A stretch of 64,000 nucleotides of DNA from Clostridiales bacterium (GCA_020063565.1 JAICDB010000005.1:3849-67848), one strand, 5' to 3'. Positions 1 through 64,000 are shown, numbered from the stretch's first letter. Translations and numbers: made by a program. Notes: generated by a model not told the origin, from the letters alone.

Positions 1-637
1 CCAACAAGGTGTATAGGAAAGAAAGTAAAGCATTCATATTATCCATCGGTGGTCTGCGACTTCGCTCTCTCATGAAAAACGATTCCTTTTGATATAATAT
101 CATCTCGTCAAATACCGAAAAGTAATATTTTGCCACCCTTCCCTCTATACCCCTTATTTCTTCCAGGGAAGAAGACTTGTTTAACCTAACAATATTTCTA
201 GCCAACTCTTTGCTTACCATTTCAATATCTTTATTACATTTTTCACCATGGTCACTCATAAAACGCCTTAAAACAACCCTACAATTAGCAATCTTACCAA
301 TAATAAAACGGGAAGCCAGTTTCGCGCATTCAGACGCTGAATCAGCTATTCTGTACTGTTTTCGCCTTAACAACACATTCCCCTTTACTGGCCCAGAAAC
401 TCTGGCCAGAAATTTTCCATGCCCGGTTAGAAAAGTTACCGACACACCTCTTTCTGCACATAAACCAAGCAGAGCCGGACTGGCCCCAATATAGCCAAAA
501 GTTACTATCCCCTCTAAGTAATGAATAGGTGTCCGAAAGATTTCCTTGTCTTGTACTTTGACAACAAGATTTTCCCCGTCTTTGGCCAAAAAAGCGTCCG
601 GGGTAGTTACATAAAGAACATTCAACATTTTTCTCAT
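1..637 (-). CDS. cas1: Type I-C CRISPR-associated endonuclease Cas1 (5' part; continues beyond the left edge)
   Basis: Not in the ORF track. Manual reverse translation from ATG at 637 gives MRKMLNVLYVTTPDAFLAKDGENLVV..., a typical Cas1c N-terminus; directly follows cas4. Confidence 0.92.
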   Translation of the reverse strand, partial: MRKMLNVLYVTTPDAFLAKDGENLVVKVQDKEIFRTPIHYLEGIVTFGYIGASPALLGLCAERGVSVTFLTGHGKFLARVSGPVKGNVLLRRKQYRIADSASECAKLASRFIIGKIANCRVVLRRFMSDHGEKCNKDIEMVSKELARNIVRLNKSSSLEEIRGIEGRVAKYYFSVFDEMILYQKESFFMRERSRRPPMDNMNALLSFLYTLL

Positions 638-641
638 AATA

Positions 642-1319
642 TTAATCTCCCGCTGTTTCTTCCTCCATTTCCATTATCAGCTTTTTTATATAACTGGTAG
701 CTTGATTTCTTTTCTTGCCAAGCACCGGCATGCACAAATGTGCCAGAGAACAATTCCTGCATTTCTTTCCTTTTACCGCTGCCGGAGTTATCCCTTTTTC
801 AAACAATTCATGCATTCTCTCAGATAACTGTACAACCTTTTCCCTTAGGTTTTTATTAAAATCAACCCTGTGCCTGTGCCTTGTCTCACCATAGAAGAAA
901 TAACCATACTCCAGTCTTATTCCCAGCATTTCCTCCAGACACATGGCCTGGGCACACAACTGTACTTCATCTCTGTCATCGGGTTTCGGTTTACCCCTTT
1001 TGTATTCAACTATTCGGATTTCGGGGGAATGATTTCTTTCTGATGTATGATGATACTCAATTAAGTCAGCCATTCCATAAAGACCCAACCGTCTGGATAC
1101 CAGCGGAACTGAACGTACAACCTTTACATTGTTCCTTATTTCGGTAAAATAGGGGTCATCTACCCTCTCATGCAAGTGTCTGCCTTCAACAGTCCTAACG
1201 TTTTCCGCCCATTGGTTTTCAATGTGGATAAGGGCCCACTGCCTTTCACAAAAGGCATAGTGCTGGATACCTGATAAAAGAAGTAAACCTTCATCATCAT
1301 AAGTCTTGGTATTCATCAT
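642..1319 (-). CDS. cas4: CRISPR-associated exonuclease Cas4
   Basis: [18 protein letters not shown], RecB-like [24 protein letters not shown]-terminal [10 protein letters not shown] Fe-S cysteines. Confidence 0.95.
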
Positions 1320-2188
1320 TTTTCTATTATTCTAACTCCCGCAGGCAATGCTGATTTGTTAATACTAACCTCATAATCATCATATGAGCGGGCCGGATGG
1401 CCGGGGTCTTTCCTGGAAACTTTCACAAGATCAAATAATTTGTGAGCCGGGGCATTACCTAAAGCCGACCCATGCTCGAAAATAATCAGTTTGCGAGTAG
1501 CCATTTTACCCCTTGCAGCGGAACGGTCATGATCAAACATATTTATTAAGGCATCCCAAAGCAGTTCAATGTCATCTTTGGAAAAACCCGTTTTCTCCGC
1601 CAGGTGAGCAGATATATAGCCTTCCACCCTGTACAGTGCATAGGGAACGATATGTTTTCTTCCCATTTCTCTGTCTTTCTTTTCTGCGTCTTTTTCTGAA
1701 GTTACTGCCATTCTGGTAATGGTTACTTCCTGCTGGACAATGGGGTCTATGCTTCTGGCAAAATTAAGCTGGACAGGGCCGCGCACCTGACCGCAGTTGA
1801 CTTCAGTAGTCATAACTGCACCAAAAGCCCTGATGTCAAAGAAATGGTGACACATAAACAGAGTAAGCTCTTTGGCTTTCTGTGCATCTTTGGGCAATTT
1901 TTTATCTTTAGTATTTGGCTCAATTTTTAGAGCATTATAGGCTTTTCTGTGCTGGACATTCAAAACTGCACCTTCGCGTACATAAATGTCATATCCGTCA
2001 GCCCCGTTTTTGACAATATCAACATAATTCCTGATTTTACGCTTCAGGCACACATCTGTTACCAACCCCAGACCGGTCTCAGCATCAATCCGTGGCATGT
2101 TACCAGCATCCGGATCACCGTTAGGGTTGCCGTTCTCAACGTCAAACAAAAGTACAAATTCATACCTGTTTTTAATCACATCAGCCAT
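1316..2188 (-). CDS. cas7c: Type I-C Cascade backbone Cas7/Csd2
   Basis: [58 protein letters not shown]. Confidence 0.96.
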
Positions 2189-2203
2189 AAATCATCCCTC
2201 TTT

Positions 2204-3985
2204 CTATTTATTTTTTGCAATCAGCGCCTGGCGCTGGTGATAGTAGCCAAGGACAAACAGTCCCTGTTCCTCCAAGTTTAAATGTGCAGGAAAACTGTCA
2301 ATCCCGCCCAATACTTCCTCAATACGCTTGTCCGTGGTACGCCCATTCTCGGCTTTTGCAATATGGTGTTGAGTTAACCTGAGTAGAATAGGAAAAACCG
2401 TACCGGGAGAAGCGGAAGCCGCACCAAAATACCTGTCTTTTATAGTGGCATTCAAACCAGGATTCGCTTCCTCCTGCGCCTTTTCCAGAAGGGCAAACAA
2501 TCGCCCCAACCTGTAGCCCACATTTGTGTTTTGCTCATTTAATGCCATTGTGATATCCACCTCATTTCCTTTGTTATAGTAACGCCGGTTTCTTGCTAGG
2601 CAGGCTTTAATGATGGCCGCCCGGACATAATTCACCTTCTGGTCTGCCCTGATTCTGGAAAGAATTGAATTGTACAGCACCTGAGGATAAGGCATACCTG
2701 TAAGAATCGAACGCATCAGGACACCGCCCAAAAGCGGCGGAATTCTTTTTGCATCGCCCGCCGGCGCCGTTTCTCTTAAAATCATTCCTATTGATATGAA
2801 ATCCGGTTCATTTTCAAAACTTTTGACAATTGCCAGGTCAATGTAGTGTTGGCCAATTTTATCTAGAAACTTTCCATATTGGTCAACATGCCAGAACCTG
2901 ACGGAAAGACGGCTGGCATTGGGTGCCAACCCAAGAATATAAAAGTTTACATTCCGATCAACACCTGTCAATCCATCACTGACCGGTTCCCCTGCACGGA
3001 CCTTGGTGAAAATATCATGTAATAACTGTACGGTCTGCGGATCTCTTGTGACTTGTCTTTGCTCGTTCCCTTCCTTTTTACTGCCTTCTCTTACAGGAAA
3101 AAACAAAGCTCCCAGCAGGTCCTCCTCCAAACCATCCGTAGAACGCTCGGCCCAAAATACAGTGGTTGTATCTCCTATCGGTATTCTGTGTTTTTCATTT
3201 CTCAACAAATAATTAAGAGCTGTTGTATAGCCAAATGCCACATTTTCGCTGACCGGTGCATTATAGCTCTGGGTTTTTCCGTAAGACTTAAAAGCTTCAA
3301 GATTAAAGGAAACCAGTGAGGCTCCACTTGTCTGGGCGCCTGTTACACCTTTGATGTTCTGGTGTAACCGAGCTATAAATGCATTATTTCCGGTAACCAA
3401 GCATTGACCGGTAACCCCGGATTCCTGACTTGAACGGTAATTCTTCCAGGCTTTTTTTACCGCTGGCCGTTCATGAATATACCCCTCTGTACCTTCCAGT
3501 TTAAATACCAAGTTGCCCCCTTCCGACAGTTCTTCAATAACTTCCGATATTTGGGGTTGTTTACCCGCCTTTGTTATATCCCAATTTCGTAAAAAGTTTA
3601 AGATAGCGGTTGCCCCTTTGTCATTAACTCCACCGAGGATCTCCTCGTGAAGTTTCACAAAAGCTTCAAATTTTGCTTTAATCCTCTCTTCATCGTCATT
3701 TTTGTTTTTTTGTTTTATTCCAAAGACATAAGTACAGTTATCGCACAGAAAATTAGCTTTCACACCAGTACCGGGACGTATAACCTGTTCAGGAACATCC
3801 AAGTTCCGAAGAATCTTTTTATTTCCCTTATCATTCCTCAAATCTATGGTACTAAGTAACTCTCCATCTGTAGAAAGAACTACTGCATAAGAAACCTTTG
3901 CCTTACTGTATCCCGGCCTGCTTACTCCCGAATCCTCGTCCTCAAGCAGTCTTTCATAATACTGATACAATGCATTAATGATCAC
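2204..3985 (-). CDS. cas8c: Type I-C Cascade large subunit Cas8c/Csd1
   Basis: ANFLCDN, GQCLVTG, LVSFN..AF.SYGK.Q..NAPVS, LAPNASRLSVRF, YRLGRLFALLEKAQ, F.LGYYHQ. Confidence 0.95.
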   Translation of the reverse strand: MIINALYQYYERLLEDEDSGVSRPGYSKAKVSYAVVLSTDGELLSTIDLRNDKGNKKILRNLDVPEQVIRPGTGVKANFLCDNCTYVFGIKQKNKNDDEERIKAKFEAFVKLHEEILGGVNDKGATAILNFLRNWDITKAGKQPQISEVIEELSEGGNLVFKLEGTEGYIHERPAVKKAWKNYRSSQESGVTGQCLVTGNNAFIARLHQNIKGVTGAQTSGASLVSFNLEAFKSYGKTQSYNAPVSENVAFGYTTALNYLLRNEKHRIPIGDTTTVFWAERSTDGLEEDLLGALFFPVREGSKKEGNEQRQVTRDPQTVQLLHDIFTKVRAGEPVSDGLTGVDRNVNFYILGLAPNASRLSVRFWHVDQYGKFLDKIGQHYIDLAIVKSFENEPDFISIGMILRETAPAGDAKRIPPLLGGVLMRSILTGMPYPQVLYNSILSRIRADQKVNYVRAAIIKACLARNRRYYNKGNEVDITMALNEQNTNVGYRLGRLFALLEKAQEEANPGLNATIKDRYFGAASASPGTVFPILLRLTQHHIAKAENGRTTDKRIEEVLGGIDSFPAHLNLEEQGLFVLGYYHQRQALIAKNK

Positions 3986-4647
3986 GTATTTATCCCCCCT
4001 CCCTCCATCCGGGGTATTTCTATTATTCCTTCTTTCATTACTGCCCTGAAAAATCTTGGTGTCATGTTGTCGTTATAATCAATGTCCAACAGCATCCAAC
4101 CCAAGTCTTTTTCATCCTTGTGCACTGAATGTGGTAGTGGTTCATCGTCCTCTACCAGGCGGAACCTAGCGGGAAATTCCCTGCATCCCAAATAGGGCTG
4201 GTGGTAGCACTGTCCCTGTCTGGCACGCCGCAAGGCAATGTTGTAGTGTTTCTCCGGCGTGTCCTCGGGACCGGCCTTGTTAGTTATCTCAAAATGCGCT
4301 TCTATTATGTAAGCCACATCCCTTAACAAAAGCGTGGCACGCTGCTGTCTGTCATCTGCTGCATATTGGCAGAGTTCAACAGGTTTCCCTTTCATGGCTT
4401 GTTTCACTTTCCCCGCCGGTATTTTGCTCCCTACTTCATTGCGGCGCAAATTATCAAAACGTATTTCATTAAGTACGTGTATCCTGTCCACTACCCACCG
4501 GATTGCAGGTTTCCAATGAATAGCCTCCAGGATTCCCCGAGCGGCAGATGGAGTTATGACATCATAACTCACCCTCTCCACCTTCATTTCCGGTCTGGTA
4601 AAGCAAGCATAATCCCCCCAGACCAGCAGGCGAATACCATAACCCAT
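3982..4647 (-). CDS. cas5c: Type I-C Cas5 (Cas5d, pre-crRNA processing)
   Basis: VWGDYACFTRPEMKVERVSYDVITPSAARGILEAIHWKP, QPYLGCREF. Confidence 0.96.
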   Translation of the reverse strand: MGYGIRLLVWGDYACFTRPEMKVERVSYDVITPSAARGILEAIHWKPAIRWVVDRIHVLNEIRFDNLRRNEVGSKIPAGKVKQAMKGKPVELCQYAADDRQQRATLLLRDVAYIIEAHFEITNKAGPEDTPEKHYNIALRRARQGQCYHQPYLGCREFPARFRLVEDDEPLPHSVHKDEKDLGWMLLDIDYNDNMTPRFFRAVMKEGIIEIPRMEGGGINT

Positions 4648-4690
4648 ATCTATTTTCCCTCCTTTTTTAAATGATTAATGTATCATGGAG

Positions 4691-6868
4691 CTACATGCTA
4701 TCAGTACACGGCAGCAGCCCCATTTCCAAGCTATAGTGTGCTCTATAGACATCCTCACGCAGGACATAAAACCTGCCTGCAATCTCTTCAAGGATTCCGA
4801 ACCGGATCATTTCCTTAAACTCTTGTTCATACACTTGCACTGAATATCTTTGCAGTTTCCTGGCATATGTGCCTGGAAACTGGCTCCACCTGGCTTCCTC
4901 CAACAATTTCCTGCACTCGTAGTCCAATGGAATCACTACTGCAGTTGTATTTTCGTCAATAAGTTTGAACTTGTCAGCAATCCTGCGAAAAGGAAATCTC
5001 AGTAATTTCTCCTGTTCTTTTATTTCCGCCATTATTCTTTCCTTATCCAATTCCTCGCCCTCGATGTCATAGAGCATTGAAAAATAATCCTTGACTGCAT
5101 CCAGGCTGAGAGGGTCTGGGTACCGCCTGAGTATGCCGTCCCCAATTACCGCCGTCCTGCTGAGCCAGCCCGCAGGCAGCCCGTGCTTCTCCGGCCTGAA
5201 GACATACACTTCGCCTTTTTCTCTCAGACCTTCCCGGTTACACCTGCCGGCCGACTGGGCAATGGAGTCAATACCTGCGGAGCTGCGGTAAACAACGGGG
5301 AAATCCACGTCAACACCGGCCTCAATCAACTGGGTGGAGACCACCCTGCAGTTCTCTCCTTTTTTCAGGCGTTCCCTTATGGTTTGTAAGACTTGAGACC
5401 TGTGGGCAGGACACATACGGGTGCTCAAATGAAATGCTCCCTCATACTGAATTTTTTCAAAGATGATTCGAGCATGTTTTTTAGAATTTACTATGCAAAG
5501 CACCTGGTTATGGGATAACAGTTTCTCTGCCAGCGAATCATCCGACAGTTCTCCCATGTGGTCTACACTAACCCTTTGGAAAGTCCTATACAATCCCTCA
5601 GGATCGTCGATTATCTCCAAGGGCTTTATCTCCGGCGGCAAGAACTTGTTTATAGCGGGCTGGGTAGCCGTGCACAGGACTACTGTTGTGTTGTAGTTGG
5701 CAATCAATTCAGCCAGAGCATTGATGCACGGTCTCAAAAATCCTGTGGGAATCATTTGAGCTTCATCAATTATTATTACGCTGTTTGCTATGTTGTGTAG
5801 CTTTCGGCACCGGGAACTTCTTGCTGCAAATAATGACTCAAAAAACTGGACATTTGTCGTAGCCACAATGGACATATCCCAGTTCTCGGAAGCCATTTTC
5901 AATTTTTCCGTAACCCTGGTATGGTACTCTGATTCTGTTTCCCTTGAATCGTCTTCAGGATATGTGAAATTGCTGTGATGCTCCAGCACCTTTTCTTCGC
6001 CAAATATTGTCCTGAAAACCGCTGCATTCTGTTCAATTATGCTGGTATATGGGATTACATATATAATCCTGTCCATACCGTGAGTGACCGCATGTTTGAG
6101 GGCAAAAGCAATTGAGGAGAGAGTCTTCCCTCCCCCTGTCGGTACCGTCAGGGTAAAAAGCCCCGGGCGGGAAACCGCCTTTTCCCTGCAACTAGCCAGA
6201 ATCTCTGCCCTGCGCTTATTAACCAGCGTATCAGGTGCGCTACAACACTTATTCTCCAAAAAAATATCCAAAACAGATAACATCTCAGCCAATGAAGCCC
6301 TGTTGTCACGCAAAGATGCTTTTTCAAGATTCAGCGCCCGTTCAGTGTCTAGGAAATCTGCGTCTACCAGGGCTGAATAAAGGAATCTTATTAAAAATTG
6401 CATACTAAAGCCGGCACCCACAAAAGCCTTTTTCGCTGGTACAACGATTTCTTCGGGTTTAGGTAAGCCAATCTCACTTTTATATGCGCTGTAATCGGGC
6501 AACGATTCTTTGTTCAACCGGCCTTCCAGCGAAGACTCATCAGCTTTGCTTCCCCAATCGGGAAGCCCGCAATGGTGCCCGGCAATCACATAAGCCAGTA
6601 TTTTACCAAAAACCTTATGGTACTCGTATGCCTCTACTGCTCCCGCTGTAGAATGATCAACCTTATTTTTATCCCCTTCTAACCGTCTTTGAAATTCAGG
6701 TGAGTATTTTCCGATATCGTGTAGAAGGCCAGCCAGGTAGCCCAGTTTCTCCGCCCCAAAACTCCCGGCGAAACCGGCAGCCAGTTTTGCCGTGTCCTCC
6801 AAATGGTGTTTTAGCAAGTGCCACTCACTTTTGTTTTTTTCGCTATCAGAATGCGCGTAATATTTCAT
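4691..6868 (-). CDS. cas3: CRISPR-associated HD nuclease/helicase Cas3
   Basis: YYAHS, LLHDIGK, HSTAGA, LVDAD (HD domain); PTGGGKT, DEAQ, TAT, QSAGRCNREG (SF2 helicase). Confidence 0.96.
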   Translation of the reverse strand: MKYYAHSDSEKNKSEWHLLKHHLEDTAKLAAGFAGSFGAEKLGYLAGLLHDIGKYSPEFQRRLEGDKNKVDHSTAGAVEAYEYHKVFGKILAYVIAGHHCGLPDWGSKADESSLEGRLNKESLPDYSAYKSEIGLPKPEEIVVPAKKAFVGAGFSMQFLIRFLYSALVDADFLDTERALNLEKASLRDNRASLAEMLSVLDIFLENKCCSAPDTLVNKRRAEILASCREKAVSRPGLFTLTVPTGGGKTLSSIAFALKHAVTHGMDRIIYVIPYTSIIEQNAAVFRTIFGEEKVLEHHSNFTYPEDDSRETESEYHTRVTEKLKMASENWDMSIVATTNVQFFESLFAARSSRCRKLHNIANSVIIIDEAQMIPTGFLRPCINALAELIANYNTTVVLCTATQPAINKFLPPEIKPLEIIDDPEGLYRTFQRVSVDHMGELSDDSLAEKLLSHNQVLCIVNSKKHARIIFEKIQYEGAFHLSTRMCPAHRSQVLQTIRERLKKGENCRVVSTQLIEAGVDVDFPVVYRSSAGIDSIAQSAGRCNREGLREKGEVYVFRPEKHGLPAGWLSRTAVIGDGILRRYPDPLSLDAVKDYFSMLYDIEGEELDKERIMAEIKEQEKLLRFPFRRIADKFKLIDENTTAVVIPLDYECRKLLEEARWSQFPGTYARKLQRYSVQVYEQEFKEMIRFGILEEIAGRFYVLREDVYRAHYSLEMGLLPCTDSM

Positions 6869-6942
6869 AGTATCCCCCTTTCAACACCAGAGCAGTTAAA
6901 TTATGTTATTCAGCCTTGTCATCTGCTGTAAAAAGTGTTAAT

Positions 6943-7375
6943 TAGGGATTACTGAATAACCCTGATTTTAAATGAAATTAACAAAAAGCCACAGCTTCAA
7001 TTTCCGAAAATAGCTCCTTGAGAATTTGATAAAAAAGAATACGCAGGCACGCCATAATACGGCCAAGGCTGTAGAATCTTTTGCCTTCGCCGAATTTACC
7101 TTCTACCACATTGCGATCTTTTGCGTCCTGTTTCTCCATTTGTCACTCGACATATTGTTCAGTATTGGATGGACGTCCCAGCCTTGGGCCACTCAACCGG
7201 ATTCCAAGTTCCTTACAATAACGGAGGTTGGTGTTGATTGCATATCCTTCTTGTCCGAGATAGGCAAAAATAAGGGGATAACCGACGTAGCCCTTGTAAG
7301 TTTAAGATACACCTTCTTTTTTGGTTTTGGAATTATCAAAAGGTGATACATCAATATCGAGGGCAATAAAAATTC
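6943..7375 (-). mobile_element. Degenerate transposase remnant: IS1380-like piece fused to an IS5-like piece and its end
   Basis: Reverse translation: LDIDVSPFDNSKTKKEGVS*TYKGYVGYPLIFAYLGQEGYAIN (IS1380-like) runs into NLRYCKELGIRLSGPRLGRP...RNVVEGKFGEGKRFYSLGRIMA (IS5-like), with internal stops; candidate end TAGGGATTACTGAATAACCC at 6943. Confidence 0.7.
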
Positions 7376-7408
7376 TGCTTTATTGACAACTGCAGCAATA
7401 TTTTAGTT

Positions 7409-7798
7409 TTACCAGTTATCGGGCATAAAAGATAGATACTCTTTAAATTCCTCTGCATATTTGCTCTTCAGCTTTTCTAATATTTCAAATACTACAGGGC
7501 AGATAGAAGCATTTTCAATCATGATAATTAACCTTGATGTAAACTCCGGCTTGTTTGTATGGGGATATTCCCTACAGGCCCTGGGCCTAACTTCATAAAT
7601 AGAGCAGCCGTTTGCTGTCAAAAATTTGCACGGCCTGGAATCTAATACCCATCTGCCGCTTTTATTTTTCGTTAGGTATTTATTTATGAACTCTTTGTCA
7701 CTTACACCCAAGTACTTTGAAATTCTTTTTATATCTTCATTTTCAAGGCCCGTGCTTGTATTTTTACAGCAGTTGGAGCAAGCAACACAGTCAATTTG
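7409..7798 (-). pseudogene. YkgJ-family cysteine-cluster (CxxCxxCC) protein, 5'-truncated
   Basis: Frame extends upstream of the listed ORF: IDCVACSNCCK...RPCKFL...CSIYEVRPRACREYP; an in-frame stop precedes it and no start codon is seen. Confidence 0.7.
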
Positions 7799-8029
7799 TT
7801 ATTGTTGTACACACCTCTTCCATTTTACTGCTTACTTACAATAAATAAATCCTTCCTGCTCATTACCATATACAGCAGATTCAGGCAAGGCCAATACCAA
7901 TGAAATAGAACTTGTTACACTTCCTCCCACGATATATTTGTTTGATTTTTCAACTTTTTCCCAAATTTCCTACCTGTCATCTTCAAAAAACCACTCTTTC
8001 AATAGTTTTTATAACTGCTCCATTACCAT

Positions 8030-8640
8030 ATTCACTGCGTGAACAAATCCGAAAACGCTTGGAAGAAAAATTAAAGGAACTGGGAAACCTCAAAGGCAAA
8101 CACCATAACAAAGCTGGCTGCAGGCTGGTGCCCATCCCACCTACGGACGCTACCTTAAGACCTTAAAAAAACGGCGAGGGGCCACGTGTACCGGGCATTA
8201 CAAAAGGCTTCTCGCCTTTTCATTTTCTTCAAGAGCTAATGCCACAGGTCCGTGAGCATTACTTGCTGCAGCGTAATTAACATTTACGGTTGCTTTCTAC
8301 CTTGACTTTTTTAATCGTCTCCTGATTTCCTTTGCAATATGGTTGGAGTTTCACCTTTAGAGGTTCCGGGTGTTTGTTGCCATTGAACACAGACCCGAAA
8401 GATTACTCCAACAAATTTTTGCCGAGTGTTGTGTACGACCCTCCGCTAAAGAAGGTGTCCTGGGCGATAGCAACAAGCTTGATATATCAGGTAATGGTAC
8501 CTGCATCAAATCCGGCGGCAGCCCTTATGGTATAAAAGTCTGTGACTGTATAAAAAAGGTATATACAATTGTAAATGTCACCGCAGATTTTCTGACCTCG
8601 AGGCCAGACATGGCTGGAATGCAGGTAATTTTAAATATCC
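8030..8640 (+). pseudogene. Fragmented transposase-like remnant
   Basis: Broken frames including RPERLLQQIFAECCVRPSAKEGVLGD..LDISGNGTCIKSGGSPYGIKVCDC resemble clostridial DDE transposases; frameshifted. Confidence 0.5.
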
Positions 8641-8711
8641 ACCATACTATGCCTTTTTTAAAGTATATTTCCTAAAAATTCTTGAAATTAATTTCCGAAA
8701 TCACTCATTAC

Positions 8712-9089
8712 TTAAGCTTTTTTCCTTAAATCATCAAGATAAGATTCTTGTTCAATAGATCTTAAAGCCAACTTCTCAAGAATTTTTTCTTGTCTAGCAA
8801 GTCTATCAATAGTAGTAGTTCTAAATTCCATCAGGCCCGCTGTTTGTTCAAAAATATTGTCTACCTTCCGTCGCAACTCTTTCACGTCTGCTTTTAGTTC
8901 TTTCTGCCCTTCTTCTAGTTTAGTTTGCCTTTCTTCCATGGTTTTAAGTCTAGTATCCATATTGGCTTGTCCTTGTTCTAATTGGGCTTGTCCTTTTTCT
9001 AACTGGGTTTGTCCTTTTTCTAGGTTTTCAAGCCTGTTATCCATGTTTTCTAGCTTTTGAAGAATTTGTTGAAGTAATTTCTCAGTCAT
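8712..9089 (-). CDS. Coiled-coil hypothetical protein with heptad repeats
   Basis: Good RBS (AAGGGGAAG); LEKGQTQ-LEKGQAQ-LEQGQAN heptads. Confidence 0.75.
   Translation of the reverse strand: MTEKLLQQILQKLENMDNRLENLEKGQTQLEKGQAQLEQGQANMDTRLKTMEERQTKLEEGQKELKADVKELRRKVDNIFEQTAGLMEFRTTTIDRLARQEKILEKLALRSIEQESYLDDLRKKA
8967..9029. repeat. Three imperfect 21-bp tandem repeats encoding heptads
   Basis: ttgtccttgttctaattgggc / ttgtcctttttctaactgggt / ttgtcctttttctaggttttc. Confidence 0.85.
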
Positions 9090-9239
9090 TTTTCGCTTCC
9101 CCCTTCAATGTCAATTATATCAAAACAAAAGAACTGATGCAGGATTTTTTTAGTAACTTCACAGCCTCGTCTTAACCGCTCTGACCACCTAAAATTAGAG
9201 AATAGCCATTTAAATCTTATACTTTCTTTATATTGCTCA

Positions 9240-9299
9240 TTATTTCATACTTACCCAACCCTTGGGCAACGGATAAGGTTCTTCAATTGGTTCAGTATT
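9240..9299 (-). pseudogene. Short fragment resembling a type I R-M specificity subunit (HsdS)
   Basis: Translates NTEPIEEPYPLPKGWVSMK*; EEPYxLPxGW is the recurring HsdS motif. Only ~19 codons. Confidence 0.45.
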
Positions 9300-9431
9300 T
9301 TTTTTAGTTTAGGTGGGAATTTCTTTATTGGAGGATTTAAATTGATGCTAACATTTATAGCATTGATTAACTCTAATACTGTTTTTTTAAATTCATAAAC
9401 AAGGGAAATAATACACTCTGAACAAGTAAAA

Positions 9432-9503
9432 TTATACATACGTATCTAATACCAGGTTAAAATATGGATTGATAGAATCATTTTTTATATACAGCATTTT
9501 CAT
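9432..9503 (-). pseudogene. N-terminal fragment of lipoate-protein ligase
   Basis: MKMLYIKNDSINPYFNLVLDTYV* matches the LplA start (S.DPYFNLA.EEY); overlaps the pcrB end as an operon partner would. Confidence 0.6.
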
Positions 9504-10215
9504 CCCACCTATCTTGTATTTTTTTACCCAGCGCCTCTGTAATATCTAAAAGATTTTTCGGACTTCGATACATCAAATTTCCAATAACTATTGTATCTAC
9601 ATATTCCAGAATTTCTTGAGCTTGTTTAATTGTCTCTATACCTCCACCATAAATAATGTGAATATTATCTCTTTTGGCCGCCACTTCAGATATTAAATTC
9701 AAATCACCATATATTCCGCTGTATTCTATGTAAAATATTGAAAAATTAAATATTTTTTCTGCGAGTATTAAATAAGAAATAGCTTCTTCTAAATCAAGGA
9801 ACCTGGATTTAGTTTTGTGAGCCACAGCAGCATCAGGATTACAAACCAGATATCCTACCGGTGTTACTTTGGTCCAGGGTATCAGTTGTCCATAAGTTGT
9901 GATAGCTTTTAAATGCGCATCCCTCAACCATAATAATTCACCAGCATTTAAAACTACCGGGATCAGGTAGCCTGTAACTTCCGTCAATATAACCTCCTTC
10001 TCTGATATTTCATGAAAAATTGGCCCCCTGTAACCGCAGTGCAAGATTTCTTCTAATAAATTCAAGGAATTTTCCATGGTAATATTTTGGGTGCCACCTA
10101 TAATAATTGCATCAATTTCTGCGATTTTAAGAACTTGTAGTGCTTCGCGGGACAATTTTTTATCAGGGTCCAATTTAACAACAATTCTAAACTGTTTCCA
10201 ATTATCTACCACCAT
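9478..10215 (-). CDS. pcrB: Heptaprenylglyceryl phosphate synthase (PcrB family)
   Basis: KLDPDK, IIIGGT, GYLIPVVLN, GYLVCNPDA.VA, YIEYSG, YGGGI, DTIVIGN. Confidence 0.88.
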   Translation of the reverse strand: MVVDNWKQFRIVVKLDPDKKLSREALQVLKIAEIDAIIIGGTQNITMENSLNLLEEILHCGYRGPIFHEISEKEVILTEVTGYLIPVVLNAGELLWLRDAHLKAITTYGQLIPWTKVTPVGYLVCNPDAAVAHKTKSRFLDLEEAISYLILAEKIFNFSIFYIEYSGIYGDLNLISEVAAKRDNIHIIYGGGIETIKQAQEILEYVDTIVIGNLMYRSPKNLLDITEALGKKIQDRWDENAVYKK

Positions 10216-10333
10216 TAACCTCTCCCCTTCTTATCTTTCTTGATTAATTCTACATCTGCTGTAAGTTACCTCCAGTAAGTTCGACAAAAAAAATCACCCC
10301 CAGAAAATTTACTTACCTTTTGGGGGCAAATTT

Positions 10334-10460
10334 TTACTGTAATACCTTTTCTAATTCAGAAATACTATTAATAGGCTTCCGGCAGGCAAAATTCTCACAA
10401 ATATATACTATCGCTTTATTATCTAACATTTTACCGCTGAAAAAGGCATTAAAATTCAAG
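10334..10460 (-). pseudogene. C-terminal fragment of a YyaL/SSP411-like thioredoxin-domain protein
   Basis: KAIVYICENFACRKPINSISELEKVLQ* resembles the YyaL C-terminus; followed by a terminator-like hairpin near 10285-10328. Confidence 0.55.
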
Positions 10461-10503
10461 AAATTGCTCCCTATACAAGAGTGTTCATTGCTAGGTGCTT
10501 AAC

Positions 10504-10588
10504 AGCCAAATTCGGGAATGGAGTCAATAGCGAGCGAAGCGAGGGCTTCAGTCTTTACCCTTGACGGAATGGACGAATTGGCTAAAAT
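10504..10588. repeat. GTCAAGGGTAAAG...TTGAC hairpin element (IS-end/REP-like), copy 1
   Basis: Nested inverted repeats AGCCAAATTCG/CGAATTGGCT and GTCAA/TTGAC; shares GTCAAGGGTAAAG with the copy near 44060. Confidence 0.6.
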
Positions 10589-10674
10589 GCATGGGCATGA
10601 ACGGTAATGAAATTCTTCGATTTCATGAGCATTAAGGCTTAATTGTCCAAAATTAGGGGGTCAGATGCTACACT

Positions 10675-10790
10675 CAAGAATTTATTCTTTCAAGCAAAGT
10701 TTAAAAATCTAATTGTAGTATTTCTACACCTCAACTCATAGTAATTTCGTCTTTTTTTATAGCTTCAAGAGCTAGTCTCGAAAAGGAGTG
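10675..10790 (-). pseudogene. C-terminal fragment of an ImmA/IrrE-like protein
   Basis: FSRLALEAIKKDEITMS*GVEILQLDF* with stops, similar to ImmA/IrrE C-terminal tails. Confidence 0.4.
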
Positions 10791-10856
10791 GTGCACCATG
10801 CAAGCATCAAAAAAACGCCTTGGGCAGGCGGGGTAATAATACTTATTTATCTTATT

Positions 10857-11050
10857 ACTTAAAGAGCTCAAGTAGACAGTTATGAATAGGTTTGAAAATT
10901 TCTTCAGGTAAGCTGCCTATATAGGTTTGTATTCGACTGACATCCACTTACCGAAGCTGGTCAATTAAAGCGATAGATGTTTGGGGTAATCGGCAAAGCA
11001 TCAATCATTTTATTAAGTTCTTTTTTGGGAGTACCTATTTTTGATCCTCC
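10857..11050 (-). pseudogene. Collapsed type II toxin-antitoxin pair (antitoxin start fused to PemK/MazF toxin C-terminus)
   Basis: RBS AAAGGGAGG, then a mutated start (ATA) and GTPKKELNKMIDALP, then in another frame SIALIDQLR*VDVSRIQTYIGSLPEE (MazF-like DQxRxxDxxR...G.L). Confidence 0.55.
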
Positions 11051-11195
11051 CTTTGAATTTTACATTTTCATAAAAAAAAATCGTCAGTTGTCCCTATTTT
11101 ATCAAGAAATTTTTAACTCTCTAGATAATAAAGTTAGTTTTACAAATAGTATACCACATACCGTCCTTCCAGTATATGTATATTTTATGTATAGT

Positions 11196-11353
11196 TAGGG
11201 GATTAATGAGTATCGTTTTTAAACATGACACCAGTGACATGTCGATAAACGTTACCTTTCTAATAATAGCCTCCGAAAGGGGCTACGAATAGCCGATTGA
11301 CACAAACACCGGATTATATCACCAAAATGTATTATTAATTCATTAACCCCCTA
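11196..11353. mobile_element. Putative MITE, 158 bp, TA-flanked terminal inverted repeats
   Basis: TAGGGGATTAATGA (11196-11209) and TCATTAACCCCCTA (11340-11353) are 13/14 inverted; no ORF; abuts a truncated reading frame. Confidence 0.55.
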
Positions 11354-11580
11354 GACCGGTTGCATCTTTCAGGGTGCTCGTATCTATGGCAATAAATTTC
11401 ATATCGTGGTTTAGTCCTTTATCAAGCGGCATGAAAGAATCTAAAGCAAGACTATAGATTTCTGCAAGGTTCTTGTTTGGATTGGGAACTTCCGCTTCTA
11501 AGACATAGGAGAAGAATTCGCCGGTTTTGGTTGTTAGTCCTCGAACCGTGACGGGAGTACCCGGCTGGAGGTTTAAGGTT
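11354..11580 (-). pseudogene. Fragment of a hypothetical (lipoprotein-like) gene truncated at the putative MITE
   Basis: Open frame ...NKNLAEIYSLALDSFMPLDKGLNHDMKFIAIDTSTLKDATGL runs into the MITE end. Confidence 0.4.
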
Positions 11581-11766
11581 TCTCAGAGAGTGAGCTCCGT
11601 CCTCTTTAATAATGGACGAAAGGAACCACTATTTGGTTACCTATGAATGCGACTTATATCCACTCATGAAACTCTTTTGCAGTTTTCAAAGGCCCCTCCA
11701 GAATAAGTCAGCTCCAGAAATCCACAGCGGTATTTAAAAGGCGCCGTTGGTAGTTTCCAAAAAGGT

Positions 11767-12303
11767 TTAACTGTCCAGCCCGGTTAACTGTTTCACATTG
11801 TCAGAAGAAAGTTCAAGTAGCCAGATTTCTTCCGTGCCGCTGCGGGTGGACACGAAGGCCAGTTTATCCCCGTTGGGCGACCATGCCGGGTATAGTTCAT
11901 GGGCCAGATCGCTGGTAAGTTGTTTGGTTGTACCGTTTTCCCGGAGATAGAGGTTCCAATTCCCGTCTCTATTAGCTGCAAAGGCAATTCCCTTTCCTAC
12001 CGGGGCGACAGCCGGGTGTTTTTGGTAACCACTGTCCAACCCTAAAGGAGTTAAAGAGTTTCGCGGCACAGCATATAGCAAAAGCCCCGTCCCTTCGTCC
12101 TTAAATCCATTGACTATACTCAAGCTTTCCCACTGGCCAATCACCAGGGTGTTGTGGTCGGGCGATTGGCTGGCCCGGTCATTGGGTATTTGCCCTTTTC
12201 CCAACAAGAGTCTTATCGGCTCTTTCCCACCTGCATCGACCAGAAACAGGTCATAACGGAATGTGCGGCTGTGATTGTAATCCTGGTGGGTTTTCAAGAC
12301 CAT
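11767..12303 (-). CDS. TolB-like PD40 beta-propeller protein (probably the 3' part of a split gene; upstream piece 12337-12567)
   Basis: PD40 repeats HPAVAPVGKGIAFAANRDGNWNLY and YPAWSPNGDKLAFVSTRSGTEEIW; the upstream ORF ends with GPQWSHDG. Confidence 0.7.
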   Translation of the reverse strand: MVLKTHQDYNHSRTFRYDLFLVDAGGKEPIRLLLGKGQIPNDRASQSPDHNTLVIGQWESLSIVNGFKDEGTGLLLYAVPRNSLTPLGLDSGYQKHPAVAPVGKGIAFAANRDGNWNLYLRENGTTKQLTSDLAHELYPAWSPNGDKLAFVSTRSGTEEIWLLELSSDNVKQLTGLDS

Positions 12304-12770
12304 GAGGCTATCGTCATTTTGCGAAACTACAAAGATCTACTTGGGAAACACTTTCTCTTCCCCATCGTGGGACCATTGTGGACCGGCAATTTGCTTGTCA
12401 CCCTGAAATTCAGTGCGGAGAAGGCAGCAGTACTGTTGGTTTAATAGCCTCCTTTTCGAGCTTTTAGATGTTTTCCTCCCCAGTGGTAGAACATCCCCAA
12501 GAAAAATTACCAAGGAGATGATTACTAGAAAAAAGTTCGGGTAGATGTTATTTAGTCTCCTTACCACGGCTATTAACTGGTTACTAAAATCTACATAAAT
12601 CTGAAAAGTCGCTACCGAACAAGGAAAAAGGGACAGAATTTTACCTGGCCATCACATTGGCAACGTCAACATATCAGCCCCTGGAGCGAAATGCCGCCCG
12701 CTTATCAGGTCTCACTTAATCTTTTTTCTTTAGCTACCAATCCTCGTAACAGGTCAAACAATTTTGAAGG

Positions 12771-13073
12771 CTAAAAACCCAAACAAGATACCAAGGCTAC
12801 CATATACCAGGAATGCTTGAATGATCCCAGGATACTTTTGAACGGTATGAAATTCACGTGGAAATACTCGTTGTAGCGAGGTATTCCGATGGGAATGGGA
12901 AATATGGTTATGCTTACTAAGGCCACAAGGTAAAGGAAAGATAAATTAAGTAGCAGCTCTCCATATAAAGAAACTTTTTGCTTTTTCCTTTTACGAATTA
13001 TCAAAATCAAGATTCGAAACGGAATCCAGGTTATCAATGCAAAAAACCAAATAAAATCGGAATCAATCAGCAA
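12771..13073 (-). pseudogene. VanZ-family membrane protein, C-terminally truncated
   Basis: Hydrophobic N-terminus, LYLVAL.SITIFP, VNFIPFKSI; stops before the conserved GN..LF.P motif. Confidence 0.65.
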
Positions 13074-13496
13074 AACAATCTCCTCTTGCCCGTATAAGAT
13101 TAGAAAAAGAAACTCCGTATTTTAGGTTGTGGCCGTTGAGCTATCGCTGGTTCGAAAATATCACCGTTCTGGTGGGTGGCAGCGGATCACTCCATGTTCA
13201 GATACATCAGCTCAGTTTAGCAATCCATTACTCGTTAGTAGTCATTGTGTAATACCAGTGAAATGTGGGTTGTTAAGCACTTACTATTTACTACGAATAA
13301 CAGAGATGATGTCGAGCTAGGCGCTAATTACTGTTTGCATGGAGTTAATCAATATCAACTATTTTCCAGGCATCATCTATTTTGTGAAATACAAACATAT
13401 GAAAAACAGTGTGATCACCTCGTTTCCACCGAACATTTATTACATATCTTGGGCGACCAATATTATCTTCCGAAAATGAAGTACCTCTGACTTTAA

Positions 13497-13880
13497 TTAT
13501 TCTCTAAATACCCATTTTGAGTAATAAGCATTAACAGAAAAATCAACATAATTTTTAGATATTTCGTTCCCAAATACTAATGTGGAAGTCATTCGTTCAT
13601 CTTCTAGATAGTAATAACCACGTTGTTCCATGAAATCTATCAATACCTGTTGTGCATTATCTGGTTTAGCAAGATAGACTTTGGGATACTCTTGAATTTG
13701 CACAATGTCTGCTCCGGTAAACATTATTTTAATAAGCCCCATCCCACTTAATATAGGATTCGGAGTATTAAATTTATCCATTGATACTATTATAGACGTA
13801 GTTAACAAAAAAACGATAGCAATAAAAATGCTTGCTATGTTTCTAAATCTCTCTTTTTCTTTCAAACTAATCCCCCCCAA
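13497..13880 (-). CDS. Hypothetical membrane-anchored protein
   Basis: 127-aa ORF with an N-terminal TM helix. Confidence 0.6.
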   Translation of the reverse strand: MGGISLKEKERFRNIASIFIAIVFLLTTSIIVSMDKFNTPNPILSGMGLIKIMFTGADIVQIQEYPKVYLAKPDNAQQVLIDFMEQRGYYYLEDERMTSTLVFGNEISKNYVDFSVNAYYSKWVFRE

Positions 13881-14027
13881 TATAAACCTACTGATTCTTT
13901 ATTATACATAAACTATCTATTACGCAGTTGCATATATGCCAACCAGATTAAAATCTAAGCGGTTTAGAGCTCTCCAAAAGTGTTCCTTCCTTGTACCGGT
14001 AATTTTGAGGATTGGCCAGCTTGCCTA

Positions 14028-15000
14028 CTACCCACTTTCCAGATTCAATCCAAACAATTTCTTCTTTTGTATGAGGGTAGGCATAAATGTTTCCTGTAGC
14101 CTTGGCCACATCGGACATGTCAAAATGATCCTTTTCTCAGAGGTAAATCCATACGTATCCGGGGAGTGTACCTGTTGATATTGCCACCAGTTTTTTTGAC
14201 CGTCACCGTCCATGTCCACTTCTTGAGGTGTCCCCATGGCCAATAGTTTTAGCCACTGTTTTTTGTCAGGGTCATACCCGACAATTTTCATTTCACCATA
14301 AGTTGCCCCCATTCCGCCGTTTGTTACCACTTCCTTTTTCCCCGTCAAGGTTTTGATCTTGAGCGGTCACTTCTAGCCTTCAAGGCCGTAGTTCCCTACA
14401 ATACCCAGGGCGTAAGTATTGCCTTTATGCTCCAGGAAAGCACGAATTTCACCTTGGTGAGGTTGATGTGCTTTTTGCTTGCCTGCAAAATCTATCAGTT
14501 CAACTTTTTTGACATTATACCAACCCGCCTGGGGTTTACCCTGCTGCAACAGCTCAACAGGTTGGGGTTCAAAGGTTAGTTTTTTGCCTGTCGCTCGAGT
14601 GTAGCTGCGGAACATTGAATGGCCACAAGCTCGTGTACTCCCCGGATGGCATCGTAATTATACCGGGTAATTTGAATCCACTCACCGTGCTGACGAAAGT
14701 AAACCTCAGTGCCCCGATGGTCAGGTGCAAAATTAACATGAACTTCCCCTTCTCTTCCAGCCGGCACCAGTTGACCGTCGAGGGGCAGCTCGTCCAGTAC
14801 ATCCCGGACCACCTGCTGCAGCAATGGGTCGTCCGGGCTTTCCCCCTGCTTTCTCCAGGGCGGGTTCTCGTCCCTGAACACAGCAATTGTACCCAGTGTC
14901 TGAGCCAAGGAGGGGTCAACGCCCAGATCACAGCGTTCAGTTTCTGTAGCATTGAGTGGTACGAGATGGTCAGAGGCATCAAAGCGGACCTGGTAACTGC
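14028..15000 (-). pseudogene. Frameshifted/fragmented hypothetical gene
   Basis: Staggered overlapping minus-strand ORFs (14028-14348, 14373-14615, 14576-14908) with visibly higher GC than flanks. Confidence 0.45.
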
Positions 15001-15083
15001 CGGTATCCGCTTCCTCAAACGCTACGGAAGGTAACCATTGCGCTTCCCGGATCAGTTGATCTGAACCCAGGGCGGGCAGCCTG

Positions 15084-15173
15084 CTTCCCTTAAACTCGCG
15101 TTTAAAATGGCACGTTTTTTCGGAGTAACCATTGAAGATGTGTTTATCGATGATGAATATAGGATAAATAAGT
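15084..15173 (+). pseudogene. C-terminal fragment of an XRE-family HTH regulator
   Basis: SLKLAFKMARFFGVTIEDVFIDDEY, a typical small XRE C-terminus; N-terminus missing. Confidence 0.6.
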
Positions 15174-15429
15174 TAGGAGAAAGGCAATAACAAGGGGATA
15201 AACATATTTCATGTTACTTAAAGCTGCTATTACTGGAACCAATTGTATTTATTAGCGATAATCCGGCCTCTCTTTTTGTTCCCCCTAGTTCCGCAAGCTA
15301 TCGCCACAATACATAATTACCAATATTTCAGTTTACCCATTACTGTAAATTTACTTTAACCTCGTCACTATTGTAAGATAAGCCGGTGGACAACCGGCGT
15401 TCTATTTCCTTGCCCTAAAAGCTAGCTGC

Positions 15430-17007
15430 CTACTGTAACCACTTTCCTGTACCGTAGCGGTAATTATAGACCTTCACCAAGAAGTCATAAGTTGCCGGTT
15501 CAGCAGCTTGCATTTCCTTGAGGGTTTTATATGCTCTGACATTCTCTAACCTGGTGAATAACCAGGTATCTCCCTGTTTCTTCATTTCAACTTCTAGAAT
15601 GGCCGGAACAAACCCGAAGCCGGAGAAAAAGTTAGCCACAAGGGTCGCTGTGATATGATTTTCAGTAGAAATAGCCTGGAGAACATTGAAAACAGGGTCC
15701 TGCCTTACCTCCAGGGCTAGAAAGTCATTCCATCCTGTACTGTTTTTGACTGCCTCGGAAAAACGGCTCAGGTAATACTCGTTTTTCTTCTTGAATTCAA
15801 GATCTTCTTTCGAGTCGCTGCTGGTGGGGTGGCCAGTGTTGGCTGTCAAGTAGGCCGTCCGCAAGGCCACGTCGATAAACTTCTGGTTAAGCTCAGCCAT
15901 CTCGCCGTAGCTGTAGAAGTTGCTTTTTTCCCACTCCCGCTCCATTTCCTCTATCTCAGTTTCATTAACTTCTACCTGGGGAATTTCGCTAGCTAACATG
16001 GCGGAAACTTCCGATGGCGGTTGGGCATTGGCCAATTTTTCGCCCAGGATTTCCAAGATATTAAACTTGATGGCCTCCTTGTCGTAGTTCACGCCAGCCA
16101 CATTCTCCTCTTGCCCGTCCGGATTGATCCTGCCGTACCTGATTAGATTGGTCCCCGGGTGAAATTCAAAGAAAACCAGCGGCTTGGTTATGGCCGGCCT
16201 TTCCCCCTGCTCCTCCGCGAAGCCCCTCGGCCGGTACCGGGCCAGGTACTTGCTCAAGGTATCGGCAGGCGTTTCCCCGGTAGCATCACCAAGATTCCCT
16301 TCCCAAAAGGTAGTGAAGATCATGTTTAAAGTCCTTACGAACTCAAAGTGATCCCCCTGCCGGATGTAAAACCTGCCAGCCTCTCCTTCCGGGAAGTAAT
16401 AGGTGGTTTTCATCAGGTCCGGGGGAATCCAGGCGAGGGGGGCCGCTGGCAGAGCGCTTTTCCTGGGAGCGCTTACCGCCGTTCGGCGGGCTTCCAGCAG
16501 GTTTCCTTGTTCCAGATAGCTCAGCATCTGGTCGTAATAGCGCTGCTTATCCTTGATCACTACCCTTTGAGTAACAGCCTGCCAAATAACCTCTGCCCCC
16601 AGCGCTTCGCTAACAAATCTCACCGGTACTAAAGTTCTGCCTTTGACTATCCTGGCCGGTATGTCCAACGAAACGGGCCGGCCGTCGAGGTAAGCCACTT
16701 TCTGTCCAACGGTTAATTTAATGGTATCTGTCTTACCGGCGGTGGCGTGGAGCCTAGTCCTGGCCGTAACCGTCTTACTTGCCGCATCCCAGGTGGCTTC
16801 CTTTCCGAAAGCCTCAAAGATTGGCCGCATGGGCACCAACACGCGGCCTTGCTCCAACACAGGGGGTACGTCAAAGTTCATACTTTCACCGTCCAAAAGC
16901 ACTTTTACTGGCTGGGCGGCCAGCGCCCCTGCCGGTAATAGTACTGCCAGCAAGGCTATAACGACCAGCGTAGCCAAACAGTGTTTATTCATTAGCAAAC
17001 CCTCCAT
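15430..17007 (-). CDS. Secreted protein with copper amine oxidase N-terminal (stalk) domain
   Basis: Signal peptide (likely start MNKHCL...); FDVPPVLEQGRVLVPMRPIFEAFG and PARIVKGRTLVPVRFVSEALGAEV. Confidence 0.88.
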   Translation of the reverse strand: MEGLLMNKHCLATLVVIALLAVLLPAGALAAQPVKVLLDGESMNFDVPPVLEQGRVLVPMRPIFEAFGKEATWDAASKTVTARTRLHATAGKTDTIKLTVGQKVAYLDGRPVSLDIPARIVKGRTLVPVRFVSEALGAEVIWQAVTQRVVIKDKQRYYDQMLSYLEQGNLLEARRTAVSAPRKSALPAAPLAWIPPDLMKTTYYFPEGEAGRFYIRQGDHFEFVRTLNMIFTTFWEGNLGDATGETPADTLSKYLARYRPRGFAEEQGERPAITKPLVFFEFHPGTNLIRYGRINPDGQEENVAGVNYDKEAIKFNILEILGEKLANAQPPSEVSAMLASEIPQVEVNETEIEEMEREWEKSNFYSYGEMAELNQKFIDVALRTAYLTANTGHPTSSDSKEDLEFKKKNEYYLSRFSEAVKNSTGWNDFLALEVRQDPVFNVLQAISTENHITATLVANFFSGFGFVPAILEVEMKKQGDTWLFTRLENVRAYKTLKEMQAAEPATYDFLVKVYNYRYGTGKWLQ

Positions 17008-17038
17008 TTTAGCTAGAGTAAGTAAAAAAAGTTGGCAA

Positions 17039-17206
17039 CTATCGATTATCTAACTTTTTAGCTACTTCTTTTAAAGTTCGGTCAATAGACGCAACCTTTA
17101 CGAGTAAAAAGATGAAACCGCCAAAAATTATTGCAGTTAAACCAATATTGAACATCACAATTACGCTCGGTAAAATGCTCGAAGTCCACCATGGTACAGG
17201 GTGCAT
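17039..17206 (-). CDS. Small single-TM membrane protein (55 aa), absent from the ORF track
   Basis: RBS AGGAAAGGAG, then MHPVPWWTSSILPSVIVMFNIGLTAIIFGGFIFLLVKVASIDRTLKEVAKKLDNR*. Confidence 0.6.
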   Translation of the reverse strand: MHPVPWWTSSILPSVIVMFNIGLTAIIFGGFIFLLVKVASIDRTLKEVAKKLDNR

Positions 17207-17553
17207 CTTAATAAACTCCTTTCCTGTTTTTAATTATTTCTTCAATAGTTATACCGTCAAAGTCAAACCACTTCCTCGCCCTTTCCTCTACTTGGTAGCT
17301 CAATTCAGGGATTGTTAGTCCCTGATGAACGTTAAAGATTGCATCTTGAACTTTCTTGGGAAGCAGGTTTTAATATCTTAGGGTACGTAAAGCCGGTACC
17401 CTTTTCAAGGGCATTATTTTCTTTATAAAATTCCTGGGCGTACGCCCAGACGTATATTTCCTCGGCTACGATAGCTGCGTCGGCGTCAATGCCGCTTTGC
17501 CTCTCCACTTGGGAAGGCAAGCACTCTTCGGGCTTACTTTCTATATTTCCTTC

Positions 17554-17900
17554 TTATTTATGGTGTTTACCATAAGAAATTTCATCTACAGCCAGATAAC
17601 GCAGCCTATTATAGTCTGTATCACCAAACTCACTTTGTAGTCCTTGTTTTTCAACTTCTTTGACTGTCTTCCAATCTAAATGGAGATGTTCTTCCACAGC
17701 CTTTACGGGTATTAATTTACAAAGTTGCTGTATGTAAGTAGCTAGGCGTCTGGTCACTCGAAGTCCTCCGGGAGTAGCAATATCCAGTTCTTCAACTCTT
17801 ACTTGGCCGCGATGAGGGCAATATATCTTGCGATAATCGAGATGTATTAAGGTTTTATGTGGACATAATGAAAGATCTCGCAAAAAACGCTGAGGTTTAC
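17554..17900 (-). mobile_element. ISL3-family transposase fragment
   Basis: RDL....K...L..RKIYCP, RVTRRL, LHLDWKTVK, YLAVDEISYGKHHK; truncated after the first catalytic D. Confidence 0.8.
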
Positions 17901-17956
17901 GAATGTCCTTCTTTTTTAGCTATTTTTTTCAACGGAAATGGAGAAGAACCACACTT

Positions 17957-18496
17957 TTAAATTACCAGCCTTGCCAGTGTGGCGAGACCAAAAAGCATAA
18001 TTACAATGGCAGATATTCTATTCACCCAACGAATCAGCCGGTCGGCCAGTTTATTCCGAAATAAACTATAAATACCGCTGGAAATATACCACCATATGGC
18101 AGCACCGGCAAAAACTGCAGCATAGCCAAGCACCAGCATGGGGTTGGAAGCAGTCAACACCAGTGTGGAAACATAATTTGTAACCAAACCCCGATTATTG
18201 TCCGATGGTTCCCCTGCATAGGGCTGTGATAAATATGTTTTTAGGGCCAAAAAACAGAGAAAAATGCCGCCAATTAGATAGAAAAACTTTTCTTCCCGTA
18301 TAATCAACTCCCTGACAACACTCAACCCGCCAGCGGAAATCCCAGCATATATGCCGTCCACGGTAGCTGCTCCCAATCCGGATACAAAGCCACTTAGCCG
18401 GCCGTGGGACAGACTCCGTCTAATGCAAAGAATGTGAACAGGGCCAACCGGCAACGAAACAACAAAACCGGTAACAGCCGCTTTTATAAAAACCAT
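17957..18496 (-). CDS. LysE-family translocator (short, possible internal deletion)
   Basis: SLPVGPVHILCIRRSL..GRLSGFVSGLGAATVDGIY, LTASNP, RWVNRISA. Confidence 0.85.
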   Translation of the reverse strand: MVFIKAAVTGFVVSLPVGPVHILCIRRSLSHGRLSGFVSGLGAATVDGIYAGISAGGLSVVRELIIREEKFFYLIGGIFLCFLALKTYLSQPYAGEPSDNNRGLVTNYVSTLVLTASNPMLVLGYAAVFAGAAIWWYISSGIYSLFRNKLADRLIRWVNRISAIVIMLFGLATLARLVI

Positions 18497-18714
18497 CAGT
18501 TTCAGCTCCCCTCTGTTATCTACCTTACTACCAGTATAATAAAATTTTGCCTCTTGGGAAGTAACATGAAGCTTGATTTTTACAAAATATATCTGGTTTT
18601 GCTAAAAACTCATGTTCGACCTAAGAACGGCTAAAAACCTCATAGTTAACAGATTCCTTTCAAAAAGTTCTACACTACATTGGAATTTTCATTTTTTTCT
18701 TTGTTTTACATTTC

Positions 18715-18868
18715 AAAACGAAATCTGAAGCCTGCATTGTCTGATTTCGAAAATTTCGTAGAACGATTCTTTAATGAAGACACATTTTTCATACCTGTAT
18801 TTGGGCAATCCTTCAGGGTAGATGTCAAAGAAACAGAAAAGGAATATATCCCGAAGATGGTATACTAA
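18715..18868 (+). pseudogene. Hsp20 small heat-shock protein fragment
   Basis: DFENFVERFFNED...SFRVDVKETEKEYI, then the frame diverges and stops. Confidence 0.65.
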
Positions 18869-18966
18869 CAATCTCAACCAAAAAAAGGTATGTATCAATG
18901 AAGAGAAGGAGAACTTTAGAGGGAGGGATAAGAGAGATACAATCCACTTTATGATCTAATGCGGGC

Positions 18967-19641
18967 TTATTTAAGTACCGCCTGTCCTAATCCTAAATCA
19001 AAGAGACTGATACTTTGCCCCGGTTCCACAATGACAAATTCTTCATCCCATTCTCCTTTGAAGGCTTTATAAATTATTCTTAAAGAACCTGTTATAGTTT
19101 CATGATCCAAACCAAGTACCCTGGCCATTTTCAAAGTCGACTCCATGATTTCTTCAGGCTCATAAGCTCCGGTATCTATAACCCTTAACTTTTCATATTT
19201 GTTTAACAATTTATCGAAAATTATTTTGGTTTTTTGAGGTCCATATTTTTTTACACAGTAAGAATACTCCGTCCAAATGCTTGTTTCGCTTTCGAAATAC
19301 CCTTTGGTCAGGTAATACGAGGGTGCCTCTCTGTCCATGACACGCCTTTGTTCATTACCACCCAAAAAAAGTGAAATACAGTCATCGACTTTTGGGAAAA
19401 CCAGCCGTGCATTAGAAGAAGTTATACCAAGCAGAGAATTTCCGCAACTTCCAAACAGCAGTACAATGTTATCTACGTTAGCTATTTTATCAATTTGATT
19501 TTGAAGGGTTTCTTTTAACTTTTTAGGAACGTTATGAAGCCCAGAATCAACCCAAATAATCGGATAGCTAACCTGTAAATCTTTTGCAACCAGCTCAACC
19601 TCATCTTTTAGTGTGTGGCAGGCTACAGCAATATTTTTCAT
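18967..19641 (-). CDS. DUF1638 domain protein (corrinoid methyltransferase-associated)
   Basis: IAVACHTLKDE, SGLHNVPKKL, LLFGSCGN, PKVDDCISLFLG, YYLTKG, IDTGAY. Confidence 0.88.
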   Translation of the reverse strand: MKNIAVACHTLKDEVELVAKDLQVSYPIIWVDSGLHNVPKKLKETLQNQIDKIANVDNIVLLFGSCGNSLLGITSSNARLVFPKVDDCISLFLGGNEQRRVMDREAPSYYLTKGYFESETSIWTEYSYCVKKYGPQKTKIIFDKLLNKYEKLRVIDTGAYEPEEIMESTLKMARVLGLDHETITGSLRIIYKAFKGEWDEEFVIVEPGQSISLFDLGLGQAVLK

Positions 19642-19673
19642 GTTATTACACCAGCCTTATCCAGAATTAATAG

Positions 19674-20303
19674 TTATTTTGATAAAGCAATTTCTTTAAC
19701 CAGTTCTATCGCTTTTATAGCATCTGTTTCAAAATAATCAGCACCTGTGAATTGCCTTACTCGTTCATTTACAGGATATCCTCCCAGTAAAACAGTTACC
19801 TTTTCTCGGAGACCGGCTTCTCTTAACAGATCAATTACTTTTTTCACAGAATTAATCGAAAAGGTAAGAAGCACAGAAATACCTATAATGCTAGCCCCTG
19901 TTTCGTTAATAGCCTTTATAAACTCTTCAGGCTGTACATCTACGCCCAGGTCATACACATCAAACCCGTGGGATCTTAGCAAATTGACGATTATATTTTT
20001 CCCCAGATCATGAATATCTCCTTCAATAGTCCCCATAACAATTTTTGTTCCATTTTGTTCAGTATTTTTTGAAAAATATGGATTTAATATTTCCATAATT
20101 CTTCTCAAAATTTCCTCTGACATAATTAAATCTGATAAGAAATATATTTCTTCACTATATCTCTTACCAACTATTTCAACTCCCTGCCTGCATTGTTCAA
20201 CAATTTGCAGAGGTGTTTCGCCAGCTTTAATTTTTTCTTTTACTGTCTGAAGAGCTTTTTCTTCCTCTAAATTTGCAATAGCATTAATTAAATCTTCCTT
20301 CAT
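19674..20303 (-). CDS. Corrinoid (B12-binding) protein
   Basis: Cap domain plus GTIEGDIHDLGKNIV, DLGVDV, SVLLT, LLGG. Confidence 0.92.
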   Translation of the reverse strand: MKEDLINAIANLEEEKALQTVKEKIKAGETPLQIVEQCRQGVEIVGKRYSEEIYFLSDLIMSEEILRRIMEILNPYFSKNTEQNGTKIVMGTIEGDIHDLGKNIIVNLLRSHGFDVYDLGVDVQPEEFIKAINETGASIIGISVLLTFSINSVKKVIDLLREAGLREKVTVLLGGYPVNERVRQFTGADYFETDAIKAIELVKEIALSK

Positions 20304-20332
20304 ATGAAACCACCCTTACCCTCTTTAAATTG

Positions 20333-21112
20333 CTATTTAGAAGTATTTGCAAACCATCCAATATAGCTGGTAAGTTTATATCTATCACCGCGGTAAATCG
20401 ACCTTCCCCAACCTACAGGCTTTTTATCAAAATCATAAATCGTTTGCTCAACCACAAAGACCGGGGTATTCAGTTCAACTTCTAAAATTGATGCTTCTTC
20501 TTCAGTAACAATTGACGCATGCAGCACTCTTTTGCTTGTAGTAGGAAAGTGATCACCGTGCAATACAGCCAAATTTGACAGTGAAGGATCTTTTAGTTCC
20601 GTTTCCAGGATAGGCTTTTGTTTTGAATACTTGATATATTTTTTCTCATAGACTAAAGGTTCGTTATCTGCTGATAACACCAGGCTAAAGTAAAGACAGT
20701 TGGTACCTATAGGCACTTCCAACTTGTTAGATAATATCTTGTCAGCTTTTACAATCCTTACACCTAAAAGTTTTGAACTCGGCGTCATTCCCTTTTTGGT
20801 TATTTCTTCATGAAAATCGCCTAATTCAAATATGACTTGATTTAAATTAGGTTTGGCTACAAAAGTCCCTTTGCCTTTTTGAGAGTAGACTAATCCTGCA
20901 TTTATCAGCTCTGAAATAGCCCGACGAACGGTCATTCTGCTTATTTCAAAAGTCTCTGCTATTTCATGCTCGGGAGGCAATGCTTCTCCAGGCTTAAGTT
21001 TCCCTTTAATGATATACTCTTCAAATAATTTAAAAATTTGATAGTAAATAGGAATAACCGAATTTTTATCTACTTTTTCTTTGTTTATACGTTGAAGTTC
21101 CATTTTTATCAA
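20333..21112 (-). CDS. GntR/HutC-family transcriptional regulator (UTRA domain)
   Basis: IPIYYQI, LPPEHEI...EISRMTVRRA, KGKGTFV, C-terminal YRGDRY. Confidence 0.93.
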   Translation of the reverse strand: MIKMELQRINKEKVDKNSVIPIYYQIFKLFEEYIIKGKLKPGEALPPEHEIAETFEISRMTVRRAISELINAGLVYSQKGKGTFVAKPNLNQVIFELGDFHEEITKKGMTPSSKLLGVRIVKADKILSNKLEVPIGTNCLYFSLVLSADNEPLVYEKKYIKYSKQKPILETELKDPSLSNLAVLHGDHFPTTSKRVLHASIVTEEEASILEVELNTPVFVVEQTIYDFDKKPVGWGRSIYRGDRYKLTSYIGWFANTSK

Positions 21113-21115
21113 ACC

Positions 21116-21125
21116 TGTCTAGACA
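21116..21125. promoter_or_regulatory. Candidate GntR/HutC operator (autoregulatory)
   Basis: Perfect palindrome TGTCTAGACA immediately upstream of the gntR start. Confidence 0.6.
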
Positions 21126-21199
21126 ATTATACTGTAGTTATTTATAGAATAGCATAATATGTCTCTGATAGTCAATTAATTATGTAACACATATTCCCA

Positions 21200-22444
21200 T
21201 CAAAGTTTTCTACGCACCAGAATAGTATAAGACAAAACCGATCCGAAACTAACAGCGGCAATTACTACACCCAAAGGCAGCGCTGTTTGGCTGCCACCTA
21301 AACCTACAAGAGGAGCTGCAAAAGCACCGAAGATAAATGACAGTACTCCGAGAACCGCCGATGCACTACCTGCAGTTTGACCCTGATTTTGCATGGCTAA
21401 GGAAAAACCGGTAGTCATCACAATTCCCACACTCGATACTGCAAAGAACAGAGGTAGTAAGATAAGAAACAGCCCTGCCTCCATAATTATTGCAGTTAAA
21501 AGCATACTGCTTCCGATAAAAGAAATACCAATTCCTGTAACAAACAATTTGGTTTCATTTATTCGTCCTGCCAACCTTCCGGTTACTTGACTAGCTATAA
21601 TAATTCCAAAACTATTTATAGCAAACAATAAGCTGAAAATTTGCGGTGAGATAGAAAAAATCTCTTGAAGCACGAACGGCGAACCAGATATATATGCAAA
21701 CATAGCGGCTGACACAAGCCCTTGTGACAACGCATAACCCATAAAAATACGATCATTAATAAGATTACGCAGTATGGACAAAGTATTATTTATTCCTGCT
21801 TCTGAGCGGCTTTGAGCAGGTAATGTCTCGGAAACACCGAAAAAAACGGTAAGAAGTAAAATTATTCCTATAACAGCCAATACAATAAACACTCCGTGCC
21901 ATGACGTCACTCGCAATAGTTGCCCGCCCGCAATAGGTGCAAGAACCGGTGCCGCACCGTTAACCAGCATTAAACGAGAAATAAATTTTGTCAACTCTGA
22001 ACCCGAATAAAGGTCCCGCACTATAGCACGAGAAATAACAACCCCGGCTGCCCCTGCTAAACCTTGAAGAAACCGCAATACTATTAATAACCAGATAGAA
22101 GGACTAAGGGCACATAACAAAGATGAAACTATATAAATGGTAAGTCCTACAAGCAGCGGCTTACGGCGCCCACGTATGTCGCTCAAGGGACCGGCAAATA
22201 ATTGTCCTATGGCTAATCCCAGTAGAAAAAAGGTTAGACTGAGCTGTGCAGATGATGCACTGGTATTGAGCCCTTTCGCCAGCCCAGGCAAAGCAGGTAA
22301 ATACATGTCAATGGACAAAGGCCCCAACGCAGTTAGTCCACCTAAAATCAAGGATAATTGTAAGCAGTTTACTCGTGTAGAAAGTTGAACAGCAGCAGAG
22401 TTTTTTGCACAGTTTTCCATTAGAAAATCAAACCTTTCCATCAT
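21200..22444 (-). CDS. Bcr/CflA-family multidrug MFS transporter
   Basis: LGPLSIDMYLPALP, GPLSDIRGRRKPL, AIVRDLY, YISGSPFV. Confidence 0.93.
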   Translation of the reverse strand: MMERFDFLMENCAKNSAAVQLSTRVNCLQLSLILGGLTALGPLSIDMYLPALPGLAKGLNTSASSAQLSLTFFLLGLAIGQLFAGPLSDIRGRRKPLLVGLTIYIVSSLLCALSPSIWLLIVLRFLQGLAGAAGVVISRAIVRDLYSGSELTKFISRLMLVNGAAPVLAPIAGGQLLRVTSWHGVFIVLAVIGIILLLTVFFGVSETLPAQSRSEAGINNTLSILRNLINDRIFMGYALSQGLVSAAMFAYISGSPFVLQEIFSISPQIFSLLFAINSFGIIIASQVTGRLAGRINETKLFVTGIGISFIGSSMLLTAIIMEAGLFLILLPLFFAVSSVGIVMTTGFSLAMQNQGQTAGSASAVLGVLSFIFGAFAAPLVGLGGSQTALPLGVVIAAVSFGSVLSYTILVRRKL

Positions 22445-22456
22445 AGTTGTCTTTAT

Positions 22457-22610
22457 TTATTCTTGTATTTTTTCTAAATCCTCAAGTATTTTGAAAAATA
22501 GATGTCGGAAAAATATTTTTTCTTGGAGAGCATCCCTTACCGCTCCGGCTGCAATACGGTCTTTTTCGGTGAGATAAACCCGTGATACTCTGTGGTCTTT
22601 TACTACTGTA
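22457..22610 (-). pseudogene. MarR-family regulator fragment
   Basis: KDHRVSRVYLTEK wing motif directly upstream of the Bcr/CflA gene; HTH missing. Confidence 0.5.
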
Positions 22611-22817
22611 GCTTCTTTTATATCATATATGTTATAAATCAATCACTTCTTTAAAACTTTTTTTCTTCTGAAATTTTGTCAAATTCATTTTTGCACCTCA
22701 TCCTTTCTTTAGTTTTGTTTACTCACTTAACTATTTCAAGGATTGAGAGCCCTATCCCTTTTCCTTCCATTTTTTACCCACTAATCTTCCACAAACGTTT
22801 TACTCATACTGTAACAA

Positions 22818-22861
22818 TCAAGGGGGCTGTTCCAAATAGTAGCTTTGGAGCAGCCCCTTGA
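22818..22861. terminator. Stem-loop downstream of the MFS gene
   Basis: CAAGGGGGCTGTTCCAAA...TTTGGAGCAGCCCCTTG. Confidence 0.55.
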
Positions 22862-22892
22862 AAAGGTATAACAAGGCAAATTTCAAAGTCTA

Positions 22893-24122
22893 TCAAATGG
22901 CAGCTTCGGGTTTGGCATCAGCCTTTGCCCTAGCCTTAGCTCCCAATTCAGGGAGAAACAATTCAATAACTCCCACCAAAAACAAGAATAAGCTAGCTAA
23001 TGCAAATAATATGTTGTAATTTTCCCCACTTAATGGTGCAATAATGAAAGATGGGATAAAAAACGCGCCTATAAGTTGTAAAGTTGCCATGAGTCCTCCG
23101 GCACTCCCGGCATAGACAGGACCGATTTCCGGAAGCAGCATTGGGAATGCCATCAACAGCGGTACGCTCATTCCTAAGAAGACTCCTAGAGCAAAAAGAA
23201 ATATCCACACACTTACTCCTTGAACAACCCAAGAGATGTACATAACAACTGCTCCCAAAACTGCTACAGGAGTCAGGAAAGGTTTAATTCTACCCATGCG
23301 ATCGGATATAAAGGGACCTACGATACTGCCCAGGATGGTACCAAACGTTACCACCGATGTCATGACACCGGCTTTTGCCGGGTCTATACCACGCACCTGG
23401 GTTAATGCATTGGGCAAAAATCCGGTGAAAGCCATATTAGCACCCATGAAACACATCAGCGCCAAGCCAACCAACCAGATATTTCTACTCCTGGCAGCCA
23501 CACCAATATACTTTAACACGGGCATGGCCGGTAATTCAGGTGCACCCTCTGACTTGGCCTTTATAAAAGTCATCCATAAAATCCATATTACAAACATAAC
23601 TATACCCGCAGTAGTATATGCACTCTTAACTGTAGGAAATAAAGCGGAAGTCGCTAAAGCTACGCTCATACCAATACCAGCGGCAGTAAAGTAGATTCCC
23701 ATAGCTGTGCCCATCTGCTCCTTAGGAAACCATGCTCCCAGCAGCTTTGACACATTGGCATTCAAGAGAGCTGAACTGATTCCAGCCAGAAACATCAGAG
23801 CAAAAAGACCCCAGAACCCATTGGCGGTATATCGGAAATATACTCCTACTATCGAAAAAATAAAACCCACTGTAACAACTCTTTTGACACCAAACCTGTC
23901 TGCCAGAGCCCCCGCTGCAAGACTAAAAAATACAGCCGGCAACATGGGTGCTGAGAGGACCATGGCAAAATTTCCAGGTGTCAGGTCTAAATCGGGAATA
24001 ATCTTATATGCCAAGGCTGCAACCTGAAATTGTGCAGCAACTCCAATAAATGTGGCACACCACATAATAGCCAAAATGACCCAGCGATAAGGTGATAGCA
24101 ATACTTTGGAGCTATCACTCAT
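22893..24122 (-). CDS. MFS transporter (substrate uptake/product export for the methyltransferase cassette)
   Basis: About 12 TM segments, GALADRFGVKRV, ISDRMGRIK, WFPKEQMG. Confidence 0.9.
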   Translation of the reverse strand: MSDSSKVLLSPYRWVILAIMWCATFIGVAAQFQVAALAYKIIPDLDLTPGNFAMVLSAPMLPAVFFSLAAGALADRFGVKRVVTVGFIFSIVGVYFRYTANGFWGLFALMFLAGISSALLNANVSKLLGAWFPKEQMGTAMGIYFTAAGIGMSVALATSALFPTVKSAYTTAGIVMFVIWILWMTFIKAKSEGAPELPAMPVLKYIGVAARSRNIWLVGLALMCFMGANMAFTGFLPNALTQVRGIDPAKAGVMTSVVTFGTILGSIVGPFISDRMGRIKPFLTPVAVLGAVVMYISWVVQGVSVWIFLFALGVFLGMSVPLLMAFPMLLPEIGPVYAGSAGGLMATLQLIGAFFIPSFIIAPLSGENYNILFALASLFLFLVGVIELFLPELGAKARAKADAKPEAAI

Positions 24123-24162
24123 AACATGTTTTCACCCCTTTTAGTTTTTAGAAAAGACGCAA

Positions 24163-24783
24163 TTACCCAAATATTTCATCGGCAATTTTTAATCCTTCAC
24201 CTGCCGCCTTGGCATAATAGTCTGCTCCTACATGTTCCTTAACGACTTCATCAATATAGTTTCCGCCAATCATTACCTTAACATCCAATCCTTCTGCCCT
24301 GATTGCGTCAATTGCCTCTTTCAAAGAATCCTGACAAGCGGTCAAAAGCACACTCATGCCCACAAGGGGTGCATTTGATTCCTTAATTGCCTCAACAAAC
24401 TTTTCTTTCGGAACGTCTACCCCCAAATCTATAACGTTATATCCTGCTCCTTTTAAAAGCATAACAACGATATTCTTACCAAGGTCGTGGATATCTCCTT
24501 TGACGGTACCAATAACAATATTTCCCTTGTAATTGCCACTGCTTCCGCTGAGGTGTGGTTCTAAAATATCCATGGAATCTTTCATGATTTCACCGCACAT
24601 AACCAGTTCGCTTAGAAAATATTCTCCGGTTTCAAAAAGCCTACCAACCTCTGCCATTCCCTGTTGCAAGGAATTCACAATTTCTAAAGGATCAACTCCA
24701 CTTTCCAAACGCTCCTTAACCAGTTTCAGCACTTGCTCCTCTTCTAATTCAGCGATTGCCTTCGATAAAGTATCTGTTAGCAT
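24163..24783 (-). CDS. Methyltransferase corrinoid protein (MtaC/MtvC-like)
   Basis: GEYFLSEL, GTVKGDIHDLGKNIV, DLGVDVP, SVLLT, MIGG. Confidence 0.93.
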   Translation of the reverse strand: MLTDTLSKAIAELEEEQVLKLVKERLESGVDPLEIVNSLQQGMAEVGRLFETGEYFLSELVMCGEIMKDSMDILEPHLSGSSGNYKGNIVIGTVKGDIHDLGKNIVVMLLKGAGYNVIDLGVDVPKEKFVEAIKESNAPLVGMSVLLTACQDSLKEAIDAIRAEGLDVKVMIGGNYIDEVVKEHVGADYYAKAAGEGLKIADEIFG

Positions 24784-24826
24784 TGATATTCAACTCCTTT
24801 GTGATGTATTGACATGAATTGCTTTA

Positions 24827-24997
24827 CTAACGCTGCACCCAAAACCATATAAAGCTATAAGCAAATTCGTCCAGCTTTTCCCACTCTTTTTTTACTATTT
24901 CCTCATTACCGTGAATCTCTTCTAATTCTTCCTTTTTAATTTTCCATGGAACACAAGTACCCGGGTCCGGAACAAAAGATTTTTCTTTTTCAGACAT
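24827..24997 (-). CDS. Small Trp-rich protein (56 aa) in the methyltransferase operon, absent from the ORF track
   Basis: RBS GAGGAGGG, then MSEKEKSFVPDPGTCVPWKIKKEELEEIHGNEEIVKKEWEKLDEFAYSFIWFWVQR*; fills the gap between the URO-D and corrinoid genes. Confidence 0.8.
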   Translation of the reverse strand: MSEKEKSFVPDPGTCVPWKIKKEELEEIHGNEEIVKKEWEKLDEFAYSFIWFWVQR

Positions 24998-25021
24998 TTT
25001 GTTTTTCCCTCCTCTATCCTA

Positions 25022-26200
25022 TTAATAAACGCCATACTCTCTAGCTGCTTCAATCATAGCGTAAATATTTTCCTTTTTAGCGTCACCCATCACTACACCA
25101 CCTGGATTGAGGATGAAGCCTCCATCACAGGCCAATTCATCAATAGTTCTCTTAACATGTTCCTTTACTTCTTCCGGTGTCCCATAGGTTAACAATGTAG
25201 TGGGCACACCGCCCTGGAGACAGAATCTGCCGCCGAGAATTTCTTTGGCCTTTTTAGCATCAGTGTTATCAATTTGAAAAATAATACTTTTTTCCGGCAG
25301 TTCAGCGATTTTCTCTAGATACGGAGTCCAATCCCCTTCAGCATAGAATAACATTCTCTTTCCTTGTGCCCAGAGACCTTCGATGGTAGCTTTCAATGAT
25401 GGCCAGTAGTATTTCTCCCATTGGTGAGGATTAAGGAACGGATATGCTCCGCGATGAAGCGGTGCAAAACATGGGAATCGCTTATCTGCGCCGGGTCCCG
25501 AAACACCCTGTTTTATGTTATGAGGAGTAATTGCTTCGCACGCAGCTAGAACTTTCTCCGGACGACGGCGAAGATCCAGGAGAATCCCTTTCATTGACCT
25601 CAAAGCATCGCCCAGCGTATCAAAAGGAGCTTTTGTCATTCCTGCAGTTTGCCCAACTACGCCATGCTCCCTAGTCCATTTTTCCCAAGCAGCAGCCATC
25701 GTACCAGCCTGCATGGCAAAAGCAGCTGCGCTTTTAATCAGAGCCACAGTAGCTCTATATGATCCGGGTTCAGCAAATTCATCGCTAATGCGAGGCAAAA
25801 AATTTGTAGCAAGCCACTCCGTAGGGTTGGCTATAAAATCGTCGTAATCTTCCGCTTTCATGTATTCTTCTTCATTATATTGAAATGTAGAATTCTCATC
25901 CAACCCTATGCCGGGAAACTTATATAATTTGGATCCCATTGCGTCAAACATCGGCGGCCACCACAAACAAGGTCCTCCACCAAAAATATCCACATCAAAA
26001 TCCGATAACATTTCGTCTACGATACTGTTGCTTTTATTTAAATCGTAAAATACTTCCTGCAAATTGGTATCTGTGTATTTAACAACCCATTCTCCAATCC
26101 CCAAGCAAATGGGGACCTTATCCGGCTTGCCGCATTCCATAGCAATGGTGTAACGTTCCAACCTTTCCTGGTAAAGTTTTTCCTTTTCGTTCATAATCAT
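25022..26200 (-). CDS. Uroporphyrinogen decarboxylase-family protein, probable substrate:corrinoid methyltransferase
   Basis: KPDKVP, APFD.L...LRSMKG...DLRRRPEKV, PLHRG..PFL...WEKYYWP, FYAEGDW, GGVPTTLLTYGTPEEV, GGFIL, ENI.AM. Confidence 0.88.
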   Translation of the reverse strand: MIMNEKEKLYQERLERYTIAMECGKPDKVPICLGIGEWVVKYTDTNLQEVFYDLNKSNSIVDEMLSDFDVDIFGGGPCLWWPPMFDAMGSKLYKFPGIGLDENSTFQYNEEEYMKAEDYDDFIANPTEWLATNFLPRISDEFAEPGSYRATVALIKSAAAFAMQAGTMAAAWEKWTREHGVVGQTAGMTKAPFDTLGDALRSMKGILLDLRRRPEKVLAACEAITPHNIKQGVSGPGADKRFPCFAPLHRGAYPFLNPHQWEKYYWPSLKATIEGLWAQGKRMLFYAEGDWTPYLEKIAELPEKSIIFQIDNTDAKKAKEILGGRFCLQGGVPTTLLTYGTPEEVKEHVKRTIDELACDGGFILNPGGVVMGDAKKENIYAMIEAAREYGVY

Positions 26201-26365
26201 TTCCCCCCTAATTATTAAAAATATATTACAATAAAATTTTCTTTTCCCCGGGTTAACACATCATCTTTTCTTAAGATTTAAGGTGGTAGAAAAATCATTT
26301 TTACATTTTCTCTCCTTTCTATTTAAGATATAGGGTTTTCTGACCTGAATCTTTTCAGGGCAATC

Positions 26366-27208
26366 TTAGTCTACTAAAATATCTTTGCGATGTGCTTTTA
26401 AGTAATTCTTGCCAAAACGGTCTTTACCCATTAGCAATTCCGTAGTAGTTATCGCAGTAATGATTTTACCGTCCAATGGATCAAGTATAGCGGCATCCAT
26501 TCCAAACGCCATACAAATTGATAAGAAATACCGGTTAATTATCTTTCTTTTAGGCATGTTATAGGAAATGTTACTCAGACCAGAAACAGTTTTAACATTA
26601 AACTTCTCTTTAATAGCGGTTATACACTGGAAAAACATCTTCGCATTAGTGTGATCAACTGCAACCGGGAGCACTAGCGGGTCAATATACAATTTAGTTA
26701 AATCATAATTTTCTTTCGTTAAAATCTCGACAAGCTGTTCTGCAAGCCTAATTCTCTCTTCGGCAGTTTTTGGAATACCACTGTCGTCCACTGTCAAACC
26801 TATTACCGGGCACTGGTATTCAAGAATAAGTGGCAGTACCTCTTCGAGGCGGTTTTTCTCCAATGAAATGGAATTAACTAGAACCTTACTCTTATCACCT
26901 TTGACTGTTTCTAAGCCTTTTTTAATTGCTGCAGCAGAAGTACTGTCAATACATAACGGTACATCCGTAACTTCCTGAACAGTGTTTACGAGCCACTCCA
27001 TATCAGGCACTTCGTTATTTTGTGCAGTATTCAAATCCAGGTAATCGGCACCCGCTGCAACTTGTCTCTGGGCAAGATCCTGAACAGCCGCAGTGTCTTT
27101 GTCACTAATTAACTGACGCACACTAGGAATAGCGCTATTTAGCTTTTCACCAATAATCAACATATTTCTCAATCCTCCGTGAGCTGGTTTGTTGATATCC
27201 GAAAACAT
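26366..27208 (-). CDS. Methyl-corrinoid:tetrahydrofolate methyltransferase (AcsE/MtvA-like pterin-binding); likely start MLIIGE at 27163
   Basis: IIGEKLN, GADYLDLN, PLCIDS, LVNSIS, YIDPLV, SGLSNISY, DAAILDP. Confidence 0.92.
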   Translation of the reverse strand: MFSDINKPAHGGLRNMLIIGEKLNSAIPSVRQLISDKDTAAVQDLAQRQVAAGADYLDLNTAQNNEVPDMEWLVNTVQEVTDVPLCIDSTSAAAIKKGLETVKGDKSKVLVNSISLEKNRLEEVLPLILEYQCPVIGLTVDDSGIPKTAEERIRLAEQLVEILTKENYDLTKLYIDPLVLPVAVDHTNAKMFFQCITAIKEKFNVKTVSGLSNISYNMPKRKIINRYFLSICMAFGMDAAILDPLDGKIITAITTTELLMGKDRFGKNYLKAHRKDILVD

Positions 27209-27369
27209 TATAATCCAACCAGTAAATTTAATTTTCTAAAAATATTTCTGCTTCTACCGCATCCATTTAACGTTCAATAGAGGCAATAATCTGATGAATA
27301 AATCTATTATATTTTCCTGGTTCCACCCCCGTATTCCCATTTTTAAATTCACCTGATTAAGCTTAAGTA

Positions 27370-27437
27370 ACAACTATACATATATTTACAGTAGATATAC
27401 CGTTAATAACAATTCTATATGTATAGTTGTATATACA
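27370..27437. promoter_or_regulatory. Operator-like region upstream of the methyltransferase operon
   Basis: 15-bp perfect inverted repeat ACAACTATACATATA (27370-27384) / TATATGTATAGTTGT (27416-27430), overlapping palindrome TGTATATACA (27428-27437). Confidence 0.55.
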
Positions 27438-27919
27438 GATGACGTTTTATTTTATTTTACCAAGATTCAAATTAATTTTCAAGTTATAATTGCATAATTT
27501 ATCTTTCTTTTTTTATTTTTCTAATTTTTCATTCAAGGGATATTCACTCTAACTTTAGGCTCAAAACGCTATCTCCACTTGAAGATCCTTTGCCTATTGT
27601 TGAAGATGCTATATCTTGCAACTATTAATAACATAAAAAAATGGACCCAGGAACTAGAAACTGGCCCAGTATACTCACTCAGTTAAGCATTTATTTTGAG
27701 GAAATTAGATTAAGATTTTAAAATAACTGGTTCTTCTCCAAAACAGTTGGTTTAGAAGCTAGCATTTTCCTGGCAGGCCTATTTAACTTTAAATGTTAAG
27801 TAATAGGGTTTAAATTTTGAGAGTCGTTTTTTGTATTACTTAACATCTATATAGTTTACATAATCTTATATTATCAGCCAAAATGGGACATCAAAGGAGA
27901 TCCCAATGCGTAAGAATTA

Positions 27920-29251
27920 TTATTCTCTTTCCAATGGGGCGAGAGGAAAAACCACAATAAAACTTGAGCCTTCTCCGAGCTTGCTTTGGACTTCTATTTT
28001 TCCGTTATGTTCCTTGACGATCCAGCTTGCAATATTTAAACCAAGTCCTGTTTCTCCTTGCGCTCGGGATCTAGATTTATCAACCCGATAAAATCTATCA
28101 AAAATCCGTTCTTTATCTTCATCACTAATACCAATTCCTGTGTCTGTCACTCTAATATAGATATTTTCATGTTCGGCATGCAACTGAAATGAAATATTGC
28201 CACCTGGTGGGGTATATTTGAAAGCATTATCAAGTAAAATGTGTAAAAGCTGTTTTATCCTCAATTCATCTCCAAGAAATTTAATATTTTCCTGTACCTT
28301 TTTTTCTAACTTTATTTTTTTACTAGCAAATATGGTTTCCATTTCCTTAATAGTAACGTAAACTGTTTTGGAGAGGTCAAAGATTTTTTTCTGGAGATCA
28401 ATTTGATTAGCATCTATTTTTGCCAGCAGTAGCAATTCATTTACCAGTTTAGACATCATTTTTGTTTCTGCCTGAATATTATTTAACCACTTAATATTAT
28501 CACTAATCTTTTCTTCCTGATTTGACAATAGGATTTCTAAATTCGTTTGCATTACTGTCAAAGGAGTCCTTAGTTCATGAGAGGCATCTGCCACAAAATC
28601 CTTTTGCTGCTGCCAGGATTTCTGGACGGGAACTAAAGATTTTCCGGCCAACAACCATCCTATTGTTGCTAAAATGATAATACTAAAAAGCCCCAAACTA
28701 ATTAGAGTTGTCATTAAACTTGACATAAAGGCAGTTTCTCGATTTATATTTGTATATACCTGGACTATACCTTTCTGCCCGTTTTTTTCCATAGGTACTG
28801 TCAGAAGACGTATTTTTCCCTCGCTTGTTTCCAGGTTCACGAAGTGAGACAAATTATTTTCATTAACTTTTTTTGCATACTTAAGAGACGTAGAAAAAAT
28901 AGAATTATCCCCCACAGTGGAAGCTGTGACGTTTAAATTCTGGTCACGCAAAATGTAGTTAGTTTCAAACGGATATCTTTCTTTTTTATTTATTCTCATA
29001 AAAAATTTTTCAAAAACATTTTCTTCAAACGACCCATCTTTATCTATTTTTATATCCTTTCTTATGAAATGCTTGGATGGAATCTGGTATAAATCATCTA
29101 CCCTGTAAGCCGCATTTCGTAACCCGCGATCAGCTCTTAAAAATATAATCTTTGACATAAATAAATAGACAATGATTGAAAAAATAAGCATAAATACTAT
29201 TAAAATAACAGTATTATAGATTGTCAGTTTGAAATGCAGCTTTTTAAACAT
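27920..29251 (-). CDS. Sensor histidine kinase
   Basis: Two TMs, FVADASHELRTPL, LLDNAFKY, DTGIGI, RFYRVD, GLGL. Confidence 0.95.
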   Translation of the reverse strand: MFKKLHFKLTIYNTVILIVFMLIFSIIVYLFMSKIIFLRADRGLRNAAYRVDDLYQIPSKHFIRKDIKIDKDGSFEENVFEKFFMRINKKERYPFETNYILRDQNLNVTASTVGDNSIFSTSLKYAKKVNENNLSHFVNLETSEGKIRLLTVPMEKNGQKGIVQVYTNINRETAFMSSLMTTLISLGLFSIIILATIGWLLAGKSLVPVQKSWQQQKDFVADASHELRTPLTVMQTNLEILLSNQEEKISDNIKWLNNIQAETKMMSKLVNELLLLAKIDANQIDLQKKIFDLSKTVYVTIKEMETIFASKKIKLEKKVQENIKFLGDELRIKQLLHILLDNAFKYTPPGGNISFQLHAEHENIYIRVTDTGIGISDEDKERIFDRFYRVDKSRSRAQGETGLGLNIASWIVKEHNGKIEVQSKLGEGSSFIVVFPLAPLERE

Positions 29252-29252
29252 T

Positions 29253-29924
29253 TTACCTCTCCTTCAACATGTATCCTACGTTACGAATGGTCATTATCTC
29301 AATATCAGCACCCTTTTTCAATTTTTTTCTTAAATTATGTATATAGACTTCTACATTGCTTATCAGAATATCTACATCATGTCCCCAGATTTTATCCATT
29401 ATCTGTTCTCTCGTGAAAACCAACCCCGGTCTCTTCAAGAATATTTCCAGAATTTGTCCCTCTTTTGCTGATAAACTAAACTCCCTACCGGCTACCTTCA
29501 TTACATAACTTCTGCTATCATATTCAACATTTCCAATAGATAATTTGCCAGTATTATACCCACCACCGGCCCGGCGGGCCAGCGAGCGGATTCTTGCCAA
29601 AAGTTCCTGGGTAGCAAAAGGTTTAACCAAATAATCATCAGCGCCTAAATCAAGACCTGCAACACGGTCTTCAACTGCATCTCTAGCCGTTAAAAGCAAA
29701 ACCGGTGTCGAATCACCTTCTTTCCTGATTGTCTTAAGTATATCAAGCCCACTTTTCCTTGGAAGCATAATATCCAGAACAATAACATCATAAATTTGCT
29801 TTTCTGCAAATAATAATCCCGCATCCCCATCATTAGCTACATCCACATGGATTTTTTCTTTCTCCAACAGACAGGAAAGTGCATCAGTAAGACGCACCTC
29901 ATCTTCAACCAAAAGTATTCGCAT
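29253..29924 (-). CDS. OmpR-family response regulator
   Basis: ILLVEDE, LDIMLP, LTA, GADDYLVKPF, winged helix VEVYIHNLRKKL, RNVGY. Confidence 0.95.
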   Translation of the reverse strand: MRILLVEDEVRLTDALSCLLEKEKIHVDVANDGDAGLLFAEKQIYDVIVLDIMLPRKSGLDILKTIRKEGDSTPVLLLTARDAVEDRVAGLDLGADDYLVKPFATQELLARIRSLARRAGGGYNTGKLSIGNVEYDSRSYVMKVAGREFSLSAKEGQILEIFLKRPGLVFTREQIMDKIWGHDVDILISNVEVYIHNLRKKLKKGADIEIMTIRNVGYMLKER

Positions 29925-29944
29925 ACTTTCACCCCCATGAGCTT

Positions 29945-31138
29945 CTATTCATACCTTAAAGCATCCACAGGTTTCAGTTTCGAAGCCTTGTTTGCAGGAT
30001 ATATTCCAAAAAACATTCCTACTACAAGCGAAAAGGCTAAGGATAAAATTATTATAGAAATGGTAGTCTTTGTATTCATACCTGCCAAGAGATTCAAAAC
30101 TTTGTTGCCTGCAAGTCCGACTATAATACCGATTATTCCTCCCAGACCGCTAATAACAGCAGATTCAATCAAAAACTGTATTAAAATATCCCTTCGCCTT
30201 GCACCGATAGCTTTCCTGATGCCAATTTCTCTTGTTCTTTCCGTCACGGTTATCAGCATTATATTCATTATACCAATTCCTCCAACCAAAAGGGATATGG
30301 CGGCAATACCTCCCAGCATAAGTGCCATATTTCGCGTAACTTCATTTATAGTTGAAAGCATTTCTGTTTGATTAAAAATCCGGTATGCATCTTCATCATT
30401 CTTGAATTTATTTAGCAGGTATTTTTCTACCTGTGCATATACAGTATTAACCAATTCGGGAGATTCGGCCTGGACATAAATCTGACGTATTCCCGCCGAT
30501 TTCAAAAACCTCTGGGCAGTAGTAATGGGCATCAGTATTTTTTCATCGTTGTTTCCGCCCATGGTGCTCCCTTTCTCTTCAAGTATGCCGATAACTTTAA
30601 AATTCAATCCGTTAAGCTGAACATTTTTATCAATAGGATTCTGTGAACCGAAAAGTTCTTTCACAACCTCCGTACCAAGTAAAATTACCTTTTGCCTGTA
30701 TTCAACATCAAGAGGCATAATAAACCTGCCGCTTTGTACAGTGTAGTTTCGAACCGTCTGATAATTTTCATCCACGCCCTCCAGTGTTACATCCATTGTT
30801 TTTGTATCAAATTTTGCCGTAACATTTCCGCTTGCTACAGGCGCTACTCCGGCAACTCCATACTTATCAGCAAGGGATAGCGTCGCGTCATAAGTTAAAT
30901 AAGTTTCTGCACCCCGGCCCCTGATCATAACGCTGAGAAGATTTGTACCCATACTTTCAATATTCTCCGTAACACTTTCCGTCGTTCCCTGAACAACAGA
31001 TACCAGTATTATTACAGCGGAAACACCGATGATAATTCCCAACATAGTGAGGAATGTCCTCATTTTGTTTCCCATAATCCCTTTTAAAGCAAGCTTGATT
31101 GCTATTTTAAAGTTCATCTCCGCCACCCTTTCATTCAA
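29945..31138 (-). CDS. MacB/FtsX-family ABC permease
   Basis: RTFLTMLGIIIG, GGIGIMNIMLITVTERTREIGIRKAIGA, PVDALRYE. Confidence 0.95.
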   Translation of the reverse strand: MNERVAEMNFKIAIKLALKGIMGNKMRTFLTMLGIIIGVSAVIILVSVVQGTTESVTENIESMGTNLLSVMIRGRGAETYLTYDATLSLADKYGVAGVAPVASGNVTAKFDTKTMDVTLEGVDENYQTVRNYTVQSGRFIMPLDVEYRQKVILLGTEVVKELFGSQNPIDKNVQLNGLNFKVIGILEEKGSTMGGNNDEKILMPITTAQRFLKSAGIRQIYVQAESPELVNTVYAQVEKYLLNKFKNDEDAYRIFNQTEMLSTINEVTRNMALMLGGIAAISLLVGGIGIMNIMLITVTERTREIGIRKAIGARRRDILIQFLIESAVISGLGGIIGIIVGLAGNKVLNLLAGMNTKTTISIIILSLAFSLVVGMFFGIYPANKASKLKPVDALRYE

Positions 31139-31793
31139 CTATCAATCCGTCCTGAATTGAAATTATCCGTTGTGCGCTACCTGCAACTTTCATGTCATGG
31201 GTGATGAGCAATATTGTTCTGCCGTTTTTATTTAGCTCTTTTAAAATTTCCAGCACCTCTGTCCCCGATTTACTGTCCAGGTTTCCTGTAGGTTCATCAG
31301 CCAAAATCAGCGGCGGATCGCCTGCCAGTGCACGCGCTATGGCAACCCTTTGCTGCTGGCCTCCAGACATTTCTGAAGGTTTATGGTGAGCCCAGTCGCT
31401 TAAACCCACCTGTTCCAAAACCTGTAAAACCCTCTCTTTTCGCTCCTTGACGTTCATTCCCCTGTAGATAAGCGGTAATTCTACATTTTCAAAAGCATTA
31501 AGTTTAGGTAAAAGATTAAACTGTTGAAAAATAAATCCTATCTTTTTATTCCGGATTCCGGCAAGCTGATCTTCCGTATAATTACTGACTTCGATACCTT
31601 CAAAGTAATACTCACCGGCAGTAGGTACATCCAAACACCCTAATATATTCATGAAAGTTGATTTGCCAGAACCACTCGGTCCTATAATAGCAACAAATTC
31701 GCCCTTTTCAACCTTTAGTGATACGCCCTTTAAAGCTTGAAATTGGATAGCTCCTGTATTATAAACTTTAGTAACGTTTTTAATTTCCAGCAT
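31131..31793 (-). CDS. ABC transporter ATP-binding protein (LolD/MacB-like)
   Basis: [35 protein letters not shown]. Confidence 0.96.
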
Positions 31794-31798
31794 CTCTG

Positions 31799-33403
31799 TT
31801 ACCTCCCTCCGCCGGATTTTCCTCCGCTAGGTCTTTCCCTGCCTGCTCCCATCATTCCCATCCCAGGGATTCTCTGCTGATTTTGCGTGCTCTTGCTTAC
31901 AAGCGGATAAAAAACCTTATCTCCTTCATTCAAACCTTCAGTTATTTCCACATATTGCTCGGAAACAAGGCCAATTTTTATAGGAGTAATATTTGGCTTA
32001 TCTTGTTTCAAATTCTTTTCATCACCTGTTATTACGAATTTTTGTTTTCCACGCTGCTGAATCGCTTCTATAGGCAGCAGCAAAACATTCTTCTTATTGG
32101 AAGAAATAATTTCTGCGTTAGCAGTCATTCCGGGTTTCAACCCTTTTGTGTCGTTTAAGCTCAATGTTACGTCAAAGGTAGCAACTCCTCCGGTAGTACT
32201 ACCCTCTAAAGCAATTTTGGAAACTTCCGCACTATATTCCATTTCGGGCACAGCTTCTACAGTAACTACCGCTTTCTGCCCTACTTTCACTTTGTTAATA
32301 TCCAGTTCATCTACAGGAATTACAACTTCTAGATTATCCAGATCCGATACCACTGCAACAGCTGAGTTTTCTCGAATTTGTTCTCCCTCGGTTACATTAA
32401 TTTTTGTAATTGTTCCCGATATGGGAGAATATATGGCAGTATTGTCAAGGTCTTGCAACTTTTCGCTTAATTCCAACCTGCTTTGTTCTAACTTTATCTT
32501 TTGAGTATCTATTTGTGTCTGTAAACTCGTATTCTCCAGTTCTGCCAATAATTCACCTTTGTTAACATAGTCACCGGAGGAAATGTTGAGTTTTTTTAGA
32601 ATTCCTCCATATAATAACTTCACGTCATATGGAGTTTTGATTTTCAAACCGGTATTTTCCACTGCCGCAAAGCTGCCTTTATCGTTATTAATTGTGATCT
32701 GCACCTTCATGCCGGAAGTCAATCCTCCCGGGTTATCGACTTCAACAGTTACTCCATACAAAACTGCTCCCTCATTATCGCCGGGTGTTTCATTAACCTT
32801 TGTCACTGTTCCATTTATAGTCTGGAAACTTCCCAATATTAAAACTTCTGCTTTATCACCTACTTTAATATTTTTTATCTGACTTTTATTAAATTGGCCG
32901 GTTGCTTCTAACTTTGATTTGTCGGTTATTGTTGTAAGTATGTATCCTTTAGACAGTTCTTCTCCGGTATTAACTTCAATATCACCTACAACCCCTGAAG
33001 CCGGAGCATATATTTTTAGATTTTCTAAGTCTTCTTCTAATTCTTTCAAATTGTTTTCCGCTATAAAAACATTTAATTTTGCCCGCTCAATCATTGAGTT
33101 TTCAGTATTGTTTTCAAAAGTTAATATTAAATCTCCTTCATTCACAAACTGCCCTTCCTCAACGTAAATCTTATCAACAATCCCGTTATTCAGAGTCATT
33201 ATTTCCTTTCTTACACTTGCCTCAATACTTCCGGTTCCGCTTGCAGTTACCTGGATGTCACCTCTCTTAACTTCAACTATTGCATATTGAGCAACATTTT
33301 TTGAATTATCTTTTTTGTCTAAATAATACCTTATAAACGTACCACTGAGTACAGCCAGGCAAAGCACTCCGATTACACCATACTTGAGATATTTCTTCTT
33401 CAT
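31799..33403 (-). CDS. Membrane-fusion adaptor (HlyD/MacA-like) with duplicated lipoyl/hairpin modules
   Basis: N-terminal TM, VEEGQFVNEGD, IYAPASG, IYSPISG, DELDINKVKVGQ, LKPGMTA, VEITEGLNEGD. Confidence 0.9.
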   Translation of the reverse strand: MKKKYLKYGVIGVLCLAVLSGTFIRYYLDKKDNSKNVAQYAIVEVKRGDIQVTASGTGSIEASVRKEIMTLNNGIVDKIYVEEGQFVNEGDLILTFENNTENSMIERAKLNVFIAENNLKELEEDLENLKIYAPASGVVGDIEVNTGEELSKGYILTTITDKSKLEATGQFNKSQIKNIKVGDKAEVLILGSFQTINGTVTKVNETPGDNEGAVLYGVTVEVDNPGGLTSGMKVQITINNDKGSFAAVENTGLKIKTPYDVKLLYGGILKKLNISSGDYVNKGELLAELENTSLQTQIDTQKIKLEQSRLELSEKLQDLDNTAIYSPISGTITKINVTEGEQIRENSAVAVVSDLDNLEVVIPVDELDINKVKVGQKAVVTVEAVPEMEYSAEVSKIALEGSTTGGVATFDVTLSLNDTKGLKPGMTANAEIISSNKKNVLLLPIEAIQQRGKQKFVITGDEKNLKQDKPNITPIKIGLVSEQYVEITEGLNEGDKVFYPLVSKSTQNQQRIPGMGMMGAGRERPSGGKSGGGR

Positions 33404-33451
33404 ACACTGTCACCTCCAGGTTGTTTTCCTTACTCATATTAACAAAGAAAC

Positions 33452-33469
33452 CTTAAAGATTTCTTAAAA
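33452..33469. promoter_or_regulatory. Candidate OmpR-type direct-repeat binding site
   Basis: CTTAAAG-ATTT-CTTAAAA with an 11-bp period, ~50 bp upstream of the exporter operon. Confidence 0.45.
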
Positions 33470-33504
33470 TAAACAGGAAAATTAAATTCTATTGTTACTA
33501 AAAA

Positions 33505-33543
33505 GAAAATCCTAGAGAATTATATTGACTCTCTAGGATTTTC
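33505..33543. terminator. Intrinsic terminator-like hairpin between nifV and the exporter operon
   Basis: GAAAATCCTAGAGA...TCTCTAGGATTTTC. Confidence 0.65.
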
Positions 33544-33768
33544 CGGATAAATCCCGTTTAATTTCCTAAAATTTCTCTAAAACTTTTAAAATTACCACTC
33601 AATTTTTTGAGTAATTAATGAATCCTATGCTTGCTGGCCATTTTGCTCAACTAAAACGGGTCTATTAGTGTTTATTACTCAAATGCAACTCAATAAATCG
33701 AAAACTTGTTTGCAAAACTCTTCAGTATTTTTATCAAGCGCACAAAACTACTGAAAGAAGTTTCACTT

Positions 33769-34593
33769 TTATTTACTAAACCCCACAAATCGATTAACCA
33801 TGCGAGAAATTTCTGGAAGTAATTCACAACGTAAATTAATGGGGTGTTTAAAAATATATCTAAGTGCCAGACACACCTGATCCAATGAAGCATTCCCAGC
33901 TCTTTCTCCTATACCATTAACAGTAGTACTCACCGCTTTAGCACCTGCAATAATTGCTGCTAAACTATTAGCCGTAGACAGTCCAAAATCGTTGTGGGTA
34001 TGGATTTCAATATCTATATCAACAATATCTATCAAATTTTTAATGAGTCTATATACAGAAAAAGGCTCCATAATACCCACAGTATCTGCATAACGGAGGC
34101 GTACAGCACCGTATTCAGCAGCTAATTGGGCGTATTCAGCCAAAAAATTAAATTCGGCTCTAGAAGCATCTTCTGCACCTACAGAAATGGTACACCCATA
34201 ATCTGCTGCATAACGTATAGCACCTTGGAGGCATCTCAGTACCCACTGTCTTGTTTTTCCAAGCTTTTTTTCAATGAGTAAATCGGATACAGGTGCTGAA
34301 AGGTGAAGATACCTGGCGCCACACTGAATAGATGCCCTTAAGTCAGATAAAACAATACGGTTCCAGGTGGTTACCTGAGCTTTTAATCCCGCTTGAATAA
34401 TTTTTTGAACGGCAATTTTTTCTTCCCCACCCACGACAGGTATTCCGACTTCTATAATATGAACACCTATTTTATCCAGAAGTTTCGCAATTGCTATCTT
34501 TTCTTCTACATTAAAGGCCACTCCCGGCATTTGTTCACCATCACGCAAGGTGGTATCTACGATGATTATGTCTCGTGCTGCCTCTTTTTGCAC
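33769..34593 (-). CDS. nifV: Homocitrate synthase, short (NifV-alpha-like)
   Basis: IVDTTLRDGEQ, GAEDASR, YADTVG, HTHNDFGL..AN, NGIGERAGNA; nif context. Confidence 0.85.
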   Translation of the reverse strand: MQKEAARDIIIVDTTLRDGEQMPGVAFNVEEKIAIAKLLDKIGVHIIEVGIPVVGGEEKIAVQKIIQAGLKAQVTTWNRIVLSDLRASIQCGARYLHLSAPVSDLLIEKKLGKTRQWVLRCLQGAIRYAADYGCTISVGAEDASRAEFNFLAEYAQLAAEYGAVRLRYADTVGIMEPFSVYRLIKNLIDIVDIDIEIHTHNDFGLSTANSLAAIIAGAKAVSTTVNGIGERAGNASLDQVCLALRYIFKHPINLRCELLPEISRMVNRFVGFSK

Positions 34594-34646
34594 ATTCTTT
34601 ACCTCCTTTCAGGCAGCCGCTGATGTTTTACCATCCGTTTAATGTT

Positions 34647-35940
<1,294 letters not shown>

Positions 35941-35956
35941 TTAAAAATTTTTTTTT

Positions 35957-36106
35957 AAAAAAAAACGAGACTCTCTTTGTTTTAACAAAGAAAGCCCCGT
36001 TGCTCCCCTTTTCCAGTGATTGGCACCCAATGCTATCACTATTTTATTTTCCTGAAAAATACAAAAGCCTTTTGAAACATTTTCTGCTCCAAAAGGCGCC
36101 TTTGCC
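35957..36106 (-). promoter_or_regulatory. nifH leader with ANTAR-type hexaloop hairpins and an overlapping terminator
   Basis: GGC-AAAGGC-GCC (36095-36106) and AGC-AACGGG-GCT (35993-36004); the latter overlaps GGGGCTTTCTTTGTT..AACAAAGAGAGTCTC plus a U-tract. Confidence 0.7.
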
Positions 36107-36187
36107 AAAACCAACAATCCCCTGCTATTTCCAGTTTTGCTCTATGATTACCTATATGCTTCCTTATATATCTCTAATTTGAAATAT

Positions 36188-36216
36188 ATTATACCAGCAT
36201 AACGGTATACTTGCAA
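36188..36216 (-). promoter_or_regulatory. Sigma-A promoter for nifH
   Basis: TTGCAA-17 bp-TATAAT on the minus strand. Confidence 0.7.
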
Positions 36217-36247
36217 TATTTTTTTCAAAAGTATCTTGTATACATTA

Positions 36248-36781
36248 TTAAGGCCTCCGGGCAATAGGAAATCTCCGCCCCGTACCCTCCGTTTCATAGC
36301 GACGGTGATTCCAGTAATCCTCGTCGTTCCAAATATCTTCACAAATAGTAACGCCAAGTTTCCTCCCCTGAAAAATGAACGGCCTGCACTCTTCAGCCGG
36401 CTGAAAATACCTGCTTTCGTCAAAAACATCGTAATTAGGCAAGAGCATTTTATCCTGCCTACCGACAACACTGCCATCGTAAAACAGGAGAGACGAATTA
36501 TATAGTCGCTCACTAAGAGGATCTTTTACAGGTGCACCTAAAAGTATTCCAATATGCGAACTAGCAGGAAGTATATTTTCTCGCAATGCATTTTCAATAC
36601 GATTAACAATTTCCGGCCTTAAAAGAAGATCCCGTGCCGGATAACCGATTACCGCCAGTTCAGGAAATACTATGAGATGCGCTTTCTTTTCAAGTGCCTT
36701 ACCAACAAGTTTTAACATTTTATCCACATTATACCCGATATCGCCTATAACCGGATTAATTTGTGCCATCACTATCTTCAT
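36248..36781 (-). pseudogene. nadE: Glutamine-dependent NAD+ synthetase, truncated within the nitrilase-like domain
   Basis: AQINPVIGD...N, VFPEL...GYP.RDLL, KMLLPNYDVFDESRYF, GVTICEDIW; ends at 177 aa with no synthetase domain. Confidence 0.8.
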
Positions 36782-36861
36782 ATTTCAAACTCCCTATCCA
36801 ACCCAAATACTGGGGCTATTGATTCTACCTTATGTTATAGGGGCAATGCACTAGGATATTC

Positions 36862-37458
36862 TTATTTCTTTTTAAATAAGCTGCTGCTGGTAATAATCGC
36901 TTGGGCCACTTCCTTCATGGTCTTAGACCTCTTCATGCTTTGAGTGCGAATCAGCTTATATGCTTCCTCTTCAGTTAATTCCATATTTTCCATTAAGATT
37001 CCTTTTGCTTTTTCAACAACTTTTCTTGCCTCTAATTTTTCTTTCAGAAAATCAACTTCATTTTTCAATTTATTTACTTCTGCATTTGTTGCTAAAGCGG
37101 TCTCAATAGCAGGTAATAAATTGGCAGGAATAACCGGTTTAACTATGGTTGTCTGAATTATTCTCTTCTGGGTAATAGTTGCTAGTTCTTTTTGCCATCT
37201 ATCTGTTATTACTATAATGGGGATAGAAAGTTCAGCAATTATTTCTATCAGCTCTAGTCCTTTAATGCCCTGTAGATTGCTATCCACCAAAATCAGGTCT
37301 GTTTTTATGGTTCTTATTTCTCTTAAAACTTGAGAAGCATGGGTAGCAGACCCAGTTACCACATAACCTTCAAAGGATAAAATATTTTTTATGTTTTGTA
37401 AAAGTTCTTGATCTCCGGTTACTATATATATCTCAGTTCTTCGCAAACAAATCACCAC
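36862..37458 (-). CDS. ANTAR-domain response regulator (NasT/NitR-like antiterminator)
   Basis: Degenerate receiver plus LEARKVVEKAKGILM....LTEEEAYKLIR..SM....MKEVA. Confidence 0.92.
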   Translation of the reverse strand: MVICLRRTEIYIVTGDQELLQNIKNILSFEGYVVTGSATHASQVLREIRTIKTDLILVDSNLQGIKGLELIEIIAELSIPIIVITDRWQKELATITQKRIIQTTIVKPVIPANLLPAIETALATNAEVNKLKNEVDFLKEKLEARKVVEKAKGILMENMELTEEEAYKLIRTQSMKRSKTMKEVAQAIITSSSLFKKK

Positions 37459-37561
37459 CGTTACTTAAAGTATGTATTCAAATAAAGAGTGCCCGGCAGT
37501 TAATCCCGTACTGTCATAAAGATTAATCATTACTAGTATTTACATTTTTAAAGTACTGATT

Positions 37562-37651
37562 AAAACAAAAGCTCTCTCAATTAGACACATTAATCATGCA
37601 TCTAATAGAGAGAGCCTCATTGCTTCTCTTAACAAGATAGGCGCCATTGCC
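37562..37651 (-). promoter_or_regulatory. ANTAR dual-hairpin RNA motif with terminator
   Basis: GGC-AATGGC-GCC (37640-37651) and AGC-AATGAG-GCT (37613-37624); the second overlaps GCTCTCT...AGAGAGC followed by TTTTGTTTT. Confidence 0.8.
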
Positions 37652-37663
37652 TATTATTAAATT

Positions 37664-37692
37664 AGTTTACCATCGATTTTTAATAAATACAA
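37664..37692 (-). promoter_or_regulatory. Sigma-A promoter for the ANTAR regulator operon
   Basis: TTGTAT-17 bp-TAAACT with an extended TG. Confidence 0.55.
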
Positions 37693-37844
37693 GTATAATT
37701 TTAAATTTAGAAGGAATAAACAATAGAATTAAGGCTATTAAACGACAAGCTTATGGTTTTTGCCCGGGAAAATCATAGCTCTTAACCAACTGTTTTGGAG
37801 AAGAACCAATTTTTTTATCTATTAATTTATTTCCGAGACCAGGA

Positions 37845-37872
37845 ACAAAACTATGACATTTTTTATATAATA
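37845..37872 (+). promoter_or_regulatory. Possible sigma-K promoter of the mnx operon
   Basis: ACA-16 bp-TATAtaaTA versus consensus ACA-N16-CATAnnnTA; AT-rich context weakens it. Confidence 0.35.
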
Positions 37873-37928
37873 CAGTAAAATATCGAAAATATTTAATGTT
37901 TCTATTGTTTTAGAAAGGAGCGAATAAT

Positions 37929-38300
37929 ATGAGCTGGCACTTTCCGATTCACGAAGAGTCCACAACAAAAACTAAAGTTAAAAATATTACTACAAAAAAT
38001 GAAATTTTAAAAATCGATGACTCTATATTGCCGGAAAACCAATTATTTGCCAAGCTATTCGGACAAAACGTCCTGTTGACAATGGTCTCGGATCAACTGA
38101 ATATTCTAGGGCAAACATTTCGACCAATATTTTGCGGTAAGGTGGCAAAGGTTACTAACGGCTTCATAACCCTTGATCCTGTAATAATTAAGATGAGTAA
38201 TGCACCTTTTTTCAGGTTTCCCACACAACTGAGCTTTCCAATTGAACGCATAGCAAATTTCTTACCGTTTGACTGTGAAACACAGTTCCCTATTCCATAA
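37929..38300 (+). CDS. mnxE: MnxE-like manganese oxidase accessory subunit
   Basis: QLNILGQTFRPIFCGKVA.V..G..TL.PV.IK..NAPF..FP..LS.P.E.IA.F matches my recollection of Bacillus MnxE; two genes upstream of mnxG. Confidence 0.85.
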   Translation: MSWHFPIHEESTTKTKVKNITTKNEILKIDDSILPENQLFAKLFGQNVLLTMVSDQLNILGQTFRPIFCGKVAKVTNGFITLDPVIIKMSNAPFFRFPTQLSFPIERIANFLPFDCETQFPIP

Positions 38301-38324
38301 TTTAATAGAAGGAGTGGTATTGTT

Positions 38325-38657
38325 ATGCCCGACACTAATATTGATTTTCCTGGTTACGGTTATATACCGATACGAGATTTGCTGATAAATAACATTCGCC
38401 GGTATTTTGTTTTTAAGGAATTTGAAAAAAATCAAAGAAAAAGAGCATTTATACTGATTGCTGAGTTTCCCTTCATGATAATAGGTAAGATAGTCGAAGT
38501 AATGGGCGATTATGTTTCAGTTGATGTAGAAACAACACACATTTCTGAAATTGAAGGAAAAGTCCTCCGCATCCATGTGGATGATATTGAAGTATTTCAC
38601 ATAGAACAACCAGACTCACCAATCCCTGCCATTTCCAATGTTCAAGATGAGAGTTAA
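38325..38657 (+). CDS. mnxF: MnxF-like manganese oxidase accessory subunit
   Basis: FPFMIIGKI.E..GD.V..DVETTH...IE.....IH...IEVF.IE.P..PIP matches recalled Bacillus MnxF. Confidence 0.83.
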   Translation: MPDTNIDFPGYGYIPIRDLLINNIRRYFVFKEFEKNQRKRAFILIAEFPFMIIGKIVEVMGDYVSVDVETTHISEIEGKVLRIHVDDIEVFHIEQPDSPIPAISNVQDES

Positions 38658-38678
38658 ACAAAATGAGGGTGGTGTAAT

Positions 38679-41600
38679 TTGATTAGAAAATTTCACATTG
38701 TTGCCATACCCATTCGGATTGTTGTTAATAATTTCGGGGACCACAATCCCCATGGTATGATTTATGTGTTGAAAGAGAACGAAGCAGAGGTCAAAAAACA
38801 GGTATCCCAAAACCCGTTTACACCTGTGGACCTGGTACAGCCATTGACCATTCGAGCTAACGTGGGGGATACGGTAGAAATTCTATTTGAAAACCAACTG
38901 CCGTTCAACACATCGATGCATATTCAGTTGGCCGAGTATGATGTCCAAACCTCGGACGGTGCTTTTGTAGGCTGCAATGAAGATTCAACGGCACCTCCCT
39001 GTCCCCCGGGCGGTACCCTGACTTACCGGTGGCATGTCGAACAGGAAGGAGTCCATATCTTTACCGACCTGGGTAACCCGCTTTCTGAGGATGAAATAGG
39101 TAGCAACGTCAATGGCCTCTTTGGAGCTTTAATTGTAGAACCAAAAGGCTCTTGGTGGACCGACCCGATAAGCGGCGAACCACTGAAAAGCGGGCTTTAT
39201 GCAGATATTCACCACCCGTTGCTTCCTGATTTTCGAGAATTCACCTGGTTTTTCCACGACGAAATGGAAATTTTGGATTTAACCGGAGAGAAACCCTTTG
39301 ATCCTGTGACATTTCAACCATCAAGTACTCCTACCCAAAATTACCGCTCGGAACCAGTTCGCAATCGCGTTCGACTAATACAGGAGGGTGTTGTTTGTCC
39401 CGACTGTGAAGGTGAAGAGGTCCACCACGATTCCTGGACATTCGGTGATCCGGCTACACCTGTATTAAGAGCTTATGTAGGTGATCCCATCAAAGTCCGT
39501 TTAATTCATGGTGGAGTTAAGGAGACCCACGTCTTTCATTATCACGTCCACCAGTGGCTCACTGATCCGGAAGATGTAGATTCGGACATCATTGATTCTC
39601 AGTCAATCAGCCCCCAGACTTCTTTTACAATAAAACCTCTCTATGGTGCAGGAAGCTTCCAGGGCGCTTTTGGTGATGCAGTTATTCATTGCCACCTCTA
39701 TCCCCATTTTGGTGACGGAATGTGGGGTATCCAGCGAAATTTCAATACACTACAAGACGGTAGCCAGTGCTATCCTAACGGAGTTCCAATTAAACCTTTA
39801 CAGCCTCTACACGACCGCGAACCACCACCGCCCCCCACCCCTGAAAAACCTGGATTTCCCAATTTCATTCCCGGAATAGTTGGCTGCAAGGCACCCCGTC
39901 CCCCGCTGGGAATAATTGATGAGAGAGAACCTACTGAAATTGAAAAAAACCAGTTCGCTCCAAATTTCCGCCCCGGTGCAGTCTTCGTGAATCCTTGTAT
40001 TGAAGGAGTTACTCCGGTGCGAGAATATAACATTTCGCTTATCCAAACGAATGTAGTTTACAACCGGGCGGGATGGCATGACCCGGAAGGCCGGCTTTTC
40101 GTCCTGGCTGAAGATGAAGAAGCCGTGCTAAAAGGAGAGAAAGAACCGGAGCCGCTTGTCATACGGGCCAATGCCGGGGACTGTATAAGAGTTAATTTTA
40201 CCAACAAACTACCGGAAACCTTGGGTGGCAACGCATTTCAGCTGGTGAACCGCACATATGAGACTGGGATTCATATCCATTTCTTTAAGTTTGATCCCCT
40301 CTGTTCAGATGGCGCCAATGTCGGCTGGAACTATGATTCAGCGGTTTTGCCCGGTCAAACCATCCGTTACCAGTGGTTTGCCGATGTGGAATTAAGAGGA
40401 GTCTTTATTCACGACCACCTTTTTGCAGCGCTCCATCAACAGCATGGTGTCTTTGGAGCCGTCAATATCGAAGCTAAAGGCTCTAAATTTTTTGAACCTT
40501 TTAGCCTGGAAAAAGAAATCCGGGCAGGAACACAGGCTATAATTACCAATCCTTTAATCCCGGATTTCAGGGAATTTAGCCTATTTGCTCAGGATTTTTC
40601 CTTACTTTTTGATGCTGCTGGTTGCCCGCTCAACCAGCCGCCGTTTCCAAATTCTCAGGATGATCCCGGCGTAATGAGCATCAATTACCGCAACGAGCCG
40701 CTACAATTCCGTCTAGATCGTGACTGTGACCCAGCCTATGTCTTTAGCTCGTTTGTTAATGGAGATCCCGTCACACCGCTATTGCAAACTTACAACGGTG
40801 ACCCGGTACGGATTCGCTTTTTCCAGGGAGCCCACGAAGAGTCTCATATTTTTAACCTGCACCGGCAACGATGGAAAAGGGAACGCAGAGATCTTGATTC
40901 AGAAATCACCCAGGAACAGCACATCGGTTTATCCGATCACTTTACTTTCGAGTTTGACATCGAAGGTAACGGCGACTTCGACATGCTCTACTACTTCGGC
41001 GGAATAGACGATATCTGGTTAGGATGCTGGGGTCTTATTCGTACTTTCCAGGAGAAGATAAGAGATTTGCCGCCGTTACCAGACCGGCCGGAACCTCCGC
41101 CCCGTACCAAATTGTTTCCAGCACCAAAAAACGAAGCTAAACCGCCCCGCGCAGCAAAACCCGGTACCCCCTGTCCGGAGGATGTACCAACCCGGCGTTA
41201 TGAAGTAGTGGCACTGCAGACACCAATTATCTATAACGATGCTGGCGATAACGACCCCTGTGGAATCGTGTTCGCGCTGGCTGAAAACGAGAAAGCAATT
41301 TGTGATAGAACGCTTAATCCTGAACCCCTGATCCTCAGGGCTAATGTTGGTGAGTGTGTAGAGATCACGCTGCATAACAAGCTGACCGGCCCGTTCCACA
41401 ATGGAGGTATTCACGGCTATCCCAGTGTTCCTGTAGACGCACCCTTCCCGACATCGGGGCGAATTTCCCTCCACCCGCAGCTATTGGCATATGATGTACG
41501 GGGTTCCGACGGAGCAACAGTGGGATTCAACCCCGATCAAACTGTGGGACCGGGCGAAAGTATTACTTACCGTTGGTATGTGGATCAGGAAGTAGGGGCC

Positions 41601-42386
41601 TGTAACCTGTGGGATATGGCTGACCTTCGAAACCACCGCCATCATGGGGCTTTTGGAGTATTTATTGCTGAAAAGAAAGGTTCAAACTACTTGGATCCGA
41701 AAACCCGCGAACCGGTGAACCCTGGGGGCAGCCAAGTAATTATAAGCCATCCACTTCTGGGTGAGTTTCGAGAATTTGTTCTGCTGATGCATGATGGTGT
41801 TAGGCTGTTTGATACTAACGGTAATTTGATCATTGACCCGCAGCCGGTTATCAACGGTGCTCAAGAAAAGGATGAAGAACATGAAAATTTTGAGGATCAG
41901 GGATCACGGGGATTCAATTACCGGGCGGAACGCTTCCGCAATCGCCTGGCGAAAAACCCCGATGTATCTAAGGTGTTTAGCTCCCGATTCCATGGTGATC
42001 CAGCCACGCCGGTGTTCCTGGCTTATCCCGGTGACCCTGTTACGGTACGCTTCGTGTACCCCGCTGATAAACCCAGGGCACAAGCCTTTACAATTCACGG
42101 TCATAAATGGCGCCGCAGCCCAAAAGATCTAAATTCACCCATCGTCTCGGTACGGGGCCAAAACAGCGTAGGCTCTGCTGATAATTTCCAGTTCCAGTAC
42201 GGTGCTGGTAGTAGGTTTAGTATTCCCGGTGACTACATGTACCGGTCCGGTAATATTCGCTGGCATCTTGAACTGGGCGTATGGGGCATTATCCGAGTGT
42301 TAGCTGGACCCAATCCCTGTCTCGCACCGCTTGATAACCTGACCTTCGTAAAGGAAGATGTATCTCAAAATGGGGGTATGGAATAA
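38679..42386 (+). CDS. mnxG: Large multicopper oxidase, MnxG-like manganese oxidase
   Basis: 1235 aa; repeated cupredoxin domains (PLxIRANxGD/E), copper motifs HVFHYHVH, HCHLYPHFGDGM, HIH, HDH. Confidence 0.9.
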   Translation: MIRKFHIVAIPIRIVVNNFGDHNPHGMIYVLKENEAEVKKQVSQNPFTPVDLVQPLTIRANVGDTVEILFENQLPFNTSMHIQLAEYDVQTSDGAFVGCNEDSTAPPCPPGGTLTYRWHVEQEGVHIFTDLGNPLSEDEIGSNVNGLFGALIVEPKGSWWTDPISGEPLKSGLYADIHHPLLPDFREFTWFFHDEMEILDLTGEKPFDPVTFQPSSTPTQNYRSEPVRNRVRLIQEGVVCPDCEGEEVHHDSWTFGDPATPVLRAYVGDPIKVRLIHGGVKETHVFHYHVHQWLTDPEDVDSDIIDSQSISPQTSFTIKPLYGAGSFQGAFGDAVIHCHLYPHFGDGMWGIQRNFNTLQDGSQCYPNGVPIKPLQPLHDREPPPPPTPEKPGFPNFIPGIVGCKAPRPPLGIIDEREPTEIEKNQFAPNFRPGAVFVNPCIEGVTPVREYNISLIQTNVVYNRAGWHDPEGRLFVLAEDEEAVLKGEKEPEPLVIRANAGDCIRVNFTNKLPETLGGNAFQLVNRTYETGIHIHFFKFDPLCSDGANVGWNYDSAVLPGQTIRYQWFADVELRGVFIHDHLFAALHQQHGVFGAVNIEAKGSKFFEPFSLEKEIRAGTQAIITNPLIPDFREFSLFAQDFSLLFDAAGCPLNQPPFPNSQDDPGVMSINYRNEPLQFRLDRDCDPAYVFSSFVNGDPVTPLLQTYNGDPVRIRFFQGAHEESHIFNLHRQRWKRERRDLDSEITQEQHIGLSDHFTFEFDIEGNGDFDMLYYFGGIDDIWLGCWGLIRTFQEKIRDLPPLPDRPEPPPRTKLFPAPKNEAKPPRAAKPGTPCPEDVPTRRYEVVALQTPIIYNDAGDNDPCGIVFALAENEKAICDRTLNPEPLILRANVGECVEITLHNKLTGPFHNGGIHGYPSVPVDAPFPTSGRISLHPQLLAYDVRGSDGATVGFNPDQTVGPGESITYRWYVDQEVGACNLWDMADLRNHRHHGAFGVFIAEKKGSNYLDPKTREPVNPGGSQVIISHPLLGEFREFVLLMHDGVRLFDTNGNLIIDPQPVINGAQEKDEEHENFEDQGSRGFNYRAERFRNRLAKNPDVSKVFSSRFHGDPATPVFLAYPGDPVTVRFVYPADKPRAQAFTIHGHKWRRSPKDLNSPIVSVRGQNSVGSADNFQFQYGAGSRFSIPGDYMYRSGNIRWHLELGVWGIIRVLAGPNPCLAPLDNLTFVKEDVSQNGGME

Positions 42387-43150
42387 TGGATGATAAAAAT
42401 AAGAAGAAAAAACCATTCAGCTGTCCCGAGAGTTTACCAGCGTCCGTACCGGATGATCGTTTTTGTTCTCCGTTTCAATGTCCGGAAAAGATTCCCACTC
42501 CACGTTTTTCATCACCAAACAGCCCGCTTTCTCCGGAAGAATTGGAACAATTTCAGGAGTGCATTGAAGCTGCTAATGAACTACTTCGTACCCTTGGAAA
42601 TCCCGTAGATCCCAAAAACAAGAGAGAACTGCAGCTCCGCCTGCGCAAGCTGAGAGGTTTACTAATGCGGGTAGCGGTAGAGTGCGGGAATATTCAGGTA
42701 GACCTAGTTGGTACTTTGCAAGACGCCGGCAAGGACTTTGTACAGCTTGAAAGAGTTGGCCGCAGTACATTTATTCTATTCGAGAAGGTATGTTCCATAC
42801 GCCGTGTTACTGCCCCTGACGGGGTTGAACCCGGTCATAAGCAGGAATCGATCAATCTCGATACCTGTACCCGCCGGGAAATAATACTAAATTTCGGTAA
42901 GATTGTTTCAGGAGATCCCAACCTCATCAATATTTTCTTTGGGCTCCCCCTTCACCTCCGCCTTGTTAGCTTTCAGGGCTGTAAGGTGGAAGTAAAAATA
43001 GAGAATTCAGAAGAACCGGAAGTCATTCAAGGTATGCTATCCGCTTCAGAGGAGAAGTATATCCAAGTACAAAAGAACAACCAGCTGGAGCAAATTAACT
43101 TCAATAAAATATGCTTCATTGATGTCCTCACCGGGCATCCCGATAAATGA
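42386..43150 (+). CDS. Hypothetical protein coupled to mnxG, with two internal repeats of a small beta-rich domain
   Basis: Start overlaps the mnxG stop (TAATG); Pro/Cys-rich N-terminus; two L.LRL...G..V......G.L......F/Y.Q.....I.F.K.C.I units. Confidence 0.8.
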   Translation: MDDKNKKKKPFSCPESLPASVPDDRFCSPFQCPEKIPTPRFSSPNSPLSPEELEQFQECIEAANELLRTLGNPVDPKNKRELQLRLRKLRGLLMRVAVECGNIQVDLVGTLQDAGKDFVQLERVGRSTFILFEKVCSIRRVTAPDGVEPGHKQESINLDTCTRREIILNFGKIVSGDPNLINIFFGLPLHLRLVSFQGCKVEVKIENSEEPEVIQGMLSASEEKYIQVQKNNQLEQINFNKICFIDVLTGHPDK

Positions 43151-43255
43151 CAGTATTGTCCAATGCATCTAATGTTGACACTGGTGAACAGTTGTCTTTA
43201 GAATGCTGTTACCAGACGCCGGCTAAGATAACATTAAAAAAGGAGGTCATATAAT

Positions 43256-43654
43256 ATGTCTGACAAACAACATGTTCAAACCTGTTTGCCCATACCAAGT
43301 GCTTGTGACGGCTTTTTGGTGCATAAGGTATGTTGTGTCCCTTTTTCTTGTCCGCCTGTTATCTGCGACGAACGCATCCATCTCAAACTGTCCGGCTTGA
43401 CAGGTAACCTCAATTTTCAATTGTTCCGTTTGAAAGGGTGTAAGGTAGAAATAGAGTTGGATTGTCCTGCAGACGGAAAAAGTAAGGTTGAGGGCATTAT
43501 TTGCAATGTAGGAACTAATTTTGTAGATATAAAACTGGAAGATAACACTGTTATTACCGTACTGATAGAAAAGATCCGCCTCATTAAGTGGACCGATCCG
43601 CAATGTAATCCCTGTGTACCTCCTCCACCTGAGAAACCTTGTCCACCTTGTTAG
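43256..43654 (+). CDS. Cys/Pro-rich small protein, spore-coat-like
   Basis: RBS AAGGAGG; CCVPFSCPP, C-terminal CNPCVPPPPEKPCPPC; central domain resembles the repeats in the upstream ORF. Confidence 0.8.
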   Translation: MSDKQHVQTCLPIPSACDGFLVHKVCCVPFSCPPVICDERIHLKLSGLTGNLNFQLFRLKGCKVEIELDCPADGKSKVEGIICNVGTNFVDIKLEDNTVITVLIEKIRLIKWTDPQCNPCVPPPPEKPCPPC

Positions 43655-43751
43655 AAACAGTTGGTAAAAAAAGTTATTTCTATTAAGGAAAAAATTTTAA
43701 CGAGCCTGTTCGATAAGCACCTAAATTGGACCACGAAATGAACTAAGGTCG

Positions 43752-43934
43752 TTAAAATTGAGTGTTATTTTTAGAAAAAATATCGTCTGTAAGCCAATAG
43801 ATGGTTTTGACCCAACGGTCAACCATATTTGTATTTAAATCGTATCGCCTGACTACAACCGAGCTATTACTGGTTTCCATTGCTTCTTTGATTACCTGTT
43901 CTTTAAATTCTTTAGTATACTTCTTCCTTTGCAT
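43752..43934 (-). mobile_element. IS3-family transposase orfA fragment
   Basis: RKKYTKEFKEQVIKEAMETSNSSVV.RRYDL..NMV.RWVK (HTH_Tnp_1-like), truncated. Confidence 0.7.
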
Positions 43935-44021
43935 CTTAACTACCCCCTGACACCTTTATTATATTTATTAAGACTATAAATATCTGCGTGACATTTTATA
44001 TAAAAATCATGCGGGTTTATC

Positions 44022-44152
44022 CCAGTCAACCCTTTAGGGATTATAGATTTCTCCTGTATTCTGTCAAGGGTAAAGGCTTCGCTTGCTCCGCATTCGCTCC
44101 GCACCCTTGACAGAACCCATCCGAAAGCTATATAGTTATCAGGGTTGTCTGG
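44022..44152. repeat. GTCAAGGGT...ACCCTTGAC nested hairpin element (IS-end/REP-like), copy 2
   Basis: Perfect 13-bp IR TTCTGTCAAGGGT/ACCCTTGACAGAA inside an outer IR CCAGTCAACCCT/AGGGTTGTCTGG. Confidence 0.65.
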
Positions 44153-44360
44153 ATATTATTTACATCTGCTACTGTAGTGAATTTCTCCCGAAGACATACA
44201 ACCATTTAAAAATATTTCAATTGTAAACAAAAGGAAAAACAAAAAAGTCTTTTGTTTTACGGTCATAAACTTTTTTACCTTTTCAAAAATTTTGCAAAGT
44301 ATAATAACGTGATTGCAATGTTTAAATTATTTCTGATATTCCGCATTCTTTGTCAGTGAA

Positions 44361-45911
44361 TCAACTAAACACCTGACTATCAGCCAATAGCCTATCATAA
44401 TCCCGATACTGCACCGCCTCCGCCAAGTTATGCTCACTTATTTTATCATTCCCCTCAAGGTCGGCTATTGTTCTGGCTATTTTCAATATCCTGTTGTGCA
44501 TTCTAATACTCAATTTCAATGAATCAAATACCTGCTTGTAAAACTCTTCGGTATTTTTATCAAGTGCACAGAATTTATTTATCAGCTCTCCATCCATTTG
44601 AGAATTACATTCAACCCCGGGATAATCTTTAAATCTTTCTCTCTGAATTTTTCTGGCCGCTTCAACTCGCTTTTTTATCTCTGCAGAAGTTTCTCCCTTT
44701 TTATAATCATGCAGTTCTTCATATTTTAATCTCGGTACTTCAACCTGTAAGTCTATTCTATCCAGTAACGGTCCGGAGATCTTGGTAAGATAACGGCTGA
44801 TTGCATAAGGTGTACAGGTACATTCCCGCTCGGGATCGGACAGAAAGCCGCAGTTGCATGGATTCATTGCTGTAATAAGTATAAAATTTGTTGGGTATGT
44901 TACTGCTGCGTTTACCCTTGAAATAGTTACACTACCATCTTCCAGAGGTTGGCGTAGTGCATCCAGTACTTTACGATCAAATTCTGTAAGTTCATCCAAA
45001 AAGAGAACTCCATGAGTTGCCAATGTGACCTCTCCCGGCTTAGGGATAGTTCCTCCGCCAATTAAACTGGCAGTACTTGCGTTGTGATGGGGTGCACGAA
45101 AAGGCCGTTTTTTGACCAGTGGAATACCTTCAGGTAACAATCCACTAATACTATATATTTTAGTGATTTGCAGAGTTTCCTCCAAAGTTAAACCAGGCAA
45201 AATTGAAGGTAAGGCCTTGGCAAGCAGAGTTTTTCCGGTGCCCGGGGGACCTACCATCAGCACATTGTGATTTCCGGCTGCCGCTATTTCAAGTGCCCTT
45301 TTTGCACTCTCCTGACCCTTTATTTGTTCCATATCTACTTCATACCGAGCTTCTTGATCTGAGAAAATTTCGGAAATATCAACATGGGTTTGTGGAATTT
45401 CTGTTTTACCTGTTAAAAAATGGGCAGCTTCATTTAAACTCGAAACTCCATAAACGGTATTACTACCACTTAACGCTGCTTCATAACTATTTTGCTGTGG
45501 TACCAAAAACTCCATTGTTTCGTTTTCAGTGGCACTTACCATAGCTAAAACACCATTTAGCGGTCTGACATCACCATTTAGTGACAGTTCCCCCACAACA
45601 ATTTTTCCTTCCAATGCACTAAGTGGAATCTGCTCTGTAGCAGCTAAAATCCCTAATGCAATGGGTAAATCAAAGGCAGAACCTTCTTTTCTTATATCAG
45701 CAGGTGCAAGGTTAACAGTAATCTGCTTGGGAGGGAATTTAAAGCCTGAATTTTTGATTGCGGCCTTTACCCTTTCACGTGATTCCCTTACAGAAGTATC
45801 TGGCAAACCGACCATATGAAAACCAGGCAATCCTCCCGAAACATCAACTTCTACTTTTACATTAAATCCTTTAAGTCCTAGTAATGAACAACTATTAACA
45901 ATAGCAAGCAT
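44361..45911 (-). CDS. comM: YifB/ComM Mg-chelatase-like AAA+ ATPase
   Basis: VGLPD..V.ESRERV, NLAPADIRKEG, GPPGTGKT, PFRAPHH, LFLDE, SGPLLDRID. Confidence 0.93.
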   Translation of the reverse strand: MLAIVNSCSLLGLKGFNVKVEVDVSGGLPGFHMVGLPDTSVRESRERVKAAIKNSGFKFPPKQITVNLAPADIRKEGSAFDLPIALGILAATEQIPLSALEGKIVVGELSLNGDVRPLNGVLAMVSATENETMEFLVPQQNSYEAALSGSNTVYGVSSLNEAAHFLTGKTEIPQTHVDISEIFSDQEARYEVDMEQIKGQESAKRALEIAAAGNHNVLMVGPPGTGKTLLAKALPSILPGLTLEETLQITKIYSISGLLPEGIPLVKKRPFRAPHHNASTASLIGGGTIPKPGEVTLATHGVLFLDELTEFDRKVLDALRQPLEDGSVTISRVNAAVTYPTNFILITAMNPCNCGFLSDPERECTCTPYAISRYLTKISGPLLDRIDLQVEVPRLKYEELHDYKKGETSAEIKKRVEAARKIQRERFKDYPGVECNSQMDGELINKFCALDKNTEEFYKQVFDSLKLSIRMHNRILKIARTIADLEGNDKISEHNLAEAVQYRDYDRLLADSQVFS

Positions 45912-45997
45912 TTGACTGTAACTCCTTTATTTTCCAAGTTTCTTTATAATTCGACATCAAAGGAAATTCTTCCTGCTAAAAAAAGAAAAAGCTTAAA

Positions 45998-47107
45998 TCA
46001 CTGGCAACCAAGATAATCTTCTAGAAATTTAACTATTTTTTTTGCATCTGGAGGACAGCCCGGGATATTATTTTCAAATTTTTCGGTACATGTTCCAACG
46101 CCTATTCCTCCCTTCTTGATATTGCGAAAGGCTTGTCCAATATTTAACTTTTCCTGTAATTTTTCTAATTGTCCCTTTTCCTGTAAACGCTTGAGGGCAT
46201 GAATTAAGCTGCCGAAGCAAGCAGAACAAGCTTCATCTGCATTAATCCACTGTTGAAGATGGTCAACATCATCACTTGCTAATATTTCATTGGCTGCCGG
46301 TGCATCTTTATTACTGTTAAGTTCAACTACTTTATCTCGGGTTAAGTGGGTTTTACCAATTCCTAGCCTTTCAGCTAATGCAACATATTCAATATCATCT
46401 ACCGAATAGCCTATTAATTCTGCTGCATATGTATCTATCAATACAGGGTCTTTGCCAACTATAACCCTGTTCATTTGAACCGGAGTACCTCCCCCTTCAT
46501 AAGTAAGGTCACCTATAATTCCATCCACAACAATTAAATTTGAAGTTAAGACTTTATTAAGACAAGCTATGGGTTTATGTAAGCCTAAAGTATGAAAACG
46601 TCTTTTTTCTTCATCTGGTATACAACCTTTCAAATTTTTCAAGGCACAAGTTAACCTAGTCTGACAATGTGCTTTTAATACAGGCATATTAATTAAGTAG
46701 TCAACCTTTAACACCTGCTTACAAACATTAAGTGTAATACCATCAACAGTAAATTGTTGAGAATCATCATCTTTCAAATCAACCAAAGGCACATTAAATT
46801 CTTCACTAATTTCTCTATAACCACAATTTTCAAATGCTTTTTTTGTTGAATCTCCTATCCATGAGCTTTCCATAATAACAATATTTGTCAAACCCTTACT
46901 TTTAAGATAACTAATAACCCCTCTAACAAGTTCAGGTGATGTGGTCGCTCCCCAGTGGGCAGGTTGAGCTACAACCAGGTTGGGTTTAATTCCTATTAGG
47001 GGGTTGTTACCGAATTTTAGAATATCTTTTTCTATCTTAATTTCCTGTAAAATTGATGTGACCATTTCTTCAGGTTTATAGCCGTACATTATGTATAAAT
47101 TGCTCAT
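45998..47107 (-). CDS. DUF362 Fe-S protein
   Basis: IKPNLV, TTSP, PVLKAH, TCALKNLKG, C-terminal ACSAC...GTC...PGCPP. Confidence 0.88.
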   Translation of the reverse strand: MSNLYIMYGYKPEEMVTSILQEIKIEKDILKFGNNPLIGIKPNLVVAQPAHWGATTSPELVRGVISYLKSKGLTNIVIMESSWIGDSTKKAFENCGYREISEEFNVPLVDLKDDDSQQFTVDGITLNVCKQVLKVDYLINMPVLKAHCQTRLTCALKNLKGCIPDEEKRRFHTLGLHKPIACLNKVLTSNLIVVDGIIGDLTYEGGGTPVQMNRVIVGKDPVLIDTYAAELIGYSVDDIEYVALAERLGIGKTHLTRDKVVELNSNKDAPAANEILASDDVDHLQQWINADEACSACFGSLIHALKRLQEKGQLEKLQEKLNIGQAFRNIKKGGIGVGTCTEKFENNIPGCPPDAKKIVKFLEDYLGCQ

Positions 47108-47224
47108 GTGTATATTCTCCTTTTAATATAAATTCTTATTTTATTTTATCAGCCTTAAAAATTATTGCAAAAATTAACCCCCAACTATCACAAAAATTCG
47201 TTGAGGGTACACATTTTAAATTTA

Positions 47225-47581
47225 TTAAAAAGTAAATACCTTTGATTCTGCAGCCAGATCAATTAATTTATCAGCACCGGCATAAGTAGCTCCTTCAATT
47301 AAACCATCTTCGTCTAACTGACGAGTTCGAGCACAGGGTACTCATACATAAAAAGGTACTTTTTCCTTTTGAAGTTCATCAAGATATGCTTTTGCATCAT
47401 CACCTGTAGGAGCCTTAACATTATCTGCAAAACCCCTTTGTGCGTAGTAAACACCGTCATCAACAAAAAAAACATGGACTTCATGATTTTTAGCTTTTGC
47501 TATTTTAGCAAGTTGAAAAGCCCTTGTCGCTCGAGTAGGGTCTTCTAAACCACGACTCAAAACAAATAAAAATTTTGCCAT
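47225..47581 (-). CDS. DsrE-family protein with an in-frame UGA (probable selenocysteine, UxxC), 118 aa
   Basis: RBS AAGGAGG and MAKFLFV...; TGA at 47342-47344 reads through to VPCARTRQLDEDGLIEGATYAGADKLIDLAAESKVFTF*, completing the DsrE fold. Confidence 0.85.
47310..47324 (-). promoter_or_regulatory. Candidate bacterial SECIS hairpin
   Basis: UCGUC-AGUUA-GACGA starting 17 nt after the UGA, with G in the apical loop. Confidence 0.5.
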
Positions 47582-47725
47582 CCTTTGATACCTCCTTATT
47601 GATAGAAAAAATAGTACAGTGAAACAACCTTCTATCAATAATTTCGATAGATGGCTTCTAATTCCTTCCAATCCAACCAATTTTTAAAGTAAAATATATT
47701 ATTTTTCTACTATAAGTATTTATAA

Positions 47726-48088
47726 TTAAAATGCATCCCTTATAATTTCAATATTTAACTGTGGTTCAAATACAATTGCAACTACATCAAACCTACAATC
47801 TGCATCCATTAGATTATTTATTTTCAGATAATACTGGGCAAGATTTCTAAGTTTTCTTTGTTTTTTTAAGTTTACCGTTTCCTGTGGAGAACCATAGTTG
47901 CAGTTTTTTCTACTCCTTACTTCAACAAAAACTATAGTATCGCCGTCCTTAGCAATAATATCGATTTCACCAATTTTACAGGTAAAATTTCTTTCTATAA
48001 TTTGATAGTTTTGTGATATGAGCTTTCTTCTTGCCAGTTCTTCCGCCTCATTTCCCAACTTTTTACGTTCCATACTGCACTCCCCCAT
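47726..48088 (-). CDS. yraN: YraN/UPF0102 endonuclease-like protein
   Basis: GEIDIIA, VFVEV, RFDVVAI. Confidence 0.92.
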   Translation of the reverse strand: MGECSMERKKLGNEAEELARRKLISQNYQIIERNFTCKIGEIDIIAKDGDTIVFVEVRSRKNCNYGSPQETVNLKKQRKLRNLAQYYLKINNLMDADCRFDVVAIVFEPQLNIEIIRDAF

Positions 48089-48092
48089 AAAT

Positions 48093-48131
48093 TTAAAAGG
48101 AGATACACTTTTTTAGTGCATCTCCTTTTAA
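48093..48131. terminator. Hairpin after nuoN
   Basis: TTAAAAGGAGATACACT...AGTGCATCTCCTTTTAA. Confidence 0.65.
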
Positions 48132-48138
48132 TACTTAC

Positions 48139-49572
48139 TTAAAATGGAAAGAAAGCTGTAGCTACATCTAGGACAAGATTTGTGAATGGAGTTGGATAAA
48201 CTCCAAAAAATACTAAAACTATTAAACACAAAGCCAGTGCCAGTTGTACGCTACCTGGAACCTTAATAGGTTCAGCACCTTCTTCAGGTTGTCCCAGATA
48301 CATTGCCTTAGCTACTATGAGATAATAGTATACTGATACCATACTCATACCAATTGCTATAAAAGCAAGCCATATATGCCCCTGTTCTATAACAGCAGTA
48401 AAGAGGTAAAATTTACTCACAAATCCTGCAAGTGGTGGTATACCTGCTAGGGAAAGCAAGCAAATCAGCATAACTGCAGCCATTAAAGGAGACCTCTTCC
48501 AAAGTCCCTGATAATCTTTTATTTGATCGCTGCCAATAGATTTACCAACTACAGTCGCTACTCCAAAGGCTCCCATATTGGCAAAGACATACAGGAGGGA
48601 ATGGAACATGATAGCTGCAACTCCCAATTTAGAAAATGCTACCATTCCTAGCAAGATGAAGCCCGCTTGCCCAACACTTGAGTAGGCAAGCATTCTCTTG
48701 ATATTAGTTTGCGGAATGGCAACCAGGTTGCCAAGAACAAGTGTTAACACTGTTAATGCAGTTATGACGATAACCCATGTTTCCTGAACAGGAGCAAGTG
48801 CAATCATGAAAAATCTCACGAAAATGGCAAAAGCGGCAGCCTTAGAAGCTACTGACATAAAACCTGTAATAGGTGTGGGAGCTCCTTCGTAAACATCCGG
48901 AGACCACATATGAAACGGAACTGCAGAAACTTTAAAACCAAAACCGGCAAGTGTAAATATCATGCCAATCAGCAATAAGGGTTGTATTCCCTGCTGATTT
49001 ATTATCTTAGCAATTTCAGTAAGCAAAACAGATTTCGTAGCTCCGTAAACCAAACTTAAACCGTAAAGCAGCACTGCAGATGACATGGCGCTTAACAGAA
49101 CATATTTTATACCTGCCTCAGTGCTCTTTGCACAATTTTTTCTAAATGCCACAAGTATTACAAAAGCAATAGTGTTTAGCTCCAAACCTAAATAGAAAGT
49201 AATTAAATCTCCTGCTGAAACCATTATCATCATTCCCAAGGTTGCAAATGTAACTAGCGAATAGTATTCACCTTGTCCGTAACCTTGCTCTAAAATATAG
49301 TCCTTGGAAATGAGACATGTAAAAAACACTGCAATTAAAAGTAAACCTTTAAAGAACAATGAAAATGGGTCTATTAGATACATGCCATTTAAAAAGCTAG
49401 CGTTAGTTCCTGCATACAGAAAATTGACGCCAAAAATTGCTATAAAGCCGATAATAGCTATATTAGCAATTCCTTTATTATGAGTTTTAGGAACTAACAG
49501 TCCCATGACCAAAAGTATCAAACCGAGTAAAGCAGTTGCTATCTCTACTCCTAGAAGATAATATTCAGCCAT
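48139..49572 (-). CDS. nuoN: Complex I-like subunit N
   Basis: EAGIKY, FKVSAVPFHMWSPDVYEGAPTP, KRMLAYSS. Confidence 0.94.
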   Translation of the reverse strand: MAEYYLLGVEIATALLGLILLVMGLLVPKTHNKGIANIAIIGFIAIFGVNFLYAGTNASFLNGMYLIDPFSLFFKGLLLIAVFFTCLISKDYILEQGYGQGEYYSLVTFATLGMMIMVSAGDLITFYLGLELNTIAFVILVAFRKNCAKSTEAGIKYVLLSAMSSAVLLYGLSLVYGATKSVLLTEIAKIINQQGIQPLLLIGMIFTLAGFGFKVSAVPFHMWSPDVYEGAPTPITGFMSVASKAAAFAIFVRFFMIALAPVQETWVIVITALTVLTLVLGNLVAIPQTNIKRMLAYSSVGQAGFILLGMVAFSKLGVAAIMFHSLLYVFANMGAFGVATVVGKSIGSDQIKDYQGLWKRSPLMAAVMLICLLSLAGIPPLAGFVSKFYLFTAVIEQGHIWLAFIAIGMSMVSVYYYLIVAKAMYLGQPEEGAEPIKVPGSVQLALALCLIVLVFFGVYPTPFTNLVLDVATAFFPF

Positions 49573-51138
49573 TTAAAACACACCCCCTATAGCTTGAGCA
49601 GCCTGAATTTTTGCAATAAGGGGTTCTACACCTATATTAATCAAATCGGTCATCGGTGCCGGGAAGAGACCGAATAAAATCAATACGCTAATAAGAATAA
49701 CAATAGGTACCATTTCAATTCCCTTTGCATCAGTAAGGTGGTCCCATTCCTCCTTACGAGGACCAAAGAAAACAAACTGTACAACCCTCAGAACATAAGT
49801 AGCTGTAATTACAATACCCAGTATGGCAAGTATTGATAAAGCTCTAAAGGGAATAAAGCCCAACACAACTTTATCAATAGTAAAGGATCCCACGAAAATT
49901 AGAAATTCAGCAACAAAGTTATTTAATCCAGGTAATCCCAGTGACGCCAAACCTGCTATAACAAATCCTGTAGCTACTCGCGGCATCTGGTGGGCTAATC
50001 CGCCAAACCTGGCAATCTCCCTTGTATGTGCTTTATGATAAATGTTACCTACAAGGGCAAAGAAGAGAGCTGTCATAATACCGTGCGCAAACATTTGAGC
50101 TACGGCACCATCTATACCCATTGAATTTAAAGAAGCAATTCCTAGAAGTACATATCCCATGTGACTAACACTAGAGTAACCGATAACAAACTTGAGATCT
50201 TTTTGTACCATAGCAACCATGGCACCATAAACCACATTCACTATACAGAGAACTGCAATTAAAGGAGCCCAGTATTTTGCACCCTCTGGGAAGAAAAAGA
50301 TCCCAAGTCTAATAATACCATAACCACCAAGCTTCATCAGAACGCCTGCGTGAAGCATACTTACCGCAGTAGGTGCAGCAACGTGACCGTCAGGTGACCA
50401 GGTGTGGAGGGGCCACATTGGAACAAGGAATCCAAAGCCTATTAACATTAAGAAGAAAGCAAACTTTTGGAAAGCTATGTCATAATGAACAGTTGCCAGT
50501 TTTTCAATGTCAAATGTCAAATATCCTAGATGTTGAGGTGCTCCCGCATAAAGGAAAGTTGCTATTATACCGATTAAGGCAAAAGCACTTCCGACAAGTA
50601 AGTATAGTGTTAATTTCATGGCAGCATACTCTTTGCGGGTACTTCCCCAAACTCCGATCAGGATGTACATCGGAATAACAGCTACTTCAAAGAAGAGATA
50701 GAAGAAAAACATATCCCTTGTTACGAATACTCCAAAAACACCTGCAACCAGAGCAAGAAGAAATATGAAAAATTCTTTTATCCTGGTATGCATATCCCAG
50801 GAAGCAAAAACTCCTGTAAAAATTACTATTGAAGTTAGTAGCACCAATGGCAGACTCATACCGTCTACACCAAGGGTATAATTTATGCCGAATCTATCGA
50901 CCCAGGGAATTGACTCAACAAATTGTACCCCGCCAACTGACCTGTCATAGGTCAGGAAAATAAAAATTGAAAGAGCTAATGATATAAAAGTTGCCACTGC
51001 TGCAGTAATCTTAATTAATAGCTCTTCCTTTTCAGGAATTAAAAGGATCGCAAGGACTCCAATAACAGGGGCTAATACTATCGCTGACAAAACAGGAAAG
51101 TTCATTGTATCCCTCCTAGCACGGGCATACCCATCCAC
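49573..51138 (-). CDS. nuoM: Complex I-like subunit M (likely start MNFPVL at 51105)
   Basis: LGVDG.S, PLHTWSPDGH..APT, MKLGGYG, YSSVSHMG. Confidence 0.94.
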   Translation of the reverse strand: MDGYARARRDTMNFPVLSAIVLAPVIGVLAILLIPEKEELLIKITAAVATFISLALSIFIFLTYDRSVGGVQFVESIPWVDRFGINYTLGVDGMSLPLVLLTSIVIFTGVFASWDMHTRIKEFFIFLLALVAGVFGVFVTRDMFFFYLFFEVAVIPMYILIGVWGSTRKEYAAMKLTLYLLVGSAFALIGIIATFLYAGAPQHLGYLTFDIEKLATVHYDIAFQKFAFFLMLIGFGFLVPMWPLHTWSPDGHVAAPTAVSMLHAGVLMKLGGYGIIRLGIFFFPEGAKYWAPLIAVLCIVNVVYGAMVAMVQKDLKFVIGYSSVSHMGYVLLGIASLNSMGIDGAVAQMFAHGIMTALFFALVGNIYHKAHTREIARFGGLAHQMPRVATGFVIAGLASLGLPGLNNFVAEFLIFVGSFTIDKVVLGFIPFRALSILAILGIVITATYVLRVVQFVFFGPRKEEWDHLTDAKGIEMVPIVILISVLILFGLFPAPMTDLINIGVEPLIAKIQAAQAIGGVF

Positions 51139-52982
51139 AGTACTATTAGAACTATAGCAATAAATATTACCAATGCATAGTTCTGTAAGCTACCTGTATG
51201 AATAAATCGCAATCTTGCACCGGCAGCCCTTATGGAATCTGAAATACCGTGAGCAGTTCCATCAACAACATTTCTATCATGCCATTTGAACATTGAGGCG
51301 ATTGTTAAAACTATATTGTCAAAGATCCACTGGTAAATTTCATCTATATAGTACTTGTTATAAAGGATGTTATGAATGGGCTGAAATCTGTTTTTAATTT
51401 TTTCTGCAGATATTACCTTTTTACCGTATACTAACCAAGCAAGTACTATACCTGCAATTGCCAATAATGTTGAAGTAAACATCAACATGTAATCAGGTGT
51501 TACATGATGAGGATGTTCAAAGTAAACTAAGCTTGCAAAACCGTGCTCAACAAATGGTGCACCCCAGAAGCCGATGAAGATAGAAAATACAGCCAAAATA
51601 ATTAACGGAACTGTCATACAAAGAGGTGATTCATGAGGTTCATGTTCAGTTCTATCTTCACCAAAGAACGCCACAAAAATTAACCTGAACATGTAAAATG
51701 CTGTTAGGAAAGCTACAATTGAACCAATTATATACAAACCGGTAAATCCAGCTTCCTTTGTAGCCAGTAAAATTTCATCCTTGCTCCAGAATCCTGCAAA
51801 AGGAGGAATGCCAGCAAGGGCCAGTGCACCAATTACAAATGTCCACGTAGTAACTTTCATCTTCTTCACTAAAGCGCCCATCTTCCAGATGCTGTTGCTA
51901 TGTACAGCATGAATGGCGCTACCTGCACCCAGGAAAAGAAGCGCTTTAAAGAAAGCGTGCGTTGTTAGGTGAAACATACCTGCAGTGATACTTCCAACAC
52001 CTACAGCCATTACCATATATCCCAGCTGACTGAGTGTAGAGAAAGCAAGAATTCTCTTTATATCATCCTGGACTACAGCAATAGTAGCTGCAAAGATGGA
52101 TGTAAATCCTCCTACATAGGCAATGGTAAGCAGGGATACAGGCGCAGCATGAAAGAGCACAAACTGTCTTGCAAGTAAGTAAACACCTGCAGCAACCATT
52201 GTAGCAGCGTGAATCAAAGCGCTAACCGGTGTAGGACCTTCCATTGCATCCGGCAGCCAAACATGTAACGGAAATTGAGCTGATTTGCCAATAGGCCCAA
52301 TGAATACAAGAATTGCTGCCATAGTCAGAAAAGCAATATTTTCATATCCATGAAAAGCCTCAGCAAGTTCTCCAAAGTTGAAAGTTCCAAATTGATAGAA
52401 GAGGAAAAAGATACCCAGCATAAAACCAAAGTCTGCAACCCTGTTGGTTATAAAAGCCTTTTTATTGGCATCAGCCGCTGATTTGCGACCGAAGTAAAAG
52501 CCGATTAAAAGATAGGAACACAAACCTACAAGTTCCCAAAAAAAGAACATTTGAAAATAGTTATTTGCAACCACAAGACCTAGCATTGAAGATGCAAAAA
52601 GCGACAGGTACGAATAAAAACGTGAAAATCCTGGATCTCCTTCCATGTATCCCATAGAGTATATTTCTACAAGCAGTGCAACAATACATACTACCAGGAG
52701 CATTACAGCAGTTAGTGGATCAATTAAAATCCCTGCATTGATCTCAATTCCTGGAACTGACATCCAACGCACAGAATACTCAACAGGATTTTCCATTGTA
52801 ATTCCCATCTGAAGAACCTCAAAGAAAATGCCCAGAGAAATCACTAAACTAGTAGCCATAGCAGCTATTGCCACCAGTGCGCTTAAAAGCTTAAATCGTT
52901 TTGTAGCCAGTGCAATAATTACAAACCCTAATGCTGGCAAGACTGGGATAAGCCATGCTAATTCAATCAATTTATTCACCAC
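51102..52982 (-). CDS. nuoL: Complex I-like subunit L
   Basis: WELVGLCSYLLIGF, GKSAQFPLHVWLPDAMEGPTPVSALIHAATMV, THAFFKALLFL. Confidence 0.96.
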   Translation of the reverse strand: MVNKLIELAWLIPVLPALGFVIIALATKRFKLLSALVAIAAMATSLVISLGIFFEVLQMGITMENPVEYSVRWMSVPGIEINAGILIDPLTAVMLLVVCIVALLVEIYSMGYMEGDPGFSRFYSYLSLFASSMLGLVVANNYFQMFFFWELVGLCSYLLIGFYFGRKSAADANKKAFITNRVADFGFMLGIFFLFYQFGTFNFGELAEAFHGYENIAFLTMAAILVFIGPIGKSAQFPLHVWLPDAMEGPTPVSALIHAATMVAAGVYLLARQFVLFHAAPVSLLTIAYVGGFTSIFAATIAVVQDDIKRILAFSTLSQLGYMVMAVGVGSITAGMFHLTTHAFFKALLFLGAGSAIHAVHSNSIWKMGALVKKMKVTTWTFVIGALALAGIPPFAGFWSKDEILLATKEAGFTGLYIIGSIVAFLTAFYMFRLIFVAFFGEDRTEHEPHESPLCMTVPLIILAVFSIFIGFWGAPFVEHGFASLVYFEHPHHVTPDYMLMFTSTLLAIAGIVLAWLVYGKKVISAEKIKNRFQPIHNILYNKYYIDEIYQWIFDNIVLTIASMFKWHDRNVVDGTAHGISDSIRAAGARLRFIHTGSLQNYALVIFIAIVLIVLWMGMPVLGGIQ

Positions 52983-52996
52983 CTTACATTAAACGT

Positions 52997-53305
52997 TTAC
53001 CACTTCAGCCAATCAATTTCGTCCACATTTGAAGTAAGCCTTTCTCTATATACCTTAACTACAAGAGCAAGTGCAACTGCAACTTCCGCAGCAGCAACAA
53101 CTATTACAAAAATAGTAAAGATAAAACCTGTTACAGCATCAGGGGTTAAAAACCTGTTAAAAGCAACAAGGTTTATATTCACTGAATTAAGCATTAATTC
53201 TATACCCATTAAAACAGCTATAGCATTTTTTTTGGATACAGCACCGTATAAGCCGATTGAAAATAGAACAGCTCCAAGTAACAAATAATGATAAATTGTT
53301 ATCAT
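52997..53305 (-). CDS. nuoK: Complex I-like subunit K
   Basis: [19 protein letters not shown]. Confidence 0.95.
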
Positions 53306-53808
53306 TGTTCTTTTTTCACTCCCCTTGCCAAAATAATGGCACCTACAAGGGCCTCAAGTAATAAAAGTGCAGCAACTTCAAAGGAAATAACAAAATCCCC
53401 CATCATTGCAATAGCAAGAGGCTCTACTACACTTTTCCCTACACTTTCTACAATTTCAAAACCACTGTTAAAAATCATGGAAACAGTTACTACGAGAAAA
53501 GCTAAACAAGCAAGTGACGCAATAATAGCGTATCCATTAAAGGGATTACTTGCTCTAATGTCACCACGCCTTGTAAGCATAACAGCAAAAACTATCAGAA
53601 TTGCAATTGCACCAGCATAAACAAGTATTTGTACCGCAGCTATAAAATCTGCTTGGAGTAATGCATAGATTCCTGCCATCCCTACAAAAGTTACGATTAG
53701 AAAAAGAGCGCTATGAACAATATTTTTCATGAAAACTACGGCTAATGCAGAAAGAACTATAACTGCGGATATTAGCCAGAAGAACAACGGTTCCAATGTA
53801 CCGTTCAT
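53302..53808 (-). CDS. nuoJ: Complex I-like subunit J
   Basis: [22 protein letters not shown]. Confidence 0.94.
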
Positions 53809-53822
53809 ATTTTTTCACCCCT

Positions 53823-54248
53823 TTAGGCCTCAGACTTCTTCACTTTATCTTCTACCGAATTTTCGTCAGTTTGTCCTTCTACAAAGTAGTATACAGTATT
53901 ATCCCTGTGATAACAGGAAAGTTCAAAATCCTGTGTAAAGTTCAAAGCATCAGTAGGGCAAGATTCCACACATAAACCACAGAATAGGCAATAACCTAAT
54001 TCCATTTTATAACCGGTAAGTTTTCTTTTCTTATCTTCACCACGTACGCTTTGTACTTCAATTACATTATTAGGACATGCATTGGCACAAATGCCACAGG
54101 CTATACACTTTTCTTCAATCAATTCAAAAAAGCAACGTGTACATGGAGGAAGGTTTGGCTTTACTTCAGGATATTTTTGGGTAATAGTTTTGCCAAACAA
54201 ATGCCCCACGGTAATTTTTAAACCCTCTAATAATCCTTTTCCATACAC
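53823..54248 (-). CDS. nuoI: Complex I-like subunit I (2x[4Fe-4S])
   Basis: CIACGICANACP and CLFCGLCVESCP. Confidence 0.94.
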   Translation of the reverse strand: MYGKGLLEGLKITVGHLFGKTITQKYPEVKPNLPPCTRCFFELIEEKCIACGICANACPNNVIEVQSVRGEDKKRKLTGYKMELGYCLFCGLCVESCPTDALNFTQDFELSCYHRDNTVYYFVEGQTDENSVEDKVKKSEA

Positions 54249-54262
54249 TAGGTCCTCACCCC

Positions 54263-55303
54263 CTAAAACCAGTTAAGCCAATTAACCAACTTTATTCCTA
54301 TTCCAGTTATAACAATATTTACCAAAGATAATGGTAATAAAAATTTCCAATTAAAATGCATCAAGTGATCAATCCTAATCCTCGGGAATGTCCAGCGAAC
54401 CCACATGTAAAGGAAAATCATAATATACAACTTAATCACAAACCACATCCAGGAAGGTAAAATCGGTCCCTGCCATCCTCCAAGGAAAAGTGTTACAGCA
54501 ATTGCAGATATACTAACCATATTAGCATACTCTGCAAGGAAAAAGAGGGCAAACATCATTCCGCTGTATTCAGTATATGGTCCCGCAACCAATTCCTGTT
54601 CACCTTCGGGCAAATCAAAGGGAGCCCTATTAAGCTCAGCAATTGAAGAAATAAAAAATATGATAAACGCAATTGGTTGGAGAATTATAAACCAAACATC
54701 TTTTTGAGCAGCAATTATGTCTGACATCTTAAGGGAACCTGCTATCATAATTACACCAAGCAAAGAAAATACAAGAGGAATTTCATAGCTGACCATTTGG
54801 GCAACAGTTCTCATTCCACCTAGTAATGAATACTTATTGTTGGATCCCCAGCCTCCCATAATAAATGCGATGGTCGCTGTCGAAGATATAGCAATGAAAT
54901 AAAAAATACCGATATTTAAATCAATAGCAATCATTTTTTTACCAAAGGGTATTACTGCATACAACATAACTGCCGGAATAAAAACTACTATCGTTGCAAG
55001 TATAAATACCCATTTATCAGCAGCTTTTGGAATAATTAATTCTTTACCAAAAAGCTTGATAACATCAGCAATTGTCTGAAAAGCCCCATTAGGTCCCAGT
55101 CTGTTCGGTCCCGGTCTCTGTTGAAAGTATCCTGATAGCTTTCTTTCCAATAGCACTAACACTAGTACATTCAATAATACAAATCCTATTATGGCCGATA
55201 CATGAAACAATGCCATTAGTATAGAAGTTATCTCGGGACCAAAATTTAAGGAACTAAACAATTGCTTTGCAAAGTCTGCAATTCTTAAAAAGATTCCTTC
55301 CAT
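54263..55303 (-). CDS. nuoH: Complex I-like subunit H
   Basis: ERK....[36 protein letters not shown]. Confidence 0.96.
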
Positions 55304-55329
55304 GTTATTTCTCCCCTATACTTATTTTT

Positions 55330-56448
55330 TTACCTATCAATTTCTCCTAACACCGGATCAAGAGAAGCAAGAACAGCTATTGCATCCTGTACCTTACCAC
55401 CCTTTGCCATTTCAGGAAAAGCACCTATATTAACAAATGATGGGCCATGAACGTGTAATCGATAGGGATTTTTGGAACCGTCACTTACTAAGTAATAACC
55501 AAGTATCCCCTTGGAACCTTCAATTTGGAAGTAACATTCGCCCTTCGGCGGCTTGATAACTTTAGGTACCTTAGCCATAATATTGCCCTTTTCAGGCATT
55601 TGCTCATAAGCTTGTCTGATTATCTTAATACTTTGCCTCATTTCAGCAATCCTTACATACCATCTGTCAAATGAATCACCTTGTTTTCCAACAGGTACCT
55701 CAAATTCAAAGCGATCATAAATACTGTAGGGACAATCTTTTCTTAAGTCAAATTTTAAACCTGTTGCCCTTAAATTAGGTCCTGTGATACCGTAATTTAA
55801 TGTTGTTTCAGTATCCATAATACCTACATTTTTACATCTCGCTTGAAAGATCTCGTTGCCAGTAATAAGACCATCTAACTCATCAAGGCCCTTTTCTAAA
55901 TCATCCAGTACACCAGATAAAGCCTCCATAAATTCAGGAGTAACATCAGCACAAACTCCACCAATTCGCATATAGTTGACAGTTAATCTGGAACCAGCAA
56001 CCATCTCAAAAAGGTCTAAAATTTTTTCCCTATCCCTAAAAGCATACATCCAGCCAGTAAAACCGTTTAGGTCTAATGCAAAACTTCCTGCAAACACAAG
56101 GTGACTGGCTATTCTCTGAAGTTCACCCATGATAACACGTAAATACTCAGCCCTTTCGGGAACTTCAATTTCCATTAATTTTTCTACTACCCCTACATAG
56201 CCCCAGTTGTTTAAAATTGCAGCAAGATAATCCATTCTATCGGTATAAGGAATAAACTGCGTGTAAGTTCTGCTTTCTGCTATTTTTTCCATCCCACGGT
56301 GTAAATATCCAAGATGGTTTTCTATATCAATGACATTTTCACCATCTAGGGTGAGTACGGCACGATATACTCCGTGGGTACTGGGGTGCTGGGGACCTAA
56401 ATTTATTTTAATTTCTTCAGTTCTCATTACTTTTTCTTCATTTCCCAT
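55330..56448 (-). CDS. nuoD: Complex I-like subunit D
   Basis: [35 protein letters not shown]; no NiFe CxxC motifs. Confidence 0.95.
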
Positions 56449-56476
56449 AAAAACTACCCCTTGTCACGAATTTTTC

Positions 56477-56923
56477 TTATTTAGCAGCACGCTGATTTAA
56501 CTTGAAATCTTTTCTTAGGGCATGTCCTTCAAAATCATCAGGACATAAAATTCGTTTTAGATTAGGATGCCCGGCGAACTTAATCCCAAGCAAATCATAT
56601 GCTTCTCTTTCCTGAATAACAGCAGCCTTCCATAATTTTGAAAGACTATCCACTTCAGGGTTGTTTTTATCGAGCTTAGTTTTTACCCGTAAAAGTTGAC
56701 AATTGTCAAGGTTCATCAGATGATATACAACTTCCATGTGATCTTCATAATCTGCACCTGTTAAATCTGCCAATAATTTAAAATTAAATTCGTCCTCTTC
56801 CTTCAAAGCTTCCATTACCCGAAGCAAATTCTCTTTTGTAACCCAGATTGCAGGTTGGATTGATTCTTCAACCTCAGAAATCATATCACCAAATCTCTTT
56901 TGTAATTTATCCATCATTTCCAA
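56477..56923 (-). CDS. nuoC: Complex I-like subunit C
   Basis: EREAYDLLGI.F.GHPNLKRIL..DFEGH.LRKDF. Confidence 0.94.
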   Translation of the reverse strand: MEMMDKLQKRFGDMISEVEESIQPAIWVTKENLLRVMEALKEEDEFNFKLLADLTGADYEDHMEVVYHLMNLDNCQLLRVKTKLDKNNPEVDSLSKLWKAAVIQEREAYDLLGIKFAGHPNLKRILCPDDFEGHALRKDFKLNQRAAK

Positions 56924-56924
56924 A

Positions 56925-57467
56925 TTACTTCACCCTCGCTACATTAGGGTTAATTACCCTCTTTCTAAGTTCTAATAATCCATCAATTAAGGCTTCCGGA
57001 CGTGGAGGACAACCTGGAATATAAACATCTACAGGCAAAAAGGTATCTGCACCGTCTACCACATTATAACCACCTGCAAAAGGGCCTCCACTTATTGCAC
57101 AAGAACCCATGGCAATTACCCATTTGGGTTCCGCCATCTGATCATAAATTCTTTGTACTAAAGGTTGCATTTTTTTAGTAATTGTGCCGGCTACAATCAT
57201 CACATCGGCTTGTCTTGGCGATGGCCTAAAGACCTCATAGCCAAATCGTGATATATCATATCTTGCCCCTCCTGCAGCCATCATCTCGATAGCACAACAG
57301 GCCAAACCAAAAGTAACTGGCCAAAAGGAATGGGCTCTAGCAAAATTAAAAATATAATCCACGCTACTCAGAATAATATTCTTGTTTACTAGCTCCTCCA
57401 CTTGTGCATCACTAGGTTGTTTTTGTATTACAGCCATTCCAGTGCACCCTCCTTCCATGCATACCAT
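56925..57467 (-). CDS. nuoB: Complex I-like subunit B (likely start near 57437)
   Basis: [29 protein letters not shown]. Confidence 0.96.
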
Positions 57468-57784
57468 AAGCCAATAACTAAAATTGCAATAAAGATTATC
57501 ATTTCAATAAAAGCAAACAGACCTAACTTTTGAAACATTACTGCCCAGGGATATAAGAATAGGGTTTCAACATCAAATATAAGAAAAACCAAAGCATACA
57601 AAAAATAGCTTATTTTAAATTGAACCCATGTTGGTCCCTGCGTATCCAACCCACACTCATAGGTAGTTATTTTTGCTGCAGTGGGATTGGTTGGGCCAAA
57701 AATTTTGGCCAAAACTAAAGCTATTATAGCGAAGAAAATACCAAACCCGAAAAAGGTCAAGACAGCATAAAATTGTTGAAGCAT
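57428..57784 (-). CDS. nuoA: Complex I-like subunit A
   Basis: [27 protein letters not shown]. Confidence 0.95.
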
Positions 57785-57931
57785 TACCTTACCTCCCCTC
57801 TACCAAACTCCAAAAGTTTAACTTCGCCATAAAACTAAAAAAAACTGCTAAGAAGTACTTGTGATAACTTAATAGAATGGCAATTACTATTATTGATATA
57901 TTTAATGCAAATATTTATATTTTTAATAATT

Positions 57932-58741
57932 TTAATTATTTTCTTTAATAACCCCAGCAAAGGTAAGTCGATGCTCAGGGCACGGTCCAAAGCGCTTTAT
58001 ACATTCATAGTGTTCTTTAGTTGGATATCCTTTATGTATTTCAAAATTGTATTGTGGATATTTTTTTGATATGTTTTCCATATATTTATCCCGTGACACT
58101 TTAGCAATGATACTAGCAGCAGCTATAGAAGCGCTTTTATCTTCTCCCTTGACAAGGGATGTTTGCGGTATGGAGAGCAAATCTAATTTTAAAGCATCTA
58201 TAAGAATATGGACGGGTTTTATTTTTAACCTGGTAATTGCCTTAACCATTGCAAGTTTAGTGGCTTCCAGTATATTATAGCTGTCTATGACCTTGGCAGA
58301 ACAATATCCTACTCCCCAAGCAAGGGATTTTTCTTTAATTTCTTCAAAAAGTTCTTCTCGCCTAGCTTTGCTAACTTTTTTAGAATCTTTAAGTCCGGTA
58401 ATATTGCATTCCAATGGTAAAATTACTGCTGCTGCAAAAACCGGACCTGCAAGCGGTCCTCTACCTGCCTCATCTATACCTGCCACGGGGTATATTGAGT
58501 TCATATAAAGTTTTCTTTCATAGAAAAAAAGCTTCTCTAAACGCTTTTTTTCAAGTTCAAGTTGTTTTATTTTTTGCTGGTACCTTTGTAATAATTTCTG
58601 AACTCCCAGTCTGCTATCATTATGCATAGCTTGAAGTATCTCAGTCTCAATATGATCCTTATTTTTTAAATACTCTTCCAATTGTTTAATGGTTAATTTT
58701 TCAATTTTAATTTCGTCTTTTTTCATTTTCAGGCAACCCAT
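57932..58741 (-). CDS. rnhB: Ribonuclease HII
   Basis: AGIDEAGRGPLAGPV, DSKK, SIAAASIIAKVSRD, HKGYPT. Confidence 0.96.
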   Translation of the reverse strand: MGCLKMKKDEIKIEKLTIKQLEEYLKNKDHIETEILQAMHNDSRLGVQKLLQRYQQKIKQLELEKKRLEKLFFYERKLYMNSIYPVAGIDEAGRGPLAGPVFAAAVILPLECNITGLKDSKKVSKARREELFEEIKEKSLAWGVGYCSAKVIDSYNILEATKLAMVKAITRLKIKPVHILIDALKLDLLSIPQTSLVKGEDKSASIAAASIIAKVSRDKYMENISKKYPQYNFEIHKGYPTKEHYECIKRFGPCPEHRLTFAGVIKENN

Positions 58742-59567
58742 CTAAAGTTAATCTTGTTATTTTACCTGTTCTAAACTCCTTTAAAACAATAGCAGCAGTT
58801 GAATGTAAATCAACTTCATTACCTTTTTGGAGGCATCCCTTTTTAAGTCCTATTTCCTGCAACAACTGTTCCGGAGTATAATCATCAACCATTAAATCAT
58901 AACGTTCTGACAACTGTTTCGGGTAATTTTCCTGCAAATATTCCAATAATTTTAAAACTAACTCAACCCTGTCATACGCATTTTCACCTATTGCATTGAG
59001 GGCTGCAAGCTTAAAGCCTACACCCTCTCCTGTTAATTTGGGCCAGAGTACTCCCGGAGTATCCAATAACTCTATTCCCTTTCTTATCCTGATCCATTGC
59101 TTTCCCCTTGTTACTCCTGGCTTGTCACCTGTTTTTGCAGTTGCTTTACCTACCAGCTTGTTAATAAAAGCTGACTTACCAACGTTAGGAATACCTATAA
59201 CCATAACCCTTACCGGAAGTACCATTCTGCGTATTCTAGCATTCTTTCTACTATTTTGAATACTACTTAAAGTTCGTATAACTTTAGGAATACCTTCCCC
59301 TGACAAAGAGTTTACAGCAATACAACGCAAGTTAAGGTTCTGATAATACTTTACCCATTCTCTTGTTGCTGCTTTTTCAGCCAAATCACTTTTGTTCAAA
59401 ACACAGATTCTGAATTTGTCCTTCAAAATCTCATCAAATTCAGGGTTTTTACTGGACATTGGCACCCTTGCATCAAGTAATTCAATTACAGCCTGTACCA
59501 GTTTTAAATTTTCCTTTAAGAGCCTTTTGCTCTTTACCATATGACCTGGATACCATTGTATATCCAT
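58707..59567 (-). CDS. rbgA: Ribosome biogenesis GTPase RbgA/YlqF
   Basis: IQWYPGHM, DAR.P, NKSDL, GIPNVGKS, LLDTPG. Confidence 0.96.
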   Translation of the reverse strand: MDIQWYPGHMVKSKRLLKENLKLVQAVIELLDARVPMSSKNPEFDEILKDKFRICVLNKSDLAEKAATREWVKYYQNLNLRCIAVNSLSGEGIPKVIRTLSSIQNSRKNARIRRMVLPVRVMVIGIPNVGKSAFINKLVGKATAKTGDKPGVTRGKQWIRIRKGIELLDTPGVLWPKLTGEGVGFKLAALNAIGENAYDRVELVLKLLEYLQENYPKQLSERYDLMVDDYTPEQLLQEIGLKKGCLQKGNEVDLHSTAAIVLKEFRTGKITRLTLDGLPENEKRRN

Positions 59568-59577
59568 CTTTACACCC

Positions 59578-60099
59578 TCATTGTCTTAGTAAGCCTATCC
59601 TGGAGATAGGCCAGAATCTGAAAATTGCTTTGCTAACAATAAATTTTTTGTTTAATGGCCCCCAATATCTACTGTCATAACTGTCTTCTCTATTATCTCC
59701 CATTACAAACACTGAACCTGCAGGAACTTTCACAGGGCCAAATGGAGAAACTTCGATGTTTTGAGGTAGATATTCCTCTGCAATTTTTTTATTGTTAACA
59801 TAGAGACTGTTATTTTTAATCTGAACTATATCATTTTCCAGTGCTACTACCCTTTTTATGTAATCTTTGGAAGTATCAAGCGGAAATTTGAATACAACTA
59901 TATCCCCTACTTTTATGGGATTAAAAAAATAAGGTATTTTACTAGCAATTATTCTATCACCTGGCTTCAGCGTAGGCTGCATTGATGGCGAAGGAATATA
60001 AAAGGGCTGGAAAATAAATATTCTTATCACAAATGCCAATAAAACAGCGAATAAAGCTGTTTTAAGGATATCAACCCAGACAAGATAGTTACTTTTCAT
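59578..60099 (-). CDS. lepB: Signal peptidase I
   Basis: SPSMQPTL, YIKRV, MGDNR.DS.DSR.WG. Confidence 0.95.
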   Translation of the reverse strand: MKSNYLVWVDILKTALFAVLLAFVIRIFIFQPFYIPSPSMQPTLKPGDRIIASKIPYFFNPIKVGDIVVFKFPLDTSKDYIKRVVALENDIVQIKNNSLYVNNKKIAEEYLPQNIEVSPFGPVKVPAGSVFVMGDNREDSYDSRYWGPLNKKFIVSKAIFRFWPISRIGLLRQ

Positions 60100-60183
60100 G
60101 CAGATAAAACACCATCCATATTTTCCACTATATACAATCCAAAGATAGAAACTTTAAAGTCAAAAATGTCCTTAAAGTCAAGA

Positions 60184-60205
60184 AGGACTGAAGTATTCAG
60201 TCCCT
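60184..60205 (-). terminator. Hairpin after rplS
   Basis: AGGACTGAA-GTA-TTCAGTCCC. Confidence 0.5.
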
Positions 60206-60210
60206 AAAAT

Positions 60211-60549
60211 TTAAGCATTCTTAATTCTTGCAGCCTTACCGACACGATTGCGCAAATAGAATAATTTAGCTCTTCTGACTTTTCCTTTACGAATCACTTC
60301 TATACGATCAATTCTTGGAGAGTGAACAGGAAATGTTCTCTCAACAGCAACACCATAAGAAATACGCCTTACTGTAAAAGTTTCTCTTATTCCGGAACCC
60401 TGTCTTTTCAAAACAGTCCCTTCAAAAACCTGAATTCTTTCTCTATTACCTTCAACAACTTTCACATGAACTCTAACTGTATCTCCAGGACCAAAGTTAG
60501 GAATATCCTTTCTTTGTTGCTGTTTTTCAATAGACTGGATAGTGTCCAT
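60211..60549 (-). CDS. rplS: 50S ribosomal protein L19
   Basis: [32 protein letters not shown]. Confidence 0.98.
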
Positions 60550-60631
60550 TATGTAACCTCCTTCCCCTACATAAGCGTTTCACATTTGGCACATCGACAA
60601 TTATAGCATAACGATACCCTGTTTACAATAC

Positions 60632-61201
60632 TCACCACCACTTTTCACCATAAATCCTATCTATTATAATGGAAGCTGCACTTCTAACAGAGAGATGGTT
60701 ATAATCCCCCAACCCGGGGATTGGATCCAGGATATAATCTGCACTATTAAACACTTTTTTAGATAATCCCCAACCCGTACCGAAAAGTAATAAGTAAACT
60801 CCACCATTTGTTATTTTATCCCTCATGGTTTTAAAAGATACCGAATTATTCAGCTTTTTGGCGCCGGTTGTAATAATTTTCGGTTGTTCACCATCTGTAG
60901 CTTTGATCCTATCACATACCTCTTCAATAGATTTAACAAGTTCTATTGTAGAAATTGCTTTCTTTCTATGCTGATTATATTGAGCGCCTGCACCATCTTT
61001 CCAATAAGACAATAACTCATTTATTAATTTATGTTGTTTTGGGAGTGGTTGGATAATAAAATACTTTCTAAGTTGATAAGTAGCTGCCAAGCGTGCTATA
61101 TCATGTATGTCCAGGTTTGTAACAGAAGTTACAATTTCTTCACCCTTCTGATTTATAACAGGACTGTGTACCAATCCTGCATATAATTTTCCTTTTCCCA
61201 T
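60632..61201 (-). CDS. SPOUT-class RNA methyltransferase (DUF2168-like)
   Basis: TSVTNLDIHDIAR, LLFGTGWGL, YNHLSVRSA. Confidence 0.88.
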   Translation of the reverse strand: MGKGKLYAGLVHSPVINQKGEEIVTSVTNLDIHDIARLAATYQLRKYFIIQPLPKQHKLINELLSYWKDGAGAQYNQHRKKAISTIELVKSIEEVCDRIKATDGEQPKIITTGAKKLNNSVSFKTMRDKITNGGVYLLLFGTGWGLSKKVFNSADYILDPIPGLGDYNHLSVRSAASIIIDRIYGEKWW

Positions 61202-61210
61202 ATATTGCTT

Positions 61211-61951
61211 TTAATCCCCTTTTTTTAATTCTTTTTCTGCTTGGAGCAAAAGCTGTTTATCCTCTTCGTTAAGAGATAATTTTTTTAGCAATTCAGGTCG
61301 TCTTTCCAAAGTTCTCTTAAACTTTTCTTTTTTTCTCCAGCGTGCAATTTCGGCATGATTTCCAGATAATAAAATGTCTGGAACTTTCATACCCTTATAT
61401 TCCCTTGGTCTAGTAAAATGAGGATGTTCCAGCAAACCATCCTGGAAAGAATCTTCTCTAGCAGACTGGTCATCTCCCAGTACTCCCGGTAGTAAACGGG
61501 ATACTGCATCAACAACAGCTAAAGCCGGAATCTCTCCTCCTGTCAAAACGTAATCTCCGATTGATATCTCATGGGTCACAATTTTTCGTACCCTTTCATC
61601 AATCCCTTCATAATGCCCGCAAAGTATTGCCATCTTCTCAAAAGTTGCAAACTCTTGGGCCAGCTTTTGATTAAAGACTTCTCCTTGAGGTGTCATTAAT
61701 AATATAGGATTATTCGAATGTAAGTAATCCAATTTTTCCAGCACACAAAAGAACGGCTCCGGTTTCATTACCATTCCCGGACCTCCACCATACGGGTAAT
61801 CGTCTACGGAACGGTGTTTATTATAAGCATAATCTCTCAAATTGTGTAAATTTATTTTAATTATGCCCTTTTCCCTTGCCCTGCCAATTATACTGCCCTT
61901 AAGAGGTCCTTCTAACATTTCAGGGAAAATGGTTACTATATCTATTTGCAT
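61211..61951 (-). CDS. trmD: tRNA (guanine-N1)-methyltransferase
   Basis: VDDYPYGGGPGM, CGHYEGIDER, SIGDYVLTGGE. Confidence 0.98.
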   Translation of the reverse strand: MQIDIVTIFPEMLEGPLKGSIIGRAREKGIIKINLHNLRDYAYNKHRSVDDYPYGGGPGMVMKPEPFFCVLEKLDYLHSNNPILLMTPQGEVFNQKLAQEFATFEKMAILCGHYEGIDERVRKIVTHEISIGDYVLTGGEIPALAVVDAVSRLLPGVLGDDQSAREDSFQDGLLEHPHFTRPREYKGMKVPDILLSGNHAEIARWRKKEKFKRTLERRPELLKKLSLNEEDKQLLLQAEKELKKGD

Positions 61952-61959
61952 TCGTATCC

Positions 61960-62478
61960 CTACCTCAAACCTGGCAGTAAATGTACTATCATGGTTTTGT
62001 TATCCAAATCTATTTTTTTAACGACTTCTTTTAAAGCAGGAATCAACAGTTCTTTGCCACTATCTTTTTTTATAATATAAACATCATTACTGCCAGTTTG
62101 TTGTACTTCAATAATTTTTCCCAAGTATTCTCCATTTTCCTCATATACCCTTAAACCAACAATTTGAAATATGTAAAACCTGCCCTCTTCTAAAGGAGCA
62201 ATTTCTTTTTCAGGTATTGTAAGATAAGTACCGCTTAAGTTCTCTGCATCATCTATGGAGTCTACATTAAGGAATTTTAACAAGATTGTATTTTTTTTAT
62301 AGGGCTTACTTTTTTCAATGGTGTATTCCGTTAGTTTTTCTTCATTTGTTTTTATATAAAAGGTACTTCCAGGCTGAAACCTTTTATCAGGATCGTCAGT
62401 TAAAGGTAAAACTTTTAATTCGCCCTTTATTCCATGAGTTTTTAAAATCTTCCCTACGGAAATCATCTGCTTTTCCAT
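61960..62478 (-). CDS. rimM: Ribosome maturation factor RimM
   Basis: VGKI..THGIKGE, TGSNDVY, LIP. Confidence 0.95.
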   Translation of the reverse strand: MEKQMISVGKILKTHGIKGELKVLPLTDDPDKRFQPGSTFYIKTNEEKLTEYTIEKSKPYKKNTILLKFLNVDSIDDAENLSGTYLTIPEKEIAPLEEGRFYIFQIVGLRVYEENGEYLGKIIEVQQTGSNDVYIIKKDSGKELLIPALKEVVKKIDLDNKTMIVHLLPGLR

Positions 62479-62485
62479 GGCTTAA

Positions 62486-62911
62486 CTACTCACCTGATTC
62501 ATTATAATTTCTGAACTCAACTATTTTACCATCTTCTAATAGTATCTCCATAGACTGCAACTTTTTAAAATCATCTCCAACTTTTACCTTTACTATTCTT
62601 TGAACTGTGTCTTGAACTACCTCTTCTCCATCATGGAGGTTTTTAATAGTTTGTAAGTTTTCCTGTAACTTTTCTGTTTTTTCAATATTTATCATCTTTT
62701 GCTTTTCTAACTGTTGTCTTGTTTTAGCTAAAACTTCAGAATGCTTTCTCTCTAACTCACTATTTATTCTTTTAATTTTAAAATCAAGATGTTGGAGTTC
62801 TGTTTCCACCTTTTTTAAAGCATTTTCTAGCTCATTAGCTAATTTCATTTTAAAATTTTCAGTGACCTTTACCTTAATGGTGACAGGCTGTAGAATTTCA
62901 AGCTCCTCCAC
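62486..62911 (-). CDS. ylqD: YlqD-family protein
   Basis: Coiled coil, V.VKVGD....EILLEDG.IVE.R; synteny. Confidence 0.85.
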   Translation of the reverse strand: MEELEILQPVTIKVKVTENFKMKLANELENALKKVETELQHLDFKIKRINSELERKHSEVLAKTRQQLEKQKMINIEKTEKLQENLQTIKNLHDGEEVVQDTVQRIVKVKVGDDFKKLQSMEILLEDGKIVEFRNYNESGE

Positions 62912-62990
62912 TTCTTTACCTCCCGCGGTACTTTTTATATTAATTTCTCAAATGCATGTCTTATCCAAAAATACAATTTTTATTAATTCT

Positions 62991-63020
62991 AAAAAAGGGC
63001 CACAAGAGGCCCTCTTTAAA
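62991..63020 (-). terminator. Terminator-like hairpin after khpA
   Basis: AGGGCC-(loop)-GGCCCT followed by a U-tract on the minus strand. Confidence 0.55.
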
Positions 63021-63248
63021 TTATAATATCTCTACAACTACTTTTCTTCCTTCCCTAGCAGCTGCAGCTTTTACTACTGTTCGAATAGCCTTGGCTATTC
63101 TACCTTGCTTACCAATAACCTTACCCATATCTTCTGATGCTACTTTAAGTTCTAATATTAGTGACTTTTCTCCCTCTATTTGTGTCACTTCAACAGCTTC
63201 AGGATTATCTACCAGTGATTTTGCAATATATTCAACTAAATCTTTCAT
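63021..63248 (-). CDS. khpA: KH-domain RNA-binding protein KhpA/YlqC
   Basis: DMGKVIGKQGRIAKAIRTV. Confidence 0.95.
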   Translation of the reverse strand: MKDLVEYIAKSLVDNPEAVEVTQIEGEKSLILELKVASEDMGKVIGKQGRIAKAIRTVVKAAAAREGRKVVVEIL

Positions 63249-63253
63249 TTAAC

Positions 63254-63532
63254 TTACCCCCTTTTCTGACGTTTTAGCTCATTATATTTTTGCCAAACGC
63301 CAGCTTTCTTTAACAGGGACCTAACAGTATCTGAAGGTTGCGCACCAGTTTGTAGCCATTTCACAGTCTTTTCTTCATTTACTTTCATTTCTTCATTAAT
63401 TGGATTAAAATATCCTATTTCCTCAATAAATCTACCATCCCTTGGTGACCGGGAATCAGCAACCACTATACGGTAAAAAGGATTCTTTTTTGCTCCCATT
63501 CTTCTTAAGCGAATTTTTGTAGCCACTTTCAT
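63254..63532 (-). CDS. rpsP: 30S ribosomal protein S16
   Basis: [33 protein letters not shown]. Confidence 0.98.
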
Positions 63533-63550
63533 GTCACCTCCTTATCAAGA

Positions 63551-64000
63551 TTAAAATCCTATCTTACCAAAAAAACCTTTTGCTCTTCTTCTTGATTTTC
63601 TACCAGCCATATCACTAAAGTGACGCATCATTTTCTTTGCTTCATTGAACTGCTTTAAAAGTCTATTTACATCCTGTACTCTAGTACCGCTACCAACAGC
63701 TATCCTTTTCTTTCTACTGCCATTTATAATTTCAGGATTTGTTCTTTCCTTTGGAGTCATGGATTGAATTATTGCTTGCACCCTTACTAATTCCTTTTCA
63801 TCCACCTGCATATTCTTGAGCTGTTTTCCACCCACACCGGGAATCATTCCCAGAATATCTTCAATGGGACCCATGTTTTTCATTTGTTCAAGTTGTTCAA
63901 GAAAATCCTCAAGTGTAAACTGTTGCCTTCTTATTTTTTGCTCCATTTCCTTTGCTTTTTCTGCATCAAAGGCTTCCTGAGCTTTTTCAATTAAAGTTAA
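63551..64000 (-). CDS. ffh: Signal recognition particle protein Ffh (M domain; begins beyond the right edge)
   Basis: FTLEDFL.Q, IIQSMT.KER, SRKKRIA.GSG, VNRLLKQF. Confidence 0.96.
   Translation of the reverse strand, partial: LTLIEKAQEAFDAEKAKEMEQKIRRQQFTLEDFLEQLEQMKNMGPIEDILGMIPGVGGKQLKNMQVDEKELVRVQAIIQSMTPKERTNPEIINGSRKKRIAVGSGTRVQDVNRLLKQFNEAKKMMRHFSDMAGRKSRRRAKGFFGKIGF

Follow-up and report, generated by a model that had tools for sequence, protein, structure and literature searches.

The oxygen-using Mnx manganese oxidase is known from spores of aerobic marine Bacillus. An earlier note on the Clostridiales DNA analyzed here (the window, i.e., the whole stretch of 64,000 nucleotides) had described a complete mnxE-mnxF-mnxG operon in an apparent anaerobe. 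The locus therefore raises the question of whether it encodes a genuine Mnx oxidase and, if so, what an enzyme that uses oxygen might do in such a host.

The mnx locus and its copper sites

We found that the locus contains five intact, co-directional open reading frames (ORFs) with repeats at its edges. Its features are as follows.

37929-38300, plus strand: mnxE, 123 aa (ORF call and match to 9bxa_B)
38325-38657, plus strand: mnxF, 110 aa (ORF call and match to 9bxa_E)
38679-42386, plus strand: mnxG, six-domain multicopper oxidase, 1235 aa, TTG start (ORF call and match to 9bxa_A)
42386-43150, plus strand: mnxD-like gene (mnxD paralogue), 254 aa (ORF call and family membership)
43256-43654, plus strand: S, small Cys/Pro-rich protein, 132 aa (ORF call; barrel at residues ~49-112)
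37459-37928, no strand: upstream intergenic region, 470 nt, containing the dispersed repeat 37710-37808
43689-44183, no strand: IS/repeat debris at the right edge (Pfam and copies elsewhere in the host genome)
43752-43934, minus strand: transposase HTH fragment, 60 aa (Pfam HTH_Tnp_1, E 3.3e-6)

As read from the sequence, gaps of 24 and 21 nt separate mnxE from mnxF and mnxF from mnxG, mnxG overlaps the D-like gene by 1 nt (TAATG), and 105 nt lie between the D-like gene and S. A Shine-Dalgarno sequence precedes each of the five starts, S having its own strong ribosome-binding site, and a signal peptide is absent from all five products, as read from their sequences. On the 5' side of mnxE, the 470-nt spacer is followed by a divergent gene for an ANTAR regulator. 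The ORFs, gaps, and 9bxa matches agree with the tightly coupled plus-strand mnxE-mnxF-mnxG island that the earlier note had placed at 37929-43654. That label is correct for mnxE, mnxF, and mnxG, but two further genes (D-like and S) share the span.

MnxG aligned with chain 9bxa_A of the solved Bacillus Mnx complex at 1622.1 bits (residues 1-1210 on 1-1206 of the chain's 1227), and its next-best matches were two-domain laccases (E ~1e-13). The genes previously described as MnxE- and MnxF-like aligned with the same complex, MnxE with 9bxa_B (E 2.4e-26; residues 17-122 on 6-109 of 110) and MnxF with 9bxa_E (E 4.4e-15). MnxE retains all 12 invariant columns of a 43-sequence alignment, and its homologues lie directly 5' of mnxF/mnxG in 74 comparator loci; MnxF retains the invariant P49 and G54 and the near-invariant H84. 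Pfam recognizes Cu-oxidase_3 and Cu-oxidase_2 domains in MnxG, and the mnxG DNA carries a threefold internal repeat with spacings of 1332 and 1200 nt. The copper motifs HxxHxH, HCHxxxHxxxxM, HxH, and HxH are complete, and the intact ligands that had been noticed in the 1235-aa oxidase are invariant: 12 type-1/trinuclear ligands (H284, H287, H289, H337, C338, H339, H343, M348, H532, H534, H578, and H580) are 100% conserved in 77 homologues, with residues assigned to coppers by the general multicopper-oxidase motif rule rather than read from a structure. These alignments show that the cassette is of the genuine Mnx type and orthologous to the solved complex, with catalytic copper sites that are complete at the level of sequence.

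Compared with Mnx of Bacillus sp. PL-12 and SG-1 (9bxa), the order E-F-G is the same, MnxG is 1235 versus 1227 aa long, neither MnxG has a signal peptide, and the N-termini align from residue 1. In contrast, the window locus lacks the classical mnxA/mnxB, mnxC (SCO1/SenC), and upstream mnxD and has a D-type gene 3' of mnxG; the mnxA/B-position family and SCO1 are present in comparator loci. The names mnxA-D for these positions of the classical operon are presumably those of van Waasbergen et al. 1996. A passage of PMC5622069 states that mnxEFG is the minimum for activity, mnxA-D being dispensable, and reports a disulfide in PL-12 MnxE, which cysteines C69 and C116, kept in the window MnxE, would fit.

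The MnxG equivalog model of NCBIfam (NF041487) was tried and rejected, as the window MnxG reached 319.5 bits in 7 stretches of the 1894-position profile, with a cut-off of 3100. Evidently, this model describes a longer proteobacterial protein. MnxG of Pseudomonas putida GB-1 shares the name and is a multicopper Mn oxidase, with local similarity only (the same 319.5 bits); according to a passage of a review (PMC13689576), it has no MnxE/F partners and is secreted by its Gram-negative host.

Could the complex be made but serve a role other than Mn mineralization, acting as a general consumer of O2 or as an oxidase of Fe(II), Cu(I), or phenols and thereby shielding spore or sporangium components from oxygen? 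Multicopper oxidases are often promiscuous, and the absence of the classical mnxA, mnxB, and mnxC would suit such a role. Furthermore, CotA and CueO oxidize Mn(II) in vitro, though poorly, as stated in a passage of 10.1101/2022.11.10.515945 that also quotes a Km for Mn(II) of 0.116 mM for PL-12 Mnx. We nevertheless consider this role unlikely given the end-to-end similarity to the characterized PL-12 enzyme and the retention of dedicated MnxE and MnxF, which, according to part of the same review (PMC13689576), make up the exit of the tunnel at which MnO2 condenses. Nothing in our data points to another substrate.

Sm-like proteins beside the oxidase

By single linkage, the D-like gene groups in one family (124 members from 72 loci) with the gene that classical clusters carry at the mnxD position. 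A member of this family lies near mnxG in 72 of 79 loci and a member of the S family in 62 of 79, and the two families are related to each other (hhalign probability 95%, E 3.7e-8). The D-like protein is predicted to begin with a helical part, after which come two Sm-like beta-barrels of five strands each (AlphaFold, pLDDT 83.5). Its Foldseek matches are weak (Hfq, GerQ, and RimP, with the GerQ filaments 8zra_A at rank 24), and its Pfam score for DUF6897, 20.8 bits, is under the cut-off of 23.9. For S, the best Foldseek match is to the GerQ spore-coat filaments 8zra_A (E 5.3e-4, TM 0.74 by target, rmsd 1.3 Å), Hfq proteins come next, and Pfam gives RimP-C only (E 0.017).

The predicted barrels of both proteins superpose on 8zra_A. 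Atlas neighbors of D and S include GerQ, DUF2642 (YuzF), YwrJ, and CotB-type spore-coat families, with scores below 0.9 that make them leads only. Membership of either protein in GerQ (PF09671) or DUF2642 was rejected, there being no Pfam match at E up to 0.1; the likeness is one of fold only. Since Hfq and RimP have the same fold, the fold alone is no proof of a coat role. A predicted D-S complex had an ipSAE of 0.47, compared to 0.00 for the best of three controls. Among solved complexes, 116 of 157 attain this mark, as do 2 of 215 mismatched pairs, although values up to 0.60 include only 18 of the solved complexes but both mismatches. The prediction runs have at least 57% of their contacts in common, with a partner pLDDT of at least 66, and the models lend weak support to D-S binding.

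The host and other carriers of MnxG

The host metagenome-assembled genome (MAG) is 80.8% complete with 0.7% estimated contamination and 39.0% GC, and it carries the island inside a 135.6-kb contig. We found four [FeFe]-hydrogenase genes, five PFOR-type genes, SpoIIID, and four SASP matches, two of them on the same contig. Corrinoid methyltransferases and nifH are also encoded in the window, as is a nuo operon of 11 subunits that lacks nuoEFG; nifH and the ANTAR regulator neighbor the island on one side, and comM and nuo on the other. COX1 (haem-copper) and cytochrome bd oxidase had no match in the 80.8% complete MAG. This gene content supports the earlier picture of an anaerobic host with corrinoid methyl transfer, nif, and an N-module-less complex I, and from it the host looks like an endospore-forming anaerobe. 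Compared with PL-12 and SG-1, which are from marine sediment, the habitat is the subsurface and oil fields, and the host combines hydrogenases and PFORs with no detected terminal oxidase. Spo0A, SpoIVA, and acetyl-CoA synthase were also not found in the 80.8% complete MAG. Three of four sister genomes (G001-G003) have spo0A and spoIVA on a single contig, separated by 50-70 kb, so the loss of one fragment could account for the absence of both genes; acetyl-CoA synthase is present in all four sister-family genomes.

Since the MAG is incomplete and cytochrome bd occurs in three of four sister-family genomes, the result for the oxidases means only that they were not found. The host might be microaerotolerant or microaerobic rather than a strict anaerobe, its oxidase lying in the unassembled 19% and Mnx working as in Bacillus, and we regard this as about equally unlikely as another substrate. 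Of the 8 further genomes with MnxG in the phylum sample, 2 likewise have cytochrome bd. However, the usual role of cytochrome bd in lineages of this kind is O2 detoxification and not aerobic growth, and the hydrogenases and PFOR-type enzymes argue against a microaerobic host. Moreover, both oxidases are absent from 5 of those 8 genomes (85-100% complete), and neither was found in Tissierella creatinophila DSM 6911, an isolate with the order S-E-F-G-D. SASPs are present in all five oxidase-less MnxG genomes tested, i.e., four from the phylum sample and T. creatinophila.

The window host is not unique: MnxG is also present in T. creatinophila DSM 6911 and in several MAGs that lack the oxidases. 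MnxG is patchily distributed, occurring in none of four genomes of the same order and in 8 of 400 other genomes of the phylum sample. The compact E-F-G-D-S form recurs in Alkalihalobacillus pseudalcaliphilus, A. alcalophilus, Geomicrobium halophilum, Bacillus massilioanorexius, Peribacillus cavernae, and T. creatinophila (loci L004, L022, L023, L020, L024, and L025). These clusters have the same five families as the window, no mnxA-C, and a MnxG identity of 69-73%, whereas S is convergent or upstream on the opposite strand in most of them and all five genes are co-directional in the window. In the MnxG tree, the window protein is sister (SH-aLRT 93) to those of two high-GC uncultured Bacillota MAGs (L002 and L003), which carry haem-copper oxidases while none was found in the window host.

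Probable gain, maintenance, and possible role of the island

The GC content of mnxG is 48.9% compared to 39.0% for the genome, with GC12 of 0.503 versus 0.432 and GC3 of 0.46 versus a genome mean of 0.342. In 70 of 72 comparator loci, the GC content of mnxG exceeds that of its flanks (median +5.2 points, maximum +8.6). The high GC remarked on earlier is real, but since approximately half of it comes from amino-acid composition and is intrinsic to mnxG, it points to a foreign origin only in part. The left edge is marked by the repeat 37710-37808, which has copies on contigs C1 (two) and C11 and elsewhere on C26 at 70-90% identity (blastn against the host genome). At the right edge, the IS debris seen earlier consists of the HTH_Tnp_1 fragment and multi-copy pieces at 43689-43794 (copies at the end of C12, 97%, and at C26:125194, 82%) and 43980-44183 (C23, 96%; C3, 87%). 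Synteny with the sister family also breaks at the island. Given this break, the debris at both edges, and the modest GC3 excess, the cassette was most likely gained horizontally. An acquired system, as the earlier note had supposed, is therefore plausible, although the MnxG tree singles out neither donor nor transfer direction.

The sigma-K consensus AC-N16-17-CATANNNTA was not found upstream of mnxE, and several Lysinibacillus/Ureibacillus mnx loci have a CATAnnnTA element there that the window lacks. Sigma-70-like matches lie upstream of mnxE (ATGACA-17-TAAAAT, 37853-37881) and before the S gene (43175-43204), such matches being near chance (19 found versus 14.9 expected). With no sporulation promoter recognized, and with its edge debris, synteny break, and elevated mnxG GC3, the island might be a recently acquired silent passenger, neutral or decaying. 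We find this more doubtful still than the alternatives above because the five ORFs are intact, the ligands are invariant, and the mnxG strain differences comprise 16 synonymous and 4 non-synonymous changes among those listed (40 of 91 reported). The MnxF C-terminal tail, stop codon included, differs between strains. The stretch also recurs, near-identical, in subsurface and oil-production metagenomes from several studies. In an oil-field RNA library, eight contigs (176-484 nt, 0-17 mismatches) fall on mnxE, mnxF, mnxG, and the D-like gene, which indicates presence in that library and is not proof of transcription. A cassette that is intact and probably selectively maintained is part of our best explanation.

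In three DNA runs from three studies, the island forms one Logan contig (X2 and X7) or adjoining contigs (X3). Contigs of all three runs end at both edges (37779-37794 and 43764-43794), where the breaks coincide with multi-copy repeats. Neither edge is spanned by 31 nt in any contig of these runs, and the evidence for physical linkage is therefore the MAG contig together with equal depth. The depth of the island is approximately that of its flanks (925 versus 873-879, 54 versus 59, and 114 versus 93-112), doubles in bin 37505-37805, and reaches 3511, 225, and 3432 in bin 43525-43825 compared to ~925, 54, and 114 on the island. The contig ends and a composition unlike the flanks might suggest that the island comes from another organism and was misplaced by assembly or binning, but this is very improbable given the host-type genes on both sides of it within its contig, a depth matching the flanks while absolute depths differ 17-fold among the runs, breaks explained by repeats, and the low estimated contamination.

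Taking these data jointly, we lean toward the reading that an intact, horizontally gained five-gene Mnx cassette arms the spores of an anaerobe with MnO2 in air. The genes would be expressed in the mother cell during sporulation, consistent with products that have no signal peptide. MnxE and MnxF would assemble on MnxG into an E3F3 ring, as they do in Bacillus sp. PL-12, and the complex would be placed in the outermost spore layer, either alongside the two Sm/GerQ-like coat-type proteins or on top of them. During anoxic life, the enzyme would be idle. When dormant spores meet O2 and Mn(II), e.g., at a redox boundary or where injection water or groundwater carries oxygen, MnxG would produce Mn(IV) while reducing O2 to water, and a crust of MnO2 would form.

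Our data suggest that spores of some strict anaerobes may acquire a manganese-oxide coat on meeting air. More tentatively, Mnx could be a mobile spore-surface module that provides strict anaerobes with an oxygen-triggered Mn-oxide armor, D and S being its unrecognized coat anchor. If true, Mnx would be no peculiarity of aerobic marine Bacillus, and the spores of anaerobes would be overlooked Mn(II) oxidizers at oxic-anoxic boundaries of the subsurface and of oil-field waters.

Composition of the cassette and its companion genes

We found that the island at 37929-43654 consists of five co-directional ORFs on the plus strand, three of which match chains of 9bxa, the solved Mnx complex (MnxE3F3G) of Bacillus sp. 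PL-12:

37929-38300 (+): mnxE, 123 aa; match to 9bxa, E 2.4e-26
38325-38657 (+): mnxF, 110 aa; match to 9bxa, E 4.4e-15
38679-42386 (+): mnxG, 1235 aa; best PDB match 9bxa, 1622.1 bits, residues 1-1210 against 1-1206 of 1227
42386-43150 (+): D, an MnxD-like protein of 254 aa
43256-43654 (+): S, a Cys/Pro-rich protein of 132 aa

The earlier note had named mnxE, mnxF and mnxG here, and the alignment with the PL-12-type complex bears this out; the N-terminus of the window MnxG aligns with PL-12 residue 1, and its runner-up PDB matches were two-domain laccases (E ~1e-13). The copper ligands described as intact are indeed so, since every canonical multicopper-oxidase ligand is kept in an alignment of 77 homologues, with H284, H287, H289, H337, C338, H339, H343, M348, H532, H534, H578 and H580 each 100% conserved. 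Tight coupling, also part of the original description, is seen in spacings of 24 nt, 21 nt, a 1-nt TAATG overlap and 105 nt in the order E-F-G-D-S, with a Shine-Dalgarno sequence before each of the five genes. Signal peptides were absent from all five products. A Pfam search recognized the cupredoxin domains of MnxG only and found no domain in MnxE or MnxF, while the NCBIfam model named MnxG (1894 positions), taken to be the same-named proteobacterial protein, gave the window MnxG 319.5 bits against a cut-off of 3100 bits. On every feature testable from sequence, the cassette falls within the Bacillus-type Mnx family; it does not have the classical mnxA-G operon form. Within mnxG, a threefold internal duplication is visible in the DNA at 39112-41776, as two repeat families of three copies each with spacings of 1332-1335 and 1200 nt.

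We compared the cassette with 76 named loci containing MnxG relatives (from the best 80 of 175 relatives) and two loci from other relatives, for which crude ORF calls were clustered. The family of D comprised 124 members at 72 loci, and that of S was present at 62 loci. The three-gene label of the earlier note is therefore correct for the genes it names and too narrow for the unit, given that the D and S families also travel with mnxG. Overall, an MnxD paralogue and a small GerQ-like S protein are near-constant companions of mnxG. The classical Sporosarcina/Bacillus order is X5-X5-SCO1-D-E-F-G-D followed by a convergent S, and since the SCO1/SenC identity of the third gene fits mnxC, we interpret it as mnxA-G followed by two downstream genes that are new to description; the mnxA-D nomenclature reportedly goes back to van Waasbergen et al. 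in 1996. The compact E-F-G-D-S form found in the window also occurs in Alkalihalobacillus, Geomicrobium, Bacillus massilioanorexius, Peribacillus cavernae and Tissierella creatinophila.

The structural model of D (pLDDT 83.5) has a helical N-terminal part and two five-stranded barrels, while that of S is a single barrel of the D type, and the two barrels are homologous (hhalign 95%, E 3.7e-8). The top PDB fold match of S was to GerQ spore-coat filaments (8zra_A, E 5.3e-4, TM 0.74 by target, rmsd 1.3 A), with Hfq proteins next; the matches of D to Hfq, GerQ and RimP were weak, and 9bxa chains were not among the Foldseek matches listed for either model. In the Atlas, the named neighbours of D and S were spore-coat families, whose scores below 0.9 make them leads only. 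Complex prediction for D with S gave an ipSAE of 0.47, compared with 0.00 for the best of 3 controls, which we graded as weak support. Of 157 solved complexes, 116 reach this mark, as do 2 of 215 mismatches; only 18 of the 157, and both mismatches, reach it at 0.60 or below. Contact agreement between the prediction runs was at least 57%, and partner pLDDT at least 66. Kinship of MnxE and MnxF with the D and S barrels was not supported (hhalign E-F 57%, E 1e-4; F-D 13.5%; F-S 6.7%). Their near-constant presence beside mnxG makes D and S candidates for fixing the Mnx complex to the spore surface.

Several comparator loci had features of their own. At Lysinibacillus/Ureibacillus loci (L007, L008, L012 and others; ~4.7-6.1 kb), a CopC-CopD fusion gene precedes the mnx cluster, with genes for a collagen-repeat and a PKD-domain protein close by at L007; these neighbours suggest a dedicated copper supply and exosporium-type surroundings in this clade. 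Single genomes can hold two or three divergent mnx clusters from different MnxG clades (L021/L029; L028/L041/L047; Peribacillus glennii, Bacillus sp. V5-8f). At L033, titled as a Thermaerobacter marianensis MAG, mnxG is split into ORFs of 604 and 544 aa on a contig of ~39-44% GC. Thermaerobacter is a high-GC genus, and the label looks doubtful given a GC content unlike that of the named genus.

Host lifestyle and other MnxG carriers

The host MAG (2.36 Mb, 80.8% complete, 0.7% contaminated, 39.0% GC; the window's contig is 135.6 kb) is the sole genome of its family, in an order with four others. Its description as an apparent anaerobe agrees with four [FeFe]-hydrogenase catalytic domains and five PFOR-type genes, and neither haem-copper oxidase nor cytochrome bd was found in the 80.8%-complete MAG. 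The MAG had four SASP matches, of which two lie on the window's contig, as well as SpoIIID. Spo0A, SpoIVA and acetyl-CoA synthase were not found in the same 80.8%-complete assembly; in three of four sister genomes (G001-G003) a single contig holds both spo0A and spoIVA, at a distance of 50-70 kb, so one unassembled stretch could account for the lack of both. The sister family contains acetyl-CoA synthase in 4/4 genomes, cytochrome bd in 3/4, and COX1 and MnxG in 0/4. By gene content, an endospore-forming anaerobe is well supported, and it is not proven because 19% of the genome is missing.

Corrinoid methyl transfer, nif genes and a complex I devoid of its NADH-oxidising module, all mentioned in the earlier note, were found in the window, where nifD and nifK were not detected and nuoE, nuoF and nuoG were not present between nuoD and nuoH. 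These and other neighbouring loci are as follows:

2-6868 (-): complete-looking type I-C CRISPR-Cas locus with Cas3 (HD and helicase), Cas5d, Csd1/Cas8c, Cas7, Cas4 and Cas1, which runs off the window start
18967-27208 (-): corrinoid methyl-transfer cluster of DUF1638, two B12-binding proteins, GntR, two MFS transporters, a URO-D/MtaA-like methyltransferase and a pterin-binding protein
33769-35925 (-): intact nifH (272 aa) with an adjoining 158-aa ORF and an HMGL-type (NifV-like) gene
48139-57784 (-): 11-gene nuo operon, nuoA-B-C-D-H-I-J-K-L-M-N
95608-96059 of the window's contig (C26 of host MAG G000): two tandem alpha/beta-type SASP genes (E ~1e-28), ~28 kb past the window end

The earlier note had suggested a survey of Clostridia for the cassette; we found oxidase-less MnxG carriers both in the phylum sample and in T. 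creatinophila. Five of the eight other MnxG-bearing phylum genomes, 85-100% complete, had neither oxidase family, two had cytochrome bd only, and one had a marginal COX1 fragment (39.8 bits). The isolate genome of T. creatinophila DSM 6911 contains the full S-E-F-G-D set with both oxidases absent, and oxidases are present in Alkalihalobacillus, Anaerobacillus and the two sister MAGs of the MnxG tree. Furthermore, SASPs were found in all five oxidase-less carriers tested (four phylum genomes and T. creatinophila). Profiles of E, F, D and S matched only two of the eight phylum genomes, G340 (all four) and G322 (E and F), both with adjacent E and F genes; G322 is an oxidase-less carrier with mnxE and mnxF beside mnxG. 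With the same profiles, no partner was found in G021, G024, G043, G111, G150 or G208, whose partners may have diverged or may not exist.

Linkage, maintenance and origin of the island

We compared three DNA runs, from two subsurface metagenomes and one oil-production-facility metagenome; at least 0.9 of sampled words from the 9-kb stretch around the island were present in runs of four studies, the three compared among them. The region from 37779 to 43764-43773 was spanned by one contig in two runs (X2 and X7) and by three adjoining contigs in the third (X3), and island depth equalled flank depth in all three (925 vs 873-879; 54 vs 59; 114 vs 93-112). Contig ends at both island edges coincide with depth jumps, and the dispersed repeats and IS fragments at these places have further copies at other sites of the genome. 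The IS debris reported at the right edge (43689-44183) was confirmed, and repeat debris is present at the left edge (37710-37808) as well. No contig in the three runs bridges an island edge by 31 nt, and linkage therefore rests on the MAG contig and equal depth. At 37760, a full-depth contig in all three DNA runs has 38 extra letters between the two sides, which is compatible with another, longer copy of the dispersed repeat at a different genomic site.

Strain differences inside mnxG, from 40 of 91 reported, were synonymous in 16 cases and not in 4, an excess that would fit purifying selection. The last ten codons of mnxF (38629-38657), including the stop (TAA to TAT), show strain variation in two DNA runs and in one RNA run, and the adjacent start of mnxG has synonymous changes only; the tail may be a small recombination tract or may evolve freely. 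In an oil-field RNA library, eight short contigs lie on mnxE, mnxF, mnxG and the D-like gene, which is presence in an RNA library and not proof of transcription. We do not claim expression of the island above its flanks, as the absence of contigs of the RNA run X19 at 36000-37800 and 43000-45000 is no evidence. A sigma-K or sigma-E consensus was not found upstream of mnxE, and sigma-70-like matches were at chance level (19 vs 14.9 expected).

We questioned whether the cassette was acquired, as the earlier note had proposed. MnxG was found in 0/4 genomes of the order and in 8/400 others sampled from the phylum, which represent eight families. A quick LG+G4 tree of 77 rows, from which two shorter than 1100 aa were left out, places the window MnxG as sister (SH-aLRT 93) to those of two uncultured Bacillota MAGs of high GC, each of which carries several haem-copper oxidases. 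The nearby backbone, with Tissierella beside Tumebacillus and an Alkalihalobacillus/Geomicrobium group, is unresolved. Read without a root, the tree indicates neither a donor nor a direction of transfer.

The high GC of the island is real, and about half of it comes from amino-acid composition. Among comparators, mnxG exceeds its flanks in GC at 70 of 72 loci (median +5.2 points, maximum +8.6), while the window mnxG is +9.9 points, measured against the genome rather than flanks. Comparators have no excess in GC3 (median +0.0095 over 64 loci, range -0.12 to +0.12), and the window mnxG has a GC3 of 0.46 vs 0.342 (sd 0.066, z 1.8), a value as high being reached by 44 of 996 long host ORFs. GC12 is 0.503 vs 0.432, and from this split roughly half of the visible rise is attributable to amino-acid composition; the remainder would be a modest foreign-looking signal. 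GC content as sufficient proof of transfer was rejected, given that comparator mnxG is also GC-rich and half of the rise is compositional.

The sister family keeps the comM-UPF0102-nuoN flank and not the other; within ~15 kb, sister genomes have nothing similar to the ANTAR, nifH and HMGL side. A composite transposon was rejected, since no long direct or inverted repeats bracket the island, whose edge repeats are dispersed and unrelated to each other, and a clean insertion site or empty site is not demonstrable from what is only a synteny break. Taken together, the synteny break, the repeat and IS debris and composition make horizontal gain of the island the likelier history. The acquisition proposed in the earlier note is thus favoured by the break, the debris and the modest GC3 signal, while the tree gives neither donor nor direction.

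A possible role in dormant spores

Among bacterial manganese oxidases, the Mnx complex, which strictly requires O2, is the one understood best. To our knowledge, work on it has been confined to the spores of aerobic Bacillus. A literature search outside subscription journals turned up, among the papers listed, no description of Bacillus-type mnx genes from anaerobic Bacillota, and neither 'anaerob' nor 'Clostridi' occurs in the mnx distribution preprint (10.1101/2022.11.10.515945). What is new here is the type of host and the D-type and S-type genes as constant or near-constant companions, the Mnx family itself being known, and we consider the finding to be of moderate interest.

According to PMC5622069 and the review PMC13689576, MnxE and MnxF of PL-12 alternate in a hexameric ring that sits on a single MnxG, and oxidation of Mn(II) proceeds stepwise within a tunnel, with MnO2 exiting through the ring; mnxEFG is given as the minimum active set in the former (PMC5622069), where a PL-12 mnxDEFG construct was expressed in E. 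coli with added copper. By orthology with PL-12, the window MnxE and MnxF would form such a ring on one MnxG. The complex would be made in the mother cell during sporulation of the host and would be incorporated into the outer layers of the spore, perhaps seated on D and S, the GerQ-like proteins; its activity would be limited to dormant spores that encounter O2 and Mn(II). An enzyme active only in dormancy and air would point to a benefit for the spore, as protection or through O2 scavenging, rather than to any gain in metabolism. The presence of Mnx in oxidase-less spore formers shifts the question of what spore manganese oxidation is for, and T. creatinophila DSM 6911 offers a cultured carrier in which it could be tested.
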